From contig JAHEYP010000011.1 of the NCBI GenBank assembly GCA_023251535.1, positions 25,104 to 89,103 on the forward strand: 64,000 bases of DNA. The letters run 5' to 3'. The notes under the pieces are model-generated. The model was not told the origin of the DNA. It was given only the letters and a program-made list of their open reading frames with translations, and ran no database searches. The position numbers and the translations under genes were made by a program. Shown piece after piece: positions 1 through 64,000 of this stretch (positions within the stretch are counted from its first letter, which is position 1; every line of letters starts with the position of its first letter). This stretch comes from Bacteroidota bacterium. GTDB lineage: Bacteria; Bacteroidota; Bacteroidia; AKYH767-A; OLB10.

Positions 1-525
1 CGTACACAAAAAGTTGATTTTGTCTTCTGTATAAAAATAGGCTACATCATTGATTTCCACCATTTTAATCGTATCGCCATAGCGGATGATGATTCGCTTT
101 TGAAGTTCTTTAGCAGCAGCAACGGGGTTAATTTGCTTTAAAAGGGCCTGTACTTGATTAGTACTCAATGCCGTAAGCAATTTATACTTCTCCATTGCGC
201 GAATCAGATCATCTTTTTTTACCGGCTTTAGCAAATAGTCGATACTGTTTACTTTAAAAGCATCAAGAGCGTATTGATCATAGGCAGTAACAAAGATCAC
301 TGGTGCGGATACCTGTACTTCATTAAACACTTCGAAACTATGTCCGTCGGCAAGATGGATATCCATAAAGAGAAGATCGGGACTAGGATTCTCTTTCAGC
401 CATTTTACAGCCGATTTAATACTAACAGGGGATTCCGGGAATATTGCTCTTGGTTCAATTTCAAGAATTAGTTTTTTAAGACGTTCAGCAGCAGGTGCCT
501 CATCTTCTACAATGAGAATTTTCAT
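1..525 (-). CDS. LytTR-family two-component response regulator (3' end truncated by window start)
   Basis: My hand translation of the minus strand from ATG 525..523 gives MKILIVEDEAPAAERLKKLILEIEP...LLFMDIHLADG...IDYLLKPVKKDDL... This is a CheY-like receiver followed by the start of a LytTR DNA-binding domain. The start sits 2 nt after the upstream kinase stop, suggesting an operon. Not in the ORF track because it runs off the window. Confidence 0.8.
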   Translation of the reverse strand, partial: MKILIVEDEAPAAERLKKLILEIEPRAIFPESPVSIKSAVKWLKENPSPDLLFMDIHLADGHSFEVFNEVQVSAPVIFVTAYDQYALDAFKVNSIDYLLKPVKKDDLIRAMEKYKLLTALSTNQVQALLKQINPVAAAKELQKRIIIRYGDTIKMVEINDVAYFYTEDKINFLCT

Positions 526-527
526 GA

Positions 528-3422
528 TTATGCCGGTATTAAAGGTATTTCAACTGTGAATATTTCATCATTTTTACTGATATAAACTTCTTGATTCGAC
601 AAGATTTTAAATCGGTTAATGATATTTTCAAGTCCGATACCGGTACTTGGATCGGATTGTTTTTTCGGATTAAGATTATTATTTATTAATATTGTTTCAC
701 GGTCGCTAGCAATAACATTAATGTACAAAGGCGTTTCATGAGAAACTGCATTATGCTTTATACAATTCTCTATTAACAACTGAATTGACAGAGGAGGAAC
801 ACGATATTGATAGAGCCATGAATCAGGAATATCGATTTGCAAATCGACATATTTTCCGTATCGTTTTTGCTGCAAGTAAAAATAACTATTTACGATTATT
901 AATTCTTCTTTCAGTGTTATTGTATCCATATCGCGATATTGCAACATACTCCTAAAATAATCGGATAATGTCTCCACATAATCTATCGCCTTATCCTTAT
1001 CATCATCAATAATAGTAATTAACGTATTGAAACTATTAAACAAGAAATGAGGATTAATTTGACTCTTTAGTGTTTCATATTGATACTCCATTTTTTCTTT
1101 CTCAATCGACTCAAAATGCCTCCAACGTCGTTCTCTATCTCTTACAATTACAAAAACAAGTGCTGCTAATAACAAGAAGGCAAATAATAGAAACCAGAAT
1201 TCTTTCCAAATCGGTTTTTTAATCTTAAATGAATACGATGCAGTATATGGATTAACGAATCTGTTATTATTAGATGCTTCTAGTTCAAACTTATAATTTC
1301 CTGGAGGAAGATTAGGGAAAGTAACAATCCGATCATGTGTAATTAACCATTGATCGCTATATCCAAATAATCGATATCGGTAAACAACAGCTTCAGGATT
1401 GTTAAACCACAATCCTATAAATTCAATTGAAATTTGATTTTGGTTATACTTAAAAACAGAGTCGCGAATCCCTTTTCCGGGCTTCATGAAAGTATAAATC
1501 TTTCGGATATTTGTTAAAGGATATTTAGAAACGCCTTCCTTGTAATTATAAAAGCGAATTAGTCCTTTCTGAGAACCTACCCATATATTGCCTTTCCTAT
1601 CTGTTGTCAATGAATTTAAATCGCAATCGATATTCTCAAGTCCTGCTTCTGCTCCAATATATTCCATTTCAAAGTTTCGCGGATTGATAACGTCAATACC
1701 TCGGCTATGCACTACAACAATATTTCCGGAATTATCAGTAGTTATACCGGAAATTTCAAGCTCACGCAGTCCTTCTTTTATTCCAATATTCTTAAAATTC
1801 TTGCCATCAAATCGATAGATACCATGACTTAGCGTACTAAACCAGATATTACCGGATTTGTCTTCAGTAATTGAATAAACAACTTTCCCCCTTCCGTTAT
1901 CGAAATCGGTATAGTTCTTAAATTTCCCGTTATTAAAAACACTTATTCCTTTTCCATCGGTACCAAACCAAACACGATTTTTACTATCAATAAAAACATT
2001 ATAAACGAATACTTCACCAGGATCGCTAAAATCATCGGGACGAGAAAATTTGTAATATAATTTACCGGGATTTTTTTGATCCTCGATAATATCACAAGAA
2101 ATTATTCCGCCTAAGGTAGCCAACCACAATTTATTATCGTGTCCAGAGATAGAAATCACATTTGCATTCGCCAATCCATTTTTCGCCCCGAAGCTCATCA
2201 CCTCTCCATTCAACGTATTTAATCGATACAATCCGTCATCGAAAGTACCTATCCAAAGAAAGCCCCAATCATCTTCAAACAAAGAAACGATATGCAGATT
2301 TTTCTTCTTTAGCACATCGAATTTTTTTAAATTTTGATTTTCAGGTGCGGTATAGTTATAGCGGAATAATCCGTTTTTAGTGCTAAACCAAATATATCCA
2401 TCGGCATCAGAAGTGATTGCTTGGATACTATCGAATGAATACTTAACATTTTCATGAATGATCTCCACCTTCTCACCTGGTGAAATCAACAATTTATTAT
2501 CGGCCGAGACCCAGATATTACCTTCTCGGTCTTTCATCAAATCATAGATTTTAGTATAGGCGAAACCGTTAGCTCTATTAAAATTTCTAAGTCGTCGATC
2601 GCCATTAAATTCGAAATCGACTATACCTATACCTTCTGTCCCAATCCAATATTCATTCTGAAGCATCGCCATACAATCAACAGGACCGTATGTCCAGTTT
2701 TGTGCTTTTGCAGGAACAGAAAAAGTACCTTGTTTGATATTGTATATTGCGATTCCTTTCTCTTGAAAACCCAGAATCACCGAATTCTCATCATAATTCT
2801 TGATAATTCTAACCAAGTTATCGGGCAAGCCCAGATTACTATCAATTAATTTAGAAGTGATTTTCCCATTATTAATATCAAAGACAATCATACCTATATC
2901 AGTGCCGGCAAAAACTTTCCCGGAAGGATGCTTAACCAATGAATAAATAAAGTTATCTGCTATCCCTGAAATTTTATTCCAATTATTTTCTTTTAAAGAA
3001 TAGATTCCGTCACCATAACTTGCAACCCACAAACCAAATTCACCCATATCAACAATTGAACGAACAGGTCCTTTTGTACGAAATGGTAAAATATGGAAAC
3101 GTTCATGTGTCCGCCTAAAAATAATTCCATCCTCTGTACCAACGATCAGTGCTCCTTTTTGATCCTCAGCAATACAAGAAATATTCATCTGGACCGAACC
3201 AGTATCTCGAATTATTTTTTCAAAAACAAATCCATCGTAGGTATACAATCCATGATCTGTACCTGCCCAAATAAAACCACTTTGATCTTGGAAAAGAACA
3301 TTAATTCGGAGATTCTTATTTTCTCTATCTACTTGCAGCGTTTTAAAAAATGGAATTTCAGCTTGTGATGAAAATGAAATCATCATCAACAAAAAACAAA
3401 CTAAATACCTTTTTATAATCAT
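528..3422 (-). CDS. Hybrid sensor histidine kinase: periplasmic two-component-regulator beta-propeller / Y_Y_Y sensor, one TM helix, LytS-type His_kinase plus HATPase
   Basis: 964 aa. Signal peptide, many repeated GTxxGL/W-rich propeller blades, TM 'FWFLLFAFLLLAALVFVIV', then the 'INPHFLFNSFNTL' H-box and 'GIGLENI' ATPase motifs. Directly upstream of and co-oriented with the LytTR response regulator. Confidence 0.85.
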   Translation of the reverse strand: MIIKRYLVCFLLMMISFSSQAEIPFFKTLQVDRENKNLRINVLFQDQSGFIWAGTDHGLYTYDGFVFEKIIRDTGSVQMNISCIAEDQKGALIVGTEDGIIFRRTHERFHILPFRTKGPVRSIVDMGEFGLWVASYGDGIYSLKENNWNKISGIADNFIYSLVKHPSGKVFAGTDIGMIVFDINNGKITSKLIDSNLGLPDNLVRIIKNYDENSVILGFQEKGIAIYNIKQGTFSVPAKAQNWTYGPVDCMAMLQNEYWIGTEGIGIVDFEFNGDRRLRNFNRANGFAYTKIYDLMKDREGNIWVSADNKLLISPGEKVEIIHENVKYSFDSIQAITSDADGYIWFSTKNGLFRYNYTAPENQNLKKFDVLKKKNLHIVSLFEDDWGFLWIGTFDDGLYRLNTLNGEVMSFGAKNGLANANVISISGHDNKLWLATLGGIISCDIIEDQKNPGKLYYKFSRPDDFSDPGEVFVYNVFIDSKNRVWFGTDGKGISVFNNGKFKNYTDFDNGRGKVVYSITEDKSGNIWFSTLSHGIYRFDGKNFKNIGIKEGLRELEISGITTDNSGNIVVVHSRGIDVINPRNFEMEYIGAEAGLENIDCDLNSLTTDRKGNIWVGSQKGLIRFYNYKEGVSKYPLTNIRKIYTFMKPGKGIRDSVFKYNQNQISIEFIGLWFNNPEAVVYRYRLFGYSDQWLITHDRIVTFPNLPPGNYKFELEASNNNRFVNPYTASYSFKIKKPIWKEFWFLLFAFLLLAALVFVIVRDRERRWRHFESIEKEKMEYQYETLKSQINPHFLFNSFNTLITIIDDDKDKAIDYVETLSDYFRSMLQYRDMDTITLKEELIIVNSYFYLQQKRYGKYVDLQIDIPDSWLYQYRVPPLSIQLLIENCIKHNAVSHETPLYINVIASDRETILINNNLNPKKQSDPSTGIGLENIINRFKILSNQEVYISKNDEIFTVEIPLIPA

Positions 3423-3424
3423 AA

Positions 3425-4060
3425 TTACTTCTGCGGCTCTAAGTTAGCAGAAAATGTTATTTGAATTTCGGGCGCTATTTTTTGATTTACAACACGAGGA
3501 ATGCGTATACTATAATCATCCAATAGCACTGTGAATTCTGAAGTAATTTTAATTGAATTTGGCTTCACTTCCACCACGCTTTTTATTAAGCGTTCACGGT
3601 TAATCCCTTTTACATTCATCATCCCCTTTGCCCTAACATTATAAGTTCCGGGCTTATTGAAATCGATTTCATCGATAATTCGTCCGGTATAGGATATAAC
3701 TGGATATTTGTCGGTATCGAGGTAGTTATCGTTAAAATGTTCGCGTTGCAAAGGACTATTAAATCCTTTAAAGCTCTCATTATTAACTGTAAAAGCAAAA
3801 TTCTTTGATTGAAGGTCGAGCATTCCTTTCAGCTCACTTGATTCAGCGATAATGGTTTCAAGCGGTGCTTCTGACTTAAATCGAACCTTAGAGGTTTTTA
3901 CGATATACACGTTAGCGGCATAAACCATCCCGAAAAAAAACAGAAATGCAATTATAAACAGTGTTATTACACTTTGCCTCTTAAAATGGATATGCCTCTT
4001 GCAATCCGGAACTAATGAATTCATTGAGATCATATCAAGAAATGGTAACGGAACCTTCAT
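3425..4060 (-). CDS. YceI-like periplasmic/membrane-anchored protein
   Basis: 211 aa. N-terminal TM anchor; body motifs 'FKSEAPLE', 'REHFNDNYLDTDKYPVISYTG' match the YceI-family pattern (HF...D.EKYP.I.F). Only a 2-nt gap to the kinase. Confidence 0.55.
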   Translation of the reverse strand: MKVPLPFLDMISMNSLVPDCKRHIHFKRQSVITLFIIAFLFFFGMVYAANVYIVKTSKVRFKSEAPLETIIAESSELKGMLDLQSKNFAFTVNNESFKGFNSPLQREHFNDNYLDTDKYPVISYTGRIIDEIDFNKPGTYNVRAKGMMNVKGINRERLIKSVVEVKPNSIKITSEFTVLLDDYSIRIPRVVNQKIAPEIQITFSANLEPQK

Positions 4061-4325
4061 AAAACTGCTACGAATTTAAATAGCATAACATCAATTTCCT
4101 ATCTTATGAATAAAAATCATGCCTAAGTAATGCCAAACGGGAATAATAGTGACTTTAACACGTAAAAACCTAAGTTAAAGCTAGCCAATTTTTGTTGTAT
4201 TTGAACCCGCCCACTTGCTGATATTAATTATCCTGTAAGAATTATTTAAAATTCTGTCAGTTTTTCAAAAATCTGCGGTAAATTCGTTAGCCCGTTTTCT
4301 GTGTAAGAAAACCAATTAATTCTTT

Positions 4326-6101
4326 ATGACATCACCAGTAATAATTGTTTCGTTAGTAATCGTTTTCATTGTAGTTTCTCTCTATAAAGAGTGGATTAAG
4401 CCCGTGATAGTATTTGTGATTGCCATTGCAATGCTAATGCTTTTGCAGGTAATCACTCCTAAAGAGGCGCTTAGCGGGTTTGCTAATGAGCAGATTGCGG
4501 TCATTTTCCTACTTCTTATATTAAGTGACGTAATCAAAAGATCAGCGGCCTTAGATCAATCGATTTACAAATTACTTCGTCCTGGATTATCCTATCGTGC
4601 ATTTATGACGCGAATGAGTTTTTCGGTAGCCAGCGTTTCTGCTTTCGTCAACAATACACCATTGGTAGCGCTCATGTTACCCTATGTTTATGATTGGTCA
4701 AAGCGTAAGAAAATAGCGCCATCGAAAGTTTTGATGCCTTTGTCGATGGCGGCTATAATTGGTGGTACGGTAACTGTTATCGGTACCTCAACCAACTTAG
4801 TAGTGAGCGGTTTGGCGGCCGATGCAGGGTTAGAGCCATTAAAGATGTTCGACTTTACCCCTGTAGGATTACCTATCATGGTAGCGATATGCTTATACAT
4901 CATTTTCCTATCGGATAAATTACTGCCAAGCAGAAAAGATGCTTTGACAGAATTCAAAGAAGATCCTCGAGAGTATTTAGTTGAAACAGTTGTTCCTTCG
5001 ACATCATCGTTTGTAGGAAAATCAATCGACGATAATAAGCTTCGAAGTTTACGAGGACTTTATGTTGTTGAAATTATAAGAGGAGATAAAACCATAGCGC
5101 CCGTTTCTCCTGAAGAGATAATTCAATCAGGAGATGTATTGATGTTTGCAGGTGAAACCGAAACGGTGATTGATCTAGTTAACGACCAAACGGATTTGTT
5201 ATTAGCTAACATCGAAACCTATCCTTTAAATGGAAAACTAGAGGTTGTTGAAGTGATTATTAGTCCGAATTCGGCATTGATTGACATTCCAATTAACAAA
5301 AGTAATTTCCGCGAGCATTATGATGCAGCTATCATTGCCGTTAATCGCCATGGAGAAAAATTAACAGGTAAAGTTGGTGAGATTGAATTGCACAGTGGCG
5401 ATTTAATTTTAGTAATTGCAGGAAAAGATTTTCGCAATCGCGCCGAGGCAGGAAGAGACTTAATTGTTGTATCTAAAAAACGTGAAATCAATAAAGCGAA
5501 TAAAGGAAAAATCAAGTGGATAATATTAGCCATTGCAGCTTCTTTCATTCTTGAAGCATTAGATATTTCAAGTTTATTCATGTCGCTGTTTGTACTTACG
5601 TCAATCGTTGCAGCAGTAGGAATAGTGACAGTTGATGAGATTAAAAAATCTTTGGATCTCGACCTCATGATTATGCTTGCGTTAGCGATTGGTGTTGGAA
5701 AAGCGATTAGTGCATCGGGTGCCGACAAAGTATTTGCCGATTCTGTTATCAGTGCTACGCAAGGCATTCATCCTACATTAGGAATTTTATTGGGACTGTA
5801 TATTGTTACCAATGTATTAACCATGTTTGTTACCAATGCAGCGGCTGTTGCCATTACTTTTCCAATAGCAGTAGCAACAGGACATCAATTGGGTGTGACA
5901 AATTTCACACCATTATTGCTCACAATTGCTTTTGCCAGCAGTGCCGACTTCCTCACACCATTTGGGTATCAAACGAACTTAATGGTTTACGGGCCGGGGG
6001 GCTATAAATTCATCGATTATATCCGCTATGGGTTCATCCCAACGCTTATCTATATGGCCTTCACCATCTTCGGTATCGCTTATTGGTATGATATGATATA
6101 A
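4326..6101 (+). CDS. SLC13/DASS-family anion permease with two central TrkA-C domains; putative sulfate transporter by context
   Basis: 591 aa, multi-TM halves flanking two TrkA_C-like segments ('GKSIDDNKLRSLRGLYVVEI', 'GKVGEIELHSGDLILV'). Heads an operon with cysC, cysD, cysN and cysQ. Confidence 0.75.
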   Translation: MTSPVIIVSLVIVFIVVSLYKEWIKPVIVFVIAIAMLMLLQVITPKEALSGFANEQIAVIFLLLILSDVIKRSAALDQSIYKLLRPGLSYRAFMTRMSFSVASVSAFVNNTPLVALMLPYVYDWSKRKKIAPSKVLMPLSMAAIIGGTVTVIGTSTNLVVSGLAADAGLEPLKMFDFTPVGLPIMVAICLYIIFLSDKLLPSRKDALTEFKEDPREYLVETVVPSTSSFVGKSIDDNKLRSLRGLYVVEIIRGDKTIAPVSPEEIIQSGDVLMFAGETETVIDLVNDQTDLLLANIETYPLNGKLEVVEVIISPNSALIDIPINKSNFREHYDAAIIAVNRHGEKLTGKVGEIELHSGDLILVIAGKDFRNRAEAGRDLIVVSKKREINKANKGKIKWIILAIAASFILEALDISSLFMSLFVLTSIVAAVGIVTVDEIKKSLDLDLMIMLALAIGVGKAISASGADKVFADSVISATQGIHPTLGILLGLYIVTNVLTMFVTNAAAVAITFPIAVATGHQLGVTNFTPLLLTIAFASSADFLTPFGYQTNLMVYGPGGYKFIDYIRYGFIPTLIYMAFTIFGIAYWYDMI

Positions 6102-6168
6102 ACGGAGGGATTAGCAGAACTCAATCCGACACATTTTTTCGAGGTAGATTCGAAATAAAGTGTGAACT

Positions 6169-6798
6169 TTGCAGCCGGATTTTCCGGACAAAAGCAGAAG
6201 CATGAAATCCACAAATATTGTTAGGCAAGATTATAAAATTACCCGTAACGACCGACTGAAATTACTGGGCCAAAAGCCCGTATTAATTTGGCTTACAGGA
6301 CTTTCCGGCTCAGGAAAGAGTACAATTGCCGATAAACTGGAACAAGAATTATACTTCAAAGGATTCAAAACTTATTTACTCGATGGCGATAATATTCGTC
6401 ATGGATTGAACAAGAATATCGACTTTACCGAAGAAGGCCGCAAGGAAAACATACGAAGGATCGGCGAAGTTGCTAAGCTGTTCATGGATGCAGGCATCAT
6501 CGTAATTACTGCCTTTATCTCCCCGTTTAAAGAAGACAGAGATCAAGTAAGAAACTTAATTGCAGAGGGAGAATTCATCGAAGTGCATGTTGATTGCCCT
6601 CTAGGAGTTTGTGAGCAGCGCGACGTAAAAGGATTGTATGCAAAAGCCCGAAAAGGTGAAATTCCCAACTTCACAGGCATATCATCGCCCTTTGAAGCTC
6701 CGGAAGCAGCGGAAATAACAGTGAAAACGGCAGAAGACAGTCTCGACGACTGTGTAAACCAAATTTTAGATTATTCGTTAAAAAGAATTAAACCCTGA
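6169..6798 (+). CDS. cysC: Adenylylsulfate (APS) kinase
   Basis: P-loop 'IWLTGLSGSGKST' in the typical CysC context 'YLLDGDNIRHGLN'. About 200 aa. The start may be the internal ATG at 6202. Confidence 0.9.
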   Translation: MQPDFPDKSRSMKSTNIVRQDYKITRNDRLKLLGQKPVLIWLTGLSGSGKSTIADKLEQELYFKGFKTYLLDGDNIRHGLNKNIDFTEEGRKENIRRIGEVAKLFMDAGIIVITAFISPFKEDRDQVRNLIAEGEFIEVHVDCPLGVCEQRDVKGLYAKARKGEIPNFTGISSPFEAPEAAEITVKTAEDSLDDCVNQILDYSLKRIKP

Positions 6799-6804
6799 TA
6801 TAGG

Positions 6805-7710
6805 ATGATTTTATACCATTTGAACCACCTGCGAGAGTTAGAAGCAGAAGCCATCTATGTGATTCGCGAAGCGGCTTCACAATTTGAACGCCCTGCGATG
6901 CTCTTTTCAGGAGGAAAAGATTCGATTGTAATGACGCATTTGGCAAGAAAAGCGTTTTATCCGGCTCGTATTCCCTTCCCTTTACTTCATATTGATACGG
7001 GACATAACTTCCCTGAGACAATTACCTTCCGTGATAAAATGGTTGAAGAGATTGGAGCTCGTTTAGAAGTGCGTTATGTACAAGATTCAATCGACAAAGG
7101 AAGAGCTAGAGAAGAGAAAGGTCCGAATGCAAGTCGTAATGTTTTACAAACGATAACTCTATTAGATGCATTAGAAGAGCTTAAGATTGATGCGGCTATG
7201 GGTGGTGCTCGACGCGACGAAGAAAAAGCTAGAGCTAAAGAACGATTCTTCTCGCATCGTGATGAATTCGGACAATGGGATCCGAAAAACCAACGTCCTG
7301 AATTATGGATGTTGTTAAATGGAAGAAAACATATCGGAGAACATTTCAGAGTATTTCCTCTCTCAAACTGGACAGAAATGGATGTTTGGATGTATATCCA
7401 ATTAGAAAATATTCCTATTCCTGAAATCTATTTCACACACGAACGTGATGTGGTAGATCGCGACGGAATGTTATTAGCATATTCGGAATACATCACCTTA
7501 AAAGAAACTGAGAAAGTTGAAAAGAAAATTGTTCGATTCCGCACAATCGGAGATATGACATGTACCGGAGCAGTTGAATCACCGGCATCATCCTTATCAG
7601 AAATCATTGACGAGATTGCAGCTTCGAGAACAACAGAACGCGGCACACGTCAAGATGATAAGCGAAGTGAAACGGCAATGGAAGATCGTAAGAAAGCCGG
7701 ATACTTTTAG
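6805..7710 (+). CDS. cysD: Sulfate adenylyltransferase subunit 2
   Basis: 301 aa PAPS-reductase-like fold, 'SGGKDS' PP-loop, full-length similarity to CysD by eye. Confidence 0.9.
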   Translation: MILYHLNHLRELEAEAIYVIREAASQFERPAMLFSGGKDSIVMTHLARKAFYPARIPFPLLHIDTGHNFPETITFRDKMVEEIGARLEVRYVQDSIDKGRAREEKGPNASRNVLQTITLLDALEELKIDAAMGGARRDEEKARAKERFFSHRDEFGQWDPKNQRPELWMLLNGRKHIGEHFRVFPLSNWTEMDVWMYIQLENIPIPEIYFTHERDVVDRDGMLLAYSEYITLKETEKVEKKIVRFRTIGDMTCTGAVESPASSLSEIIDEIAASRTTERGTRQDDKRSETAMEDRKKAGYF

Positions 7711-7770
7711 TCGACCGAAATAAGCAGCTAATACCCTTTACATTTAAATAGTATATAATTACAATATATA

Positions 7771-9045
7771 ATGAGTGATTTCAGCAAAGACGGATACATG
7801 AACATGGAATTGTTGCGTTTTACGACAGCAGGAAGTGTTGATGACGGAAAAAGTACATTAATAGGCCGTTTGCTATACGATTCAAAACAAATTTTCGAAG
7901 ATCAGCTCGAAGCCATTGAACAAAGAAGTCAGCAACGTGGATTTGAGCATGTTGATTTGAGTTTATTGACTGATGGATTAAAGGCAGAACGCGAGCAAGG
8001 AATTACAATCGACGTAGCGTATCGTTATTTCGCAACACCGAAGCGTAAGTTCATCATTGCAGATACTCCTGGGCATATTCAGTATACCCGCAATATGGTT
8101 ACAGGAGCTTCTACAGCTAACGTAGCTTTAATTTTAGTAGATGCACGTAAAGGAGTTTTAGAGCAAACCATTCGTCACTCATTTATTGCTTCGCTATTAC
8201 AAATTCCACACTTAATCATTTGCATTAACAAAATGGATTTGGTGGAATACTCGGAAGAAGCATTTAACAAAGTAGTTGAAGAATTCCGACATGTATCATC
8301 GAAATTAGATATTAAGGATGTCCACTTTTTACCTATCAGTGCATTAAAAGGCGATAATGTAGTAGACAAATCGCAAAACATGCCATGGTATCAAGGAGCA
8401 ACGTTAATGTATCTTCTAGAGAACATTCATATTAGCAGCGATGAAAATCATATTGATTGTCGTTTCCCTGTTCAGTATGTAATTCGCCCTCAACAAACCG
8501 AATATCACGATTACAGAGGATATGCGGGAAGAATTGTAAGCGGAATTTACAAACCGGGAGACAAAGTAAAAATTCTACCAAGCGGAGAATCTGCAGTAAT
8601 AAAAACAGTTGAGTTATTTGGCGAAAATATTGAAGAAGCATACGCGCCAATGTCGGTAACAATGACATTAGATCGCGATGTAGATATTAGTCGCGGAGAT
8701 ATGATAGTACGCGAAAACAATGCTCCGAATATGGAACAAGAATTCGACGTAATGATTTGTTGGATGAATGCTAACAAGCTTCAGTTAGGAGGAAAATACG
8801 CGATTCGCCATACAATAAAAGACGCTCGATGTGTGATTAAAGACATTCGATATAAAATCGACATCAACACATTGCATCGTAATGAAAATGATAAAGAAAT
8901 CGGCATGAATGACATTGCCAGAATAAACATAAAGACAACAGTTCCTTTATATTTCGATTCATATCGCAAAAACAGATATACTGGAAGTGTAATTTTAATT
9001 GACGAAGGCACTAACGAAACCGTTGCTGCCGGAATGATTGTTTAA
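7771..9045 (+). CDS. cysN: Sulfate adenylyltransferase subunit 1 (GTPase)
   Basis: 424 aa. 'LRFTTAGSVDDGKSTLIGRLL', 'DTPGH', 'NKMD' GTPase motifs. CysN/NodQ N-domain only; no fused APS kinase. Confidence 0.9.
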   Translation: MSDFSKDGYMNMELLRFTTAGSVDDGKSTLIGRLLYDSKQIFEDQLEAIEQRSQQRGFEHVDLSLLTDGLKAEREQGITIDVAYRYFATPKRKFIIADTPGHIQYTRNMVTGASTANVALILVDARKGVLEQTIRHSFIASLLQIPHLIICINKMDLVEYSEEAFNKVVEEFRHVSSKLDIKDVHFLPISALKGDNVVDKSQNMPWYQGATLMYLLENIHISSDENHIDCRFPVQYVIRPQQTEYHDYRGYAGRIVSGIYKPGDKVKILPSGESAVIKTVELFGENIEEAYAPMSVTMTLDRDVDISRGDMIVRENNAPNMEQEFDVMICWMNANKLQLGGKYAIRHTIKDARCVIKDIRYKIDINTLHRNENDKEIGMNDIARINIKTTVPLYFDSYRKNRYTGSVILIDEGTNETVAAGMIV

Positions 9046-9070
9046 AATGAAATAAATACCGCTTTTAGAA

Positions 9071-9889
9071 ATGGAAAACTACAACGAACTTCTTGCTGTC
9101 GCAATTAAAACTGCGATTTTGGCAGGAAAAGAAATTACCGGTGTTTATGCCAATGAAATAGCTGTTGAGATAAAAGACGATAAAAGTCCTTTAACTGAAG
9201 CAGACAAAAGATCGCACCTAAAAATAATGGAAGGATTGAAAGAAACGATGCTTCCTGTTTTAAGTGAAGAAGGAAAAATGATTCCTTTTGAAGAGCGAAA
9301 CAAATGGAAATTATTTTGGATGGTAGATCCACTTGATGGCACAAAAGAATTCATCAAGCGAAACGGAGAGTTCACAGTAAACATAGCATTAATTAAAGGA
9401 AATACGCCGGTAGCAGGAGTTATTTATGCTCCAATAATTAACTCTTTATATTTCGGAGCTGAAGGAATGGGGAGTTATAAAATAGAAGCCGATTACGACT
9501 ACTTGATGCATCTTGCGCTATCGCAAAACATCACCGATAAATTTATTTCAGTTGCGCAAAAACTTCCAATTAAAAACGAAGATCGTAAGTACACAGTTGT
9601 TGCCAGCAGAAGTCATATGAGTGAAGAGACGCAAGAATTTATTGAAGAACTCAGAAAAAAGCATGGCGATCTTGATTTAATATCAAAAGGCAGTTCCCTA
9701 AAACTGTGTTTAGTTGCTGAAGGCTCTGCGGACGTTTATCCGCGTTTTGCGCCAACAATGGAATGGGACACAGCCGCGGGACAAGCTATCGCCTTATACG
9801 CAGGATATAGCGTTGTTAATCCAACGGAATCTACTCCTATTGTCTACAATAAAACCGATTTATTAAATCCTTGGTTTGTTGTTGGATAA
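9071..9889 (+). CDS. cysQ: 3'(2'),5'-bisphosphate nucleotidase (PAP phosphatase)
   Basis: 272 aa. 'WMVDPLDGTKEF' inositol-monophosphatase family motif, as in CysQ. Confidence 0.85.
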   Translation: MENYNELLAVAIKTAILAGKEITGVYANEIAVEIKDDKSPLTEADKRSHLKIMEGLKETMLPVLSEEGKMIPFEERNKWKLFWMVDPLDGTKEFIKRNGEFTVNIALIKGNTPVAGVIYAPIINSLYFGAEGMGSYKIEADYDYLMHLALSQNITDKFISVAQKLPIKNEDRKYTVVASRSHMSEETQEFIEELRKKHGDLDLISKGSSLKLCLVAEGSADVYPRFAPTMEWDTAAGQAIALYAGYSVVNPTESTPIVYNKTDLLNPWFVVG

Positions 9890-9912
9890 AACGATAAACT
9901 AACATTAATTAC

Positions 9913-9945
9913 AAAGCCGGCAGTGATGTCGGCTTTTTTATTTTA
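9913..9945 (+). terminator. Rho-independent terminator after cysQ
   Basis: Hairpin aagccggc-agtgat-gtcggctt followed by ttttttatttt. Confidence 0.6.
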
Positions 9946-10127
9946 CACCTAGCTAATAACAATTACTTAACAAGAGCGTGACTATATCCTAACATTAATC
10001 ACGTAAAATTGCCTCATGAATATACTAGATAAAAGTGCAGAATTATCGAAGCGAAAAATAGAAGTATTGCTGATATCTACATTTTTCACTTTTTCATCGG
10101 CCTTCAAATATTTAAGAAGGCACCGAT

Positions 10128-11039
10128 TTGATGAAACAAACAATTTTTATTCATGATCCAATGAAAATCATGTCGTCACTTAGAAGAGAAGTAGAAATAG
10201 TAGTTATATCTGACATTCATCTAGGGACGTACGGGTGTCACGCCAAAGAGTTGGTAAGATACTTAAAGTCGATAAAACCATCAATGATTGTTTTGAATGG
10301 TGATATAATTGACATCTGGCAATTCAGCAAAAACTACTTTCCTAAATCTCACATGAAAGTCTTGAGGGAAATCATACGGTTTGCCTCCAAAGGAGTTCCT
10401 GTTTATTACATAACAGGCAATCATGATGAAATGCTACGAAGGTTTTCAGGATTTAGCTTAGGAAATTTAGAAATCAACAATAAACTGATTTTAGACCTTG
10501 ATGGTAAAAAAGCTTGGATATTCCATGGGGATGTATTTGATGTAACCATGCAACATGCTAAATGGTTAACAAAGCTTGGAGCTATAGGATATGATTTACT
10601 CATTTTGCTAAATCGCTTTACCAATTTTATTCTTGAAAAGACAGGGCGAGAAAAGATTTCATTATCCAAGAAAATTAAAAACAGCGTTAAAAAAGCCGTG
10701 AAATTCATTAATGATTTTGAAGTGACATGTGCTGACATTGCAATAAGTAACAAATACTACTATGTAATTTGCGGACATATTCACCATCCGGAAATTAAAG
10801 AAATCAAAAACGATCATGGTGCTGTTACCTATTTAAATTCGGGCGACTGGGTTGAAAATTTGACTTCACTAGAATATAATAATGGAGAATGGTCGCTTTA
10901 CAAATATGAAGATTCGATAGAAATCGAAATCATAAACGAAGATGACGACATAGTATCAATGGATAACAAAGATCTTTTCAAAATGCTTTTTGCAGAACTT
11001 AACAACCCTGGATTACATAATAACCCAAATAATAATTAA
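10128..11039 (+). CDS. LpxH-like calcineurin-type metallophosphoesterase (UDP-2,3-diacylglucosamine diphosphatase-like) with an Asn/Asp-rich C-terminal tail
   Basis: 'VISDIHLG', 'NGDIIDIWQF', 'YYITGNHDEMLRRF', 'GHIHH' parallel the LpxH motifs (DLHL / GDLFEAW / GNRDFLLG). About 60 aa longer than E. coli LpxH, with a low-complexity tail 'NNPGLHNNPNNN'. Confidence 0.5.
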   Translation: MMKQTIFIHDPMKIMSSLRREVEIVVISDIHLGTYGCHAKELVRYLKSIKPSMIVLNGDIIDIWQFSKNYFPKSHMKVLREIIRFASKGVPVYYITGNHDEMLRRFSGFSLGNLEINNKLILDLDGKKAWIFHGDVFDVTMQHAKWLTKLGAIGYDLLILLNRFTNFILEKTGREKISLSKKIKNSVKKAVKFINDFEVTCADIAISNKYYYVICGHIHHPEIKEIKNDHGAVTYLNSGDWVENLTSLEYNNGEWSLYKYEDSIEIEIINEDDDIVSMDNKDLFKMLFAELNNPGLHNNPNNN

Positions 11040-12106
11040 TGAAAATACTTTATGCCATACAAGGAACTGGAAACGGTCATATTAGTAGAGCTTTAGAAAT
11101 AGTTCCTATTTTAAAACAGAAAGGGGAAACGGATGTACTAATAAGCTCATCTCAATGGGATTTAGAATTACCATTTGAAGTGAAGTATCGATTTCATGGC
11201 CTTGGATTCGTATTTGGGAAAAATGGCGGCATTGATTTTACAAAAACATATTTAGCACTCGATACAACTAAGTTATTAGCTGAAATAAAATCAATACCAA
11301 TTAAGGATTATGATTTAATCATTAGTGATTTTGAACCAGTATCATGCTGGGCGGCTAAATTAAATAGCAAAGTATGCATAGGATTGAGTAATCAAGCAGC
11401 AACGCTTCATCCGTTAGCACCTAAGCCCAAAGGCTCAGATCCATTAGGGAAGGCTGTATTGAATCATTACGCTCCGGTAACTCACTCCTACGGATTTCAT
11501 TTTAAATCCTTTGATGAAACTGTTTCAACTCCAATTATAAGAAAAGAGATAAGAGAAGCCGCAATAAGCAACAAAGGACATGTAACAGTTTACCTTCCTT
11601 CGTATGATGATAAAAGAATTATAGAAAAGCTTAAGCACATCACAAACTGTGAGTTTCATGTATTCAGCAAACATATTCGAAAAGAATACAAAAAAGTAAA
11701 TTTTACAGTATTGCCGCTAACAAATCAAACATTCATTGAAAGCTTAGCTTCGTGCAATGCCGTAATAACAAATGCAGGATTTGGAACAACATCAGAAGCA
11801 CTTTTTTTAGGCAAGAAATTGTTGGTAATCCCAATGAAGAATCAATACGAACAACACTGTAATGCTGCAGTGCTAAAATCAATGGGCGTTACAGTAATTA
11901 AAAGTTTGAAGAAAAAGCATATTGATACGATCAAAGAATGGTTAAAACACGGCCGATCAATAGAAGTAGAATATCCAGATAATACAGAAAAGATAATTGA
12001 CAAAATAATCAAGAATCATTTACATGAAAATATTATTGTCAATTCGAAAAGAAAGGAAATGAACTTCTTTGAGAAAATTATGACAATAAATCTTGCTGAA
12101 AATTAA
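11039..12106 (+). CDS. Glycosyltransferase, GT28/MGT-like (MurG-fold, MJ1255-type)
   Basis: 355 aa. N-terminal 'MKILYAIQGTGNGHISRA' is typical of the GT-B family. Start overlaps the lpxH-like stop (TAATG). Confidence 0.55.
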   Translation: MKILYAIQGTGNGHISRALEIVPILKQKGETDVLISSSQWDLELPFEVKYRFHGLGFVFGKNGGIDFTKTYLALDTTKLLAEIKSIPIKDYDLIISDFEPVSCWAAKLNSKVCIGLSNQAATLHPLAPKPKGSDPLGKAVLNHYAPVTHSYGFHFKSFDETVSTPIIRKEIREAAISNKGHVTVYLPSYDDKRIIEKLKHITNCEFHVFSKHIRKEYKKVNFTVLPLTNQTFIESLASCNAVITNAGFGTTSEALFLGKKLLVIPMKNQYEQHCNAAVLKSMGVTVIKSLKKKHIDTIKEWLKHGRSIEVEYPDNTEKIIDKIIKNHLHENIIVNSKRKEMNFFEKIMTINLAEN

Positions 12107-12110
12107 TAAT

Positions 12111-13460
12111 ATGAAAAACGATTTCATTTGGGGTGCTGCGACATCAGCCTATCAAATAGAAGGAGGGAAATTCGCTGACGGGAAGAGATCATCGATATGG
12201 GATGAATTTTGCAAGAAGAAGAATGCCATAGTCAATAATCAAAACGGAAACAAGTCATGTGAGTTTTACTATCACTACAAAGAAGACATTCGACTTTTGG
12301 CCAGTCTGAATATTAAGAACTTCAGATTTTCGGTCTCGTGGCCAAGGGTAATGCCTTTGGGGCCGGGATTTATAAATCAAAGAGGATTAGATTTTTACGA
12401 TCGATTAACGGATTATTGTCTCGAGAATAAAGTAGATCCTTGGGTGACATTATATCATTGGGATTTACCTCAAGAATTAGAAGATAGAGGAGGCTGGACA
12501 AATAGAGATATAGTTAGTTGGTTTAGCGAATATGCTGCTATAATAGTGAATCGCTTAGGCGATCGAGTGAAACATTGGATGGTTCTTAATGAACCAGTTG
12601 TTTTTACAGGGGCAGGATATTTTTTAGGAGTACACGCCCCAGGAAAAAAAGGCGTAGACAACTATTTGCCTGCACTTCATCATGCGGCATTGACGCAAGC
12701 TGCAGGAATTAAAACAATTCGCTCTGCCTGCGCTGACGCACATATTGGAACGACTTTTTCATGCTCGCATATAACTCCTTTAAATCCGCATAACATAGAA
12801 GATATATTGGCGGCTCAGAAAACAGATGCACTAATCAATCGACTTTTCATTGAACCACTATTAGGATATGGCTATCCGACATCAACCCTACCCTTTTTAA
12901 ATAAATTGGAGCCATACATCAAATCGAATGATATTGAAAATTTAGTAGCTATTCCGGATTTTATCGGGATTCAGAACTATACCAGAGAAGTTGTATCACA
13001 TTCGAAATTTACTCCCTACTTAAACGCTAAAATTATTGATGCAAAGACAAGGAATGTAGATCGAACGATAATGAATTGGGAAATTTATCCCGAATCAATT
13101 TACGAGATGATAAAACAATTTAATAGATACAAAGAAGTAAAAGAGATTTATATTACTGAAAATGGAGCTGCTTTCAATGACCGGAAAATTGACGGACAAA
13201 TAAATGATGAGAAAAGAGTCAACTATTTAAAATCGTATATTGAACAAGTTTTAAGAGCTAAAAATGAAGGATTAAAAGTTGATGGCTACTTTGTTTGGTC
13301 ATTATTAGACAACTTTGAATGGTCGGAAGGATATACACCACGTTTTGGCATTGTTCATGTTGATTTTGAAACACAGCATAGAACGGTAAAAAAATCTGGC
13401 AAATGGTATAGTAATTACATCAAAGAATTTCAAGAACGAAATAGTTCAATTGTGATATAA
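12111..13460 (+). CDS. bglB: GH1 beta-glucosidase
   Basis: 'FIWGAATSAYQIEGG', acid/base 'LNEP', nucleophile 'ITENG'. The ORF track starts at 12093; the ATG at 12111 (MKNDFIWG...) fits GH1 N-termini better. Confidence 0.9.
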   Translation: MKNDFIWGAATSAYQIEGGKFADGKRSSIWDEFCKKKNAIVNNQNGNKSCEFYYHYKEDIRLLASLNIKNFRFSVSWPRVMPLGPGFINQRGLDFYDRLTDYCLENKVDPWVTLYHWDLPQELEDRGGWTNRDIVSWFSEYAAIIVNRLGDRVKHWMVLNEPVVFTGAGYFLGVHAPGKKGVDNYLPALHHAALTQAAGIKTIRSACADAHIGTTFSCSHITPLNPHNIEDILAAQKTDALINRLFIEPLLGYGYPTSTLPFLNKLEPYIKSNDIENLVAIPDFIGIQNYTREVVSHSKFTPYLNAKIIDAKTRNVDRTIMNWEIYPESIYEMIKQFNRYKEVKEIYITENGAAFNDRKIDGQINDEKRVNYLKSYIEQVLRAKNEGLKVDGYFVWSLLDNFEWSEGYTPRFGIVHVDFETQHRTVKKSGKWYSNYIKEFQERNSSIVI

Positions 13461-13492
13461 TAAAAAAGGCCGGGAAACCGGCCATTTTTATA
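13461..13492. terminator. Bidirectional rho-independent terminator between convergent bglB and the 253-aa T9SS gene
   Basis: aaaaaa-ggccgg-gaaa-ccggcc-atttttat. A-run and T-run flank a GC stem, so it works on both strands. Confidence 0.7.
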
Positions 13493-13509
13493 CACAACCA
13501 ATCAACTTC

Positions 13510-14271
13510 TTAATGACAAACAAATAATTTTTTAATAGAAGTTCCCTTTTTATTTTTCACTTCAACAAAGTACATTCCACTTTTAAGGGGCTCAAGGTTT
13601 AATGTAGCCAAATTATTTTGACTATAAATAGAGTCTGAAAATACTGAAAAACCCATTTGATTAAAAACTATTAGTTGAAACTCTTCAGAACCCTCAATGA
13701 TCGCTTTTTCATTTGCAGGATTAGGAAACAAATTGAATTTTTGAGCTGAATTTTCAGATACAGAAAGGATAGTAGGTAATATAATCTTGATACTACATTG
13801 ATTTCCGTTTAGGTAAGCTTTTAAACTATACAAATCAGTATTAGTAAACGTTGGAGTTAGTAAATTAAAACGAACTAAAGCTAAAGGAGTAAGAGTGTCA
13901 CATGGCTGGAAGCTGCTACTAGTGAAGCGAACAGTAGAATCATTAGAATTATAGTAAGACAATGGCATTAAATATGTAGTAAGGTCTAATATAGTATCAT
14001 ATTCCAAAGCATTATGATCATATTTTAAGGAAAAATCGAGAGCATAAATAGTATCATCAGAAATAATTGAAACTGGAACTTCTAAAGGAGAAGAAGAAAG
14101 ATTGATTTGAGACAAATCAAATACAACAGAATCACCTGAATCAATGGTTGAAATTTTAGCCGAATTAATATTTCCTTTAATCGAAGGAGTTTTAGTGGAA
14201 TTCTGGCTATAAATGCTTGAAGAAACCATTAAGCATAATAAAACCAGTTTAATTTTTAGTGAATTAACCAT
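13510..14271 (-). CDS. Secreted protein with T9SS C-terminal sorting domain; body homologous to the pre-CTD region of the 1134-aa neighbour
   Basis: Signal peptide; C-terminus 'FNLFPNPANEKAIIE...GMYFVEVKNKKGTSIKKLFV' is a Por/T9SS CTD. Body motifs ('ALDFSLKYDHNALEY', 'TVRFTSSSF', 'AYLNGNQ') parallel 'SLDFAMMYNQSSLHF', 'VLRFTSNSL', 'AYVNGER' in 14421..17825. Confidence 0.6.
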   Translation of the reverse strand: MVNSLKIKLVLLCLMVSSSIYSQNSTKTPSIKGNINSAKISTIDSGDSVVFDLSQINLSSSPLEVPVSIISDDTIYALDFSLKYDHNALEYDTILDLTTYLMPLSYYNSNDSTVRFTSSSFQPCDTLTPLALVRFNLLTPTFTNTDLYSLKAYLNGNQCSIKIILPTILSVSENSAQKFNLFPNPANEKAIIEGSEEFQLIVFNQMGFSVFSDSIYSQNNLATLNLEPLKSGMYFVEVKNKKGTSIKKLFVCH

Positions 14272-14360
14272 TTGTTTGTCTTTTTAGATATTTCAAATTT
14301 ACGAAGGGCAAGTATTTTGAAAGTCAAGAGCAATTTATCATTCTGTAAACTTTACATTAA

Positions 14361-14398
14361 ATAAAAAAGGTCAGTCCCCGACCGGGGACCAACCTTTT
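14361..14398 (-). terminator. Rho-independent terminator downstream of the 1134-aa gene
   Basis: GC-rich hairpin gtcccc-gacc-ggggac (14374..14389) flanked by A/T runs. Confidence 0.6.
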
Positions 14399-14420
14399 TG
14401 GAGAAAAACAGAAACAATTA

Positions 14421-17400
14421 TTACTTACTAACTACTACTCTTTTAACAGATACAGATGATCCGTTTAATACTCTAACAACATATACTCCGTTAGCTAAAG
14501 TTTGTGTGCTGAATGAAGCAGTTTCACCGGCTAAAGCCTCAGTTTGAGCAATAACTTGGCGACCTTCTACATCCATTAATTGTAATGTTGCATTTTCGCT
14601 AACCTCAACATTTAACATATCAGTTGCAGGGTTAGGATAGATATTGATGATAGATCCTGTACCAGATAATTTAGCAGAAGCTAATTCAAAAGATACTCTT
14701 TCACCATTAACATACGCAGCTAAAGCATTGAAATCAGATGCAGAAACTTCACCTTGACCGATTGCAAAACGAACTGAAACCGGAGCTTTAGATAAATCAT
14801 AGTTCTGAAGGCTATTAGATGTAAAACGAAGAACTTTATCGTCAGCATTTACGTTTGCTAAAGCTTGTAAAGAATTTGTATTATCTACAACTGAATTGAA
14901 ATGAAGTGAAGATTGATTGTACATCATTGCAAAGTCTAATGAATTTACAGCATCAACTGATTCAACGAAAACCGGAACAGTTAAATATCCATTCTCAACC
15001 ACAGCTTTTGACATATCCATTACAACCTTATCAGATGAAGATGAACGGAAAGCGTTATTAGGGCTTGTTGTTGCATAGTTACCGTTGATATCACCGATTA
15101 AAATTCCTTTGTAAGTCATTGCAGAAATCACAGGACAATCAGTAATATTTGTTGCAGGAACTGGCATACAGAATGACAATACAGGAACTTTGTATTTAGA
15201 GAATCCGATACCATCGTTATTAGGATATGTAGTTGAAATTGCAAATGCAACATCTGTAGCAACACGAGCAGTATCAACAAAGATCCAATCTTTCGATAAT
15301 TGACCGTTAGAAACACCGTTAGCATTATAGTTCCATGCTTGACGGAATTCAGGGATCATCAATACAGCACGTTGGTTAATTTGAGAAACGTCACCAGCAC
15401 TGATTACACCGTCTTCATTAACATCCATTGAAATAATGTTATAAACATTAGGAATGAAAGAAACATCATTCAATAGAACCTTACGAGCTAATAATGCATC
15501 AAATCCGTTAATCACAGGTTGAACGTCAGTAGTTCCTGGGATATCCTTATTGATATTTAAATTTAGGCCATTAGAAATAACATGAGAGAATGAACCTGTT
15601 GTATCAGGATTCACAACTACTGAAGAAGGAGTTGAACAAGATGCATCATTTCCATTGATATTTGTAGGTAAATATTGGTTTGGATTTGCAGCATTGTATT
15701 TAATTGGACTATTGTCAGCCCAGAAACTTAATTTACCTGTAAATACGCTATCTCTATGCGAGATATAGTTACCTGCTTGTACTAATTTAGCAGTAACACC
15801 ATTATAGTAACTTTCTTGTAATGAAGGAATCGTTACAGCAGATGTATCAACAGATGTAAACAATGCAGTTTTTGTAAAACCTACACAGAAAACTGTACCA
15901 GCACCTGTAAATTTAGCATTAGCTGGAGCACTTGCATTGAAGAATAAAGAGATATACATGTTGCCATTTACAGAATCAATACTATTGATTGCATCAACAT
16001 AAGAAGGGTTAATTAAGTCACTAGCAACAGTGATAGATCCAGTTGGCTTTAACTTAAGAGAGTTGTAATGTAAAACAACATCATATCCAATTACATTTTG
16101 TACAGTATCATGAGCGATTACCGGCAAGCAGAAACCAGCTTGATTACAGCTTTCATTGATAGTAGAAACATTGTAAGGAAGTGCATTAGGATCTGCAACA
16201 GAGATTGTAACAGCAGAAGAGGTAGTTACAGCACCACGGTTATCAGTAGCTTTTACAGTTAAAACAGCTGAGCCAATAACGCTTGTCCAGTTGAAGCTAT
16301 AAGGAGCAGTAGCATCGCTACCAACAAGTGTACCATTTACATAGAAATCAACTGAAGCGATTGTTCCATCAACATCTGCAGCGTTAGCAGCGATAGCTAC
16401 AACAGCAGGAGCAGTATATAAAGCACCATTAGAAGGAGCAGTAATAGAACATGAAGGAGGCACATTGTTTACACAAGTTACACCTACAGCTGAAGAAATT
16501 GTTTGAGCACCTAAGTTATCCGTTGCACGAGCAGTGATTGAATGAGCACCAAGAACTGCTGTCCAGTTAATTGAATAAGGAGCAGTGTTATCTAAACCTA
16601 AAGAAACTCCATCAACAAAGAATTCAACTGAAGCAACAGAAACGTTATCAGTAGCATTTGCAGTGATAGATACTACATCACCATTAATAACTGAAGAACC
16701 ATTTGTTGGATTAGTAATAACGCAAGTAGGAGCTGGGTTACTAGCAACAGTGATAGAAATAGTTGCAGTACTAACAGCACCTTGATCATCTGTTGCTTTA
16801 GCAGCAATAGTATGTGAACCAATTACACCAGTGTAAGAAGAAGTATAAGGTGCAGTAGCATCTACTCCAACTGAAACTCCATCAACAAAGAATTCAACTT
16901 GAGTTACAGTACCGTCAGCATCAGAAGCTGTAGCAGTTAAAGGAATTACTGTACCAGTGATAAAACTAGCTCCATTAGATGGAGAAGTAATAGCAACAGT
17001 AGGAAGTGCATTTGGAGCACCGAAAGTTCCTGTTAAGCTTGGAATTGTAATTTCAGAACCAACTGGAGAAGAAGCAACATAATTTTGTGTTCCACCTGTT
17101 GGAGTACCAATTTGAATATTCAATTCGAAATGGAAAACTCCATTTGTAGTGAACTGTCCAATTAATACACGATTTGTTGCAGTAGGACCAGAAGAACCAT
17201 TTAAAGATGCGATAGAACCATTTGATGTTGAAAATAAACCTCCAACTAAACTTACCCCATCGAATACACCTAAATCGCCATTTCCTGTATTGTTCAATCC
17301 GACAAATGTTGGTGATTCAGGAGCCACGGCAGCCATACCATCTTGAACTAAAATTTGAATTCCTGTAGAAGGATCATTATTAGTTAAGAGACCATTACTA

Positions 17401-17825
17401 TTTCCGATAGAACCATCAGTATCTTCAGATTTTAGCACTCCAGATTTTCCAACAGCGGTACCGCCAACAGAAAACCATGAGTCTAACATTACAGTATTCT
17501 TTTTAGTGTTGTTCACACTAATACCTTGAGGGCTTGTTGCACCATAATCTTCATTGTTAAAGAACGTCGTTGAAGAATTGATTAATAAAGTATGATTTGA
17601 AACTCCATACAAAGCTTGGAACTTATAACCCGGCAACATATCAGCGTAAACACGATAGGTAACAGAACCTACAGGCAATGTACCCGTGCTCCCGATAGAG
17701 TCGGCTGCATTGGAAACATAGTATTTTTCAACTATGATATTTTCTAAACCGTTTTGAGCTTGACAAACATTTGTGAATGCACTCAAAAGCGAGAATAGAA
17801 ATCCATATATCATTATTTTTTTCAT
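14421..17825 (-). CDS. Large T9SS-secreted surface protein: conserved unnamed N-terminal domain, three tandem bacterial Ig-like (Big) repeats, two copies of a second unnamed domain, T9SS CTD
   Basis: 1134 aa. N-domain 'GLENIIVEKYYVSNAADS...TYRVYADM...KNTVMLDSWFSVGG...NGSIASLNGSSGP...VLIGQFTTNG...FELNIQIGTPTGGTQNYVA' is shared with three paralogues. Big repeats end '...ATDDQGAVSTATISITV', '...ATDNLGAQTISSAVGV', '...ATDNRGAVTTSSAVTISV'. C-terminus 'IINIYPNPATDMLNVEV...GVYVVRVLNGSSVSVKRVVVSK' is a T9SS CTD. Confidence 0.7.
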   Translation of the reverse strand: MKKIMIYGFLFSLLSAFTNVCQAQNGLENIIVEKYYVSNAADSIGSTGTLPVGSVTYRVYADMLPGYKFQALYGVSNHTLLINSSTTFFNNEDYGATSPQGISVNNTKKNTVMLDSWFSVGGTAVGKSGVLKSEDTDGSIGNSNGLLTNNDPSTGIQILVQDGMAAVAPESPTFVGLNNTGNGDLGVFDGVSLVGGLFSTSNGSIASLNGSSGPTATNRVLIGQFTTNGVFHFELNIQIGTPTGGTQNYVASSPVGSEITIPSLTGTFGAPNALPTVAITSPSNGASFITGTVIPLTATASDADGTVTQVEFFVDGVSVGVDATAPYTSSYTGVIGSHTIAAKATDDQGAVSTATISITVASNPAPTCVITNPTNGSSVINGDVVSITANATDNVSVASVEFFVDGVSLGLDNTAPYSINWTAVLGAHSITARATDNLGAQTISSAVGVTCVNNVPPSCSITAPSNGALYTAPAVVAIAANAADVDGTIASVDFYVNGTLVGSDATAPYSFNWTSVIGSAVLTVKATDNRGAVTTSSAVTISVADPNALPYNVSTINESCNQAGFCLPVIAHDTVQNVIGYDVVLHYNSLKLKPTGSITVASDLINPSYVDAINSIDSVNGNMYISLFFNASAPANAKFTGAGTVFCVGFTKTALFTSVDTSAVTIPSLQESYYNGVTAKLVQAGNYISHRDSVFTGKLSFWADNSPIKYNAANPNQYLPTNINGNDASCSTPSSVVVNPDTTGSFSHVISNGLNLNINKDIPGTTDVQPVINGFDALLARKVLLNDVSFIPNVYNIISMDVNEDGVISAGDVSQINQRAVLMIPEFRQAWNYNANGVSNGQLSKDWIFVDTARVATDVAFAISTTYPNNDGIGFSKYKVPVLSFCMPVPATNITDCPVISAMTYKGILIGDINGNYATTSPNNAFRSSSSDKVVMDMSKAVVENGYLTVPVFVESVDAVNSLDFAMMYNQSSLHFNSVVDNTNSLQALANVNADDKVLRFTSNSLQNYDLSKAPVSVRFAIGQGEVSASDFNALAAYVNGERVSFELASAKLSGTGSIINIYPNPATDMLNVEVSENATLQLMDVEGRQVIAQTEALAGETASFSTQTLANGVYVVRVLNGSSVSVKRVVVSK

Positions 17826-17856
17826 TTTGATAATTATAAAAGATGTTTAGATGTGA

Positions 17857-19533
17857 TTAATTACAAGATTGATTAAATTGTCCTAGTAGAATCAAGAAGT
17901 CAACATTATTTGTAACACCATCAGTATTCAAATCTGTTGGACAAGGTTGAAGACCTGTAGTAACATTTAATAATTGAGCATATGTCCAGTCAGATAACCA
18001 GTTTTTTCCTGAAGAAGCAAATGCTCCTTTGTAAGTAACAGGCGTAAAGAATCCATTTGCAGGAGCGGCAGCACAACCACCTGAAATAGTTAAAGCTGGA
18101 TTAGGAATTGCATCAAACTTAGTCGCAACAGCATTTGTTGTATAGTTTTGACTCCATAAGTAAGTGAAACCAGGCAAAGAAGCTGAAGTTGTATTTAAGT
18201 CAGTAGTATAGAACTGAGCAGTATCAGCTGTAGCAACTGCACCTGTACCGTTTTTATCAATTGCGAAATCTTTAGTACAACCTACGAATGCATTACATTT
18301 TACTTTTAAGCTATTAGAACCATTACCATTTGCAGATGACCAGTTATGATAAGCTTCACTTGTACCTGTACGTGTTCCTAATGTTTTGATAACATTCATT
18401 CCATAACGGAAGTTAGCAAATACTGAATTGTAGATTTCACCTTCAGTTAATTCTTTTGCTTCGATTGCAGCAATACCTGAGTTATCAGAAGTAAGAACTT
18501 TCTTACCGCTACCAATCATAGTAACATTATAAATTACAGGATGTGAACGAGGAGTTAAGTTTGATTTTTGATCATCAGCATCCATTTCAAATCCGTTATC
18601 AGCATCAACACTAGCAGCTAATGTATCAGCAGTTTTTAGTCCGAAAATGAACTGAGAATTTCCACGGTAACCGTCATCCCAATCGAACATATCATCATTA
18701 CCGAATAATGTAGCGAAGTTTTTAACGTTTACTGTTCCGCCCCAGAATTCCATAGCATCATCAGCACAAGAAATAATCTCGATATGATCGATAGTTGTTC
18801 CACGTCCAACTGAACCTAAAGAAAGTCCGTTTAACTCACCACCAACCTGAAGAATTGCTCCAGCGTGACGAATAGAAACATAACTTAAAATACCTGAGTT
18901 GTCATCATCATCAAAAGATTCACCTGCAGTTAAATTTGCACCGAATTGATCGCGAGAATTTGAACTTGCAAAACCTTCAAAAGTTCCTAATCCGTTAGCA
19001 ACACAAATTTTTCCATCACCAACACCTGCTTGGAATGGTCCGTTAGCTGCTAATGTTAAATTATTTGAAGCTTTACCAGCGATACAAACTCCACCCCACA
19101 TACCTTTATTACTTAAAGCATAAGATCCATCCATTGGATCAGCTTCAGCAGTAAATACAATTTGACATCCTGGAGTTCCGTTTGCCACGATTCTACCACC
19201 ACGCATTACTGTTAATGCTGTTGCAGAATCTGCCGTTGTACGGAATCTTCCTTTAATTACTGTTCCCGGTGCAATTGTTAAACTTTTTCCACTAGGCACA
19301 TAAATTTTCTTGTCAAGAATGTACGTAGTTGCACAATTTAAAATTGTGTTTGTAGCAGTTAATTCTCCATCATTTGCTCCACCGGATGTAGCTAATGTTG
19401 ACAATAAAACTGTTGGGCGTGATGATACGGTTGGACATCCGCAATCAGCTCCAAGATTGTTCTGGGCAAAACTCGTTGCCACAGACATGACCGCAATTGC
19501 AGTCATAGCCATTTTAGTTACTAGTTTTTTCAT
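17857..19533 (-). CDS. Secreted hypothetical protein, beta-helix-like, with N-terminal 'CGCP' motif and a single dockerin/EF-hand-like Ca-binding repeat at the extreme C-terminus
   Basis: 558 aa. Signal peptide; repetitive G/N/T-rich segments suggest a parallel beta-helix; C-terminus 'DLNTDGVTNNVDFLILLGQF' matches a D-x-N-x-D-G-x-x-N-x-x-D...LL dockerin-type repeat. No canonical T9SS CTD. Confidence 0.35.
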   Translation of the reverse strand: MKKLVTKMAMTAIAVMSVATSFAQNNLGADCGCPTVSSRPTVLLSTLATSGGANDGELTATNTILNCATTYILDKKIYVPSGKSLTIAPGTVIKGRFRTTADSATALTVMRGGRIVANGTPGCQIVFTAEADPMDGSYALSNKGMWGGVCIAGKASNNLTLAANGPFQAGVGDGKICVANGLGTFEGFASSNSRDQFGANLTAGESFDDDDNSGILSYVSIRHAGAILQVGGELNGLSLGSVGRGTTIDHIEIISCADDAMEFWGGTVNVKNFATLFGNDDMFDWDDGYRGNSQFIFGLKTADTLAASVDADNGFEMDADDQKSNLTPRSHPVIYNVTMIGSGKKVLTSDNSGIAAIEAKELTEGEIYNSVFANFRYGMNVIKTLGTRTGTSEAYHNWSSANGNGSNSLKVKCNAFVGCTKDFAIDKNGTGAVATADTAQFYTTDLNTTSASLPGFTYLWSQNYTTNAVATKFDAIPNPALTISGGCAAAPANGFFTPVTYKGAFASSGKNWLSDWTYAQLLNVTTGLQPCPTDLNTDGVTNNVDFLILLGQFNQSCN

Positions 19534-19711
19534 TTGGGTTATTGATTTAGTTTAGATTCGATTTAATACAATTAAGGCCTTTTAACGAAAGCAAATGTAG
19601 AGGGCCAACAAAAATTTAAATCAAACAAGAACTTACTAAATCATTAAACTAATTAACCTAAAAAGTTAAGAGCGAAAAATGTATTTACAGTACTTTAACA
19701 TAGAGGAAACA

Positions 19712-19750
19712 TTCTAAAACAAAATTGGCTGTTACTTAACAGTAACAGCC
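19712..19750 (-). terminator. Rho-independent terminator after the FISUMP gene
   Basis: Perfect 10-bp stem ggctgttact-taac-agtaacagcc (19727..19750), with a T-run on the minus strand. Confidence 0.7.
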
Positions 19751-19769
19751 AATGCAAATTTTGTTTTTT

Positions 19770-20489
19770 TTAGTCTTTAACACATCTTATACTAAATCCG
19801 TATCCTTTATAAGTGTGTGATCGATAAACATCAGGGTTTTTATAATCGAGGTGACGAAACCAAGCCTCGTTATTTTGAGCATCATCAGTTGACGTCCACC
19901 AAAAACCGGTAGCGAATAATCCAGGATTACCATAAGTACCATCAGGCAAACGACAACTTCCTGCTAGAGCAGTAAAACCGCTCTCATTTGTAGGCCAAAG
20001 GTCTCCAAATCTTGTCCAACCTTGACCACCTTCGATTTTCATTTTTAATCCTTCATCACTCCCTCTCCAACCTGCATTAGAAGCTGAAGTTGCATTCATT
20101 CCTAAAGCTTGCTCTAATTGTTTCCACTCATCATCTGTAGGAATATGCCATCCTGACGGCGCAATTTTCTTTGGATTTGTTACTACATACCAATTATAAA
20201 GTAAACCCGGAGCAGAAGCATTACTATTATATTTACAAAACAAAGGAACAGAATCATTCCAATCAGCGTCATTTTGAGCCTGTTCAATTGGAGTACCATC
20301 GTTATAGGTTTTAACATTCAGATTTTCTGCCATCCACCATTTATCGCCAATCTTAATTGTTCTATACGTGTTACCATCAATATCTACAACAGTACTTGTT
20401 TCATGGACAACTGCTTTTTCTTCTTCCTTTGTACAAGAAACAAGAATGAAGAAACACAAAACGGCAATTAATTTAAAATAGTTTTTCAT
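19770..20489 (-). CDS. Lipoprotein with FISUMP (Fibrobacter succinogenes major paralogous, TIGR02145) domain
   Basis: Lipobox 'LVSCTKEE'; 'DIDGNTYRTIKIGDKWWMAENL', 'LLYNWY', 'PSGWHIPTDDEW', 'GFSIRCVKD' are the hallmark FISUMP motifs. Confidence 0.8.
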   Translation of the reverse strand: MKNYFKLIAVLCFFILVSCTKEEEKAVVHETSTVVDIDGNTYRTIKIGDKWWMAENLNVKTYNDGTPIEQAQNDADWNDSVPLFCKYNSNASAPGLLYNWYVVTNPKKIAPSGWHIPTDDEWKQLEQALGMNATSASNAGWRGSDEGLKMKIEGGQGWTRFGDLWPTNESGFTALAGSCRLPDGTYGNPGLFATGFWWTSTDDAQNNEAWFRHLDYKNPDVYRSHTYKGYGFSIRCVKD

Positions 20490-20521
20490 AATTCAAATTT
20501 TGATTTCGTAAATACAACGAC

Positions 20522-21844
20522 CTACTGCTTTATCATTGTTCTATTGTAAATTTCACTCTCTGAAATTGCTTTCAACATATAAACACCGGTTTCGAGATTT
20601 TGAAGGTTCAGATTAAAATTATCTTGACCTACCAATTCAATCTGTTTCACCAATACAAGAATTCCAAATTGATTGAATAATTCTACTTTCATAACTTTGG
20701 ATTTATCTCCTTTGATTAGAACATTAATATTATCTGAAGTCGGATTTGGATACACTTGGAATTCACGATTTCCTGAACTTAACGAAGGACATACTACATC
20801 TAAATTTCTGTCATTGCAAAGTCCAGGATAACAGCACATTTCCTGAACATTAAAATTTGCATCCGGATCATAGTTACAAGCTTGTTGATCCATACATCCT
20901 AATTTTATTTTAGTTAAGCAAGCTGATGAGTCACTGCAAGCAAATTGATTGCTATATTCTAAATAAAATGGATCTGTACAACCACACGAAGCTGGATATT
21001 TCAAAAATGGCGAAACGCGTTCTGTCACTACTATTTGATTTTGAATATAACTTGTATCCTTTCCATCAGCAACATATCTTATCAAATTCCCAGAAGAATC
21101 TTTCACTTCTAAGTTAATTTCAAAATTAATGTCACCTATTGTTGTTAATTGCGCAACTAAAATTCTATTCAATGAATCAAATCCAAAAGCACCAGAACAT
21201 TGTAACATCGCATTATTGCTTTCGAAATACGATTTCGTATTATCGCCGAAAATACTAGTATCTGTTGAAGACAATAAAGGTAAATCTCCAGAAGGTAAAT
21301 AATTTGTAGGAATAGCTGCTACTTGAACTAAACCATCTTTGTCGGTTACAGGTATTCCCGCAACAGAGCTAGTATTACTAATTAATCCCGGGCTAATTCC
21401 TTCACTGCCTCCATCATTATAGATGCCTCCAACAATCGAGCTATCAGGATCACCAGCTTTAAGAATTCCTAAATGTTTCTTAGATGCAGCACCTAAAGAA
21501 ATCCAGCTATCAAGAGCTACGGTATTCTTACTCAACTTTGTATTATCAATATCATATCCGTAGCTTTTACCTCTGTCTGTATTGTTAAAAAAGACATTAG
21601 TACTAAAGAATTTAAGTTTATGCAACGAGTCCCCGTAAATTTTAGTGATAGAACTTCCTTGTGCCAAATCCACAAATACACGATAAGTTATTGATCCCAT
21701 AGGTAAGAATCCACCATCTGTATCTGCTGAATCATTTGCATCGGAATAATAATATTTCTCTACAATAACATTTTCTACCTGGCTATAGCCTTTTGTAACG
21801 ATTAGTGTAGAAAGCATTACCAATAATGCTAGTATATATTTCAT
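20522..21844 (-). CDS. Paralogue of the secreted N-domain family, with a Cys-rich insert and T9SS CTD
   Basis: 440 aa. 'VENVIVEKYYYSDANDS', 'TYRVFVDL', 'KNTVALDSWISLGA', 'ILVAQLTTIGDINFEINLEV'. Cys-rich 'CGCTDPFYLEYSNQFACSDSSAC...GCMDQQACNYDPDANFNVQEMCCYPGLCN'. CTD 'FQVYPNPTSDNINVLI...GVYMLKAISESE'. Confidence 0.65.
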   Translation of the reverse strand: MKYILALLVMLSTLIVTKGYSQVENVIVEKYYYSDANDSADTDGGFLPMGSITYRVFVDLAQGSSITKIYGDSLHKLKFFSTNVFFNNTDRGKSYGYDIDNTKLSKNTVALDSWISLGAASKKHLGILKAGDPDSSIVGGIYNDGGSEGISPGLISNTSSVAGIPVTDKDGLVQVAAIPTNYLPSGDLPLLSSTDTSIFGDNTKSYFESNNAMLQCSGAFGFDSLNRILVAQLTTIGDINFEINLEVKDSSGNLIRYVADGKDTSYIQNQIVVTERVSPFLKYPASCGCTDPFYLEYSNQFACSDSSACLTKIKLGCMDQQACNYDPDANFNVQEMCCYPGLCNDRNLDVVCPSLSSGNREFQVYPNPTSDNINVLIKGDKSKVMKVELFNQFGILVLVKQIELVGQDNFNLNLQNLETGVYMLKAISESEIYNRTMIKQ

Positions 21845-21848
21845 TTTT

Positions 21849-24800
21849 TTACAGTTTGTAATTTAAACTTAAAATGTAGTTTGTCCCGTAGGTATATTTA
21901 TCGTAATCTAAGGTATATCCTTCGTCATAATTGTACGAACGTCGTACCGGAGTATTTAAAATATCTTTTACAGTAAAGGATACGCCAAAGTGGGATCCCA
22001 ATTTCTTAGAAATCTTAACATCAAATATATTTCTAGAAAGTTCATAAATATCTGGCACTTCTTTTACATCAGCAGCAACTACTAACCTTGGACCTTGCAC
22101 ATTGTAAGTCAACGATACATTTAAACCTATGCTATCAGCAGTGTAGGATAATATTCCGTTAATTACATATGGAGCTTGACCAAACATAGGCCGAGTAATT
22201 GTATCCTGCGGAATAAATGTTTTAACTCCGCCAGTAACTTCCATTCTTGTTCTGACGAATTCAGTTTCAGATTTAGCTAAAGTCACATTAGCTCTAAATT
22301 CGAAATGTTCGTTGAGTTTCTTTCTTCCTTCTAGTTCAATTCCCATTACTTTCGATTTGTCGACATTTTGCCAACTTATACCTGCTGAATTCACCAATTC
22401 GATATGGTTCTTGAAGTCTTTATAAAACACGCTAAACGAAAGATTGTCGCCCGATTTAAAATAATTCTCAAGTCTTAAATCGTAATTTTTAATTTTCACC
22501 ATTTTCAGGTCTGAATTACCAAAAACAAAAGCGCGGTATTCATAATCGTATGCTGCTACATCTGATAACTCACGAATGCTTGGTCGAGCTACAGACCAAC
22601 TGTAATTCAATCGCACATTTAAAGGAGCATCTTCATCAAAACGCAATTTATATACAAGATTAACACTAGGGAGGATACTTAATTCATCCAATTTACCGGG
22701 ATTAGCTGCGGGGAATCCCTCTTTATAATCGCGACGAGGATCGTTAGCAGGTAAATTCAAGGAATCAAACTTCACAACATCTGTGTAAATTTTTGCTTGT
22801 TCAACTCTTACTCCACCTGAAGCACGCAGTCGTTCAGTGATTGAATAATCACTCATCACATATCCTGCATAAATATTGCTTCTTCCAAAAGTATGGTTAG
22901 CCGGACTTACATCATTTGTATAATAATGTTGGAATGTAGAAGAAGTAACACCATCAATCGATGTTGAAGTTTGAATGTCGAATGTATTGAAATTAAAATA
23001 TTCGTTCAAATCTTCGTTAGTTAAAACTTTCGCTGCCGGTCCAAAGTTAACCTCGTAATCATATTGATCACTCTCTTTATAATTATAAGTATAGGAACCA
23101 CCTACCTTCAATTTTCGAGGCAAACCGGGTTTGTTTCCTAAAGGAAATTCACCGAATAATCTTGAATCAAATAAATCATCTGATAAGTAGCGATAATATC
23201 TATGTACTCCATCTCCAATGGTACCACCTATTTGATACGTATTCGTTATTGGATCTTTATAGTATTGAACATTTTTAAAATCAGGTGCTGAACTATTTCC
23301 ATCTGTATAAGATGCATTGCCTTCCAACTTTAACTTCAATTTCGGAAAATAATTCTCCGACTTCAATTGATAAATTAATTGACGTCGCTGTTCATAGAAT
23401 TGACTTTTTGTAATAACGTAATTCGCTGGTTCTCTATCATCGATCGAACTTCGCACATTATTTACACCTATATAATTTGGCATAAACATTAAAGAAACGC
23501 TATTATTTTTATCATACTTGTAGGCAACATTTAGTAATGCACTCCAACCATTTGTTTCACGTGTTACGTCCTGCTTTACAGAGCTTGAAACAGTATTCAC
23601 CAAATTACCATTTCCATCATCGGCAATTGCTGCTCTATTTGATGTAGAGCTAGGGTCACTAACAACTGAAGAATTATACTTTAATCCCACGATAAAACCC
23701 AATGGCTTTCCAAATAATTTTGTTTGATTCCCGATTGAAAAACTTTGACTAAAATTCAGTGGCGCCTTCTTTTTAATTGAATTCCAACTATCCGAAAACT
23801 GTGTGCCAGTTGAAGGAACTCCTGCATTCAAAATAGAAAAAGCGTTTGATTTATAAGGACCTTTAACATACTCAAGTTTAGCTGCATTAAATGCATCAAT
23901 GTCATTAATTTGTCCAGGAGCTAGCAGCCCGAGTTGAATTAACCCCAATTTATAATAGGTATCATTCCAAGGAGTATTTCCATTTACGCCAAGTGAAGAA
24001 TAATAATCTCCTAAACCTAATGCAACAAATTCTTGGTAAGTACTTGGAGTAATAATTGCTGAATTAAAGTTACTATGATCAACATCTCTTAATCCATTAT
24101 CATATCCCAACCAATCTGAAGAACTATGATCGGAAGAAAGTATATCTTTAAAAGTTGACTGACTATTATAGCCGAGCGATGATTCGATATTTACACTTAA
24201 TTTCTCGGGATAATCTTTTGTTTCCACCGACAAAAATGCTCCTGCCCAATCACCCGGAATATCAGGACTAGCGGTCTTAGTAATAAACACATTATCGATC
24301 AGACTTGAAGGGAATAAATCAAGTTTAATATTATTTGTAAAAGGATCAAGAGTTGGAATAATTGATCCATTTAAAGAAGTCTTAACATATCTATCTCCAA
24401 TTCCTCTCACAGTTATAAAACCTCCATTCGTTGATACTCCCGAAACTCTAGATACTGCTGCAACGACACTGGCATCTCCTGTTTTCTTCATAGTTTCAGA
24501 GGAAACATAATCGATTGTAGTCGCGGCATTTTTCTTTACCATTTCAGTATAATATTCCTTCCCCTTAACAGCTTTTGCTGCAACTTCCACTTGTTTAAAT
24601 TCCATTGCGGAAGATTCCATTACCACATCCTTATCAACAACTTTTCCGTTGACAGGATTAACTGTTACCTCAACAGATTTATAACTTACATAAGAAAAAA
24701 CTAATACTTGTTCACCCGGAGTTTTTATATCAATTGAATAATTTCCATCAAAATCAGTACTGGTACCTACTGCGTGATTACTCTTTAACATAATAGTTAC

Positions 24801-24914
24801 ACCAATAAGCGTTTCGCCTGACTTATCGATTACTTTTCCACGAACAATTCCTTGACCAAAAGAGGTTAAGGATGAAAATAAAACTATTATAACTAATGTA
24901 ATGAGCCTTTTCAT
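21849..24914 (-). CDS. TonB-dependent outer-membrane receptor with N-terminal CarboxypepD_reg-like domain
   Basis: 1021 aa. Signal peptide; 'GIVRGKVIDKSGETLIGVTIMLK...TDFDGNYSI' (CarboxypepD_reg); plug 'DYVSSETMKKTGDASVVAAVSRVSGVSTNGGFITVRGIGDRY'; long beta-barrel-like remainder. Not obviously SusC/RagA type, and no SusD gene nearby. Confidence 0.75.
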   Translation of the reverse strand: MKRLITLVIIVLFSSLTSFGQGIVRGKVIDKSGETLIGVTIMLKSNHAVGTSTDFDGNYSIDIKTPGEQVLVFSYVSYKSVEVTVNPVNGKVVDKDVVMESSAMEFKQVEVAAKAVKGKEYYTEMVKKNAATTIDYVSSETMKKTGDASVVAAVSRVSGVSTNGGFITVRGIGDRYVKTSLNGSIIPTLDPFTNNIKLDLFPSSLIDNVFITKTASPDIPGDWAGAFLSVETKDYPEKLSVNIESSLGYNSQSTFKDILSSDHSSSDWLGYDNGLRDVDHSNFNSAIITPSTYQEFVALGLGDYYSSLGVNGNTPWNDTYYKLGLIQLGLLAPGQINDIDAFNAAKLEYVKGPYKSNAFSILNAGVPSTGTQFSDSWNSIKKKAPLNFSQSFSIGNQTKLFGKPLGFIVGLKYNSSVVSDPSSTSNRAAIADDGNGNLVNTVSSSVKQDVTRETNGWSALLNVAYKYDKNNSVSLMFMPNYIGVNNVRSSIDDREPANYVITKSQFYEQRRQLIYQLKSENYFPKLKLKLEGNASYTDGNSSAPDFKNVQYYKDPITNTYQIGGTIGDGVHRYYRYLSDDLFDSRLFGEFPLGNKPGLPRKLKVGGSYTYNYKESDQYDYEVNFGPAAKVLTNEDLNEYFNFNTFDIQTSTSIDGVTSSTFQHYYTNDVSPANHTFGRSNIYAGYVMSDYSITERLRASGGVRVEQAKIYTDVVKFDSLNLPANDPRRDYKEGFPAANPGKLDELSILPSVNLVYKLRFDEDAPLNVRLNYSWSVARPSIRELSDVAAYDYEYRAFVFGNSDLKMVKIKNYDLRLENYFKSGDNLSFSVFYKDFKNHIELVNSAGISWQNVDKSKVMGIELEGRKKLNEHFEFRANVTLAKSETEFVRTRMEVTGGVKTFIPQDTITRPMFGQAPYVINGILSYTADSIGLNVSLTYNVQGPRLVVAADVKEVPDIYELSRNIFDVKISKKLGSHFGVSFTVKDILNTPVRRSYNYDEGYTLDYDKYTYGTNYILSLNYKL

Positions 24915-24981
24915 TTTCTACTTATATAAGCAAAACGAGGAACTTGTACTTGTTGTACAAATTCCTCGTTATCTTTCTGAA

Positions 24982-26067
24982 TTACTTCTTAACTAATTTT
25001 TGAGTTGATTGAACTCCATCAACATTTGCAACAACTAAATATAGTCCACTAGAAAGAGACGATATATCCATTTGTTCATTGATATTTCCGGAAACAAAAC
25101 CTATATTCTTTTGTACTAAAACCTTTCCTGTTAAATCAACAACTTTATAAGATACTTCAGCGTTATTTAAATTACTTAATCGTAGATAAGAATAGTCAGT
25201 AGCAGGATTTGGATAGATACTTACATTCGCATTTTTAGCGCTATGTGATTGAACTCCTACAGTCGACGAATAAGTCAAACTTGCCATTTGAATTTCAGTT
25301 CCTACAGGTGTATCAGCAACATAATTTTCAACTCCACCAGTTGGGGTTCCAATTTGAATGTTCAACTTAAAAGAAAGTGTACCATCAGTTGTAATTTGAG
25401 CAATTAATACTTTGTTATCAATAGGATCAGGTCCGAAAGATCCGTTTAATGATGCCCATGAACCATTATATGTCGAGAAAACTGGTCCATTCGTTCCATC
25501 ATTTTGGTTATCGAATACCGTTATTTCATTTGAAATTCCTACTGCAGTTACCGGTTCAGGAGTTCCAGCAATAAAACCATCTTGTACAGTTAAAGGAATG
25601 CCTGCTGCAGGATCATTGTTTTGCAAAACCATAGGACTGTAATTATTTATTACATTAGCATTGCCATCATCATAAATTTTCATGATTCCATACTGGCCAT
25701 TGCATGCAGCACCCACTGACAACCAAGAATCAAGCATTACTGTATTTTTAGCAGCTTGAACTTTAGTAAATGTTGGAGAAGTAGCACCTCTATCTTCGTT
25801 ATTCCAAAACAACGTAGTAGTTTCAATTCTTAATTCATGGTCTGGAACACCATAAGCTGCTTGAAATTTATATCCTTGAAGCATGTCGGCGTAAATCCTA
25901 TAAGTAACAGATCCAACTGGTAAAATTCCTCCATCAGGATCAGCATTAGAATCATTTGCGTCCGAAACATAGTACTTTTCAACGATTACATTTTCTAAGC
26001 CATTCTGTGCATTCGTTGCACAGTTTATTAAAGTTAGTAAACTAACGAGCAAGTAGATTTTTTTCAT
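24982..26067 (-). CDS. Paralogue of the secreted N-domain family with T9SS CTD
   Basis: 361 aa. 'GLENVIVEKYYVSDANDS', 'TYRIYADM', 'KNTVMLDSWLSVGA', 'NGSWASLNGSFGPD', 'VLIAQITTDGTLSFKLNIQIGTPTGGVENYVA'. CTD 'VSIYPNPATDYSYLRL...GLYLVVANVDGVQSTQKLVKK'. Confidence 0.65.
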   Translation of the reverse strand: MKKIYLLVSLLTLINCATNAQNGLENVIVEKYYVSDANDSNADPDGGILPVGSVTYRIYADMLQGYKFQAAYGVPDHELRIETTTLFWNNEDRGATSPTFTKVQAAKNTVMLDSWLSVGAACNGQYGIMKIYDDGNANVINNYSPMVLQNNDPAAGIPLTVQDGFIAGTPEPVTAVGISNEITVFDNQNDGTNGPVFSTYNGSWASLNGSFGPDPIDNKVLIAQITTDGTLSFKLNIQIGTPTGGVENYVADTPVGTEIQMASLTYSSTVGVQSHSAKNANVSIYPNPATDYSYLRLSNLNNAEVSYKVVDLTGKVLVQKNIGFVSGNINEQMDISSLSSGLYLVVANVDGVQSTQKLVKK

Positions 26068-26255
26068 TTCAATAAAGAGTTTCTGTTTTACAGTTTTAAT
26101 TGCTCGTCAAAATTGAGCATTGATCTTTATTGAAAATCGACTAAACCATTACGTTTGAGTTAAGCGGTATTTATTAAAACATTATCGCAAAACAATTCGT
26201 TAACATTGTATCAACATTGATTGAGGAAATGGAGTTGCTCTTAACTTCAAAAATA

Positions 26256-27341
26256 CTATTTGGTAACTTCCAAAATAATTGAATCGGAAGTCTTAACAGC
26301 ACCTTTATCATCGTAAGCTATCGCATGTACTTCCATTTCACCTTCTTTAACTGCTTTCCAACTCATAGTATAAGGGGCAGAAAATTTCTCTGATATTTTT
26401 ATATCATTAACATAAAAAGAAACTTTCCTTATAGATCCATCTTGATCCAATGCATTTGCAGCAATCGTTATATTATCATCAACCTTAACATTACCTTTAC
26501 TCGGTTTGATGTTTAATGAAATTTCAGGCAGAACATTTTTTAGCTGAGGATAAATCAATGAAGGAATTTGGAATTCCGCGCCGTTTGGATTTCTTGCTAC
26601 ATAATTTTCAGTTCCACCAAGTGGTGTGCCTAATTGCATATTCAACTCAAATGAAAGCTGGCCGTTTGTAGTAAGTTGAGCAATAAGTACAAAATTGGAA
26701 GTATCGGGTCCAAAGGCTCCTCCAAAAGAAGCCCAAGATCCATTTTCAGTAATAAATTCCTCTCCTTGTTTTAGTGAGTTTGTATGTCCAAACATCGATA
26801 AAGAAGTAGAATCCAATCCAAAAACCGTTACTACACGTTGAGGAGTCGCCGCTTTAAGCCCATCTAATCTTTTAATTGGGACTCCGGCGTCAGGATTAGT
26901 ACTTTGCAAAATACTATCAATATTTTTGATCGTATTAAATTCAACATCTCTCGACTTTAACACTGCTGTATGACCATCTGAGCCCGCCCCAACAGATATC
27001 CAGCTATCAAGCATTACTGTATTATTCGATAAAAGTTTTGGTTCAATTTCATTTGCATAAAATCCACCTGCGAATTCGTTATTAAAAAAGTAGGTGGTAG
27101 ATCCTATTTTAAGAGGATGTCCTTCAATCCCATATATTGCTTGTAAACTATATCCTGGTTTCATATCAAGCCAAATACGATAAGTAGTTGAATTCGGAGG
27201 TAAATATCCTCCGGTTTGAACCTTTGAATCGGCAGTATCCGAGATATAATATTTCTCGATGAAAATATTTTCTAGCCCCTGCTGAGCCTCGGCACTCACA
27301 AAAATGCAAGTAAGTGCTATAATCGTAAGTATTGTTTTCAT
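26256..27341 (-). CDS. Paralogue of the secreted N-domain family ending in one Big-like Ig domain (no T9SS CTD)
   Basis: 361 aa. 'GLENIFIEKYYISDTADS', 'TYRIWLDM', 'NTVMLDSWISVGA', 'NGSWASFGGAFGPD', 'VLIAQLTTNGQLSFELNMQLGTPLGGTENYVA'. C-terminus 'ALDQDGSIRKVSFYVND...AYDDKGAVKTSDSIILEV' resembles the Big repeats of the 1134-aa protein. Confidence 0.65.
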   Translation of the reverse strand: MKTILTIIALTCIFVSAEAQQGLENIFIEKYYISDTADSKVQTGGYLPPNSTTYRIWLDMKPGYSLQAIYGIEGHPLKIGSTTYFFNNEFAGGFYANEIEPKLLSNNTVMLDSWISVGAGSDGHTAVLKSRDVEFNTIKNIDSILQSTNPDAGVPIKRLDGLKAATPQRVVTVFGLDSTSLSMFGHTNSLKQGEEFITENGSWASFGGAFGPDTSNFVLIAQLTTNGQLSFELNMQLGTPLGGTENYVARNPNGAEFQIPSLIYPQLKNVLPEISLNIKPSKGNVKVDDNITIAANALDQDGSIRKVSFYVNDIKISEKFSAPYTMSWKAVKEGEMEVHAIAYDDKGAVKTSDSIILEVTK

Positions 27342-27595
27342 GATTTGGATACAAAACTAGATTTGTAATTACGATTCCATTTTACCCCAACTTTAAGTTT
27401 ACATCAATAATCCAACTACTACTTTCCCTCATTTAATGGATAATTCGAGAATACCCTTAGCATCAAAATCACCTCTAAAAACAATGATCTTCCTAACAAT
27501 CGATTGTTTACTTAAAAGCAAATATTTTACAGAAGCAAATTGCTTATTGAATTACTTTGCATTTTCTTAACCTTTCCTTTACAGGTAAGCTAAAA

Positions 27596-28948
27596 ATGAT
27601 CAAAAAACTGCTAAATAAATCGGGAGAAGGCGAAAGCGATGGGTCTTTCTTCTTGAAGAAGAGCTTTTTGGCGCTGATTCTCAGGGCCGGAGGGATGCTC
27701 ACGCAGTATATTTTCATTTTTGTGATTGCTCGCCTCTACGGACCAAAAGAGCAAGGAAGCTTTACTCTTTCCTTCACCATTCTACAATTATTTGCCATCT
27801 TTTCGCAGATGGGGCTCGATAATCGACTCACCAGAGTGATTGCTGCCAATAGCGATTCCGAAGGCAAAAACATCGTCCGTTCAACTTATCTGCAGTCACT
27901 TCGATTCACACTTACAGCTGCCGTAATTTGGGCAATACTCACCTATTTGGCTTCACCGTGGTTGGCGTCAGTCTTCTTTAGTAAACCAGAACTTACCGAT
28001 GATTTACGTATGACCTGCCTAGCATTTGTGCCCTTCGTTATTATCGGCTTAAACAGTGCAGGCTTCCGAGGATATAAAAACATGACGGGCTTTATGATCT
28101 TTAGGGCCCTACAACCATTGATCGCAGCAATTCTTCTGCTCATTTTTTATTACGGAAAAATGGAATTGGGTGCTATACAAGCTTATAGTATTACCACCAT
28201 CATCATTTGTATCTTCAGCTTTACTACTTGGTATAAGTTTAGTAAAATCGGTGAAGCCGAAACTATACCAACTCCAAATGCAGGTTCAGTGATGATGGAA
28301 TCGATGCCATTGATGCTTACCGGTTCTATCTTTTTTATTCTTGGATGGACAGACAACATTATTCTGGGAATTTTCAGAACTTCGGAAGAGGTAGGTATTT
28401 ATGATATGGCTTATAAGCTTTCCACTTTATCGGCTATAGTTTTATTAGCAGTAAATGCCATTCAAGCACCAACCTTTGCTCAACTCTATAATAAGGGTGA
28501 AATGAAGCGACTTCAAGGATTCGTTTTTCGCTCTACTAAATTGCTTTTTTTCACCTCACTACCTGTTACTTTAGTGCTTTGCCTTTTCCCTGAATGGATA
28601 TTGGGAATATTTGGACCAGGATTTAAAGCTGCTGCCCTTACACTTATTATCTTATCTATTGGTAACTTTGTAAACAGCATTACCGGCTCTATCGGCATCT
28701 TGCTGCAAATGTCGGGGAAACAGAAAGAATATAATCGAATAATAATGATTGCTGCAGGGGGCAGTATTCTAATGAACTTTATTTTGATTCCGAGAATTGG
28801 AATTGTTGGTGCGGCTATCTCATCAACAGTTGCTAAAATATTTCAGAATCTGGCATCCGTTGCATACGCAAAAAGATCGATGGGAATACTTTCATTGTAT
28901 TTACCGGGAATTGATAAAATATTTAAAGTAAAAGATAAAAATAACTGA
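27596..28948 (+). CDS. MOP-superfamily polysaccharide biosynthesis protein / Wzx-like flippase
   Basis: About 450 aa with more than 10 TM helices, PST-family look. The ORF track starts at a TTG (27557); the ATG at 27596 (MIKKLL...) with an upstream TAnTTTG-like element at 27553..27559 is more plausible. Confidence 0.65.
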   Translation: MIKKLLNKSGEGESDGSFFLKKSFLALILRAGGMLTQYIFIFVIARLYGPKEQGSFTLSFTILQLFAIFSQMGLDNRLTRVIAANSDSEGKNIVRSTYLQSLRFTLTAAVIWAILTYLASPWLASVFFSKPELTDDLRMTCLAFVPFVIIGLNSAGFRGYKNMTGFMIFRALQPLIAAILLLIFYYGKMELGAIQAYSITTIIICIFSFTTWYKFSKIGEAETIPTPNAGSVMMESMPLMLTGSIFFILGWTDNIILGIFRTSEEVGIYDMAYKLSTLSAIVLLAVNAIQAPTFAQLYNKGEMKRLQGFVFRSTKLLFFTSLPVTLVLCLFPEWILGIFGPGFKAAALTLIILSIGNFVNSITGSIGILLQMSGKQKEYNRIIMIAAGGSILMNFILIPRIGIVGAAISSTVAKIFQNLASVAYAKRSMGILSLYLPGIDKIFKVKDKNN

Positions 28949-28962
28949 GCGGAAGAAAAGCG

Positions 28963-29922
28963 ATGACGAATATTAAGAAAGAACCGAACTTTTTTGTGAT
29001 AGGTGCAGCTAAATGCGGTACCACCACCTTATATGATTTTCTTGAACATCATCCGGAAGTGTATATGTCGCCAATAAAAGAGCCACATCATTTCAGTAAG
29101 GATATAGTTAAAGAAAATTTTAGTGATGAATATAAACACTACCTCAAAACTCGTAATGTAAATTTAGAGGAATATTTAAAAACAGATTTCTCTAGAAAAA
29201 TATGGGAATGGTATATCGACGATTTTAATCAGTACTTGCAACTCTTTAAAAAAGTTAGTAATGAAAAAGCTATCGGAGAAATAAGTAATGGATATTTATT
29301 CTCTTCGGTAGCAGCTAAAGAAATCAAAGCCCAATACCCCGATGCTAAAATCGTAATGATTTTACGAAACCCGATTGAAAGAGCTTATTCGCATTACTTA
29401 GCGAACGTGAGAGACGGTAGAACAACACTTAGTTTCAAAGAAGAGTTGATAGCAGATGCTCAAAAAAGCAATAAAGGCTGGTGTATCTCTCATTGCTATA
29501 CTGAAATGGGATTATATTACGATCAGGTTAAAAGATTTACTGATGAATTCGATAAAGATCATATTAAAATTTACTTGAACGATGATCTTAAGAAAAATGC
29601 TGAACAAGTAGCGAAAGATCTTTTCACATTCTTGGGCGTTAACACTAAAGTGGATATCGATTATCATAAAAAACAAAATGAAGCTCGCTTGCCTAAGTCG
29701 GCAGGGTTCATGAAGTTTATTACGCAAACAGGACTGAAACGTAAAATTTTCAGATCTATGCCAAAGAGCATTCAGGAAAAAGTTAAGCCTCTGTTCTTTA
29801 AAGAAGGTAAGATTCCGAAAATGTCGGATGCTGATCGCAAATGGCTATCTGCTCAATTCAGCGACGATATCCATAAAACACAAAATTTAATTGGAAGAGA
29901 TTTATCCTCTTGGCTTAATTAA
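28963..29922 (+). CDS. PAPS-dependent sulfotransferase (Sulfotransfer_1-like)
   Basis: 5'-PSB loop 'FFVIGAAKCGTTTL' and 3'-PB 'MILRNPIERAYSHY' (R...S). Confidence 0.8.
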   Translation: MTNIKKEPNFFVIGAAKCGTTTLYDFLEHHPEVYMSPIKEPHHFSKDIVKENFSDEYKHYLKTRNVNLEEYLKTDFSRKIWEWYIDDFNQYLQLFKKVSNEKAIGEISNGYLFSSVAAKEIKAQYPDAKIVMILRNPIERAYSHYLANVRDGRTTLSFKEELIADAQKSNKGWCISHCYTEMGLYYDQVKRFTDEFDKDHIKIYLNDDLKKNAEQVAKDLFTFLGVNTKVDIDYHKKQNEARLPKSAGFMKFITQTGLKRKIFRSMPKSIQEKVKPLFFKEGKIPKMSDADRKWLSAQFSDDIHKTQNLIGRDLSSWLN

Positions 29923-29934
29923 TCCGCTTTCAGA

Positions 29935-30852
29935 ATGAATCAGAAATATCATCTTCCAAATCTACTTATCGGTGGCGTTCATAAAGCAGGAACAACCTCT
30001 TTGCATACTTATTTATCGATGCATCCTGATGTTTGCGGTTCGTTGATTAAAGAACTTGCATTTTTATTGCCTGCTCGCTACCATCAAGAAGTTCCCGACG
30101 ACGAAACTTATAATTCTCACTTTAAAAATTACAAAGGAGAGAAATATATCCTCGAGACTACCCCTTCGTATCTATATGGAGGATTACCTTTAATTGAAAC
30201 AATCGAAAATCGGCTAGGCGATAACGTTAGAGTAGTAATGATTCTTCGTGAACCTGCTGATCGTTTCGTTTCTTTTTATCGACATTGCTTAACAAAATTA
30301 GAAATTCCTGCAGATACAACTCTCGAAAAATTCATATCGACTTCTGCTCCTGTTGACGCAGGCGTTAGAACAACCGATGAGTCGGATCATATCAACGAAG
30401 GTTTGGTAGAAGGTAATTACGCTGCATACCTTCCTCTTTGGATGGAACACTTTGGCGATAGATTACTGATCGTATTCTTTGATGAATTATCGAAAGATAC
30501 GCCGGGAACCATGAAGCGTATTTGCAAATGGCTCAACATCGACTTTTCGGTTTATAAACCGGGAGACTTTACAATTGAAAATAGAACAGTAGATTATCGC
30601 CTTGGATTTATTCATCGTTTTGCTTTGTGGGTGAATCATCATACTGAAACTTTTTGGAGAAAAAATATTAAACTCAAGCGAGCATTACGATCGGTATACT
30701 ACGGATTTAATGAAAAGAAAAAAGGACAGAGTGAATTGATAAGTGATAAAGCATTGAAAGATTTAGAAGCAATATACAAGCAACCTAATCTTCGCTTAAA
30801 GGAGTTACTGAAAGATCAACCCAATATTAATCTACCTTATTGGTTGCAATGA
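29935..30852 (+). CDS. PAPS-dependent sulfotransferase
   Basis: 'LLIGGVHKAGTTSL' and 'MILREPADRFVSFY'. Only a 12-nt gap to the previous sulfotransferase. Confidence 0.75.
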   Translation: MNQKYHLPNLLIGGVHKAGTTSLHTYLSMHPDVCGSLIKELAFLLPARYHQEVPDDETYNSHFKNYKGEKYILETTPSYLYGGLPLIETIENRLGDNVRVVMILREPADRFVSFYRHCLTKLEIPADTTLEKFISTSAPVDAGVRTTDESDHINEGLVEGNYAAYLPLWMEHFGDRLLIVFFDELSKDTPGTMKRICKWLNIDFSVYKPGDFTIENRTVDYRLGFIHRFALWVNHHTETFWRKNIKLKRALRSVYYGFNEKKKGQSELISDKALKDLEAIYKQPNLRLKELLKDQPNINLPYWLQ

Positions 30853-31790
30853 TGTACACACCTGATTTCTTTTTAGTGGGTGCTGCTAAAGCCGGGACCA
30901 CAGCATTACAACAAGCGTTGGATGCTCATCCCGATATTTATATGTCGCCTTTAAAAGAGCCTAATTTCTTTTGCAGTGATATCGATCCCGATAAATTACG
31001 TCCCGACTTAAAAGAAAGACTTAAAGCTGATAATACCGAAGAATGGATTAATTCAGGAATGCAAGGTTCTCGCTGGCGAGCATTTTTGAGAGATGAAAAT
31101 CTTTACAGTGCTTTATTCGCTCCGGCACAACCAACACAAGTTACTGGAGAAGCTAGTGTGAGTTATTTGTATTCAACTACTGCCGCTGAAAATATTGCAG
31201 CAGCAAAACCGAATGCTAAAATTATCATTGTTCTCCGTAATCCGCTAGAACGTGCGTGGAGTCATTATTTAATGGAAGAACGATTAGGAATGGCAGATAG
31301 ATCGTTCGAACTTGCTTTTAAATCGGTTAGTAATCTCCAACATCCCATGTGGGGAAGAGATTTACTCTTTTTACATGGAGGTCTATATAATGATCAAATT
31401 AAACGATACCTGAAATATTTTGACCCATCTCAATTGCATATTATCATCTACGATGATTACCGCAAACAACCTCAAGATGTTTTAAAAAAACTATATGTGT
31501 TTTTAGGAGTTGATCCGACAAAAGCCGACTTATCTGTTGCTCTGAAACGCAGTAATGAAGCCCGAACGGGAGTCTTCGACAAAGCTATTCCGTCAGGTTC
31601 ATTGAAAGTAAAACTTCGTCGATTCTTTAAAAGCATAGGCATTCATTCTTCTCTGAAGAATATGCTTACTAAGCCTTCCGATAGAAAAGTGGGAGAGCAG
31701 GAAAAAAAGATTTTATCGGGATTCTATCTTCATGAAATCGAAGAACTCGAAAAAACACTTAATTTAGACCTTTCTCTTTGGAAGAAATAA
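30849..31790 (+). CDS. PAPS-dependent sulfotransferase
   Basis: 'FFLVGAAKAGTTAL' and 'IIVLRNPLERAWSHY'. The ATG at 30849 overlaps the previous stop (ATGA). The ORF-track start at 30840 is a TTG. Confidence 0.8.
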   Translation: MMYTPDFFLVGAAKAGTTALQQALDAHPDIYMSPLKEPNFFCSDIDPDKLRPDLKERLKADNTEEWINSGMQGSRWRAFLRDENLYSALFAPAQPTQVTGEASVSYLYSTTAAENIAAAKPNAKIIIVLRNPLERAWSHYLMEERLGMADRSFELAFKSVSNLQHPMWGRDLLFLHGGLYNDQIKRYLKYFDPSQLHIIIYDDYRKQPQDVLKKLYVFLGVDPTKADLSVALKRSNEARTGVFDKAIPSGSLKVKLRRFFKSIGIHSSLKNMLTKPSDRKVGEQEKKILSGFYLHEIEELEKTLNLDLSLWKK

Positions 31791-31793
31791 GAA

Positions 31794-33062
31794 ATGATTA
31801 ACCAAAGCATAAACCCTGTATTTAAAGGACTGATGTATCAGTTGCTTTGGTTTTTATTTTTCGCTAATGCCTTCGCTTGCTTTGTGCGTATTCCCGCCAG
31901 AGCAGTTGTTGATGTTAGCTCAGGAATATTCCTTGGTATTTTGGTTATACATTATGGTTACGAATGGTTAAGAGCATTAAAAACAAAAAAAGTTAAAATG
32001 ATTTCGTTGTTGATGCTGCCATTAATTTTAATGCCAGTAATCAGCGCTATTCAAGCAGCTCGCGTCTTTGGACAACCTGCTATTTACGGATTTCTTGCAC
32101 AACGTCAAGTGTTCATGGCACTGTGTGCACATTTCATTGTTACTGCTTTAGAACGAAAGTGGCTCTCAGAAGAAAGCTTTGAAAAGTACTTTGTGCGTTC
32201 ATTGCAAATTTTGCTTTTCATTTTTCTTATCTTTTATATGTTCGTGAATCCTTCAAGATTCATCGATACTGACTTCGTAACTTTAAGTCCTAATAAAGGG
32301 TTCAGGTATGAATTCCCAGACTCATGTATTTACGGATTGTTTTTATATTCCCTTTTTAAAGTATGGATTCTAAAAGAAAAAAAATGGTGGCTCACTGTTT
32401 TATTTAGCCTTTTCTACATTTTAGTTTATCTACTCGATCGTACACAGCTCGTAGCACTCGCCGGAACAGTTGGATTATATGTACTACTAAACTTCAGTGT
32501 ATCTCGAATGATTCGCATGGTGATTTTAGGAGCATTCGGAATTATATTGGTTTTTGGATTACTCGCCTTTATAGCTCCCGATTTCCTCGATAAAAACTTA
32601 AAACTTTACGCTACAGCTTTTGAAACACTCACAGGAGAAAAAGTAGCCGAGTCATCTACTAATATTCGTTTCCTCGAATCGAAAATTGCATTAGCAGGAT
32701 TTACTGATCACCAAGCTATCGGTGTAGGATTTTTAAGTACTCGATGGAATGATGGATTTAGAATGATTAATAAATACTTCTATCCTACCGACGTTGGCTT
32801 ATTGGGCAACTTATATGTTTATGGCATCATTGGAACATTGGTGTTTTATATTCCTTTTCTATTGGCGATGAAATATCACTTTCGCTTACGCAAGGAACAT
32901 GCTACACTATTGGTGGCATCGCAATATGTACTAATATTTTTGTTTGCCGATATGCTTACTGCTGCGACAAATCAAAAATTCTATGGAGTAATAGCAGTGT
33001 TTTTCGGAATAGTTTACTATTACAGATACAGAGAAAATAAAGAAGAGGAGTTAGCGATATAA
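31794..33062 (+). CDS. Multi-TM Wzy/O-antigen-ligase-like polymerase
   Basis: 422 aa, about 10 to 12 hydrophobic helices with one larger loop. It sits between sulfotransferases in the glycan cluster. The family assignment rests on topology and context only. Confidence 0.45.
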   Translation: MINQSINPVFKGLMYQLLWFLFFANAFACFVRIPARAVVDVSSGIFLGILVIHYGYEWLRALKTKKVKMISLLMLPLILMPVISAIQAARVFGQPAIYGFLAQRQVFMALCAHFIVTALERKWLSEESFEKYFVRSLQILLFIFLIFYMFVNPSRFIDTDFVTLSPNKGFRYEFPDSCIYGLFLYSLFKVWILKEKKWWLTVLFSLFYILVYLLDRTQLVALAGTVGLYVLLNFSVSRMIRMVILGAFGIILVFGLLAFIAPDFLDKNLKLYATAFETLTGEKVAESSTNIRFLESKIALAGFTDHQAIGVGFLSTRWNDGFRMINKYFYPTDVGLLGNLYVYGIIGTLVFYIPFLLAMKYHFRLRKEHATLLVASQYVLIFLFADMLTAATNQKFYGVIAVFFGIVYYYRYRENKEEELAI

Positions 33063-34078
33063 TGAGTGATACAGGTATGATATTTATTGTTGGGAACAGT
33101 CGTTCGGGAACTACTATGCTCGGACGAATGCTCGGAAAAAATACTTCTGTTTTTTCTTTTCCTGAGTTACACCTTTTCGGTCCATGCATCCCTCATGGAA
33201 AAGAATTAGAAATTATTGACAAAGCTACTGCAATAAAAATATTTTGTTGGTTGCTCGATGTCTCTACAAAAGGATTTCATCACGAAAGAAATCCGGATCA
33301 ATTTTCAGAGCAAGCAACACAACTAGCAAACGAGTTTTATAAACCAGGTGTCGATGCATGGGATGCTTACAGACATTTTGTAATTCATGTAACGAAAACA
33401 AACGGCAAATTAATTCCTTGTGAAGATCTACCGGGAAATATTTTTAAGCTAAGTCAACTATTTCAAAAATTTAACGACGTAAAAGTTGTTCATATCGTTC
33501 GTGATCCTCGTGATGTGGTATTATCGCAAAAGAATCGTCACTTGCGCAGAAAAATGGGCGGACATTACGTTTCAAAAAAAGAAGCGTTGCGTGTTTGGTC
33601 AAACTATCACCCGTTCGTAATTTCTCGTTTATGGAAAAATGCTGTCTCTTCTGCAATTAATATCGAGAACAAAAATATTCTTACTGTTCACTTCGAAGAT
33701 TTATTAGCAAAACCGGAAGAAGTTCTTCGTCAAATTTGCGTTCATACAGGAATAATATTTGAACTTAATATGCTAAATGTCCCTCAAGTTGGTTCTTCTA
33801 CGCAAAAGGATGATCCTTCTAAGATGGGAGTAGACGCTGGAAGATCTGGTGCTTGGCAACGTGGCGGATTAAGCGATGCGGAAATTGCTATATGTGAAAA
33901 CGTAAACGGCGATATAATGCAAAGGTTGAATTATCCTTTGAGTGGAAAAAAATTGAGTTTGACCTCAAAAGTAGGCTATGCTGTTTTACTACCTTTCAAA
34001 GGCACATTAGCCTTGGCATTAAACTGGAATCGGACAAAAGGACTTCTAAACTTCTTAATTCACCGAATCTTCAAATAA
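33062..34078 (+). CDS. PAPS-dependent sulfotransferase (Sulfotransfer_3-like)
   Basis: 'IFIVGNSRSGTTMLGRMLG' P-loop-like 5'-PSB and 'HIVRDPRDVVLSQ' 3'-PB. Start overlaps the upstream stop. Confidence 0.65.
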   Translation: MSDTGMIFIVGNSRSGTTMLGRMLGKNTSVFSFPELHLFGPCIPHGKELEIIDKATAIKIFCWLLDVSTKGFHHERNPDQFSEQATQLANEFYKPGVDAWDAYRHFVIHVTKTNGKLIPCEDLPGNIFKLSQLFQKFNDVKVVHIVRDPRDVVLSQKNRHLRRKMGGHYVSKKEALRVWSNYHPFVISRLWKNAVSSAINIENKNILTVHFEDLLAKPEEVLRQICVHTGIIFELNMLNVPQVGSSTQKDDPSKMGVDAGRSGAWQRGGLSDAEIAICENVNGDIMQRLNYPLSGKKLSLTSKVGYAVLLPFKGTLALALNWNRTKGLLNFLIHRIFK

Positions 34079-34134
34079 TCCTCATCCATTATGGGTGTTT
34101 TATACTTATTTTTGAGTCTCGAAAAATCATCATC

Positions 34135-35319
34135 ATGAAAACAGGAAAGCTTTCTCTAACTACTCTATTCTTTTTCTCTGCAATATTATTGTTGCCAGCT
34201 GCATGTTTGAAATATGCTAAGGGCAGCAAACAAGATCCGAAGCCGAGTACTAATAATACAAATACTTCAGAGGCATCATTACCCGATCCTGCTAAAAAAT
34301 CGTTGCCTAAAAATTGGCCATGGAGAGGCGTATGTATGCCTTCAGCTCACGCCGATTATAGAGATGTTGCGTATCTCCACTCTATCGGTGTGAATTTTAT
34401 TCGAATTCAGATTAAATCACCAAAGCGTACTGAAAGAGAGAGAATAAATCCTACCAAAGCTTTCTACGATGAACTCGAATGGGTTGATAAAGTATTAGAT
34501 GAATGTAAAAAGTACAACATGACAAGTATTGTTGCTTTTAACTATCTCGTACTTGATCCTGCAAGTGGTGTTGATGATAAATCAGCCGACTTCTGGACAA
34601 AAAAATCGTATATCGACAGTACTTACAAAATGGTAGATATCATCGCAAGAAGATACAAAGACAGAGGTGATGAATTAAGTGCTTACGAAGTAATCGGAGA
34701 GCCTGCAGTTGATCAAGGAGATGGTGATAAAGCGTCGGTGCCACCAGGATTAGAAAACTTCTTTAAATCGACATTGGCAGTAATTAGAAAATATGATCAG
34801 CAACGCTATTTCTTAGTGACACCAGGACCTTGGGGACGACCTACGAATTATGCAAAATTCAATGGATTCAATATAAACGATCCAAAAATTATCTATGGAG
34901 CGCATATGTATTTACCAAATCAATTTACGCACCAAGGAATTAAAAAACGACCGAGACCTGTTGCTTATCCTGGCGTAATTGCAGGAAAAAATTGGGATAA
35001 AGATGCTCTTGAAAAAAGCATGTCGTATTTGAAAAACTTCGAGAATAAAACTGGAGCGTTAGTCTATATCGGCGAATTCCAAGCTGTTCGTTGGGCACCT
35101 AACGGAAATCAATGGGTGAAAGATTGTGCTGACATCATGAGTAAAAACGGTTGGAGCTGGACATACTTTGCTTATCAGCCTGATTACGATTTTTGGAATC
35201 CGTATATGGAAGTTAAGAATCCTACTGATGCACCGGCTAATTGGAATTTAAAAAACTCAGGTACGGATGCCGAAATTTGGCAATACATGATCAAAAATTA
35301 TTTCTCTAAAAACAAATAA
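34135..35319 (+). CDS. Secreted GH5-like glycoside hydrolase
   Basis: Signal peptide / lipobox-like 'LLPAACLKYAKG'; 'GAHMYLPNQF' (H-x-Y), 'YIGEFQAVRW' (nucleophile Glu motif). The acid/base motif reads 'IGEP' rather than NEP, so it is atypical. Confidence 0.5.
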   Translation: MKTGKLSLTTLFFFSAILLLPAACLKYAKGSKQDPKPSTNNTNTSEASLPDPAKKSLPKNWPWRGVCMPSAHADYRDVAYLHSIGVNFIRIQIKSPKRTERERINPTKAFYDELEWVDKVLDECKKYNMTSIVAFNYLVLDPASGVDDKSADFWTKKSYIDSTYKMVDIIARRYKDRGDELSAYEVIGEPAVDQGDGDKASVPPGLENFFKSTLAVIRKYDQQRYFLVTPGPWGRPTNYAKFNGFNINDPKIIYGAHMYLPNQFTHQGIKKRPRPVAYPGVIAGKNWDKDALEKSMSYLKNFENKTGALVYIGEFQAVRWAPNGNQWVKDCADIMSKNGWSWTYFAYQPDYDFWNPYMEVKNPTDAPANWNLKNSGTDAEIWQYMIKNYFSKNK

Positions 35320-35335
35320 GCGTAGTAATACTTAA

Positions 35336-36514
35336 ATGAAAATTGCAATTATTGACCCAGTAGGAAGTAAAGCAGGAATTGATCATTATGATCTTTCCTT
35401 GTTGAGCGGATTAAAAAATGCGGGTGATAATTGCTTTCTATATTCCAACTTTAATTACGAAGAAGGAATCATTCACTATAAGAAGTACTTTCATAATGTC
35501 GGTGTATCGAAGATAAGTTCTATCATCAGTAATTTCATTGGATTTTTCAAAAGTTTGTCTGATGCAAAAATGCAAAAAGTAGACTGGTTAATATTGCATG
35601 TGTTTCGTGCAGGAGCTTTCGACCTATTCACATTTACTTTAGCTAAACTTATGGGATTTAAACTTCTTGCCATTGTGCATGACATTGAAAGTTTAGATAC
35701 CATTACTTTGCCAATTGTTAGAAGAACAGTGATAAGCTCTCTTCCCGATTTACGCGTAGTACATAATCAGTTTTGTAAAGACGAAATCGCTAAACAAATT
35801 AGCGATAAAGCACTTAATACTACCGGAATTATTCCTCATGTGAATTTTATCAAATTGTTCAATCGTTACCATTCTAATACTAATTTAAAGAATGATTTAT
35901 TAAATGATAAAAATGCAATCCGTTCACTTGATTCGAAATTATTGAATGCTGTAAACGCCAATGAAAAAATAATTTTGTTCTTCGGACAAATTAAAAAATC
36001 AAAAGGGGTTGATGTTTTATTAGAGGCAATTCCATATTGCAAAACAAATTTCAAAGTTGTTGTTGCAGGAAAGCTACGAGGAGAGAACTGGGAAAAGTAT
36101 CAATCGATAATAGATTCAAAAAAACTAAACGAAAAAGTCATTCCGATAATTCGACATATCAACGATTATGAACGTGACATATTGTTTGCGCTTGCTCAAG
36201 GAATTATTTTGCCATATCGGTATATTTATCAGAGCGGGGTTTTATTAATGACTATGAGCTTCCCAATGGCTGTTATAGCTAGCAACCTTCCTCCTAATGC
36301 TGATATTATTATTGATAGCGAAAACGGATTTCTTTTTGAAGCAGAAAACAGCAATGATCTTGCGATTAAAATTGATGCGTTGATTAACAATAGCGAATTA
36401 GATCAAATAAAAATCCGGGCTATTTCCGACATAAATGCCAAAAATAGTCCGGATGTTATAGGAATGCAATATCACCAATTATTGGCGAATCCGATAGAAT
36501 TACTCTACCATTAA
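35336..36514 (+). CDS. GT4-family (group 1) glycosyltransferase
   Basis: 392 aa GT-B. C-terminal 'ENGFLFEAEN' E-x7-E-like motif. Confidence 0.6.
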   Translation: MKIAIIDPVGSKAGIDHYDLSLLSGLKNAGDNCFLYSNFNYEEGIIHYKKYFHNVGVSKISSIISNFIGFFKSLSDAKMQKVDWLILHVFRAGAFDLFTFTLAKLMGFKLLAIVHDIESLDTITLPIVRRTVISSLPDLRVVHNQFCKDEIAKQISDKALNTTGIIPHVNFIKLFNRYHSNTNLKNDLLNDKNAIRSLDSKLLNAVNANEKIILFFGQIKKSKGVDVLLEAIPYCKTNFKVVVAGKLRGENWEKYQSIIDSKKLNEKVIPIIRHINDYERDILFALAQGIILPYRYIYQSGVLLMTMSFPMAVIASNLPPNADIIIDSENGFLFEAENSNDLAIKIDALINNSELDQIKIRAISDINAKNSPDVIGMQYHQLLANPIELLYH

Positions 36515-37822
36515 TTTTTGTGTGTAAGTTGCCCCTTTCGAAATTAACTTAACAAGGTAGATTCCTTTAGTCAGGTTTTTCAAGTCAAGGTTAACTGATG
36601 CTTCGATTGACATATCCATTACTTTTTCTCCCATTAAATTAAACACTTCTATTGAAGAATTTTCTGAAGTTGCATTAATCGTAATAGAAACATTATTATT
36701 TGCAGGATTTGGCATCATTTCAAATGCATTCGCATTGCTAAATTCAGGATGCAAACCTGTGCTTGTAACAGTGTAAATCGCAACAGTATTTGTTGGTGCT
36801 CCAACTGCACTTGGTATACCTCCGCCAATCATAAACTTATTGCCAACTGATGTTGCAGCTGCCATTGTACGTGCTGTTGTAAGCGAATCTATTGTCCAAG
36901 TATTTGTTAAAGTGTTATAAATATCCACTCGTTTATATACTGTCGAAGAAGTTACATTACCTCCACCAGCAAATAAGACTAAATCACCAACCGATGCTGA
37001 ACTCAAATTCGTACGAGCAATCGAAAGCGAATCAATTGTCCATGTATCAGTTACTACATCGTAAATATCAACACGATTCGAAGGACCATTCGCATTTTCA
37101 CCACCGGCAAAATAAATTTTATCACCCAATGAACATGCTGTTAAATTTGCACGTGGAATACTTAATGTATCCATCACCCAAGTACCGGTAGTAATATCAT
37201 AGATATCAACCGAACTCATATAAATACCGTTAACATCTTGTCCACCGGCAAATGCTACTTTGTTACCAGAAGCTGCACCACTTAAATTATATCTCCCACT
37301 AGATAGCTGTGATGATGTCCAACTATTGTTGGATGTTTCAAAAATATCCACAGTATTATAAACTTGCCCCGCTCCTGAAAACTCACCTCCTGCAAATAAT
37401 ATTTTAGTTCCTGCTCCTGCAGCCGCTAATCGGTCACGACCAACAGATAAATTCGATGTTGACCAAGTACCTGATGTAACATTGTAAATATCTACATTGG
37501 TATAAACAGAAAGAATCCAATCGTCGGCACCTCCGGCAAAAACAATTTTATTATTCGCTCCTGCTCCTGCTGATGACGTGCGGCCTTTAGACATAGTTGT
37601 ATTTGACCAAAAGTTAATTGCACTATTATATACATCCGCAACATTCGGAGGTACTGTGATCATTCCGATTCCGCCAAAGAACACTGCTCTTGTTGAATTA
37701 GATGCTGCAGACAATTTTGATCTGCCACTCGTTAATGTAGCTGAAGACCATTGCGCCTTTGTAACTGTTGAGCCAATTACAAACAATAAAAGAAATAGTA
37801 ATAACGTAGATTTTTTATTCAT
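36500..37822 (-). CDS. Kelch-repeat beta-propeller protein with T9SS CTD
   Basis: Six repeats of 'xxFAGG...xVDIYxxxTxTWT'; C-terminus 'FEMMPNPANNNVSITI...GIYLVKLISKGATYTQKLMVE'. The 3' end overlaps the GT4 gene by 15 nt (convergent). Confidence 0.7.
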   Translation of the reverse strand: MNKKSTLLLFLLLFVIGSTVTKAQWSSATLTSGRSKLSAASNSTRAVFFGGIGMITVPPNVADVYNSAINFWSNTTMSKGRTSSAGAGANNKIVFAGGADDWILSVYTNVDIYNVTSGTWSTSNLSVGRDRLAAAGAGTKILFAGGEFSGAGQVYNTVDIFETSNNSWTSSQLSSGRYNLSGAASGNKVAFAGGQDVNGIYMSSVDIYDITTGTWVMDTLSIPRANLTACSLGDKIYFAGGENANGPSNRVDIYDVVTDTWTIDSLSIARTNLSSASVGDLVLFAGGGNVTSSTVYKRVDIYNTLTNTWTIDSLTTARTMAAATSVGNKFMIGGGIPSAVGAPTNTVAIYTVTSTGLHPEFSNANAFEMMPNPANNNVSITINATSENSSIEVFNLMGEKVMDMSIEASVNLDLKNLTKGIYLVKLISKGATYTQKLMVE

Positions 37823-38324
37823 GCCGTTTTTTTAATAGTTGGTTAAATATTAGGTTGTAATTCAAAAGTACATAAAATAATTACCTTAATGACTGGGAGA
37901 CGACGGTAAAATCAGAAATAGTCATTGTTTCAACAGTAAAAAACGCTGCGCAATCCCTTTCAATAATCTCAACGCCAATTAATCTTTCGCTAAAAATTGA
38001 ACTTTTCAAATAGATATTCAATCCCCTTTTTGGTGCGAACTGTGAAATAATTTCGAAATAAGCTAGGTTAAAGAACATGGAATCAATCATATTTAACTGT
38101 TTTTCAATTATTTAAACATTCATTTTAATCATAAACCATGACCCTGATATTAGGTTGGCAAATTGAAAAATTGACAAAAATCCCCTAATAACAGTCTAAT
38201 AGAATCGTCGAAAACTAAAATTAATTTGATTGATACATTTCCGATATTGGCTTAAATTTACGCAGATGCCAAGAAGCTGAGCTTCAAGTTTAAATCCACC
38301 AACAACAGACCTTCGTTTGCATAT

Positions 38325-40310
38325 ATGAAAGTAAAAAGTAATAAAAACACCGCTAACTCTAATGCCAAAAACACGGGCAGCAAATTTAAAGTTCTTATTA
38401 TTTTATTTTCGATTCTTTTATACGGGCAAACACTTTCGTTCGATTTTACTTTAGATGATGAGTCTTTTTATACTCAAAATACTTTGGTTCAAGATGGATT
38501 AAAAAACACGCTTCAAATTTTTACAACTCCAAGTTTAGGAAGCAACAATTTATTTACAAGTAATCAACCATATCGTCCAATAACAATTTTAAGTTTTGCC
38601 TTTGAACATCAACTATGGGGGAATAATGCGGCACTTTCCCACTTCATAAATTTATTGCTTTATGGCATTTTACTTTTAGTGCTCTTCAATGTTTTGTCGT
38701 TGCTATTCGCCGAATATAGTTATGTGCTGATTACTTTGATTACACTATTATATGCTGCTCACCCAATTCATGTTGAAGTTGTTTCAAATATTAAAAGTAG
38801 AGATGAAATTTTAGCAGCATTATTCGGATTACTTTCTTGGCAATTCTATTTATCAGCAACAAAAGAAGCAATAGCAAATAAAAAACTTTTAGCCCTATCC
38901 ACCTTAATGTTTTTCTTTGCCTTGCTAAGCAAAGAAAGTGCTGTTGTCTTTTTGGGCATATTACCACTTTCATCGCTTCTCTTAAAGAAGGAAAAACTTT
39001 CGAAAACTGTTACTTCAGTAGGCTTTCTAATAATTCCGTTAATAGTATTCTTATTAATTCGCCAATCTATTCTCATTAACAATAGCGGACAAGTACCCTT
39101 GTTAATTTTGGATAATGTGCTAAATTCCGCTCAATCGAATAGTGAAAATATCGCGACACGTATCTTGATTCTATATTACAATTTAAAAATGTTGATACTG
39201 CCTTACCCTTTATCATGGGATTATTCATATCAGCAAGTTTATGTTACAGGATTCTCTAATATTTATGTGATTGCAGCATTAATAATTTACCTTACTCTTA
39301 TTACATCTTTCTTTTATTTTATGAAGAGAGATAGTATTATTTCGTTTTGTATCTTATTTTATCTTGGCTGCATATTACCAACTTCAAATTTAGTTTTCAT
39401 TAGCAGCGCTAACTTTGCTGAGCGATTCCTTTTCGTTCCTTCTCTCTCCATCGCGATATTGATTTGCTACTTAATTGTTAAGTATACCAAATCTGATACA
39501 CGAAACTTCAATTTCAGATGGAGCAACATGAGCAGTAAGGTTTATTTAACAGTCCTAATTGTATTTTCTGCAATAACAATAAATGGTGCAGGATATTGGA
39601 AAAACAATTTGAAATTATTTGAACGAGGAGTTATTACTTCACCTAATAGTAGCAAAACACACTATAACTTAGGACAAGAGTATTGGAAGATGGCTAAAGA
39701 AAATAACAGTTATTCTTCAGAAAACATCTATGCAATTAAGGCAATAGAAGAATTCAAAAAGAGTATTTCAATTTTGCCAGAAAACTATATGTCAGTAACA
39801 AATCTTGCTTGCGTTTTTGAGCTATCGAACCAACTGGATTCTTCTCTTCACTATTTCGATGTATCGAAAAAAATGTATCCTGACCAGAAATTAATTGAAC
39901 CAAATATATCAGCGGTCTACTTCAAAAAAGCTACTCAGTTCGAAGTTTCAAAAATGATTGATAGTGCTGAAGCGAACTACAAAATTGCTCTTCAATATAA
40001 TCCTTCGAATAGTCTTGCTTCGAATAATTTAGCTTTGATTAGTTACAACAAAAACAATATTGTTGAAGCCATAAATATCTTAAAACAAGCAATTAAAAAA
40101 GACTCAACCGATATCACTTTAGTTGAATCTCTTTCAGCCATTTTCTTCCTCACTCAGGATTACAAGTCAGCAATTGAATATGGCATTATCGGATTAAATA
40201 TCAATCCTCAGTCAAGAAAAATTATTGGTGTTTTGGCAGATGCTAATCATGCTTTAGGCAACAATGATGAGGTGGCTAAATATCAAAACATGATGAATGC
40301 TATCCGATAA
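38325..40310 (+). CDS. TMTC-like membrane protein: N-terminal PMT_2/GT39-like multi-TM domain and C-terminal TPR repeats
   Basis: 661 aa. About 10 TM helices in the first 420 aa, then TPR-like 'YNLGQEYWKM', 'ALQYNPSNSLASNNLALI', 'AIEYGIIGLNINPQS'. Confidence 0.55.
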   Translation: MKVKSNKNTANSNAKNTGSKFKVLIILFSILLYGQTLSFDFTLDDESFYTQNTLVQDGLKNTLQIFTTPSLGSNNLFTSNQPYRPITILSFAFEHQLWGNNAALSHFINLLLYGILLLVLFNVLSLLFAEYSYVLITLITLLYAAHPIHVEVVSNIKSRDEILAALFGLLSWQFYLSATKEAIANKKLLALSTLMFFFALLSKESAVVFLGILPLSSLLLKKEKLSKTVTSVGFLIIPLIVFLLIRQSILINNSGQVPLLILDNVLNSAQSNSENIATRILILYYNLKMLILPYPLSWDYSYQQVYVTGFSNIYVIAALIIYLTLITSFFYFMKRDSIISFCILFYLGCILPTSNLVFISSANFAERFLFVPSLSIAILICYLIVKYTKSDTRNFNFRWSNMSSKVYLTVLIVFSAITINGAGYWKNNLKLFERGVITSPNSSKTHYNLGQEYWKMAKENNSYSSENIYAIKAIEEFKKSISILPENYMSVTNLACVFELSNQLDSSLHYFDVSKKMYPDQKLIEPNISAVYFKKATQFEVSKMIDSAEANYKIALQYNPSNSLASNNLALISYNKNNIVEAINILKQAIKKDSTDITLVESLSAIFFLTQDYKSAIEYGIIGLNINPQSRKIIGVLADANHALGNNDEVAKYQNMMNAIR

Positions 40311-40328
40311 TCAGATTTACATTTCAAC

Positions 40329-40372
40329 AAAAAAAGGCGACTGATTAGGTCGCCTTTCGTTTTTATATTTTT
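40329..40372. terminator. Bidirectional terminator between the TMTC-like gene and glmS
   Basis: aaaaaa-aggcgac-tgattag-gtcgcct-ttcgtttttatattttt. Confidence 0.7.
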
Positions 40373-40374
40373 GC

Positions 40375-42210
40375 TTATTCTACTGTTACGCTCTTTGCCA
40401 AATTTCTTGGTTGGTCAACATTACAACCACGCATTACTGCTATATGGTATGCTAACAACTGCAAAGGAATAACACTTACCAGCGGAACTAAGATCTCATC
40501 CGTTTCAGGTATTTCAATCACGTAATCTGCCATCTTCTTCACTTCTTCATCGCCTTCTGTAACGATTGCAATGATCTTTCCTTTACGTGCTTTTACCTCT
40601 TGAATATTACTTACTACTTTTTCGTATGAACCATGCTTAGTTGCAATTACAACAACCGGCATCTCTTCGTCGATCAATGCAATTGGACCATGTTTCATTT
40701 CAGCTGCAGGATATCCTTCAGCATGGATGTAAGAAATCTCTTTTAGTTTCAATGCGCCTTCAAGAGCAACAGGGAATCCGTAACCACGACCTAAATAAAG
40801 GAAGTTTTTAGCGTCTTTATATTTCTCTGCAATAACTTTTGTTTGCTCATTCGATTTCAAAGCTATCTCTACTTTCGCAGGGATATTCTCAAGCTCATTT
40901 AATACTTGACGGAAACGTGATTCAGTAATTGTTCCGCGCATATGCGCTAACTGAAGTGCCATCAATGTAAGTACTGTTACTTGGGCAGTAAATGCTTTTG
41001 TTGAAGCTACTCCAATCTCAGGTCCAGCATGTGTATATGCTCCTGCATGTGTTGCACGAGGAATACTCGATCCTACAACATTACATACACCGAAAATAGT
41101 TGCGCCTTTTGATTTAGCTAATTCAACTGCTGCTAATGTATCTGCTGTTTCTCCACTCTGAGAAATCGCTACTAACACATCGTCCTCGTTGATAATCGGA
41201 TTACGATATCTGAATTCTGATGCATACTCCACTTCTACAGGAATTCTAGCTAAATCTTCGATAAGATATTCTGCTACTAATCCTGCATGCCATGATGTAC
41301 CGCAAGCAACAATAATCATTCGTTTTGCATTACGAAGTTTCTTATCGAACTCACTGATTCCTCCTAAACGAATAGAACCAGTTTTCGAATCGAAACGTCC
41401 GCGCATACTATCATTGATAGAGCGTGGTTGCTCGTAAATTTCTTTTAACATGAAATGCTCATATCCGCCTTTCTCTAATGCCTCAAGTTTCATCTCGAGT
41501 TCTTGGATGTAAGGAGTCTTGATTTCATTTCCTATCGTCTTCACTGTTAACTTACCATTGTCCATGATCGCTACTTCGCCATCATTTAAGTAAGCAACAT
41601 TTTTTGTGTATTCGATAATTGGTGTTGCATCAGAAGCAACGAAGAATTCATCTTTACCAATACCAACAACAATCGGACTGCCCTTACGAGCAGCAATCAT
41701 TTTGTTTGGCTCCTTCTTAGAAAGAATTACAATCGCGTAAGCACCTACAACTTCGCCTAATGCTAATCGTACTGCTTCTTCTAAAACAACTTTTTCTTTA
41801 TTGAATATTTCTTCAATAAGGTGAATCAATACTTCAGTATCGGTATCACTGTGAAACACGTGACCTTCTTGAATTAATTCAGCTTTTATTGACGCATAGT
41901 TTTCAATAATTCCATTGTGAATGATGGCGAATTCTTGTGTTTGTGAAAAATGCGGATGCGCATTACGATCGTTCGGCTCTCCGTGAGTAGCCCAACGCGT
42001 ATGGCCCATACCAACATGTCCATCTACATTCTTTCCCTTAACGTATTCGGCAAGGTCACTAACTTTCCCTGCTTTCTTGTAAACATTCAAATCGCCGTTA
42101 AGCAATGCAACTCCTGCACTGTCGTAACCGCGGTATTCAAGACGTTGAAGTCCTTTAATTAAAATCGGATATGCTTCACGCTTTCCGATGTAGGCAACAA
42201 TTCCACACAT
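40375..42210 (-). CDS. glmS: Glutamine--fructose-6-phosphate aminotransferase
   Basis: 'MCGIVAYIG' Ntn-amidotransferase start, two SIS domains, 611 aa. Confidence 0.95.
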   Translation of the reverse strand: MCGIVAYIGKREAYPILIKGLQRLEYRGYDSAGVALLNGDLNVYKKAGKVSDLAEYVKGKNVDGHVGMGHTRWATHGEPNDRNAHPHFSQTQEFAIIHNGIIENYASIKAELIQEGHVFHSDTDTEVLIHLIEEIFNKEKVVLEEAVRLALGEVVGAYAIVILSKKEPNKMIAARKGSPIVVGIGKDEFFVASDATPIIEYTKNVAYLNDGEVAIMDNGKLTVKTIGNEIKTPYIQELEMKLEALEKGGYEHFMLKEIYEQPRSINDSMRGRFDSKTGSIRLGGISEFDKKLRNAKRMIIVACGTSWHAGLVAEYLIEDLARIPVEVEYASEFRYRNPIINEDDVLVAISQSGETADTLAAVELAKSKGATIFGVCNVVGSSIPRATHAGAYTHAGPEIGVASTKAFTAQVTVLTLMALQLAHMRGTITESRFRQVLNELENIPAKVEIALKSNEQTKVIAEKYKDAKNFLYLGRGYGFPVALEGALKLKEISYIHAEGYPAAEMKHGPIALIDEEMPVVVIATKHGSYEKVVSNIQEVKARKGKIIAIVTEGDEEVKKMADYVIEIPETDEILVPLVSVIPLQLLAYHIAVMRGCNVDQPRNLAKSVTVE

Positions 42211-42213
42211 GAT

Positions 42214-43512
42214 TTATGGATTGATCTTAGTATATGTAACTATTAATTTCATGGATGTACCACCCTGCAAAACAGTTCGTCGGGCATTTGATGTACTTCC
42301 GGCTGCAGCTATAAATAAGCCGTAATCCTTTCCGCCGTTTTCTACGACTTTTCTCAAAGTTTGTTGCACATATCGTCCAACATTGAACTTATATTCCTGA
42401 TGCGTAGCATCATACGATCCTCCATAATAGGTGGTCGATTCTAATGCGTCGCCTATCGAAGTGTTTTTTCCGAGTGAATCACTGCCAAAAACCAACAGAT
42501 TATCGTGATTGGTAAATCCAGTAGTTGCACTTCCGCTAAGTAACTTAATTACTAACTCCGCTTTGCTAATGGCAATAGGGCCATTGGCATATAATTCTTT
42601 CAAATGAGGAATGTAAATACTGTCTTTTAATCCCGCCATTGATGATACCAATAATTGATTATCTTGTATCAAATCAGTATTTGACGGAAGATAATCATGC
42701 TTGAAGTAGCTGAATCGTACTGCATTGGCATCAATCAAAAACTCATAGTATTTATTTCCGGAGAAGTAAACTGTAAGCTTATGGAAACTACTCGTTGATG
42801 GCATGGTTAATATACTTCCTGTCCCATTTGCACTATCAACTAACACAACTCCTTTCAAGTAAGAAAGGAAGTTAGTATTACTCGAGAATGTGGTAGGATT
42901 TGAAATATACTCTCTCATTAATTTTCCACCAAAGGCAGTGTCGAGCGCCATACGAAGTTGAGGAGCTACTTTCGTTCCTCCTACAACTGCACTGTCAACT
43001 AATTCAGGTATTAACTGAACATGTCCGAGTAAATCTCCTTTCGAATAATTTCTTCCCGAATAGTATGAACTGTCAGTATATAGATCTTGCTTCAGCTCGT
43101 AAACGCTGATATTATGCACCGCTTCTGAGTCGCCAACAATTGCGCGCATATTCATGCTCAACACAATTGAATCGGGAGTAGTAACTCCTGCGAATGTTCC
43201 TGAAGTAATGGTATTTCCTAAGCGAATTTGAGAGACAAATCCGGCGAACGATTTTCCGACATACGGATCATCGAGACTACCGAGATATAAAGTTGGCGAT
43301 TCTAATAAATTCTTCAACGGACTCCACATTACGAGAGAGTCTTCTTCTACCGTATAGGTATTGATAGTGAAAGTATCGATTACACCCACATTCGGCTGTT
43401 CAGAAGCCGGCTGTAAATCAACACCCACTAAATCAGGATCGTTACAGGAAGATAGTAATGCTAGAGCGAGAACGCTCAATAAGATTGATAGGCGATTTAA
43501 CACACGAAACAT
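42214..43512 (-). CDS. Lipoprotein, DUF4270-like
   Basis: Lipobox 'LLSSCNDPD'. The position between glmS and the short glgA-like gene is typical for DUF4270 in Bacteroidetes (from memory). Confidence 0.4.
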   Translation of the reverse strand: MFRVLNRLSILLSVLALALLSSCNDPDLVGVDLQPASEQPNVGVIDTFTINTYTVEEDSLVMWSPLKNLLESPTLYLGSLDDPYVGKSFAGFVSQIRLGNTITSGTFAGVTTPDSIVLSMNMRAIVGDSEAVHNISVYELKQDLYTDSSYYSGRNYSKGDLLGHVQLIPELVDSAVVGGTKVAPQLRMALDTAFGGKLMREYISNPTTFSSNTNFLSYLKGVVLVDSANGTGSILTMPSTSSFHKLTVYFSGNKYYEFLIDANAVRFSYFKHDYLPSNTDLIQDNQLLVSSMAGLKDSIYIPHLKELYANGPIAISKAELVIKLLSGSATTGFTNHDNLLVFGSDSLGKNTSIGDALESTTYYGGSYDATHQEYKFNVGRYVQQTLRKVVENGGKDYGLFIAAAGSTSNARRTVLQGGTSMKLIVTYTKINP

Positions 43513-43555
43513 TTGGCGAAAGTAAAAGAATTATCCGTCCAAACGGTTAAAAAAC

Positions 43556-44383
43556 TTATTCTGCCAACACTGACTCTTCTATCACTGCTTCATCGTAGAA
43601 ATTATCGTACGCTTCTACGTATTCTTCAGGATTCTGATAGCCCAGTGTAGGCTTCGAAAGTTTCTTAAATGCCGATTCAACATCAGGATGAACATTTGCA
43701 GACGACTGGATTACAGCATCTGACCAATTCATCGCTAACTTTGTGAGGTTCACGTAGTTAGGGTCTTTGATGTCTTTTACATCGGCTTCCGTTAGACCTT
43801 CCATCAACGTCTTCTTTGCAAAATTGTTGTTGAAGGGTTCACTAAAAGCATCATCGTATAGCGAATAAACCACTTTACTAGTGTGGAACATCGGATCGTC
43901 TTTGTAGCTTGTCTTGATTAACAACGGAATTAATGCCGTCATCCAACCATGACAATGAATAATATCGGGAGCCCAGCCTAATTTCTTAACTGTTTCCAAT
44001 ACCCCACGACCGAAGAAAATGCTGCGATCGTCATTATCACTGTAGAACTTACCTTCCGCATCACGAATAGTGTGCTTGCGTTGGAAATATTCTTCGTTGT
44101 CAATAAAATATACTTGCATACGAGCCGCCTGAATGGAAGCTACTTTGATAATCAATGGATGATCAGTATCGTCAATGATGAGATTCATCCCCGAGAGGCG
44201 AATTACTTCATGAAGCTGATTACGACGTTCGTTGATATTGCCAAACCTCGGCATAAAAGTGCGGATCTCTTTACCACGTTCCTGAATGCCCTGGGGTAAA
44301 TGCCTAGCTACTTTACTCTGCTCCGTCATTTCCATATATGGATGTATCTCGCTGGAAATAAATAGAACTCGCGCTTTTCTCAT
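43556..44383 (-). CDS. Short glycogen/starch-synthase-like protein (GT5 catalytic N-domain only)
   Basis: 'ARVLFISSEIHPYME', 'IIHCHGWMTALIPLL' resemble the GlgA N-terminal half. Likely start at MRKARVLF (44383) rather than the ORF-track 44464. Confidence 0.5.
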   Translation of the reverse strand: MRKARVLFISSEIHPYMEMTEQSKVARHLPQGIQERGKEIRTFMPRFGNINERRNQLHEVIRLSGMNLIIDDTDHPLIIKVASIQAARMQVYFIDNEEYFQRKHTIRDAEGKFYSDNDDRSIFFGRGVLETVKKLGWAPDIIHCHGWMTALIPLLIKTSYKDDPMFHTSKVVYSLYDDAFSEPFNNNFAKKTLMEGLTEADVKDIKDPNYVNLTKLAMNWSDAVIQSSANVHPDVESAFKKLSKPTLGYQNPEEYVEAYDNFYDEAVIEESVLAE

Positions 44384-44511
44384 GGCTTTTTTCACGATTA
44401 GATTAATGTAGGGCAAAGATACGGAAAATAGACGTATTCTGCAATAATCCAAATCTAGGGACAATATTTCCTGAATTTAGTACAGCTACAGAGGAGAAAA
44501 TATTTCGTCTT

Positions 44512-45432
44512 TTACTTTTCGAGCGATACTTTTCGCAGTAAAAACAACAAGCCCCAAGTCAAAAAGACGCTTATTCCGAGCATTGCACTCTGCCCCGGCT
44601 CTGTTCCAATTGTATCGGGATTGATCTTTAAACTGCCATTTGATGCCGCCCAAGTGGTGATTACCGCCAAGAAATTATTGATGAAATGCGCTATTACCGG
44701 CAACCATAAACTTCCACTCCAGTACATCATATATCCAAGCATCACTCCTAAAGCAAAGCGCGGCAAAAATCCGTAGAACTGCATATGCATGGCACTGAAT
44801 AAGATAGCAGATAAAATGATGCCCGCATGTACATTTCCTGCTAGGTCTTTGAATAGCTTCTGGATTACCCCACGAAACAGGAATTCTTCTCCCAATGCCG
44901 GAATAACTGCCATTAAGAAAATATTAAAAATCAGTCCGCCAATAGAGGTCGTATTAACTAGTAACTTAGTGATCTGCCCTGCATTAGATTCCATTTCTTT
45001 CATCCAATCTTCTACTCCTTTCATCGATGGAGGTAATTCCATCAAACTGTTTGCCATCATCATCCAATTGATAAAAGGGATGGCTACCAGCAATAAAATT
45101 ACTGCAATTACAATTTGTTGCGAATTTGGTTTTTTAATAACGCCCAAATATCCTTTTGGGTCACTCGAAAATAACCACGCTGCTATGATCGGAGGGAATA
45201 AAAAAGTACCGATTGCCGATACTAACTGAATGATTTTCAATGCGTCAATAACTGCGGGATTGGTCAAATCGCTTAACGCCTTCGGATCGGTAAGCACCTT
45301 AACTCCGGTAAGCATTGCCGCCAATAAACTACCCAACGTAGAGAATATCACCCCCGAGATCAGGGCAATTCCTACTAAAATTAAAAACTTTTTGTAAGGC
45401 GTGCGGTCGGCAAGTAAGGCTTTGAACTCCAT
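44512..45432 (-). CDS. CPBP-family intramembrane metalloprotease (CAAX protease-like)
   Basis: 'PALGEEFLFRGVIQ', 'LFSAMHMQF', 'HFINN' motifs, multi-TM. Confidence 0.7.
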   Translation of the reverse strand: MEFKALLADRTPYKKFLILVGIALISGVIFSTLGSLLAAMLTGVKVLTDPKALSDLTNPAVIDALKIIQLVSAIGTFLFPPIIAAWLFSSDPKGYLGVIKKPNSQQIVIAVILLLVAIPFINWMMMANSLMELPPSMKGVEDWMKEMESNAGQITKLLVNTTSIGGLIFNIFLMAVIPALGEEFLFRGVIQKLFKDLAGNVHAGIILSAILFSAMHMQFYGFLPRFALGVMLGYMMYWSGSLWLPVIAHFINNFLAVITTWAASNGSLKINPDTIGTEPGQSAMLGISVFLTWGLLFLLRKVSLEK

Positions 45433-45527
45433 TCTTCTTAATTTTGCGCAAAAATAGACGGTTGAATGATCGGTTGGGGATTTTCTCCGCCTTATTTATT
45501 GAAATCGTTCAACTTCAATCAATTGCA

Positions 45528-46532
45528 ATGGTAAAAATCGGAAATATCGAGTTGGGGGAATTCCCTTTGTTATTGGCTCCCATGGAGGATGTCAGTGATC
45601 CGCCCTTCCGTTACGTGTGTAAACAAAATGGTGCCGATTTGATGTATACCGAGTTTATCTCGAGTGAGGGCTTGATTCGTGACGCAGTAAAAAGTACTAT
45701 GAAGCTCGATATTTTCGAGTACGAACGTCCTATCGGAATTCAACTTTTCGGTTCCGATATCGATTCTATGCGCGAAGCCGCCATCATCGCCGACCAAGCT
45801 AACCCCGATTTAATCGATATTAACTACGGTTGCCCCGTAAAAGCTGTCGCCTGTAAAGGTGCCGGCGCGGCTTTGCTGCAAGATATTCCTAAAATGGTAG
45901 CCATGACTGCCGAAATTGTGAAAGTGGCTAACAGACCCGTTACCGTGAAAACACGTTTAGGATGGGATGATAGCACCAAGAATATTGTTGATGTTGCCGA
46001 ACGTTTGCAAGATATCGGTATCGCTGCTTTAAGCATTCATGGAAGAACTCGTTCACAGATGTATAAAGGCCCTGCCGACTGGACGCTCATCGGTGATGTT
46101 AAAAATAATCCGCGAATTCATATTCCTATTTTTGGTAACGGTGATGTTGATACCCCTGAAGTAGCATTAGAGATGAAAAATCGTTATGGTGTTGATGGAA
46201 TCATGATCGGTAGAGCTACTATAGGACACCCTTGGATCTTTAACGAGATAAAACATTTTGTAAAAACAGGAACACATCTCGCTTCGCCAACTATTGATCA
46301 AAGAATTGAAGTTTGTAAAACACATCTCGATTTTTCTATTCGATGGAAAGGAAATTTTACAGGCATCGTTGAAATGCGTCGACATTACGCAAACTATTTT
46401 AAAGGCTTCGATCATTTCAAAGAATACCGAATGAAATTGGTAACATCGAATAGCTACGATGAAATAATTTCAACTTTAGAAGATGTGAGAATTCGTTACT
46501 CTGAAGGAAATGAAGTGATCACTCCAGCTTAA
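45528..46532 (+). CDS. dusB: tRNA-dihydrouridine synthase
   Basis: 'LLLAPMEDVSDPPFRY', 'INYGCPVKAV', FMN TIM-barrel Dus motifs. Start taken at MVKIGNIEL (45528). Confidence 0.85.
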   Translation: MVKIGNIELGEFPLLLAPMEDVSDPPFRYVCKQNGADLMYTEFISSEGLIRDAVKSTMKLDIFEYERPIGIQLFGSDIDSMREAAIIADQANPDLIDINYGCPVKAVACKGAGAALLQDIPKMVAMTAEIVKVANRPVTVKTRLGWDDSTKNIVDVAERLQDIGIAALSIHGRTRSQMYKGPADWTLIGDVKNNPRIHIPIFGNGDVDTPEVALEMKNRYGVDGIMIGRATIGHPWIFNEIKHFVKTGTHLASPTIDQRIEVCKTHLDFSIRWKGNFTGIVEMRRHYANYFKGFDHFKEYRMKLVTSNSYDEIISTLEDVRIRYSEGNEVITPA

Positions 46533-46651
46533 TTGTAAGAGAAATCTGACGTCCTACTTTTTCCATTTTTGAGAAATGTTTTTTTGTAAAATAATTTTCA
46601 CTTCACGAAATCAATTGTAACAGATTGAATTAAAATTTCATGAGCTTTTCT

Positions 46652-46691
46652 TGTGATTGCAATCATAATCACTTACTATGATATTAATCAT
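46652..46691. promoter_or_regulatory. Two Crp/Fnr-family type palindromes (TGTGA-N6-TCAtA / TGAT-N4-ATCA) about 100 bp upstream of the 609-aa ORF
   Basis: 46652..46667 'tgtgattgcaatcata' and 46678..46691 'atgatattaatcat'; centres about 25 bp apart. Confidence 0.45.
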
Positions 46692-46785
46692 GGTAAAAGC
46701 ATGATTTTGATTTCGGACATTTTTATCCTATTCGAGCTGCAGTATTTAAATTTACCTAATTTTTAAATACGGTGAAAACCAGCTC

Positions 46786-48615
46786 ATGAGAAACATAACA
46801 TCACATACTTTCCATATACCTGTAATGGGACTTGGATATACCATCGACAGCCCTATTAAAGTCGGAAAATATGGAATTACTTCAGTAGTATCTATCATTG
46901 AAGATCACCTCGTAGAACAAATGCGTGAGGTGATTTGTGAACAAGAAAATTTGCCTTACGAGCATATCACAAATAAAGATGCAGATCGTCGTGCAAAACG
47001 TGTTACTGCTTATTTGAATGTTCTAAATGAAGTATTAAATCGCCAGATCGAAAAAATTAATCAGGAAGATTTTGAAACTGATATCGATATCAATCTTTAC
47101 TTTCAGTATTTACCAGAAACTTCTGTTGCTAAAAAGTTATACTTAGAAATGCTCGATTGCCGTGGCGAAAAACGTCAATTGTTACAAAAAGCTTTACGTC
47201 ATCATATTCTTCCGGGTTCCATTGATATCAACATCATGACAAAACTCGATAAAACTAATTACGATGATGATGGAAATCCTTTACCAGTTGAATATTGTGA
47301 TGCAATGGCGGCACTACGCGGCTTTGCAAAAAGTAATTTAGCATCTTCTATTGTTTTTTCCGCAGGATTAAATCCACGCTTGTTCGGATACTGCGAAACG
47401 TTTTCTGATTTCTATCCGAATCGCGATGGAAAAATCAAAAAAACTATCATTCTAAAAGTAAGTGACTATCGTTCTGCAATAATTCAAGGAAAGTATCTAG
47501 CGAAGAAAGGTTTATGGGTATCAGAATTTAGAATTGAATCGGGAATAAATTGCGGAGGACATCTTTTCGTTTCTAACGGATCTCCTATGGGACCCGTAGT
47601 GGAAGAATTTAAAAATAAACGTCACGAATTATATCAAGAGTTATATGCAGAGTGTTCTAACGCTCTAAAGAGTCAAGATCGCTATCCTTTTTCACAAATG
47701 CCTAAAATGAAAATTTCAGTGCAAGGGGGAATAGGTACTGCACCAGAAAATTCTTTCTTATTGAATTATTACAACGTCGATTCAACAGGTTGGGGTAGTC
47801 CGTTTTTATTGGTGCCCGAAGCTACAAATGTTGATGATGAAACATTGCAAAAATTAATCCACGCCAAAAAAGAAGATTATTATATCAGTCACGCTTCTCC
47901 ACTAGGAATTCCGTTCAGCAATTTCCATCATAGTAGTTCAGAACAACAACGTAAAGAGCGTATCAACAAAAATAAACCGGGAAGTCCTTGCTATAAGAAG
48001 TTTCTTTCGTCGGATACTGAATTTACGGAGCGACCAATTTGCACTGCGTCACGTGAATATCAAAACAATAAAATAAAACAACTTAAAGAATCGATCGTTG
48101 ATGCTACTCGCTTAGCTTATGAAATTGAAAAGATTGTTGAAAAAGATTGTTTATGCGAAGGCTTAGGCACTTCTGCTTTATTAAAAAATCATACTAAACT
48201 ATCACATAATTCAAAAGCAGTAACTATTTGTCCGGGGCCAAATTTAGCTTATTTTAAAAGTACTTATAGTTTGAAAGAAATGATTGATCATATTTACGGA
48301 CGATCACCGCTTCACCTTCAAACTAATCGTCCCAATGTATTCGTGAATGAACTTCAACTTTATGCTGATTATTTGAAAGATGAAATTGAAGAAGATCAAT
48401 TTGCCATCAAACCGAAAAAAGCAGGACACTTCGAAGCTTTCAAAAATAATTTATTGGAAGGAATTAATTACTACGAAAAAACATTCACTGAAGAAGTAAT
48501 ATCTCTTTACAACTTCAACGATAACATTCTCGAAGATTTAAAACGCTTGAGAACTGAAATTACCTTAATCGATACAAAACCTGTAATTGCTAGCGAAATG
48601 GCAATTGCACATTAA
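46786..48615 (+). CDS. Hypothetical 609-aa cytoplasmic protein (Gly-rich loops 'ESGINCGGHLF', 'ISVQGGIGTAPEN')
   Basis: No signal peptide or TM. I could not assign a family. First gene of an apparent operon with the lyase and nor genes. Confidence 0.3.
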   Translation: MRNITSHTFHIPVMGLGYTIDSPIKVGKYGITSVVSIIEDHLVEQMREVICEQENLPYEHITNKDADRRAKRVTAYLNVLNEVLNRQIEKINQEDFETDIDINLYFQYLPETSVAKKLYLEMLDCRGEKRQLLQKALRHHILPGSIDINIMTKLDKTNYDDDGNPLPVEYCDAMAALRGFAKSNLASSIVFSAGLNPRLFGYCETFSDFYPNRDGKIKKTIILKVSDYRSAIIQGKYLAKKGLWVSEFRIESGINCGGHLFVSNGSPMGPVVEEFKNKRHELYQELYAECSNALKSQDRYPFSQMPKMKISVQGGIGTAPENSFLLNYYNVDSTGWGSPFLLVPEATNVDDETLQKLIHAKKEDYYISHASPLGIPFSNFHHSSSEQQRKERINKNKPGSPCYKKFLSSDTEFTERPICTASREYQNNKIKQLKESIVDATRLAYEIEKIVEKDCLCEGLGTSALLKNHTKLSHNSKAVTICPGPNLAYFKSTYSLKEMIDHIYGRSPLHLQTNRPNVFVNELQLYADYLKDEIEEDQFAIKPKKAGHFEAFKNNLLEGINYYEKTFTEEVISLYNFNDNILEDLKRLRTEITLIDTKPVIASEMAIAH

Positions 48616-48648
48616 TAAAATCATAAAAAAAGAAAATACATATTTCCT

Positions 48649-50031
48649 ATGAAAAGTACAAAAAGTAAATCGTGGGCAGAGCCATACAGAATGAAGATGG
48701 TGGAACTTTTAAAGATGACCACTCGCCAAGATAGAATCAAGGCAATCAAAAATGCAGGTTACAATACGTTCTTGTTGAATTCTGACGATGTGTATATCGA
48801 CTTGCTAACTGATAGCGGAACAAATGCCATGAGTGATCGTCAATGGTCGGCATTTATGTTGGGTGATGAAGCTTATGCAGGAAGTAAAAGCTTTTACAAA
48901 ATGGAAGCTGCTATTCAGAAGTTCTACGGATACAAATATGTTATTCCTACGCATCAAGGTCGTGGCGCTGAAAACATCCTTTCTAAAATCCTCATTAAAA
49001 AAGGCGATGTAGTACCGGGAAATATGTACTTCACCACTACCCGACTTCATCAAGAATTAGCCGGTGGTATGTTTACCGATATCATTATCGATCAAGCGCA
49101 TGATCCATTAAACGAATTTCCATTTAAAGGTAATGTTGATCTTAATAAGCTCGACAAAATCGTGAAGAAGTATGGCGCTAAGAAAATTCCTTATGTTAGT
49201 ATAGCCACTAACGTTAATATGGCAGGAGGGCAACCTATCAGCATGAAAAACCTGAAGGATCTGTACAAATATACTCGCAAGCATAAAATCAGAATTATCC
49301 ACGACATGACTCGTGTTGCTGAAAATGCTTATTTCATTCAGCAACGTGAAAAAGGTTATGAAAAATCAACTATCCGTGAAATCGTAAAGGAAATTTGTTC
49401 TTATACGGATGGAGCAACCATGAGTGCTAAAAAAGATGCGTTGGTGAACATTGGAGGATTCATGGCAACTAACGAATGGGATGTGTATGAAGAAGCACGT
49501 AACATGGTAGTTGTATATGAAGGATTGCATACTTATGGAGGACTTGCAGGACGTGATATGGAAGCTATTGCTGTGGGTATCGAAGAAAGTTTAGACGATA
49601 ACCATCAACATGCGCGTGTAGGGCAAGTTGAGTATTTAGGAAATAAAATGATTGATTACGGAATTCCGATTGTAAAACCTATCGGCGGACATGGAATTTT
49701 CGTTGATGCTAAAGCATTCTTACCACACTTAACACAAGATCAATTCCCGGCTCAGACACTCGCTGCTGAAATTTATATCGACTCTGGTGTTCGTACTATG
49801 GAACGCGGAATCGTATCGGCAGGAAGAAAAGCGAATGGCGAAAACTATTATCCGAAATTAGAACTAGTTCGCTTTACAATTCCTCGTCGCGTTTACACAC
49901 AAGCGCATATGGATGTAATTGCAGAATCAGCAGCTGCAGTTTTTGATCGTCGTAAATCGATCAAAGGATTACAAATGATATATGAACCTAAATATTTGAG
50001 ATTCTTCCAAGCGAAATTTAAAAAACTATGA
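48649..50031 (+). CDS. PLP-dependent beta-eliminating lyase, tyrosine phenol-lyase / tryptophanase family (closer to Tpl by eye)
   Basis: 460 aa. 'AGYNTFLLNSDDVYIDLLTDSGTNAMSD', 'IPTHQGRGAEN', 'SAKKDALVNIGG', 'GRDMEAIAVG', 'PAQTLAAEIYIDSGVRTMERGI', 'RFTIPRRVYTQAHMDV' align along the full length of Tpl/TnaA. Confidence 0.85.
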   Translation: MKSTKSKSWAEPYRMKMVELLKMTTRQDRIKAIKNAGYNTFLLNSDDVYIDLLTDSGTNAMSDRQWSAFMLGDEAYAGSKSFYKMEAAIQKFYGYKYVIPTHQGRGAENILSKILIKKGDVVPGNMYFTTTRLHQELAGGMFTDIIIDQAHDPLNEFPFKGNVDLNKLDKIVKKYGAKKIPYVSIATNVNMAGGQPISMKNLKDLYKYTRKHKIRIIHDMTRVAENAYFIQQREKGYEKSTIREIVKEICSYTDGATMSAKKDALVNIGGFMATNEWDVYEEARNMVVVYEGLHTYGGLAGRDMEAIAVGIEESLDDNHQHARVGQVEYLGNKMIDYGIPIVKPIGGHGIFVDAKAFLPHLTQDQFPAQTLAAEIYIDSGVRTMERGIVSAGRKANGENYYPKLELVRFTIPRRVYTQAHMDVIAESAAAVFDRRKSIKGLQMIYEPKYLRFFQAKFKKL

Positions 50032-50435
50032 GCCTACAGCCAAAACATATTTATGTTACGCTGTGCACGCTATTTATAGTTTACTCATTCAGCATTTATC
50101 TGCAGCCGTACTTTAAAAATACGGTTGCAGATACAGATGCTATTGCCGCAGGAAGAATTGTATGGCAAAAGAATAACTGTCAAACTTGTCATCAATTATA
50201 TGGACTTGGCGGTTATTTAGGTCCCGATTTAACCGATGTTTATTCGGCTCCCGGAAAAGGAAAAGATTTTATCAGAGCAATGCTTGCTACCGGAATTAAG
50301 CAAATGCCGCCTTTTCATCTTAGCGAAAAAGAATTCGCTCAGTTAACTGCATATTTAAAATCAGTCGACGAAAGTGGAAATGCTGATCCTCGGCAATTTA
50401 AAAAATTAAACACCGGAATGATTGAAGAAAAATAA
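50028..50435 (+). CDS. Membrane-anchored monoheme cytochrome c, NorC-like
   Basis: 135 aa. N-terminal TM, 'CQTCH' heme site, 'KQMPPF' Met ligand region. The ATG overlaps the lyase stop (ATGA). Confidence 0.6.
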   Translation: MSLQPKHIYVTLCTLFIVYSFSIYLQPYFKNTVADTDAIAAGRIVWQKNNCQTCHQLYGLGGYLGPDLTDVYSAPGKGKDFIRAMLATGIKQMPPFHLSEKEFAQLTAYLKSVDESGNADPRQFKKLNTGMIEEK

Positions 50436-51760
50436 TGAACAGCTATCTATCAATCGGTAAAACATTTTTACTAACAGCACTTTTTATTTTGCTGCTTGCA
50501 TTAACTTTTGGATTGTTATCAGCTTACAATTATTTAAACCTCGATTTCTTAAAAGCTTATCCCGGATTTACTGCCTTGCGACCTATGCATGTTTCTGGTG
50601 TGGTATTTTGGATTATACTTGGAGCAACAGGTTGTGTATATTGCGGATTAAGTGAATTTGTCCTCTCCGAAAAAGAAAACATATCGGTAAAAATACAATG
50701 GCTATTATGGTTGTTGGCGATCGCCGGTATTTTTTATTCCTACTTAACTCATCAATTTGGTGGTAGAGAATATTGGGAATTTAATCCTGTATGGGCTTTA
50801 CCAATTGTAATTGCATGGATAATATTTATCTATAACTTCATTAAAAGTGCTCGCCATTTACGTAATTGGCCGGTATATATTTGGATGTGGTTAACAGGAA
50901 TAGTGTTTTTTATGTTCACATTCTTAGAAAACTACTTATGGTTAATTCCTTATTTCCGCGGACATGTAATTACCGACATGACGATTCAATGGAAAGTTAA
51001 TGGATCACTCGTTGGAGCATGGAACCAATTACTTTACGGAACTTCTTTTTACTTGATGGATAAAATACAGAAGAAGTCGAATGTAGGTCACAGTAAACTT
51101 GCCTTCGCAATGTTCTTTTTAGGTTTGTTTAACTTAATGTTCAATTGGAGTCATCATATCTATACATTGCCGACCGAACATTATATCCGTTATATTGGTT
51201 ATGCTGTTAGCATGACAGAGTGGATCTTCTTTATACGCATAATAGCAATGTGGAAGAAAAGTGTTGATGAAATACCGAAAAACTACAGTTATTATAGTTA
51301 CCGATTTTTATTAGCTAGTGAAATATGGGTATTTCTAAATCTCGGTCAAGCCATATTAATGTCGATCCCGGCAATAAATGTATTTACCCATGGAACACAT
51401 ATCACTGTTGCACATTCAATGGGCACTACTATTGGAATCAATAGCATGATCTTAATGGCTGCTTGCTTTGAATTCTTTAAGATAAATATTGAAAATAAAG
51501 CAGCCAAATTCAATAGCTTTAATGCCATTTTCTGGACCATTCAAATTAGTCTGTTTGTATTTTGGTCGTCATTATTGGCTTCCGGAATTGAAAAAGGAAT
51601 TTGGCAATTAAAACCCAACCATGTTCCATTTTCGGAAATGATGAATAGTTTGTATCCTTATTTCGTATCACTATTCTTATCAGGTCTTGTATTATCATTC
51701 GCATTAGCCGCAATGACTTTAAAAATAATCTCAAGACATTTAGTAAAAAACTACGATTAA
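50435..51760 (+). CDS. Heme-copper oxidase superfamily membrane protein, NorB-like (nitric oxide reductase large subunit-like)
   Basis: 441 aa, about 12 TM. 'RPMHVSGVVFW' (helix II His), 'NWSHHIYTLP' (HH pair), 'FTHGTHITVAHSMGTT' (helix X His cluster) parallel NorB 'HTNLLIVW', 'GTGHHYF', 'YTHGTQLTAAHGH'. Start overlaps the NorC-like stop (TAATG). Confidence 0.6.
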   Translation: MNSYLSIGKTFLLTALFILLLALTFGLLSAYNYLNLDFLKAYPGFTALRPMHVSGVVFWIILGATGCVYCGLSEFVLSEKENISVKIQWLLWLLAIAGIFYSYLTHQFGGREYWEFNPVWALPIVIAWIIFIYNFIKSARHLRNWPVYIWMWLTGIVFFMFTFLENYLWLIPYFRGHVITDMTIQWKVNGSLVGAWNQLLYGTSFYLMDKIQKKSNVGHSKLAFAMFFLGLFNLMFNWSHHIYTLPTEHYIRYIGYAVSMTEWIFFIRIIAMWKKSVDEIPKNYSYYSYRFLLASEIWVFLNLGQAILMSIPAINVFTHGTHITVAHSMGTTIGINSMILMAACFEFFKINIENKAAKFNSFNAIFWTIQISLFVFWSSLLASGIEKGIWQLKPNHVPFSEMMNSLYPYFVSLFLSGLVLSFALAAMTLKIISRHLVKNYD

Positions 51761-51787
51761 AATTAAATTTAAAAGAGTTTTAGAAAT

Positions 51788-51830
51788 CAAAACCCGAATC
51801 AAAATAATTAATTTGATTCGGGTTTTAACA
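51788..51830 (+). terminator. Rho-independent terminator after the norB-like gene
   Basis: aaaacccgaatcaaa-ataattaat-ttgattcgggtttt, a perfect 14-bp stem plus T-run. Confidence 0.8.
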
Positions 51831-52244
51831 TTTTATCATTTAGTTTTTCTAATTATTCTACGCGGTCTTGAAACTACTATTGAAAAATAATTTGAAGCTT
51901 GAAGAAATATTAGCAGCATAAATTTTATTAGAAATAGACCAAACAAAACAAACAGTCCAATCAAACCATTTTCGTGCATTAAATCGACTTTAAAAAAGAA
52001 TTTTTCTACGCCAAACGAAGGCCGTGAAACAAATTCGATGTATCAACAAATATTTTTAGAATAGGACACACGATACTGCAAGTATAACCATAATTCCTCC
52101 AAATTATTATGACCAAAGTCAGCATTGTATAAATCCATTAGCCATTCGGCAATTATTGATTTACAGCAGCTTGTTTATAACTAATTCGGACGTGTTTATC
52201 CGATTAATTGAATTGAAATTAAATTTGAAATACAATCTTCAGTC

Positions 52245-52685
52245 ATGATATTTTCCAAAACATGTGAGTACGGAACCAGAGCTGTAATTTACATTGCGCA
52301 ACAAACTAAGAACAATAAAAGAACCAGCTTAAAAGATATTTCAGAACAAATAGGATCTCCCGAGGCATTCACAGCGAAAATATTACAACAATTAGTTAAA
52401 CATAATATCCTTATATCGACAAAGGGTGCCAACGGAGGCTTTGCCGTCGATAAAAAAAAGCTGAAGCGAATAAAATTAATGCATATTGTTTTCGCCATCG
52501 ATGGAGGCGAATACAGAGATATGTGTGTATTGGGATTGAAGAAATGTTCTGCTAAAGATCCTTGCCCGGTCCACCATAAATTTAAGCATGTAAAGAAAGA
52601 TTTGTTGAGTATGTTAAACAATACTACGCTCGACGAACTAACTAATAAAATGAATGACGGTAAGAGTTTCCTTAAACTCGATTGA
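52245..52685 (+). CDS. Rrf2-family transcriptional regulator (NsrR/IscR-like, three Cys for an Fe-S cluster)
   Basis: 146 aa. N-terminal wHTH 'CEYGTRAVIYIAQQ'; Cys triad 'CVLGLKKCSAKDPCPVHH'. Confidence 0.75.
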   Translation: MIFSKTCEYGTRAVIYIAQQTKNNKRTSLKDISEQIGSPEAFTAKILQQLVKHNILISTKGANGGFAVDKKKLKRIKLMHIVFAIDGGEYRDMCVLGLKKCSAKDPCPVHHKFKHVKKDLLSMLNNTTLDELTNKMNDGKSFLKLD

Positions 52686-52739
52686 TCAATAACCAATCTT
52701 CAACAACCATTTTTAAACCTAATTACAAGTAGTAGTGCT

Positions 52740-54881
52740 ATGGAAAAATACGTGATTAAAAGAAACGGAGAATACAAACCACTTTCTCTGTTTAAAATTA
52801 GTGATGCAATTCAAAAAGGATTCACCAGTGTCAATGTTGAATATGACAATAATATCTTTTTAAATGTCATTGAAAAGCTTGCACCTAAAACTACTTGGAG
52901 TGTTGAGGAAATTCAAGATTTGATAGAAAAAGAATTGTTCGCTAGAAATTACTTCGAAGTGATGCGGTCATTTATGATCTATCGTCATACACGTAAATTA
53001 CAACGTGAAACATCTGAGGGAATTCAAGCAGATACAACCTATGTAAATAGTACTCAAACTATAGAAGAGTATATCGAACAAACCGATTGGCGTATCAATG
53101 CGAATGCTAATACTAGTTATTCAAATGCGGGTTTAGTAAATAATGTAGCCGGCAAAATAATTGCAAATTATTGGCTCGATAAAGTTTATACTAAAGAAGA
53201 AGGTTATACTCATCGTAATGGTGATGTACATATTCATGATCTTGATTGCCTCACCGGATATTGCGCTGGTTGGAGTTTACGTGTTTTGTTAAATGATGGT
53301 TTTAATGGCATCCGCGGTCGCGTAGAAAGCAAACCTCCTTCTCACTTCCGTGAAGCCTTAGGACAAATGGCGAACTTCTTAGGCATTTTACAAAGTGAAT
53401 GGGCCGGAGCTCAGGCTTTCAGTTCTTTCGATACTTATCTCGCTCCTTATGTCTTTAAAGATCAATTGAGCTATAGTGAAGTATTAAAGGCTATCAGAAG
53501 TTTCGTGTATAACTTAAACGTTCCTGCACGCTGGGGACAGTCTCCTTTTACCAATATTACTCTCGACTGGGTAGTTCCTGCCGATTTAAAAGAACAAATT
53601 CCTACGAAAAAGAATAATCACCTTTTTAGCAATATTCAAAGCGAACAACTTCTTGAAAAAGCGCACGAAAGAGGAGCTGACCAGTTAATTGATATGCGCT
53701 ATGAGCATTTCCAAAAAGAAATGAATCTCATCAATAAAGCGTATTATACGGTAATGACGGAAGGAGATTCTAACGGACAACCTTTTACCTTCCCAATCCC
53801 AACAGTAAACATTACAGAAGATTTCGATTGGTACGGAGAGAACACTGATTTGCTATTTGAGAATACTGCTAAAATCGGTTCGTCATACTTCCAGAATTTT
53901 ATCGGCAGTCAATATAAAATCGACGAACATGGTAATAGAGTAGAAAATGAAAATGCCTATAAACCCAATGCGGTAAGAAGTATGTGTTGCCGCTTGCAAC
54001 TCGATTTAAGAGAATTACTCAAACGTGGCAACGGACTCTTCGGCAGTGCTGAAATGACAGGAAGTATCGGTGTAGTTACGATTAACATGGCGCGATTAGG
54101 TTATCTGTATAAAGGAAATATTGAAGAACTTTACAAACGATTAGATTACTTATTGGAAATAGCGAAATCTACACTAGAGAAAAAAAGAGTATTTATACAA
54201 GAGATGTATGACAGAGGATTATATCCTTACACTAAAAGATATTTACCGCATTTCAGGAACCACTTCTCTACAATTGGTGTAAATGGAATCAATGAAATGA
54301 TTTTAAATTTCACGAATGAGAAAGATAATATTACAACAGACTCTGGAATAATGTTTGCGTCTAAAGTTTTAGATCATATCCGAACTAAAATGCAAGAATT
54401 CCAAGAGGCAACAGGAAATCTTTATAATCTCGAGGCTACTCCTGCTGAAGGTACTACCTATCGTTTTGCTAAAGAAGACAAAAAACGTTTCCCAGATATT
54501 ATCCAAGCCGGTTGCGAAGAAAATATTTATTACACCAACAGTTCCCAAATTCCGGTCGATCATACCGACGATCCATTTGAAGCATTACTCTTGCAAAATG
54601 AACTACAAACAAAATACACTGGAGGAACGGTGCTTCATCTTTACATGAGGGAAAAACTGAGTACACCAGAAGCTTGTCGTAACTTAATTCGCAAAGTGCT
54701 CTCTAATTTCAGTTTACCTTATATTACAATAACGCCTGTATTTAGTATTTGTCCTACACACGGATATTTAACTGGCGAACATGAATACTGTCCGAAATGC
54801 GACAGCCACTTAATTGAAGAACTCAAACTAAACAATCATCACTATGAACAACCATCAGCAGTTACTGCAACAGCACAATGA
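52740..54881 (+). CDS. nrdD: Anaerobic ribonucleoside-triphosphate reductase (class III) main body; glycyl-radical motif is not in this frame
   Basis: 713 aa. ATP-cone start 'MEKYVIKRNGEYKPLSL', catalytic core, C-terminal Zn-ribbon-like 'CPTHG...CPKC'. The ORF stops at 54881 before any RVxGY motif. Confidence 0.85.
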   Translation: MEKYVIKRNGEYKPLSLFKISDAIQKGFTSVNVEYDNNIFLNVIEKLAPKTTWSVEEIQDLIEKELFARNYFEVMRSFMIYRHTRKLQRETSEGIQADTTYVNSTQTIEEYIEQTDWRINANANTSYSNAGLVNNVAGKIIANYWLDKVYTKEEGYTHRNGDVHIHDLDCLTGYCAGWSLRVLLNDGFNGIRGRVESKPPSHFREALGQMANFLGILQSEWAGAQAFSSFDTYLAPYVFKDQLSYSEVLKAIRSFVYNLNVPARWGQSPFTNITLDWVVPADLKEQIPTKKNNHLFSNIQSEQLLEKAHERGADQLIDMRYEHFQKEMNLINKAYYTVMTEGDSNGQPFTFPIPTVNITEDFDWYGENTDLLFENTAKIGSSYFQNFIGSQYKIDEHGNRVENENAYKPNAVRSMCCRLQLDLRELLKRGNGLFGSAEMTGSIGVVTINMARLGYLYKGNIEELYKRLDYLLEIAKSTLEKKRVFIQEMYDRGLYPYTKRYLPHFRNHFSTIGVNGINEMILNFTNEKDNITTDSGIMFASKVLDHIRTKMQEFQEATGNLYNLEATPAEGTTYRFAKEDKKRFPDIIQAGCEENIYYTNSSQIPVDHTDDPFEALLLQNELQTKYTGGTVLHLYMREKLSTPEACRNLIRKVLSNFSLPYITITPVFSICPTHGYLTGEHEYCPKCDSHLIEELKLNNHHYEQPSAVTATAQ

Positions 54882-55008
54882 AAAACGTACTAAGTGTTTA
54901 GTATTTACACGAGTGATGGGCTATCACCGTCCCGTAGAAAGTTTTAACATCGGCAAGAAAGGTGAACACAAACAACGAACTCATTTCAACGAAAACAAAT
55001 GTTGTTAA
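54844..55008 (+). other. Out-of-frame (+1) ORF encoding the NrdD glycyl-radical segment 'TRVMGYHRPVESFNIGKKGEHKQR'
   Basis: Frame-1 translation MNNHQQLLQQHNEKRTKCLVFTRVMGYHRPVESFNIGKKGEHKQRTHFNENKCC*. RVxGY is the glycyl-radical signature. It overlaps the nrdD 3' end by 38 nt and the nrdG 5' end by 47 nt. Confidence 0.5.
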
Positions 55009-55675
55009 GCCAGTTTATAGCATAACACCGTTTACGCTTATCGACTTCCCCGATAAAACCGCTTGCATTGTTTGGTTTTCGGGATGTAATATGCGTTGCA
55101 GTTATTGTTATAATCCCGACATCGTTAACGGCAAAGGAAAACTGAGCTATGATGATGTATTAGATTTTTTAAGGAAGCGGGTGAATTTATTAGATGGAGT
55201 TGTCTTAAGCGGAGGCGAATGTACCCTTCATAAATCCATCGTTGAATTCATCCGCCAAATTAAAGCTTTTGGAATGTTGGTAAAAATCGATACCAATGGA
55301 TCTAATCCAGAAATGCTTCAAATTTTGATCGAAAATAAGTTGATCGATTTTGTTTCGATCGATTTCAAAGCTCCTGAAGCGAAGTTTGATTCAATAACTA
55401 AGTCGAATTTTAATTCGCAATTTCATGAATCTCTTCATTTGCTTATGTCGTCATCGATTCCTTTTGAAGTGCGAACCACAGTCCATTCCGATCTATTATC
55501 AACGAACGATATAAAAGCAATGTCGGAAGAACTTGTCAATGCAAATTATAAAGGGAAATACTTTTTGCAAGAATTTGTCAGTAATGTAATTACTATTGGC
55601 AATCTCGAAAACCCTGTACGTGAATTTTGCGACTATGAACATATCGAGTCCGCAATCCCAATTGAAATTCGTTAA
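54962..55675 (+). CDS. nrdG: Anaerobic RNR activating protein (radical SAM)
   Basis: 'CNMRCSYC' CxxxCxxC cluster motif, about 230 aa, immediately after nrdD. Confidence 0.85.
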   Translation: MNTNNELISTKTNVVKPVYSITPFTLIDFPDKTACIVWFSGCNMRCSYCYNPDIVNGKGKLSYDDVLDFLRKRVNLLDGVVLSGGECTLHKSIVEFIRQIKAFGMLVKIDTNGSNPEMLQILIENKLIDFVSIDFKAPEAKFDSITKSNFNSQFHESLHLLMSSSIPFEVRTTVHSDLLSTNDIKAMSEELVNANYKGKYFLQEFVSNVITIGNLENPVREFCDYEHIESAIPIEIR

Positions 55676-55825
55676 ATTTATTTATTGTTCGTTTAAACAA
55701 GCATTATTTGACTTTCATCACTAATCTATTTAGCGTGACAAGAGTCATTTTTTGAGGCTATCTCTATTCCTAATTTTAGTCTGTAATTGTCGCTAAATGA
55801 CTTTACTGCTAAACGCTATTTTATA

Positions 55826-56563
55826 ATGAATGGGAAGAAACTATTGATGATTTTTTTATTGGCTGCAATAACAATATCATCTTGCAAAAAAGACGATGAT
55901 ACAACTCCTATAACACCGGCTACTGAATCAGGATTGAAATTATCCATTAACTATACAATCGATAATAAACCCCTCTACATCGACAGTTTCCTTTATACAT
56001 CGGCTGCAGGATTAAACTATAGTATAAACAGGTTTCAATATTATCTGACATCAATTAAATTGATAAAACCTGATAATAGTGAAATCGTTGTTGCAAGTAA
56101 TCATTACTTTGATGCATTCGATGCTACTACATCAACAATAACAGCTTCAAATATACCAGCAGGTAATTATATCGGAATCAAATTCAAAATCGGTGTGGAT
56201 TCTTCTATGAATTATTGGGATTCTCTTCCAATAACGACAGAAAATACAAATATGCTTTGGCCACTCTTAATGGGCGGTGGATATCATTTCTTGAAATTTG
56301 AAGGCTATTACAAAGACGCTGGAAATGACTATGGTTATGCAATGCATCTAGGCACTAATGCATGCATTATTCCAATTTCCATATCCAAGAATATTACAGT
56401 AACATCAAGCAGCGCATTACAATTAAACATGACCATGAATATTAGTGAATGGTTAAAGAATCCAAACACGTTTAATTTTAATACGGATGGCAATTATATT
56501 ATGGGAGATTCTACGGCCATGAATAAAATAACCCAAAACGGACAAGATGTATTTAGCTTCTAA
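55826..56563 (+). CDS. Lipoprotein of unknown function, possibly an MbnP-like partner of the di-heme peroxidase
   Basis: Lipobox 'ITISSCKKDDD'. Sits 5' of, and slightly overlapping, the CCP gene. Start taken at MNGKKLL (55826). Confidence 0.3.
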   Translation: MNGKKLLMIFLLAAITISSCKKDDDTTPITPATESGLKLSINYTIDNKPLYIDSFLYTSAAGLNYSINRFQYYLTSIKLIKPDNSEIVVASNHYFDAFDATTSTITASNIPAGNYIGIKFKIGVDSSMNYWDSLPITTENTNMLWPLLMGGGYHFLKFEGYYKDAGNDYGYAMHLGTNACIIPISISKNITVTSSSALQLNMTMNISEWLKNPNTFNFNTDGNYIMGDSTAMNKITQNGQDVFSF

Positions 56564-56567
56564 GATC

Positions 56568-57629
56568 ATGAAAAATATTATTTATTTATCCGCCGTTCTT
56601 GTAGTATTGACAATGTACTCTTGTAAAAAAGATACAGTTGAGTCGACACCATATACTCCTACCGCATACGAACTAACCGTACCTGACCATTTCCCACCAC
56701 CCTATCTATCAAATGAAAATCCTTTAACTGTTGAAGGAGTACGATTAGGAAGAATGCTCTATTACGACCCTATATTATCGACGAACGGATTATCATGCAC
56801 TGCATGTCACGAACCTAGCAAATCGTTCTCTACGGGCATCTATACTGCTCCTAGCGGAGAAAAAATCAGCGTGCCTCCTCATGTTAATTTAGCATGGAAT
56901 CCCGATTATAACTGGACCGGCTCAGAACCGATCTTAAATCACTTACCGATGGGTGATTTTAGTCCGACAATCTTTAATACCGATATGGCTTTACTTGTTA
57001 CAAAGTTTAAGTCACATGCATTATATCCTACATTATTTAAACAAGCCTTCAATATTGATGATGTAGCTTCATTATCACACCACGATTTACAAGTTAAAAT
57101 CTCATTAGCTATAACTCAGTTCTTGAGAACAATGGTTTCATCAGACACAAAATTAGATCGAGTAATGCGACATGAAGCTACTTTCACTCCACAAGAATGG
57201 GATGGATATGTAACGTTCACAACTGAAACGGGTGATTGTTTCCATTGTCATGGATATCCGTTAATGACAAGTAATATTTACAGCAACAACGGACTTGAAC
57301 TTTCTCCTCAAGGAACTAATCAAGGAAGATATTTAGTCACAGGCAATCCAACTGATATTGGTAAATACAGCATTCCATCGCTAAGAAATATTGAATTGAC
57401 AGCACCGTATATGCACGATGGTAGATTCCAGACGTTAGAAGATGTAGTAGAATTTTATAATTCAGGAGTGCAATGGAATTCACCGAATATTGATCCGATT
57501 ATGACGAAGCCTGCGAAAATCTACGGATTAAATCTAACACCTACACAAAAAGCTAACTTAGTGTTATTCCTTAAGGCACTTACCGACTCAACCTTTATGA
57601 ATAATCCTAACTATGCTAATCCGCTTTAA
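56568..57629 (+). CDS. Di-heme cytochrome c peroxidase family (CCP/MauG/MbnH-like)
   Basis: Two CxxCH sites, 'CTACHEP' and 'CFHCHGYP'. About 350 aa with signal peptide. Confidence 0.85.
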   Translation: MKNIIYLSAVLVVLTMYSCKKDTVESTPYTPTAYELTVPDHFPPPYLSNENPLTVEGVRLGRMLYYDPILSTNGLSCTACHEPSKSFSTGIYTAPSGEKISVPPHVNLAWNPDYNWTGSEPILNHLPMGDFSPTIFNTDMALLVTKFKSHALYPTLFKQAFNIDDVASLSHHDLQVKISLAITQFLRTMVSSDTKLDRVMRHEATFTPQEWDGYVTFTTETGDCFHCHGYPLMTSNIYSNNGLELSPQGTNQGRYLVTGNPTDIGKYSIPSLRNIELTAPYMHDGRFQTLEDVVEFYNSGVQWNSPNIDPIMTKPAKIYGLNLTPTQKANLVLFLKALTDSTFMNNPNYANPL

Positions 57630-57632
57630 AGA

Positions 57633-58184
57633 CTAGGTGCGTTGTTTTCTATTTAAATAAATCACGAGGTAAAGAACATATATTCCTAGGAATAAAGAAA
57701 TCTTTGTTCCGTACTCTGCCCAATTTAGATTTTGCTCAAATCCAGGGTGATTATTAAATATGTTTGCCTGGTAATTGAGCCATTGGATAGATATAATCCA
57801 AAATAAAGCAATTCCTAGCCCTACATAGAGATTTCGCTTTAGCGCAGGAATAAACAACAACAAAGGCAATATTCCATAATTGACAAACGGAATAACTATT
57901 TGGTACCAATGAGGACCATTGATAAAAGCAATAATAAAATCACGCTCTGATTCATTGTTATTCCATCGCGCAAATGAAATATTAGCAATAACGATTGCAA
58001 AAAACACAAGACAAGCCAAGCGAACTAAACGCAAACTAACTTCAGTAAAATCGGATAGCGCTTCTTTACCTTTAATAAGCGTAATGATAAATAGAATTGG
58101 AATTAAACACATCAATCCCAAATAAACGGCATCGTCGACATAAATAATCGACCTAGTTATTTTGGTAAATGTAGCGGCGTTCAT
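57633..58184 (-). CDS. Hypothetical integral membrane protein (4 to 5 TM)
   Basis: Hydrophobicity only. Last gene of the minus-strand run. Confidence 0.3.
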   Translation of the reverse strand: MNAATFTKITRSIIYVDDAVYLGLMCLIPILFIITLIKGKEALSDFTEVSLRLVRLACLVFFAIVIANISFARWNNNESERDFIIAFINGPHWYQIVIPFVNYGILPLLLFIPALKRNLYVGLGIALFWIISIQWLNYQANIFNNHPGFEQNLNWAEYGTKISLFLGIYVLYLVIYLNRKQRT

Positions 58185-58188
58185 TCTT

Positions 58189-59214
58189 TTAGTTCAAATT
58201 GTATTTAGTCTTAAAATTAAGCTCAAGAGAATCGAGATTTCTACTCGAAGGAGAAGAAGAAAGTTCTTTATTATCTACATCTTTCAAATCAGACAATAAA
58301 AGATTTGTGAGCACTGCATTTAGCACCGGTTTTTCGAACAACGAACTGGCGAGCATATATTTTTGTACTGGAGGAACAGCTGCAAATTTTTCAGCCCCAG
58401 GAACAACTTTTCCAGCAACTGCCAACGTTTCATATTTATCTTTCAGATACAGATTAATAAATCGGATATAAGAAGGAGAAATATATGCCTGAGGATTATT
58501 CAAGAATTTTTTGTCAGTATAGTTGAAGTAAGTTGAATCTGGATCAATAGGTAAATTTTTCATTCTATGTTTCCATAAAAACATTAAGCGATCGGCAGCA
58601 CATTCATACTTAACTGTATAAACTGCATAATCATAATACAACTGATTTTCGCTTCGGTTTCCCCAATTCTTAGCGTAAAAATCAAGCATAGCATCCATCC
58701 TTTTGCCATTATATTCGGCATAAGGCATAGCATCCATATAATTAGAAGCAATATAATACTCTTGTTTAATATCGGGCTTCTTATAGAACTCGTAGATTAA
58801 TTTCAAGAGGAAAGTATTATAATCCGATATTTCATTCTTCGATAATATAACTGGACTAAATTCCTTACCTGTAAATGTAATATCAAGATGTCCGTTTTCA
58901 GTTAACAGAGCGTTTGAAATGAGATCTCTATTACCGCATACCAAGGTAAAAACACTCGCTGAATCAACTTTAGGATGAAGTTCAAAATTTCCGTTTCCAT
59001 CAATTCGAACCGAATCCAAGGTAGATTTTATTCCCAAAAATAGATCCACTGAATCTTTGTACGATTTGTAATAAACAAAGCTATCGGGAGCATTTTTAAT
59101 ATTACCCTTAATAACGGCTCCGGCAACTTCATCTTTTTTAACGGAATTGCAAGAAGAAACGGCAAACATTGATATAGCAGCCCAAAAGAAAGTAAATTTT
59201 AAATAAGTGCGCAT
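58189..59214 (-). CDS. Hypothetical lipoprotein with DUF4369-like N-terminal beta domain
   Basis: Lipobox 'AVSSCNSV'; N-terminus 'VIKGNIKNAPDSFVYYK...VRIDGNGNFELHP' resembles DUF4369 (from memory). No CxxC thioredoxin motif follows. Confidence 0.3.
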   Translation of the reverse strand: MRTYLKFTFFWAAISMFAVSSCNSVKKDEVAGAVIKGNIKNAPDSFVYYKSYKDSVDLFLGIKSTLDSVRIDGNGNFELHPKVDSASVFTLVCGNRDLISNALLTENGHLDITFTGKEFSPVILSKNEISDYNTFLLKLIYEFYKKPDIKQEYYIASNYMDAMPYAEYNGKRMDAMLDFYAKNWGNRSENQLYYDYAVYTVKYECAADRLMFLWKHRMKNLPIDPDSTYFNYTDKKFLNNPQAYISPSYIRFINLYLKDKYETLAVAGKVVPGAEKFAAVPPVQKYMLASSLFEKPVLNAVLTNLLLSDLKDVDNKELSSSPSSRNLDSLELNFKTKYNLN

Positions 59215-59304
59215 AGTAATTTAATGTTCCGACAAATGTATTTAAAAAAAAGAATCTCGCATAATGCGAACATTATACGAGATTCTTTAAACTGTAATAA
59301 AAGA

Positions 59305-59727
59305 TTATTTACCTTTTAAAGTACGTACGTAGTTAACAATTGCCCAACGTTCGTTATCGCTAAGTTTTTCTTTGAAAGATGGCATTGGTTTTCTTCCTTC
59401 AGTAGTTTTCCAATATAATTCGCCATCGCTAGCTTTTGCAAATTCAGCAGAAGTGAAATCACCGCAGCTGATATCAATTTTCTCTGCTTTAGTTCCGTCA
59501 CCTTTACCTTTAGCTCCATGGCAAGATTTGCAATGTTGAGCCCATAATTCTTTTCCTTCAGCTACGCTTGCGTCGTCAGCTTTTACAGGATTTTTCATTT
59601 TCACAGCATTGTCAGGTGCTGGCCAAGGTTTTCCTTTAGGTTTTTCTTGAGCGTTTGCAGTACCTGCTGCTAACATCAATACAACTGCTAATGCAGATGC
59701 TGATAACATGCTACCAATTGTTTTCAT
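59305..59727 (-). CDS. Class I monoheme cytochrome c
   Basis: Signal peptide, 'CKSCHG', Met ligand region 'RKPMPSF'. Start taken at MKTIGSML. Confidence 0.75.
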   Translation of the reverse strand: MKTIGSMLSASALAVVLMLAAGTANAQEKPKGKPWPAPDNAVKMKNPVKADDASVAEGKELWAQHCKSCHGAKGKGDGTKAEKIDISCGDFTSAEFAKASDGELYWKTTEGRKPMPSFKEKLSDNERWAIVNYVRTLKGK

Positions 59728-59758
59728 TGTGAAATTCATAATTTTTGTTTTTAAGAGA

Positions 59759-60310
59759 TTATTTGTGCTTAGCAAGATGCTTGCTAGTTTTTCTGATTTT
59801 AAATAATTGAAGTACTACATAGATGATTGTGCCCCAGATTCCAAAGAGAAGCAAATTTGATACCACAATAAAATAGATTGGGGCATTTTCGCGTGATCCT
59901 GATAAAGATCTCTCTAATTCTGCAACTTGCTTGCGAGGTACACACCAATTAGATTCAGAATGTACTTCTGCACTACCATAGTTCTCATCATCTTCAACTT
60001 TCGCAATAACTTCAATTTTTCCATTTAAATCGGCAGGGATATCACCAGGAAATTCAAACTTCGCATTTCCTTCTTCATCTGTACTAACTCCATCACCTAT
60101 TGGGAGTAAAGAAAACAATCGCTTCACGTAAAGTTTAACTTCCACTCCAGATATCGAAGTGTCAGATGAAGTTGCATGAACAACACAGTATTTTACTGAA
60201 TCTTCTGTTGTATAGTCAATCTTCAGCGAAGCTTCATAATCTTGTGCTGAAGCTATCTTTGAAAAAGCAACAAGAAGGGCGAATATTATTATTTTATAGC
60301 TCTTTTTCAT
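59759..60310 (-). CDS. Hypothetical periplasmic protein with C-terminal TM anchor
   Basis: Signal peptide, acidic 130-aa domain, C-terminal helix 'IYFIVVSNLLLFGIWGTIIYVVLQLF'. Sits between the cytochrome c and the NrfD-like genes. Confidence 0.3.
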   Translation of the reverse strand: MKKSYKIIIFALLVAFSKIASAQDYEASLKIDYTTEDSVKYCVVHATSSDTSISGVEVKLYVKRLFSLLPIGDGVSTDEEGNAKFEFPGDIPADLNGKIEVIAKVEDDENYGSAEVHSESNWCVPRKQVAELERSLSGSRENAPIYFIVVSNLLLFGIWGTIIYVVLQLFKIRKTSKHLAKHK

Positions 60311-60317
60311 AACGCTG

Positions 60318-61694
60318 TTATTTGTAATTAATAATTTCATCTTTTCCTTCTAGTTTACCTTCAGCAACTTCCCAAACAGAAATAATTGGGAAGAAACGTG
60401 AGAAGATTGTAACTATTAACATCATTGCTGCGAATGTTGCAGATACGATAGTCATTTCTACAAGACTAGGACTATAGTGCATCCAAGATTTAGGCACATC
60501 TTGAATTGGCATATATGGATGCGCTAATCCAGGAATTACAATCAAATAGCGTTTGAACCAAGCAGCAATAACAACAACAACTGCGATTACTGTTAATGGA
60601 ACAGGTTTACGCATTGCTTTAAATAACGGTAGAATAGCTGGCACAAACATTCCGAAGAATACTACTGACCAATATAGTGGAGCATCTTTGCCAATAAATA
60701 CACTTAACAAGTGATTGGCATGCAATCCTGACATTTTATAAGCAGGAACTAAATATTCGTTCACATTAAAGTAAATGTAAATACATGACATCAATACCAG
60801 GGCTTGTCCGAGTTTATCGAAATGCATAGGTGTTAGATAATTTTCTAGTTTATATGCTTTACGGAATACAAACACGGCAACAATCATAGCAGCAACTCCA
60901 AGTAAGAATGCACCTGAAACGAAGTAAGCTCCGAAGTTTGTACTATCCCACTCTGAACGTAATGTGGTTGCAAATAACCAAGCAGTAACAGTGTGAATTG
61001 AAACTCCTAAAGGAATAACCAACACAGTTAAAATCTTAATGCATTTCTTCAACACTTTCCATTGTTCAGGAGTGCCTTCCCATCCTAGCGATAAAAATTC
61101 GTACATCCTCATTTGCCATTTCGGCTTATTATGTAAGTGATTACTGCAAGTAGAAAGCGAAGGAATCAACGGAATAAACAACAGAATCAAACTTGCTGTT
61201 ATGTACGTTAATATTACAATGATATCCCAAACAATCGGAGATTGAATCCTTCCATGTAAAAACAGATAGTGTAAACGATCAGGGCGACCCATGGCAGCAA
61301 CGATACTCACACCGGCAAGCATAATTGCAGACACTGCAATAATTTCTGCGATACGAGATAAAGGTCGATACCATTCAAAGTGTGTAAGTTTTAGTACAGC
61401 CGACATCAATACACCGATTAAGCTTAAGGCAACAAAAAATACGAAGTTAGAAATATAAACTCCCCACATTGTATAATCACGAAGGGAAACAGTTACATAT
61501 TTACTTCTGGTTTCTTGGATATAATACGCAACAACACCTGCAATGCAAACCATTATTAAAAAGGCAATCCAGATTTTACCCCATTTACCGATTGTTTGTA
61601 CCGGGCGAAGTAAGTCACTCTTCATTTCCATATACTCTTCCTGAGTAAACGTTTCATACGTTGTTTTCTCAGATAATATTCTAGGATCTTTCAT
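60318..61694 (-). CDS. NrfD/PsrC-family quinol-interacting integral membrane subunit
   Basis: 458 aa, 8 to 10 TM, directly after the NrfC-like Fe-S gene (12-nt gap). Confidence 0.7.
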   Translation of the reverse strand: MKDPRILSEKTTYETFTQEEYMEMKSDLLRPVQTIGKWGKIWIAFLIMVCIAGVVAYYIQETRSKYVTVSLRDYTMWGVYISNFVFFVALSLIGVLMSAVLKLTHFEWYRPLSRIAEIIAVSAIMLAGVSIVAAMGRPDRLHYLFLHGRIQSPIVWDIIVILTYITASLILLFIPLIPSLSTCSNHLHNKPKWQMRMYEFLSLGWEGTPEQWKVLKKCIKILTVLVIPLGVSIHTVTAWLFATTLRSEWDSTNFGAYFVSGAFLLGVAAMIVAVFVFRKAYKLENYLTPMHFDKLGQALVLMSCIYIYFNVNEYLVPAYKMSGLHANHLLSVFIGKDAPLYWSVVFFGMFVPAILPLFKAMRKPVPLTVIAVVVVIAAWFKRYLIVIPGLAHPYMPIQDVPKSWMHYSPSLVEMTIVSATFAAMMLIVTIFSRFFPIISVWEVAEGKLEGKDEIINYK

Positions 61695-61705
61695 AACAAT
61701 GAGTA

Positions 61706-62647
61706 TTATTCTTGCGTATTGTGTGCTTCAGTTGCTTCTTCGAATGGGAATTGGCGTTTAACAGGAGGCAAATAATAAACTCTAGGTTTTGTTCCTAACT
61801 CTTCGAATAGGCGATATCCTGCTCTGCTTCTTAATAGTTCGGTTAATCTGAAAGTATCTTCGCCGTTAGTAACAGTGTCTTCTAATTCATCGCCATGGAA
61901 AATAGCTCCGTTCGGACACTCAACCACACATGCAGGTAATAAACCTTGTTCGCAACGACTTGTACAGAAATCGCATTTCGCAACAGTACCTTCCTGTGCG
62001 TATGATGTTCTGCAATAGTTATCGGGAATACTGTCTTTGTTCGCCTCAGTGAATTTCTTTTGTTCAGGGCGACCAAAGTTGAAAGTACGTGCTGAATAAG
62101 GACAAGCCGCCATACAGAATTTACATCCTATACAACGATCATTGTCGATAGCCACAATACCATCGGTTCTTTTAAAAGTAGCGTCTACAGGACAAACCTT
62201 CGTACAAGGAGGGTTATCGCAATGAAAACACATAGTTGGCATCCAATAAGGGGATGTCAACTCTGAGTCTTGCATACGCTTAACTTTTAAATATTCAACA
62301 GGCGCTAAGATTTTATGTGCCTTTTGGCAACCTTCAACGCATTTACGTTCATTTGCACAACGAGAAAGATCGATTACTCTGATAAACTTTCTTCCTTCTA
62401 CACCTTTGCGAATTTCTTCTGCTGTGTAAGGGTCATTAGATGCATGATGTTCAACATGTGAACTATCAACTTCTACTAAATGACCATCGGCTGTAAGAAC
62501 TTTAACTTTTTTTCCTGTCAGAGGCTTTTCTTCACTCAGCAGGTTTTTTTGGATGCCAATGGAAGCGATGGTTGCTCCTCCAGCTAATAAGCCGAATTTT
62601 AAGAACTTCCTCCTTCCATTGTTTTCATTTTCACTTTCCATAATCAA
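61706..62647 (-). CDS. Tat-exported 4x[4Fe-4S] ferredoxin subunit, NrfC/PsrB/HybA-like
   Basis: Twin-arginine 'NGRRKFLKFGLLAGGATIAS'; Cys clusters 'CANERKCVEGC', 'CFHCDNPPCTKVCP', 'CIGCKFCMAACP', 'CDFCTSRCEQGLLPACVVECP'. Confidence 0.85.
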   Translation of the reverse strand: MIMESENENNGRRKFLKFGLLAGGATIASIGIQKNLLSEEKPLTGKKVKVLTADGHLVEVDSSHVEHHASNDPYTAEEIRKGVEGRKFIRVIDLSRCANERKCVEGCQKAHKILAPVEYLKVKRMQDSELTSPYWMPTMCFHCDNPPCTKVCPVDATFKRTDGIVAIDNDRCIGCKFCMAACPYSARTFNFGRPEQKKFTEANKDSIPDNYCRTSYAQEGTVAKCDFCTSRCEQGLLPACVVECPNGAIFHGDELEDTVTNGEDTFRLTELLRSRAGYRLFEELGTKPRVYYLPPVKRQFPFEEATEAHNTQE

Positions 62648-62704
62648 TACGGTTTGTGTACTAAATTTTTTTAACTGATTTGTTCGTTGTTTGTATTCGA
62701 AAAA

Positions 62705-63595
62705 TCAGAATCCCCAATTTCTGGAAATATTAAATCCAATTAGGAATTCACGTTTTGTGAAATCGTTTGTATTAAACACTACATTATCGTGTTCAAGAAT
62801 TGCATCGGCAGTAGAGAAAAAGATTTGGAACTGGTGACTACCTGTTGACACTTCATAACCGATACTCAAATTTGGTTTTGCTTTAATAGCATCATCTACA
62901 TCAGGAGCGTTAACTAAATAATCAAAGTCAACGATAATTGATGACTGCGGACTAAATTTATATCTTCCCACCATTGATGCTCCAATAAAATCATGTTGCT
63001 GATAAATAGAATCGATGATGTTAAAATGAGAATAAGTTCCTGCTACTTGTAATGATAATTTGCTGGTGATTTTACGAGCAATCATCAACTCATGAAAATA
63101 TGTGTATTTGTATGCAGGTTTGTATTCTCCATCGGAGTTTAAGAAGTTATCATTAGCTGTAGAGCTCTTTGAAATACTTCCTAGATACGTAACAGATACC
63201 GGACAGCCACTACCTTTTGTTTGGCGAAGGATTGCATATTTTGCTTCGAAATCGTAAGTCATATTACGTTTAGTAGCACCAACACCTATTGAAAGTCGAT
63301 CGGTAATTCCGTAACCTAATCCCATTCGAATATTTGCAGAAGCATATAAACCGAATAAATCTTTTTCATCTTTAATTTTTCCGAAGCGATGTTGAATCAC
63401 AAAATCAAGAGATTTCTTTCTTGGTGCTTCGATTGTTGGATTATTAATTACGATACCATATTCGAAAGTGTTTCTTACGAATTCCTTTTTAACAGGAGCA
63501 GCAGGCTCATCTTGCGCAACTGAAACAGCAGGCAACAGCATTAATAAAAGGACAGAATAATGGGTGATGTATGAAGTGATCTTTTTCATGGTCAT
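62705..63595 (-). CDS. Putative outer-membrane beta-barrel protein
   Basis: Signal peptide, alternating amphipathic beta pattern, C-terminal '...GFNISRNWGF' ending in Phe. Confidence 0.4.
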   Translation of the reverse strand: MTMKKITSYITHYSVLLLMLLPAVSVAQDEPAAPVKKEFVRNTFEYGIVINNPTIEAPRKKSLDFVIQHRFGKIKDEKDLFGLYASANIRMGLGYGITDRLSIGVGATKRNMTYDFEAKYAILRQTKGSGCPVSVTYLGSISKSSTANDNFLNSDGEYKPAYKYTYFHELMIARKITSKLSLQVAGTYSHFNIIDSIYQQHDFIGASMVGRYKFSPQSSIIVDFDYLVNAPDVDDAIKAKPNLSIGYEVSTGSHQFQIFFSTADAILEHDNVVFNTNDFTKREFLIGFNISRNWGF

Positions 63596-63601
63596 TAATT
63601 A

Positions 63602-63991
63602 TTAGTTGTTTTGTGCTCCTTGTTTTATCCAAGCTAGAATATATCCTTTTTCTTCAGGGGTAAGTTTTCCACTCGGCGGCATTGGGTTAGCTGTAGCTAT
63701 AATACGTTTATAGAGTAAACTTCCTTCGGCATTTGATGTATCAACATAACCTAGTCCGGTTAAATTATCATATGCTTTTTCGGCCGATAAATTTGGAGGA
63801 GGCCCTCCACCTACGTGGCAATTAGCAGTAGCACAATCTTCACTTAGAATTGGAACTATATCATTGGTGAAACTAACAGGAGTAGTAATTTCCACTTTCT
63901 TCGGAGTGAGATAAGCTTTTTCACAGCTGCTGAATAGCAATGCTGCAAATAAAGTAGCCGGTAAATATTTTAGTAACGTTCTCATGATCAT
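63602..63991 (-). CDS. Small lipoprotein with a CX4CH motif (possible atypical heme c or metal site)
   Basis: Lipobox 'LLFSSCEK'; 'DCATANCHVGGGPPPN'; Met/Pro-rich 'ANPMPPSG'. Confidence 0.3.
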   Translation of the reverse strand: MIMRTLLKYLPATLFAALLFSSCEKAYLTPKKVEITTPVSFTNDIVPILSEDCATANCHVGGGPPPNLSAEKAYDNLTGLGYVDTSNAEGSLLYKRIIATANPMPPSGKLTPEEKGYILAWIKQGAQNN

Positions 63992-64000
63992 TTAAATGTC

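What the first reader, a model, noticed from the sequence alone, without database searches (positions are those of the whole stretch)
46786..51760. Four-gene translationally coupled unit: unknown 609-aa protein, Tpl/TnaA-family lyase, NorC-like cytochrome c and NorB-like heme-copper protein
Seen: the lyase stop overlaps the ATG of the NorC-like gene (ATGA at 50028..50031). The NorC-like stop overlaps the NorB-like start (TAATG at 50433..50437). Only 33 nt separate the 609-aa ORF from the lyase. A strong terminator appears only after the NorB-like gene.

The lyase aligns by eye along its whole length with tyrosine phenol-lyase and tryptophanase. The membrane protein has the heme-copper-oxidase His pattern (MH, HH, THGTH...AH). 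The small protein is a TM-anchored CxxCH cytochrome.

Established: norCB encodes cytochrome-c-dependent NO reductase. A PLP beta-eliminating lyase obligatorily co-translated with it is not a described arrangement.

Inference: either NO-stress-linked aromatic amino-acid catabolism (indole or phenol production under denitrifying conditions), or the NorB-like protein is not a bona fide NO reductase. The 609-aa protein is a candidate novel component.
Basis: partly seen in the sequence, partly recalled or inferred. Interest (0 to 1): 0.65.

Follow-up and report, generated by a model that had tools for sequence, protein, structure and literature searches.

The report
Anoxia/NO-type operon with divergent NorCB
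An uncultured wastewater Bacteroidia bacterium has a real, widely conserved four-gene operon that joins a tyrosine-degrading enzyme, a new flavoenzyme-like protein and a nitric-oxide-reductase look-alike with an altered catalytic site. All four sit behind a newly found regulatory DNA site, probably as a survival kit for oxygen-poor, nitrogen-oxide-rich conditions.

Summary
In detail: four same-strand genes at 46786-51760, with ATGA and TAATG overlaps, a 33-nt gap and one strong terminator.

- **Lyase:** a genuine tyrosine phenol-lyase (TPL).
- **Small cytochrome:** NorC-like, with haem and Ca ligands intact.
- **Membrane protein:** has the NorB/CcoN fold but is not a canonical cNOR. FeB ligand His207 is Asn, Glu211 and Glu215 are Val and Asn, and haem b ligand His349 is Met. 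These changes hold in 119-121 of 121 relatives. True cNORs coexist with it in some loci.
- **609-aa protein:** founds an unannotated family with an NMO/FabK/FabX-like FMN barrel fold, conserved cysteines, and one fusion to a diflavin reductase.

The HCO family occurs in at least 595 species genomes, nearly all Bacteroidota. TPL lies within 10 kb of it in 43 of 61 loci, but only 16 of 59 TPL loci carry the HCO. So the link is frequent, not obligatory.

A palindrome, TCGGAY-N6-RTCCGA, precedes both this operon and the neighbouring Rrf2-nrdDG genes.

Best reading: an Rrf2-controlled anoxia/NO regulon that co-expresses oxygen-independent amino-acid catabolism with a divergent N-oxide reductase. 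The coupling is regulatory rather than through a shared substrate. The inducing signal and the enzyme chemistry are inferred, not shown.

The parts
46713..46730 (.). Operator-like palindrome TCGGACATTTTTATCCTA, 56 nt upstream of the 609-aa gene
   Evidence: It is the best weight-matrix score in the whole 64-kb window (24.2 bits). The same motif lies upstream of X609 homologues in 24 related loci.
46786..48615 (+). X609: a 609-aa protein of an unannotated family, predicted to be an FMN-dependent TIM-barrel oxidoreductase (NMO/FabK/FabX-like) with a conserved cysteine set
   Evidence: No hit in Pfam, NCBIfam or PDB by sequence. The family has 1006 clusters at 50% identity. The AF2 model has pLDDT 87.4 and pTM 0.90. 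Foldseek finds FabX at E = 4e-11, then PfaD, FabK and NMO. Invariant residues are R249-x-E-S-G-x-N-C-G-G-H259, C402, C419 and C457. P0250 is a fusion to a diflavin reductase.
48649..50031 (+). Tyrosine phenol-lyase (PLP-dependent beta-eliminating lyase)
   Evidence: PF01212, E = 2e-73. TIGR02618 equivalog, 728.2 bits against a cutoff of 720.7. 612 bits to TPL 1c7g, with Y71, R100, F123/T124, K257, R381, R404 and F448/F449 conserved in the printed alignment.
50028..50435 (+). NorC-like membrane-anchored monohaem cytochrome c
   Evidence: PF13442 and PF00034. The best PDB match is NorC 3o0r_C at E = 3.2e-12. The CxxCH motif, the Gly/Tyr of the Ca site and the MPxF Met ligand all align. It is adjacent to the HCO gene in 79 of 80 loci.
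50435..51760 (+). Divergent NorB/CcoN-like haem-copper-superfamily subunit. N189 replaces the first FeB/CuB His, V193 and N197 replace Glu211 and Glu215, and M329 replaces the second haem b His.
   Evidence: PF00115, 96 bits. The AF2 model has pLDDT 79 and pTM 0.85, with TM 0.79-0.81 to both cNOR NorB and cbb3 CcoN.
51789..51826 (+). Intrinsic terminator hairpin closing the operon
   Evidence: -21.2 kcal/mol, z = -5.85.
52186..52203 (.). Second copy of the operator palindrome, TCGGACGTGTTTATCCGA, 42 nt upstream of the Rrf2 gene
   Evidence: It matches the TCGGA-N8-TCCGA seed with no mismatch and scores 20.4 bits. The motif is upstream of Rrf2 genes in 25 related loci.
52245..52685 (+). Rrf2-family regulator with a C94-x6-C101-x5-C107 motif. 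It is the presumed repressor of the operon and of itself.
   Evidence: PF02082 and TIGR00738. The Cys motif is read from the translation. It is not assignable to NsrR or IscR by score. An Rrf2 gene is present in 34 of 61 loci.
52740..55675 (+). nrdD and nrdG (anaerobic ribonucleotide reductase and its activase), directly downstream of the Rrf2 gene and probably in the same regulon
   Evidence: ORFs. The order Rrf2-NrdD-NrdG is conserved in 14-15 related loci.

Best explanation
The four genes form one operon that belongs to the regulon of the neighbouring, autoregulated Fe-S-type Rrf2 regulator. The operon is switched on when oxygen is scarce and/or nitric oxide is present.

Its products are not steps of one pathway. 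They are functions needed together under that condition:

1. TPL splits tyrosine into pyruvate, ammonia and phenol without needing oxygen. In other genomes a tryptophanase-like paralogue sits beside it. The pyruvate can yield ATP through pyruvate:ferredoxin oxidoreductase and ADP-forming acetyl-CoA synthetase, which sit next to TPL elsewhere.
2. The NorC-like cytochrome passes electrons to a divergent NorB-like subunit that reduces a nitrogen oxide. NO is most likely and N2O is possible. The site has two His plus Asn at the non-haem metal and a His/Met low-spin haem.
3. The 609-aa protein is an FMN (and probably Fe-S) oxidoreductase of unknown substrate that takes reducing equivalents from NAD(P)H-type donors.

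Shown: gene order, junctions, family assignments, ligand substitutions, conservation statistics and the shared palindrome. Inferred: that the palindrome binds the Rrf2 protein, that the signal is NO or anoxia, the substrate of the HCO, and the cofactors and substrate of X609.
For: - **Operon anatomy:**
- **Conservation:** the HCO family is found in at least 595 species genomes. In 61 loci with 6 kb or more upstream, cyt c is adjacent in 61, a TPL orthologue is present in 43, X609 in 43 and Rrf2 in 34. The stop/start overlaps are conserved.
- **Shared operator:** 71 seed matches against 16-23 in shuffles. With the weight matrix, 74 sites against 0-5 in shuffles, 65 of them intergenic. They precede Rrf2 (25), X609 (24), the lyase (9) and cyt c (2). 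The positions left unconstrained in the seed search show symmetric bias. The window's two sites are its top scorers.
- **Neighbourhood content typical of NO or anoxia responses:** RIC/ScdA-hemerythrin (28 loci), NrdDG (15), NadA and NadB (27), Pro_dh (35), Crp/Fnr (14), NosDFY (11-13), and canonical cNOR with or without NorQ.
- **TPL as a catabolic, ATP-linked enzyme:** in TPL-centred loci without the HCO, TPL is followed by ADP-forming acetyl-CoA synthetase (12 loci), and PFOR is nearby in 9. The same synthetase lies directly upstream of cyt c in 11 HCO loci.
- **NorC-like subunit intact:** the HCO receives electrons, so it is a reductase.
- **X609 as a redox enzyme:** fold, diflavin reductase fusion, conserved cysteines.
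Against: - No expression data exist. The inducing signal is inferred only from gene content.
- The Rrf2 protein scores below the NsrR and IscR equivalog cutoffs, and its best PDB match is IscR at only 30 bits. It could instead sense Fe-S status or redox state.
- The operator is not clearly enriched in TPL loci that lack the HCO (25 hits against 5-20 in shuffles), so TPL's membership of the regulon is shown only where it lies in the X609/HCO operon.
- Loss of Glu211 and Glu215, which from my own knowledge of the cNOR mutagenesis literature are needed for cNOR activity, makes ordinary NO reduction uncertain.
- TPL is much more conserved than its neighbours (about 85% against about 60%). That could hint at a more specific constraint than general catabolism.
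- The window itself has no PFOR or acetyl-CoA synthetase gene within its 64 kb.
Confidence: 0.55

Rival explanations
1. The NorC'B' complex is a membrane-bound nitrous oxide reductase. This is the uncharacterised 'N2O red' HCO family that Murali et al. tied to the sulfide- and acetylene-insensitive activity of Flexibacter canadensis. On this reading the operon supports N2O respiration fed by amino-acid catabolism.
For: - PMC11214002 describes a family 'closely related to cNOR', placed between the C-family oxidases and cNOR. It was found in 293 GTDB genomes and is linked to a Bacteroidota organism.
- The protein here scores between cNOR and cbb3 and is Bacteroidota-wide.
- Canonical cNOR coexists with it in some loci, which argues for a non-redundant function.
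- nosDFY-type genes are nearby in 11-13 loci.
Against: - I could not verify that the two families are the same, because no supplementary text is held.
- The paper offers the N2O role only as a possibility.
- Where nos accessory genes are nearby, an ordinary NosZ is probably present as well. It is seen in Pontibacter (L088), which makes a second N2O reductase less necessary.
- No chemistry is known for N2O reduction at a haem/non-haem site.
Confidence: 0.15
2. There is direct metabolic coupling. TPL, X609 and the HCO act on a common small molecule. For example, X609 could oxidise or reduce a TPL substrate or product such as phenol, a nitrated tyrosine or phenol, or aminoacrylate. Alternatively, TPL could remove 3-nitrotyrosine formed under nitrosative stress.
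For: - X609 and TPL recur next to each other even without the HCO, in either orientation, in about 9 TPL-centred loci.
- X609 has the fold of the nitronate monooxygenase / FabX superfamily.
- TPL is unusually conserved, at about 85% identity.
Against: - X609 also occurs directly in front of cyt c-HCO with no lyase (L019, L039, L078, L083, L084).
- It occurs with Pro_dh and PTPS but no lyase in Pontibacter, and alone in Desulfobacterota.
- TPL keeps every canonical tyrosine-specific residue.
- No paper links TPL to nitrosative stress.
Confidence: 0.12
3. The HCO is an ordinary NO reductase in all but detail, and the cluster is a plain NsrR nitrosative-stress regulon. TPL is a passenger gene with no condition-specific role.
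For: - JGI annotates the pair as NorC and NorB.
- The NorC features, the Ca-site Glu, Glu138 and Glu280 equivalents are retained.
- RIC and Rrf2 are neighbours.
Against: - Two of the six His and both active-site Glu are replaced in essentially all 121 members.
- The protein scores 30-43 bits against solved NorB, whereas the canonical Bacteroidota NorB from the same loci scores 373.
- TPL linkage in 43 of 61 species-level loci, with conserved short junctions, is not passenger-like.
Confidence: 0.1
4. The HCO is an NO-dismutase-like enzyme that makes O2 from NO under anoxia. That O2 would supply oxygen-requiring enzymes such as the FabX/NMO-like X609.
For: - As in the putative NODs, one metal-ligating His is replaced by Asn and catalytic Glu residues are lost (PMC3413370).
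- FabX and NMO-family enzymes use O2 (PMC8626469).
Against: - NODs are qNOR-derived and lack an electron entry route. This enzyme keeps a complete haem c NorC subunit and the haem b ligands (His/Met), so it is built to receive electrons.
- The substituted His is a different one from that in NOD.
- Co-expression with the oxygen-sensitive NrdDG argues against internal O2 production.
Confidence: 0.04

Closest known systems
Cytochrome c-dependent nitric oxide reductase (cNOR, NorCB; P. aeruginosa 3o0r, R. denitrificans 4xyd)
   Same: - A two-subunit architecture, with the norC-like gene overlapping the norB-like gene.
- A TM-anchored monohaem NorC with CxxCH, the Met ligand and the Gly/Tyr Ca ligands.
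- A 12-helix NorB fold (TM 0.79-0.80).
- Equivalents of His60, His258/259, His347, Glu135, Glu138 and Glu280.
   Different: - His207 becomes Asn, Glu211 becomes Val, Glu215 becomes Asn and His349 becomes Met.
- There are extra invariant residues K187 and H322.
- It scores only 30-73 bits to NorB, against 373 bits for the true Bacteroidota NorB that coexists in some of the same loci.
- No norQ or norD is attached.
'N2O red' HCO family of Murali et al. 2024 (PMC11214002)
   Same: It is described as an uncharacterised HCO family close to cNOR within the C-family branch. It lacks the active-site Tyr and is linked to a Bacteroidota organism. Its genome counts are of a similar order.
   Different: Identity with the present family could not be verified, because no sequences or active-site description are held. 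The paper does not mention the TPL, X609 or Rrf2 context.
Putative NO dismutase (NOD) and nNOR
   Same: NOD replaces one non-haem-metal His with Asn and loses a catalytic Glu (PMC3413370). nNOR has a His/Met low-spin haem (PMC11214002). Both substitutions therefore have precedents in HCOs that handle N-oxides.
   Different: NOD is a fused qNOR-type protein with no haem c, and it substitutes a different His. nNOR belongs to the B-family branch and has a CuA-type subunit. Here both changes occur together in a cNOR-type two-subunit enzyme.
Tyrosine phenol-lyase of Citrobacter / Erwinia (1c7g, 2ez1)
   Same: The alignment is full-length at roughly 65% identity (my estimate from the printed alignment), all catalytic and specificity residues are conserved, and it passes the TIGR02618 equivalog cutoff.
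   Different: The genomic context differs. From my own knowledge, enterobacterial tpl is a TyrR-controlled, tyrosine-induced gene. Here it is embedded in an Rrf2-operator-controlled operon with respiratory genes.
H. pylori FabX and the NMO/FabK/PfaD FMN TIM-barrel superfamily
   Same: These are the best structural matches (E = 4e-11, TMt 0.66). There is a conserved G-G-H motif that resembles the family's catalytic His region. FabX sets a precedent for an added [4Fe-4S] subdomain.
   Different: Identity is 8-16% and there is no PF03060 sequence match. X609 has about 240 extra residues. Its cysteine spacing (C402, C419, C455/C457, C482) is unlike FabX's C300-x3-C-x3-C-x11-C. The substrate is unknown.
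NsrR-type Rrf2 regulons for nitrosative stress
   Same: There is an autoregulated Rrf2 repressor gene with three Cys, a palindromic operator, and targets that include an NO-reductase-like enzyme with RIC nearby.
   Different: The regulator does not reach the NsrR equivalog score. As far as I know, the operator sequence TCGGAY-N6-RTCCGA is unlike the published NsrR or IscR boxes. The targets include TPL, X609 and nrdDG.

Membership tests
cNOR NorB | Six invariant histidines (Pa numbering: 60 and 349 for haem b, 347 for haem b3, 207/258/259 for FeB) | tested here: not met
   Four of the six are present. Position 207 is Asn189 and position 349 is Met329, in single-sequence and profile alignments to 3o0r_B and 4xyd_A. 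N189 is in 120/121 members and M329 in 121/121.
cNOR NorB | Active-site glutamates Glu211 (FeB ligand) and Glu215 | tested here: not met
   They align to V193 (119/121) and N197 (121/121). The Glu280 equivalent, E262, is kept.
cNOR NorB | Partner NorC with a TM anchor, haem c CxxCH, a Met ligand and Ca-site residues; NorB Glu135 | tested here: met
   NorC 3o0r_C at E = 3.2e-12, with the motifs aligned. E112 in GREYWE aligns to Glu135 and E115 to Glu138.
cNOR NorB | 12-helix HCO subunit I fold | tested here: met
   AF2 pTM 0.85, with TM 0.79-0.80 to 3o0r_B and 4xyd_A.
cNOR NorB | NO to N2O activity with cytochrome c as the donor | not testable with these tools
   Needs an enzyme assay.
cbb3-type oxidase CcoN | Three CuB histidines with a His-Tyr cross-link, and a CcoO (FixO) partner | tested here: not met
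   The first CuB His is absent. There is no Tyr six residues before the HH pair (L234). The partner is NorC-like, not FixO. TIGR00780 scores 29.9 against a cutoff of 583.
Nitric oxide dismutase (NOD) | A qNOR-type fused protein with no haem c and a degenerate quinol site | tested here: not met
   There is a separate 135-aa haem c subunit, and the HCO is 441 aa. Only the His-to-Asn logic is shared.
'N2O red' HCO family (Murali 2024) | Family HMM or active-site signature as defined by the authors | not testable with these tools
   The definition is in supplementary data that are not held. The only consistent points are the placement near cNOR and the Bacteroidota link.
Tyrosine phenol-lyase | Equivalog-level sequence score | tested here: met
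   TIGR02618 at 728.2 bits against a cutoff of 720.7, so it passes only narrowly. The tryptophanase equivalogs are far below their cutoffs. Orthologues in related loci score 744-749.
Tyrosine phenol-lyase | PLP lysine and substrate-specificity residues (Y71, R100, F123/T124, K257, R381, R404, F448/F449) | tested here: met
   All are identical in the alignment to 1c7g. The residue roles come from my own knowledge of the C. freundii TPL literature.
Tyrosine phenol-lyase | Phenol release from L-tyrosine | not testable with these tools
   Needs an enzyme assay.
NMO/FabK/FabX FMN TIM-barrel superfamily (for X609) | Barrel fold similar to family members | tested here: met
   Foldseek probability is 1.00 for 41 PDB chains, all of this superfamily or of FAS enoyl-reductase domains. 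The top hit is FabX at E = 4e-11.
NMO/FabK/FabX FMN TIM-barrel superfamily (for X609) | Sequence-level match to the family model (PF03060) | tested here: not met
   No Pfam or NCBIfam hit at E <= 0.01. No PDB sequence hit.
NMO/FabK/FabX FMN TIM-barrel superfamily (for X609) | Catalytic His next to FMN; [4Fe-4S] subdomain (FabX only) | tested here: inconclusive
   The G257-G258-H259 motif is invariant, and there are six cysteines that are invariant or at least 90% conserved. Residue-level structural superposition was not available, and the Cys spacing differs from FabX.
NsrR (for the Rrf2 regulator) | Equivalog score; three cluster-ligating Cys; NO-sensitive DNA binding | tested here: inconclusive
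   The three Cys are present (C94, C101, C107). NF008240 scores 42.6 against a cutoff of 182. NO sensitivity is not testable here.

The most novel reading that the evidence does not exclude
The NorC'B' pair is a new catalytic class of haem-copper-superfamily enzyme. It has a 2-His/Asn non-haem site, invariant Lys187 and His322, and a His/Met low-spin haem. Its reaction differs from that of the cNOR coexisting in the same genomes. It could be N2O reduction, which would be a second, non-NosZ biological N2O sink, or some other N-oxide conversion. It works together with a previously unrecognised FMN/Fe-S enzyme family (X609) inside a Bacteroidota-wide Rrf2 regulon that also rewires aromatic amino-acid catabolism for anoxia.
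Probability: 0.25. Interest if true: 0.85.

Novelty: new variant of a known kind. Interest (0 to 1): 0.6.

Why it matters
Bacteroidota are abundant in wastewater, soils and sediments, where N2O is produced and consumed.

- Current annotation calls this protein 'NorB' or 'cbb3 subunit I' in at least 595 species. It has a different catalytic site from both, so gene-based denitrification budgets that count it as a NO reductase may be wrong.
- If it reduces N2O, it would be a second biological N2O sink.
- The work gives a testable regulon: an operator sequence, a regulator and its targets.
- It gives a fold and cofactor hypothesis for a family of about 1000 clusters of 'hypothetical proteins'.
- It offers a rationale for why environmental Bacteroidota carry tyrosine phenol-lyase, namely oxygen-independent harvesting of pyruvate and ATP. 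That also predicts phenol and indole release under anoxic, N-oxide-rich conditions.

Tried and rejected
- **Sequence searches for X609 found nothing:** Pfam, NCBIfam and PDB sequences. Only the fold search gave a placement.
- **Literature:** no paper combines TPL with nor genes, NsrR or nitrosative stress. Nothing further was found on the 'N2O red' family or on Solitalea canadensis. The PNAS paper's supplements are not held, so I could not test whether the two families are the same.
- **A 2026 bioRxiv paper on compost N2O** was opened and found irrelevant.
- **Operator in HCO-less TPL loci:** not convincingly enriched, so I do not claim TPL is always in the regulon.
- **A perfect palindrome match at window 7268** lies inside an ORF (6805-7710). 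I treat it as chance.
- **Regulator subtype:** the Rrf2 regulator could not be assigned to NsrR, IscR or another subtype by score.
- **O2 reductase reading rejected:** the cross-linking His is absent and there is no Tyr at the cbb3 position.
- **NOD reading largely rejected:** an intact haem c electron-entry subunit is present.
- **Chance adjacency rejected** by the conservation statistics.
- **Partner genes elsewhere in the window:** I searched for PFOR, acetyl-CoA synthetase, RIC, NadAB, Pro_dh, PTPS, cNOR and NosZ/NosD. None was found.

Full report
**1.
- ORF listing and the raw sequence show four + strand genes: 46786-48615 (609 aa, here called X609), 48649-50031 (460 aa), 50028-50435 (135 aa) and 50435-51760 (441 aa).
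- The ATGA overlap at 50028-50031, the TAATG overlap at 50433-50437 and the 33-nt spacer are as described.
- The only strong terminator is the hairpin at 51789-51826, at -21.2 kcal/mol and z = -5.85 against shuffles.
- A weak terminator-like site inside the last gene is within chance expectation.
- The exact proteins exist in public assemblies of an uncultured Bacteroidia MAG (93-kb contig). There X609 is 'hypothetical', and JGI names the last two 'nitric oxide reductase subunit C/B'.
- Near-identical loci come from activated-sludge and digester metagenomes (L089-L091).

**2. The lyase is a tyrosine phenol-lyase.**
- It matches PF01212.
- It narrowly passes the NCBIfam TPL equivalog (728.2 against 720.7) and is far below the tryptophanase equivalog cutoffs.
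- It aligns end to end with solved TPLs at about 600 bits. The PLP lysine and the residues I know as TPL-specific (Y71, R100, F123/T124, R381, R404, F448/F449) are all conserved.

**3. The small cytochrome is NorC-like.** Its best solved relative is P. aeruginosa NorC (E = 3.2e-12). The TM anchor, CxxCH, the Gly/Tyr that ligate the bridging Ca2+, and the MPxF methionine all align.

**4. The membrane subunit has the fold of NorB/CcoN but not the catalytic site of NorB.**

Sequence and profile searches rank cNOR NorB first (72.8 bits with a 35-member profile), then cbb3 CcoN (44.5), then qNOR (20). An AlphaFold model (pLDDT 79, pTM 0.85) superposes equally well on NorB and CcoN, with TM 0.79-0.81.

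| Pa NorB position | Role in cNOR | Residue here | Status |
|---|---|---|---|
| His60 | haem b ligand | H52 | kept |
| His258 / His259 | FeB ligands | H240 / H241 | kept |
| His347 | haem b3 ligand | H327 | kept |
| Glu135 | Ca site | E112 | kept |
| Glu138 | proton-uptake path (my own knowledge) | E115 | kept |
| Glu280 | conserved Glu near the active site (my own knowledge) | E262 | kept |
| His207 | FeB ligand | Asn189 | replaced |
| Glu211 | FeB ligand | Val193 | replaced |
| Glu215 | active-site Glu | Asn197 | replaced |
| His349 | second haem b ligand | Met329 | replaced |

- Across 121 family members these residues are N 120, V 119, N 121 and M 121. There are also family-specific invariant residues Lys187 and His322.
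- The His that would cross-link to Tyr in oxidases is absent, so O2 reduction is excluded.
- Both kinds of change have precedents. The putative NO dismutases show His-to-Asn with loss of a catalytic Glu (PMC3413370). nNOR has a His/Met low-spin haem (PMC11214002). The combination in a cNOR-type two-subunit enzyme is not described in anything I could read.
- Five related loci (L018, L027, L030, L033, L068) also carry a second NorC/NorB-like pair within 10 kb. In the one I examined in detail (L030) the NorB is canonical: 373 bits to Pa NorB with WWVVHLWVEGVWEL, GHHY and MHGH intact, and with SCO1 and RIC beside it. L018 has a NorQ gene next to its second pair.
- The divergent protein is therefore a distinct paralogue, not a drifted orthologue.
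[quoted passage not shown] They cite Flexibacter canadensis, a Bacteroidota organism. Position, taxonomy and abundance fit the present family, but I could not verify that they are the same.

**5. X609 is the founder of a sizeable unannotated family.**
- It has no Pfam, NCBIfam or PDB sequence match.
- An exhaustive search finds 1006 clusters at 50% identity, mostly about 600 aa. They occur in Bacteroidota, including cultured Pontibacter, Botryobacter and Catalinimonas, and in Desulfobacterota.
- A confident model (pLDDT 87.4, pTM 0.90) matches only the FMN-dependent NMO/FabK/PfaD/FabX barrel superfamily. The best match is H. pylori FabX (E = 4e-11). FabX carries FMN, a catalytic His and a C-terminal [4Fe-4S] subdomain (PMC8626469).
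- X609 has an invariant R-x-E-S-G-x-N-C-G-G-H259 motif. C402, C419 and C457 are invariant, and C256, C455 and C482 are at least 90% conserved.
- One relative, P0250, is fused to a complete diflavin NAD(P)H reductase.
- I infer an FMN, and probably Fe-S, oxidoreductase that receives NAD(P)H-derived electrons. Its substrate is unknown.

**6. The gene order is conserved but modular.** The HCO family was found in at least 595 species-representative genomes, nearly all of them Bacteroidota MAGs.

| Feature, among the 61 of the 80 best loci that have 6 kb or more upstream | Loci |
|---|---|
| NorC-like gene directly upstream of the HCO gene | 61 |
| TPL orthologue within 10 kb (mostly 83-95% identical, while the HCO is 55-64% in all but one locus) | 43 |
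| TPL orthologue directly adjacent | 32 |
| X609 homologue | 43 |
| Tryptophanase-subfamily paralogue (classified) | 23 |
| Rrf2 gene | 34 |

- The cyt c/HCO overlap is kept in 72 of 80 loci, and the lyase-cyt c gap is 36 nt or less in 41 of 44.
- De novo clustering of neighbourhood ORFs adds further recurring genes:
  - Pro_dh immediately downstream of the HCO (35 loci)
  - NadA and NadB between X609 and the lyases (27)
  - RIC/ScdA-hemerythrin (28)
  - PTPS (19)
  - divergent Fasciclin (29) and Thioredoxin_9 (16)
  - NrdDG (15)
  - MbnP plus a MauG-like peroxidase (15-16, also in the window)
  - a Crp/Fnr regulator (14)
  - NosD/F/Y-like genes (11-13)
  - an ADP-forming acetyl-CoA synthetase directly in front of cyt c (11)
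- Some loci have X609 directly before cyt c with no lyase, and three have TPL after the HCO.
- In the reverse direction, of the 59 TPL-centred metagenome loci with 2.5 kb or more downstream, only 16 have the HCO within 6 kb. The rest are mostly a TnaA-like/TPL tandem. That tandem is directly followed by the acetyl-CoA synthetase in 12 loci and has PFOR nearby in 9. RIC (15), PTPS (13), X609 (18) and Rrf2 (12) also recur.
- So the linkage is frequent, not obligatory.

**7. A shared operator.**
- The window carries TCGGACATTTTTATCCTA 56 nt before X609 and TCGGACGTGTTTATCCGA 42 nt before the Rrf2 gene.
- Across the 80 loci the seed TCGGA-N8-TCCGA, allowing one mismatch, occurs 71 times against 16-23 in shuffles, and mostly upstream of genes.
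- A weight matrix gives 74 sites against 0-5 in shuffles, 65 of them intergenic. They precede Rrf2 (25), X609 (24, often shared with the divergent Fasciclin gene), the lyase (9), a radical-SAM gene (8) and cyt c (2).
- The eight positions not constrained in the seed show symmetric Y-A-W-W-W-W-T-R bias.
- The regulator has a C-x6-C-x5-C motif typical of cluster-binding Rrf2 proteins, but it cannot be assigned to NsrR or IscR by score.
- nrdD and nrdG follow the Rrf2 gene at a conserved short distance.

**8. Interpretation.** The simplest account of all this is a regulon, not a pathway.
- An Fe-S Rrf2 repressor controls a set of functions needed when oxygen is low and N-oxides are present: anaerobic dNTP synthesis (NrdDG), an N-oxide-reducing haem enzyme, X609, and, in many genomes, quinolinate synthesis by NadA and NadB.
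- It also controls oxygen-independent cleavage of Tyr (and Trp) to pyruvate, which can feed PFOR and ADP-forming acetyl-CoA synthetase for ATP.
- The coupling of TPL to the NorC-like gene is then regulatory and stoichiometric, not chemical.
- The signal, the HCO substrate and the X609 reaction are inferred.
- The rivals are a real N2O reductase, direct TPL-X609 chemistry, an ordinary NOR with a passenger TPL, and a NOD-like O2 generator. They are listed with their tests in the rival-explanations section.

**9. Novelty and score.**
- The individual kinds are known: an NsrR-like regulon, an HCO-family N-oxide enzyme and TPL.
- The following appear undescribed in the literature I could search:
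  - the specific HCO active site
  - the X609 family
  - the operator
  - the recurrent embedding of TPL
- I rate it a new variant of a known kind, with interest 0.6.

Noticed in passing
window 59305-62647 (- strand), plus 62705-63595: There is an NrfC-like 4Fe-4S protein, an NrfD-like membrane protein, a 193-aa unknown and a monohaem cytochrome c, preceded by a DUF5777 beta-barrel. This looks like a NrfCD/NosGH-type quinol:cytochrome c module. It could donate electrons to the NorC-like subunit, or it could belong to a clade-II nos cluster that runs off the window end.
   Followed up: partly
window 55787-57629: An MbnP-like protein and a MauG/di-haem peroxidase (MbnH-like) pair lie right after nrdG. 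The same pair recurs near the HCO in 15-16 of 80 related loci. Its role, for example copper acquisition for an N-oxide enzyme, was not examined.
   Followed up: partly
L030 3252-6994; L018 8476-11124; also L027, L033, L068: A second NorC/NorB-like pair lies within 10 kb of the divergent pair. In L030 the NorB is canonical, with all ligands intact, and is flanked by SCO1 and RIC. In L018 a NorQ gene lies next to the second pair.
   Followed up: yes
P0250 (1167 aa; not in the window): This is a natural fusion of the X609 domain to a Flavodoxin_1 + FAD_binding_1 + NAD_binding_1 diflavin reductase. P0252 carries an N-terminal TetR domain and P0266 a C-terminal acyltransferase domain.
   Followed up: partly
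L130 7388-9442; L160 9882-13304; L067 7526-9577: ADP-forming acetyl-CoA synthetase and PFOR genes sit next to TPL, or directly upstream of the cyt c gene, in other genomes. Neither gene is in the 64-kb window.
   Followed up: yes
L088 (Pontibacter ruber) and L087 (Desulfobacterota): In Pontibacter, X609 sits in the order Pro_dh-X609-PTPS-Pro_dh, beside nosZ/L/D/F/Y, a truncated globin and a class II RNR, with no HCO or TPL. In a Desulfobacterota contig it stands alone among unrelated genes.
   Followed up: partly
window 46786 vs 46825: Several public annotations start X609 13 codons later, giving 596 aa. Residues 7-13 (HTFHIPV) are conserved across distant homologues, so the longer 609-aa start is the better call.
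   Followed up: yes
window 7268-7285: A perfect TCGGA-N8-TCCGA match (TCGGACAATGGGATCCGA, 17.2 bits) lies inside the ORF at 6805-7710. Its centre is GC-rich, unlike the operator consensus, so it is probably chance.
   Followed up: partly
related loci L007-L086, TPL vs HCO identities: TPL orthologues are mostly 83-89% identical to the window's, while the adjacent HCO, cyt c and X609 are only 47-66%. Either TPL is under unusually strong constraint, or it has moved between these genomes more recently than its neighbours. This was not resolved.
   Followed up: no

Follow-up and report, generated by a model that had tools for sequence, protein, structure and literature searches.

A conserved Bacteroidota operon links NrfD-family electron-transfer genes to an outer-membrane barrel and looks like a route for respiratory electrons to the cell surface

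Near its end, the analysed window, a 64,000-nt stretch of a Bacteroidota contig, carries six closely spaced genes on the minus strand, whose open reading frames were confirmed at the coordinates listed below. They form the tight run that an earlier note had described, with gaps of 6, 57, 11, 7 and 31 nt when likely start codons are used; with the longest-ORF starts, the last two gaps become overlaps of 23 and 17 nt. Sequence past the window end was obtained from contig L001, which is identical to the window except at 1 of 13,683 bases and adds two further operon genes upstream. In the order of transcription, the features are as follows.

L001:1676-2545: gene of a YceI-like lipoprotein, preceding the EB_dh gene
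L001:2635-4005: full gene of an EB_dh-fold heme lipoprotein
63988..64000, minus strand: last 13 nt of this EB_dh-fold heme lipoprotein gene (456 aa), which continues past the window end
63602..63991, minus strand: monoheme c-type cytochrome lipoprotein, 129 aa, lipobox LFSSC, heme motif CATANCH
62705..63595, minus strand: DUF5777 outer-membrane beta-barrel, 296 aa, Pfam PF19089
61706..62647, minus strand: Tat-exported four-cluster Fe-S subunit, 313 aa, GRRKFLK motif, Fer4_11
60318..61694, minus strand: NrfD-family integral membrane subunit, 458 aa, Pfam NrfD
59759..60310, minus strand: p193, 183 aa from its likely start; the ORF reaches 60340 (193 aa)
59305..59727, minus strand: monoheme cytochrome c, 140 aa from its likely start; the ORF reaches 59775
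59249..59288, minus strand: intrinsic terminator, 18-bp stem, 4-nt loop and T-run
58189..59214, minus strand: DUF4369 lipoprotein, 341 aa, Pfam DUF4369 (E=3.3e-10)
57633..58184, minus strand: small multi-pass membrane protein, 183 aa, 3' of the DUF4369 gene

The six-gene run makes up the 3' three-quarters of an operon of eight genes, in the order YceI-like protein, EB_dh-fold heme protein, CX4CH cytochrome, DUF5777 barrel, Fe-S subunit, ActC-like subunit, p193 and cytochrome c. The strong terminator, which begins 17 nt past the cytochrome c stop codon, closes the operon, and at the other end the YceI and EB_dh genes are bordered on L001 by ~700 nt of non-coding sequence, followed by a bactofilin gene that points away from them. 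Neither the window nor its L001 extension contains a molybdopterin, NrfA or NosZ gene, and none of the loci examined has a molybdopterin subunit. The statement of the earlier note that the run has no catalytic subunit thus holds in the window and beyond. Its suggestion that a periplasmic reductase may lie past the window end, to be sought as nosZ, nrfA or molybdoenzyme genes beyond position 64000, is not supported: none of these genes is there, the two lipoprotein genes are found instead, and none of 62 genome loci has a conserved periplasmic reductase adjoining the module. Beyond the terminator lies the gene of the DUF4369 lipoprotein, a possible accessory protein that is also encoded downstream of the cluster in several metagenome loci and in 16 genome loci; the 183-aa multi-pass membrane protein has no Pfam or NCBIfam match, and its conservation is limited to L001, L006 and L011, the closest loci.

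The operon is conserved across Bacteroidota; candidate carriers in culture are Flavobacterium fluvii DSM 19978, F. alvei HR-AY, F. franklandianum LB3P56 and F. soyangense. Core gene order and tiny gaps are kept in ~100 loci, with median distances of 19 nt between the NrfC and NrfD genes, 3 nt between NrfD and p193, and 32 nt between p193 and cytochrome c. NrfC lies upstream of NrfD in 57/57 genome loci, p193 follows NrfD in 55/57 genome loci and in 26/26 loci, and cytochrome c is present in 41/43 genome loci. This arrangement is not due to chance, and p193, which the earlier note had set aside as an unassigned extra, is a fixed member of the core. A Crp/FNR-family regulator adjoins the cluster in ~16 loci and carries an N-terminal four-Cys motif in ten of these. 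This regulator, and the position of the cluster beside nrdDG and an Rrf2 regulator in the window and in L014, favour the two-module proposal given below; against it counts that a conserved FNR box upstream of the cluster was not found (7/102 loci).

The Fe-S subunit is of the NrfC/PsrB/ActB2/DsrO type. Its best NCBIfam match is DsrO (165.7 bits, under the 200-bit cut-off), and its PDB matches comprise ArrB, PsrB and the C-terminal part of ActB. Fifteen cysteines in four groups are invariant among 101 orthologues, and group I reads C-x5-C-x3-C because its second cysteine is missing. The membrane subunit (Pfam NrfD, E=8.7e-25), with ~10 hydrophobic segments in its hydropathy profile, is a 10-helix ActC-type member of the NrfD family: ActC chains (6btm_C, 6lod_C, 8k9e_C and 6f0k_C) are its only PDB matches, with E-values of about 1e-43 to 3e-43 over nearly its full length (residues 20-444), and PsrC was not detected at E<=0.01. 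In the numbering of the ActC quinol pocket (PMC5928083), W77, I81, F84 and D157 are retained. Two of the three charged pocket residues, however, are replaced (His139 by Ala134 and Asp253 by Leu240), which counts against our favoured interpretation and makes the quinol chemistry of this subunit an assumption.

Cytochrome c, with a single CKSCH motif, a signal peptide ending in ANA-QE and matches to Pfam Cytochrome_CBB3 and Cytochrom_C, is a soluble, periplasmic monoheme protein with an ActE-like heme domain. Its PDB matches include c552-type cytochromes (E ~1e-18) and subunit E of alternative complex III (ACIII; 6btm_E with E=3.9e-11, also 6f0k_E and 6lod_E). Of the ActD- and ActE-like features for which the earlier note had suggested testing p193 and the cytochrome, those of ActE are thus borne out and those of ActD are not. 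p193, whose likely start is the second Met of the 193-aa ORF, combines a signal peptide with a periplasmic beta-sandwich of Ig-like fold and one C-terminal transmembrane helix, whereas ActD has two transmembrane helices and both termini in the cytoplasm (PMC5928083); an ActD-like role was rejected on this topology. p193 has no Pfam match, and a fold search with its AlphaFold2 model (pLDDT 86) returned only generic Ig-like matches. Its family, 942 clusters at 50% identity, shows a conserved ERSLxxSRxxAP motif and an invariant WG in the transmembrane helix, and no Cys, His or Met is conserved in the alignment. We regard p193 as a bitopic, cofactor-less subunit and the fixed fourth member of the core.

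ACIII, as known from Flavobacterium johnsoniae (6BTM) and Rhodothermus marinus (6F0K), is a quinol:cytochrome c oxidoreductase (PMC5928083). It shares with the operon the ActC-type 10-helix subunit, an Fe-S subunit homologous to the ActB2 domain, a monoheme cytochrome homologous to ActE, and the order Fe-S subunit, ActC-like subunit, small membrane protein and monoheme cytochrome, which corresponds to actB2-actC-(actD)-actE. The ActC-only PDB matches, the ActE match and this gene order agree with the earlier assignment of the Fe-S/NrfD pair to an ACIII-related quinol:cytochrome c module, which is most plausibly correct, and such activity would be expected of the operon's core. The operon itself, however, is not an ACIII, as the pentaheme ActA, the molybdopterin-like ActB1 domain, ActD and ActF are absent, p193 differs from ActD in both topology and fold, and the cytochrome c has no lipobox. 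Moreover, the [3Fe-4S] cluster of ACIII adjoins the membrane, whereas the three-cysteine site of the operon's subunit would be distal, as it is located in group I.

Combining a Tat-exported four-cluster ferredoxin with a cofactor-less NrfD-family quinone-site subunit is a feature shared with the NrfCD and PsrBC modules of complex iron-sulfur molybdoenzymes and with DsrOP(J). In NCBIfam the operon's pair scores best against DsrO and DsrP, and DsrJOP likewise has a periplasmic c-type cytochrome coupled to such a pair. In contrast to NrfCD and PsrBC modules, the operon encodes no catalytic subunit, and its membrane subunit has 10 helices, not 8. It also differs from DsrMKJOP, as the scores stay below the family cut-offs (165.7 versus 200 bits for DsrO, 101 versus 350 bits for DsrP) and dsrMKJ are absent. 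Clade II nos loci combine NrfC-like and NrfD-like proteins (NosGH) with small monoheme cytochromes c (NosC1/C2), and the NosGH module is thought to carry electrons from menaquinol to a periplasmic acceptor. Compared by gene content, however, the operon departs from these loci in gene order and in its extra members (p193, barrel, CXnCH and EB_dh proteins), and no nosZ or nos accessory genes occur in the window, the upstream extension or the 62 genome loci.

The barrel, another supposed unassigned extra, proved to have a conserved companion. A CXnCH gene lies directly upstream of the DUF5777 gene in 35/38 genome loci and in 54/60 metagenome loci from a search seeded with DUF5777 only; the median distance is 16 nt, and the monoheme CXnCH lipoprotein is thus the partner of the barrel in a conserved pair. 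The barrel itself (PF19089, E=1.8e-75) is modelled by AlphaFold2 with 12 strands (pLDDT 86, pTM 0.80), and its nearest folds are NanC/KdgM, FapF, the COG4313 channel, Tsx and OmpG (TM ~0.5). In the distant loci L064 and L065 a second barrel is paired with a hexaheme lipoprotein. The monoheme lipoprotein has no Pfam or PDB sequence match. CX4CH and CXXCH occupy the same columns among its 38 aligned orthologues, which also share a (P)MPP motif and a C-terminal WIxQGAxNN; this interchange and the conserved Met argue for the CX4CH motif being a real heme site.

Joining an outer-membrane barrel gene to a c-type cytochrome gene is reminiscent of the porin-cytochrome systems MtrCAB/PCC and of Cyc2, in which cytochrome and porin are fused. 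As in MtrCAB/PCC, multiheme lipoproteins occur in the cluster, and an inner-membrane quinol dehydrogenase and a periplasmic cytochrome would complete a trans-envelope chain. One of these lipoproteins, the Flavobacterium hexaheme protein, matches MtrC/MtrF domain II/IV in Pfam (37.6 bits versus a 30-bit cut-off). However, homology to MtrA or MtrB was not seen at the sequence level, and the cytochrome is a separate monoheme lipoprotein, neither fused to the barrel (a heme motif is absent from all of ~120 DUF5777 homologues) nor a decaheme insert. The barrel belongs to an uncharacterised family and has only 12 strands; it is far smaller than MtrB-type sheaths and smaller than the predicted Cyc2 barrel, which again speaks against the interpretation that we favour.

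The upstream EB_dh lipoprotein (Pfam EB_dh, E=3.6e-19) has an inserted Cytochrome_CBB3 domain and the motifs CAASCH and CTYCH. CX3CH is present in 42/43 of its homologues, a C-terminal His is invariant in an alignment of 18 sequences, and the family profile matches NxrC (7b04_C, E=9e-9). It thus shares its fold with EbdC and NxrC, gamma subunits of type II DMSO-reductase enzymes, but differs in its covalent heme binding by CX3CH and the invariant His, its lipid anchor and the absence of alpha/beta molybdoenzyme partners. DOMON- and CBM9-fold heme domains count, with EbdC and NxrC, among the closest known counterparts of this protein; the X132 domain of Cellvibrio Cbp2D may be DOMON-like. Cbp2D and Cbp2E are extracellular redox proteins that combine YceI-like and c-type cytochrome modules (PMC8981238, PMC10916295), and their likeness to the operon is loose, being confined to a parts list of YceI-like and c-type cytochrome proteins destined for the outside of the cell. 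In other lineages one or two hexaheme lipoproteins replace the EB_dh protein, in L014 a diheme protein does so, and some loci also carry a heptaheme protein and a cytochrome b-like membrane protein. The optimal surface-export signal of Bacteroidetes lipoproteins is C-X-K-(D/E)2-X (PMC5080379). A similar signature, C-x-K-(D/E)-(D/E/Y), is enriched in the YceI, c10, EB_dh and CXnCH lipoproteins; in the co-located DUF4369 lipoprotein, acidic residues follow the cysteine in just 2 of 20 cases. The operon's lipoproteins are probably surface-exposed, against which counts that the window's own proteins carry the signature only in part (C-E-K-A-Y in the CX4CH cytochrome, C-E-Q-D-Y in the EB_dh protein).

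We propose two linked modules, the first assigned to the inner membrane by homology and the second to the outer membrane from the conserved gene pairing. In Module 1, the ActC-type subunit would bind menaquinol at the periplasmic face and pass electrons into the Tat-exported Fe-S subunit. As there is no ActA heme wire, they would leave through the Fe-S wire, at whose membrane-distal end the three-cysteine cluster would lie and the soluble ActE-like cytochrome c would act as acceptor, with p193 as a fixed structural subunit. In ACIII, the distal [4Fe-4S] wire ends ~7 A below the surface and has been suggested as a possible additional way out for electrons (PMC5928083). In Module 2, the monoheme lipoprotein cytochrome would work with the 12-stranded barrel and relay electrons between the periplasmic cytochrome and heme lipoproteins with surface-export-like N-termini. 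The heme lipoprotein would here be the EB_dh-fold protein, with its covalent heme and cytochrome c domain, and in other lineages one or two hexaheme cytochromes; the YceI-type lipid/quinone-binding lipoprotein may assist. We give about even credence to this proposal of a menaquinol:cytochrome c module that feeds an outer-membrane cytochrome/barrel unit and probably surface-exposed lipoproteins.

It is also conceivable, though unlikely, that, in line with the model of the earlier note, the core is a general menaquinol:cytochrome c oxidoreductase for terminal enzymes encoded elsewhere (a cbb3 oxidase, a NOR-like enzyme, NosZ or nitrite reductase) and that the outer-membrane genes are unrelated neighbours. 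The barrel module accompanies the core in 31/43 genome loci, and the other ~12/43, about a quarter, have the core but lack the DUF5777 and CXnCH genes, so the two modules are separable, which tells against our own proposal; where Module 1 stands alone, it probably is such an oxidoreductase. Its homologue ACIII reduces soluble cytochromes and oxidases (PMC5928083). At a distance of 7.5 kb from the cluster, the window encodes a heme-copper enzyme of NorB-like type (4xyd_A, E=3e-10) together with a cytochrome c subunit, and nrdDG and an Rrf2 regulator lie beside the cluster in the window and in L014. However, the window's own contig is the only one with NOR-like genes, and no terminal reductase is conserved beside the module in the 62 genome loci. 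The metagenome search seeded with DUF5777 only, which yielded 80 loci, recovered NrfC or NrfD in the same locus in 32/41, on the same strand and with short gaps, and the eight genes share one strand and a single terminator at their end.

That DUF5777 admits a solute (e.g., an N-oxide, S-oxyanion, chlorite-type or organic compound) on which the EB_dh or hexaheme protein acts as a periplasmic heme enzyme, linked by the core to the quinone pool, we consider quite unlikely. Solute-specific channels of 12 to 14 strands make up all of the barrel's nearest folds, the multiheme proteins are weakly similar to the C-terminal region of Cytochrom_C552/NrfA (E=1e-4), and EB_dh domains are found in periplasmic molybdoenzymes, as the NxrC match recalls. 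Molybdenum-cofactor biosynthesis genes, moreover, flank the cluster in Flavobacterium loci, which weighs against electron export as we propose it and could indicate an unseen molybdoenzyme partner. Yet none of the loci has a molybdopterin subunit, the lipoproteins have surface-export-like N-termini, and the barrel is coupled most tightly to a small monoheme cytochrome, which would not be expected of a plain solute channel. In the upstream position, heme proteins of unrelated folds (EB_dh, hexaheme, diheme) replace one another, which is more in keeping with electron carriers that can be exchanged than with a single catalytic site.

Very doubtful is a reverse flow, with electrons drawn from Fe(II), reduced humics or a similar donor outside the cell, in which the barrel and monoheme cytochrome would form a split Cyc2, electrons would go on from the periplasmic cytochrome to an oxidase or NOR, and the ActC-like complex would drive part of them uphill into the quinone pool: small barrel and monoheme cytochrome do amount to the Cyc2 layout in two pieces, ACIII has reportedly been proposed in the iron-oxidation pathway of neutrophilic iron oxidisers, and many source samples are stratified lakes, soil and sludge, but the carriers are heterotrophic Bacteroidota, MtrC/MtrF-like multihemes and FNR-type regulators are more typical of reductive export, and the sequence fixes no direction.

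Our literature search found no paper describing the cluster. Under the two-module scheme, its net function would be to move electrons, in one direction or the other, between the menaquinone pool and a redox partner located at the outer membrane or outside it, with Fe(III), humic substances or another extracellular acceptor as candidates. Judged from its genes, the operon looks like an undescribed, putative route by which respiratory electrons would reach the cell surface.

The operon at the 3' end of the window leads us to propose, tentatively and with rather less than even confidence, that Bacteroidota, including cultured freshwater Flavobacterium, may possess a minimal and previously unrecognised trans-outer-membrane conduit. 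It would consist of a monoheme lipoprotein and the 12-stranded DUF5777 barrel, be fed through an Fe-S wire by a stripped-down relative of ACIII, and end in surface heme lipoproteins of either the EB_dh type with covalent heme at CX3CH or the hexaheme type. All six minus-strand ORFs described in the earlier note were recovered in place, followed by a terminator:

63602-63991, minus strand: lipoprotein, 129 aa, with lipobox LFSSC and the motif CATANCH (ORF and motif)
62705-63595, minus strand: DUF5777 barrel, 296 aa (Pfam DUF5777, E=1.8e-75)
61706-62647, minus strand: Fe-S protein, 313 aa, with the twin-arginine motif GRRKFLK and four Cys groups
60318-61694, minus strand: NrfD-family membrane protein, 458 aa (Pfam NrfD, E=8.7e-25)
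59759-60340, minus strand: p193, a 193-aa ORF without a family match
59305-59775, minus strand: cytochrome c with one CKSCH motif (ORF and motif)
59288..59249, minus strand: terminator with an 18-bp stem and a T-run, 17 nt past the cytochrome stop

With starts chosen by orthologue support, the intergenic gaps are 6, 57, 11, 7, and 31 nt. The near-identical public contig L001, which has one mismatch to the window in 13,683 overlapping bases and reaches 4 kb further, carries two more genes upstream on the same strand, encoding a 289-aa YceI-domain lipoprotein and a 456-aa EB_dh-domain lipoprotein, the stop of the latter overlapping the CX4CH lipoprotein gene by 4 nt. The operon thus comprises eight genes, preceded by a non-coding stretch of about 700 nt and a bactofilin gene in divergent orientation. 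The earlier note had suggested that a periplasmic reductase may lie beyond the window end; L001 has the YceI and EB_dh heme proteins there instead and then the start of the operon, which rules out a catalytic gene past base 64000. None of the eight genes encodes a molybdopterin enzyme, NrfA, or NosZ. The note's other observation, that a catalytic molybdopterin or multiheme subunit is missing, extends from the operon to its upstream extension and to the related loci.

Scanning one genome per species with the 458-aa membrane protein yielded 62 loci, almost all of them labelled as Bacteroidota (among them Bacteroidia MAGs, Flavobacteriales, Chitinophagales, Saprospiraceae, and Lentimicrobium) and representing, among others, four cultured species, namely Flavobacterium franklandianum, F. 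soyangense, F. fluvii, and F. alvei. A typical Bacteroidota-type cluster on L029 (CAZHTC010000001.1) stems from a MAG labelled 'uncultured Bifidobacteriaceae', probably a taxonomic mis-assignment. The NrfC gene is directly upstream of the NrfD gene in 57 of 57 genome loci and p193 directly downstream in 55 of 57; a cytochrome c is encoded in 41 of 43 genome loci and DUF5777 in 31 of 43. Two copies of the core (Fe-S, ActC-like, and p193 genes, with or without the cytochrome) occur in tandem in L031, L058, and L105 and inverted in L028 and L056, and the second copy in these genomes has a two-Ig p193 of about 315 aa.

The sole PDB sequence matches of the 458-aa membrane protein are ActC chains (6btm_C, 6lod_C, 8k9e_C, and 6f0k_C; E ~1e-43, residues 20-444), PsrC not being detected among them, and hydropathy indicates about ten hydrophobic segments. 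When the ActC residues named in PMC5928083 are located in the alignment of the window protein with ActC, the quinol-pocket residues W82, I86, F89, and D169 prove to be retained (Asp169 is Asp157 in the window protein), as are the proton-channel residues in part. In contrast to ACIII, two of the three charged residues of the pocket are replaced, His139 by Ala134 and Asp253 by Leu240. The cytochrome has a cleavable signal peptide without a lipobox and matches c552-type proteins first and then subunit E of ACIII (6btm_E, E=3.9e-11; also 6f0k_E and 6lod_E), so that the ActE-like features which the earlier note proposed to look for are present.

The 313-aa Fe-S protein resembles ArrB, PsrB, DsrO, and the C-terminal domain of ActB, and consists only of 4Fe-4S domains and a Tat region of about 85 aa at its N-terminus. 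Among 101 orthologues, 15 Cys are invariant in four groups; groups II-IV are complete, and group I reads C-x5-C-x3-C, its second Cys being absent in 101 of 101. Under the ligand rule for four-cluster subunits, this site with three Cys would lie at the membrane-distal end. In ACIII, the [3Fe-4S] cluster is membrane-proximal and the distal Fe-S wire has no known role (PMC5928083); with ActA absent, electrons would have to use the Fe-S wire here. At L064:7455-7664, L065:7380-7631, and many metagenome loci, the N-terminal part of the Fe-S protein, bearing the Tat signal and a conserved LTADGKLVEV, is an ORF of its own (70-90 aa) immediately ahead of the remainder; this reflects either a split gene, a recurrent frameshift, or a start-site issue. 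Small ORFs between DUF5777 and nrfC, considered as a possible new protein, proved to be this same part.

The p193 protein begins with a signal peptide, followed by an Ig-like sandwich in the periplasm and a single C-terminal TM helix in which WG is invariant. It has a conserved ERSLxxSRxxAP motif, and its alignment contains no conserved Cys, His, or Met. Its family, for which there is no Pfam model, numbers 942 clusters at 50% identity (E<=1e-3), or 314 at E<=1e-30, and its members mostly have a two-Ig form of about 300 aa. ActD possesses two TM helices with both termini cytoplasmic (PMC5928083). Topology and fold differ, and neither the sequence profile nor a fold search matches ActD, so that p193 is ruled out as ActD and the ActD-like features which the earlier note proposed to test for were not found in it.

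The gene order Fe-S protein, ActC-like protein, small membrane protein, and monoheme cytochrome is that of actB2-actC-actD-actE, and both the 10-helix ActC-type membrane subunit and the ActE monoheme cytochrome have counterparts here. However, ActB is a protein of about 1000 aa in which a molybdopterin-like B1 is fused to the Fe-S domain B2, whereas only a 313-aa Fe-S protein is encoded in the operon, and p193, which takes the place of ActD in the gene order, bears no relation to it. The pentaheme ActA and the second NrfD-like subunit ActF are absent from the window, L001, and the surroundings of the core in the 62 genome loci. The core is not an ACIII, because it is without ActA, the ActB1 domain, and ActF.

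Complex iron-sulfur molybdoenzymes (Psr, Nrf, Dms, and Ttr) have their catalytic subunit co-encoded, unlike the operon, its extension, and the related loci. Their ferredoxin has 16 Cys for four clusters; in the Fe-S protein here, four Cys groups with 15 invariant Cys were observed. Matches to the DsrMKJOP components stay below the NCBIfam cut-offs (DsrO 165.7 bits against 200, DsrP 101.3 bits against 350), and dsrMKJ are absent nearby. Of clade II nos loci with NosGH, nosZ and nosDFYL are absent from L001, the 62 genome loci, and the scanned parts of the window, the scan having left out about 23 kb of it (roughly 27.5-38.3 and 40.4-43.5 kb).

AlphaFold2 predicts DUF5777 to be a 12-stranded barrel (pLDDT 86, pTM 0.80), with NanC/KdgM, FapF, COG4313, Tsx, and OmpG as its nearest folds. 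The protein (62705-63595) has a near-invariant N-terminal TFENxxxINNQT and an invariant His in each of IQHRFG and TGSHQFQIF (residues 43-54, 69, and 254). In the model, the conserved segment and the two His are close to opposite rims, and they could be docking or ligand sites. In 38 orthologues of the small lipoprotein ahead of the barrel, CX4CH and CXXCH interchange in the same columns beside a conserved (P)MPP, and a C-terminal WIxQGAxNN is invariant; on this pattern, the protein is a real candidate for a cytochrome. A PDB sequence search returned no meaningful match for it or for the hexaheme protein.

The key test independent of the core was a scan of metagenomes with the DUF5777 barrel alone, which gave 80 loci. 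In 54 of 60 of these metagenome loci, as in 35 of 38 genome loci, DUF5777 directly follows the CXnCH gene (median gap, 16 nt), and the Fe-S and ActC-like genes share the locus with the barrel in 32 of 41 barrel-seeded metagenome loci. In two distant loci, L064 and L065, the hexaheme gene is paired with a second DUF5777 barrel of its own. Another trio of cytochrome and barrel genes, encoding a cytochrome c (about 155 aa), a porin-like protein without a Pfam match (about 390 aa), and an 89-aa CXXCH lipoprotein, was observed repeatedly near the cluster, divergent from the YceI or CXnCH gene in L007, L019, L025, L026, and L051 and downstream in L021 and L027.

An outer-membrane barrel gene adjoining a c-type cytochrome gene recalls the porin-cytochrome conduits (MtrAB/PCC). 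In those, however, a barrel of at least 20 strands sheathes a multiheme cytochrome, whereas the barrel here is modelled with 12 strands by AlphaFold2 and a gene for an MtrA-like decaheme protein is absent. Cyc2, compared by architecture only, joins an N-terminal monoheme domain and a barrel in one polypeptide, whereas the cytochrome of the present clusters is always a separate gene, and a CXnCH motif was found in 0 of about 120 DUF5777 ORFs.

What precedes the CXnCH/DUF5777 pair varies: the gene there encodes an EB_dh-like protein, one or two hexaheme lipoproteins, or a diheme protein (L014). The upstream lipoprotein of the window's operon matches the EB_dh family (Pfam PF09459, 70.2 bits, cut-off 33.3). 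It carries a cytochrome c domain as an insertion, with the motif CTYCH, and CAASCH as a further motif. A single CX3CH motif stands in the same place in 42 of 43 EB_dh-like proteins, a C-terminal His is invariant in an alignment of 18 sequences, and the family profile matches NxrC (7b04_C, E=8.7e-9). In the gamma subunits of type II DMSO reductases, heme b is bound non-covalently, whereas the conserved CX3CH here points to putatively covalent attachment; the genes for the molybdoenzyme alpha and beta partners are absent as well. A DOMON-like nature of the Cbp2D X132 domain is not confirmed by the paper on Cbp2D and serves only as a loose analogy.

Some hexaheme lipoproteins have collagen-like linkers after the lipid Cys, and that of Flavobacterium clears the Pfam threshold for MtrC/MtrF domain II/IV. 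The optimal surface-export signal of Bacteroidetes lipoproteins is C-X-K-(D/E)2-X (PMC5080379). In the YceI, c10, EB_dh, and CXnCH lipoproteins, x-K-(D/E)-(D/E/Y) is enriched after the lipid Cys, and acidic residues follow it in just 2 of 20 DUF4369 lipoproteins from the same loci. This partial match to the signal, which is weak for the CX4CH (C-E-K-A-Y) and EB_dh (C-E-Q-D-Y) proteins of the window itself, suggests that the heme and YceI lipoproteins may be surface-exposed. An additional pair at L130:5114-6775, L134, and L137, a heptaheme cytochrome (344 aa, with a TM helix at its C-terminus) and a 206-aa multi-pass cytochrome b-like protein, may be a second quinol dehydrogenase.

Crp/FNR-family regulators adjoin the cluster in about 16 loci, ten of them with an N-terminal four-Cys motif, and nrdDG and an Rrf2 regulator lie alongside the cluster in the window; both hint at redox control. 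An FNR box (TTGAT-N4-ATCAA, at most one mismatch) was found in just 7 of 102 upstream regions and is not conserved. A sigma-70 promoter scan gave chance-level results with a model that is ill-suited to Bacteroidota.

Several other genes of the window deserve mention. On the plus strand at 48649-51760, the gene for a tyrosine phenol-lyase (TIGR02618, 728 bits) shares 4 nt with that for a 135-aa monoheme cytochrome c, and next comes a gene for a 441-aa heme-copper subunit I whose best solved relatives are NorB (4xyd_A, E=3e-10), apparently an odd operon of tyrosine phenol-lyase and a divergent NOR-like enzyme. Directly downstream are the Rrf2 regulator (52245-52685) and nrdD/nrdG (52740-55675). 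At 55787-57629 on the plus strand, an MbnP-family gene (258 aa) overlaps a gene for an MbnH-family di-heme MauG-like peroxidase (360 aa); the two converge on the downstream genes of the operon, a pairing seen in the window contig only. Linkage of the NOR-like enzyme, MbnPH, and nrdDG to the cluster is not conserved past the window, except for nrdDG and Rrf2 in L014. Long ORFs at 46786-48615 (plus strand, 609 aa) and 17857-19533 (minus strand, 558 aa) have zero Pfam matches, and a second YceI-domain protein (211 aa; 3425-4060, minus strand) lies far from the operon beside a 964-aa Reg_prop/Y_Y_Y histidine kinase.

By homology, the core comprises an ActC-type quinol-site subunit, a periplasmic wire of four clusters, and a cytochrome resembling ActE. 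In the conduit that we propose, the ActC-like subunit would oxidise menaquinol, and electrons would pass through the Fe-S wire to the soluble cytochrome, from there to the CXnCH cytochrome positioned at the 12-stranded barrel, and on to heme lipoproteins at the outer face and an external acceptor. We infer the outer-membrane step solely from the pairing of genes and from signal motifs. The flow could also run in reverse, from Fe(II) or other donors, an option that by sequence cannot be separated from the outward direction. Alternatively, the barrel might be a solute channel and the heme proteins periplasmic enzymes. Its nearest folds suit such a channel, and the molybdenum-cofactor genes that flank Flavobacterium loci suit periplasmic enzymes; yet this explanation leaves unaccounted for both the fixed monoheme partner of the barrel and the swapping of unrelated heme proteins ahead of it. 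The model of the earlier note, in which the core supplies ordinary terminal enzymes, draws on the loci with a core and no barrel (about a quarter) and on the NorB-like enzyme 7.5 kb from the operon, but conservation of that linkage fails and the barrel-seeded search argues that the core and barrel modules belong together.

A molybdenum-cofactor biosynthesis set flanks the cluster upstream in L034, L036, L039, L046, and L054 and downstream in L058. Pfam confirms MoeA, a TauE-family protein, and a fused MoaC/MoCF_biosynth domain protein; further members, read from their sequences, we take to be MoaA-like, MobA, MoaD, MoeB, and MoaE. No molybdopterin subunit is encoded in the clusters so flanked.

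In literature searches that covered part of the journals, including the topics of Cyc2, Bacteroidetes, and extracellular electron transfer, we found no description of the cluster and no paper that mentions DUF5777. Neither a review of the NrfD family (PMC8076601) nor a paper on Melioribacter respiration (PMC5492636) includes the cluster. Each of its parts is a variant of something known, namely a module of the ACIII/NrfCD type and a cytochrome beside an outer-membrane barrel. What appears to be undescribed is their combination, the 12-stranded barrel, the separate monoheme lipoprotein, the EB_dh proteins with putatively covalent heme, and the p193 subunit. As several cultured Flavobacterium species carry the cluster, the question is directly testable.

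Should the barrel be a mere solute channel, the cluster would still be a new respiratory module, of ordinary interest. If the proposed conduit is real, a large set of so far uncharacterised proteins (DUF5777, the CXnCH lipoprotein, the p193 family, and the CX3CH EB_dh proteins) would gain a role, and ACIII-type machinery would work without a heme wire, through the Fe-S wire for which the papers on the structure of ACIII offer no explanation. [quoted passage not shown]
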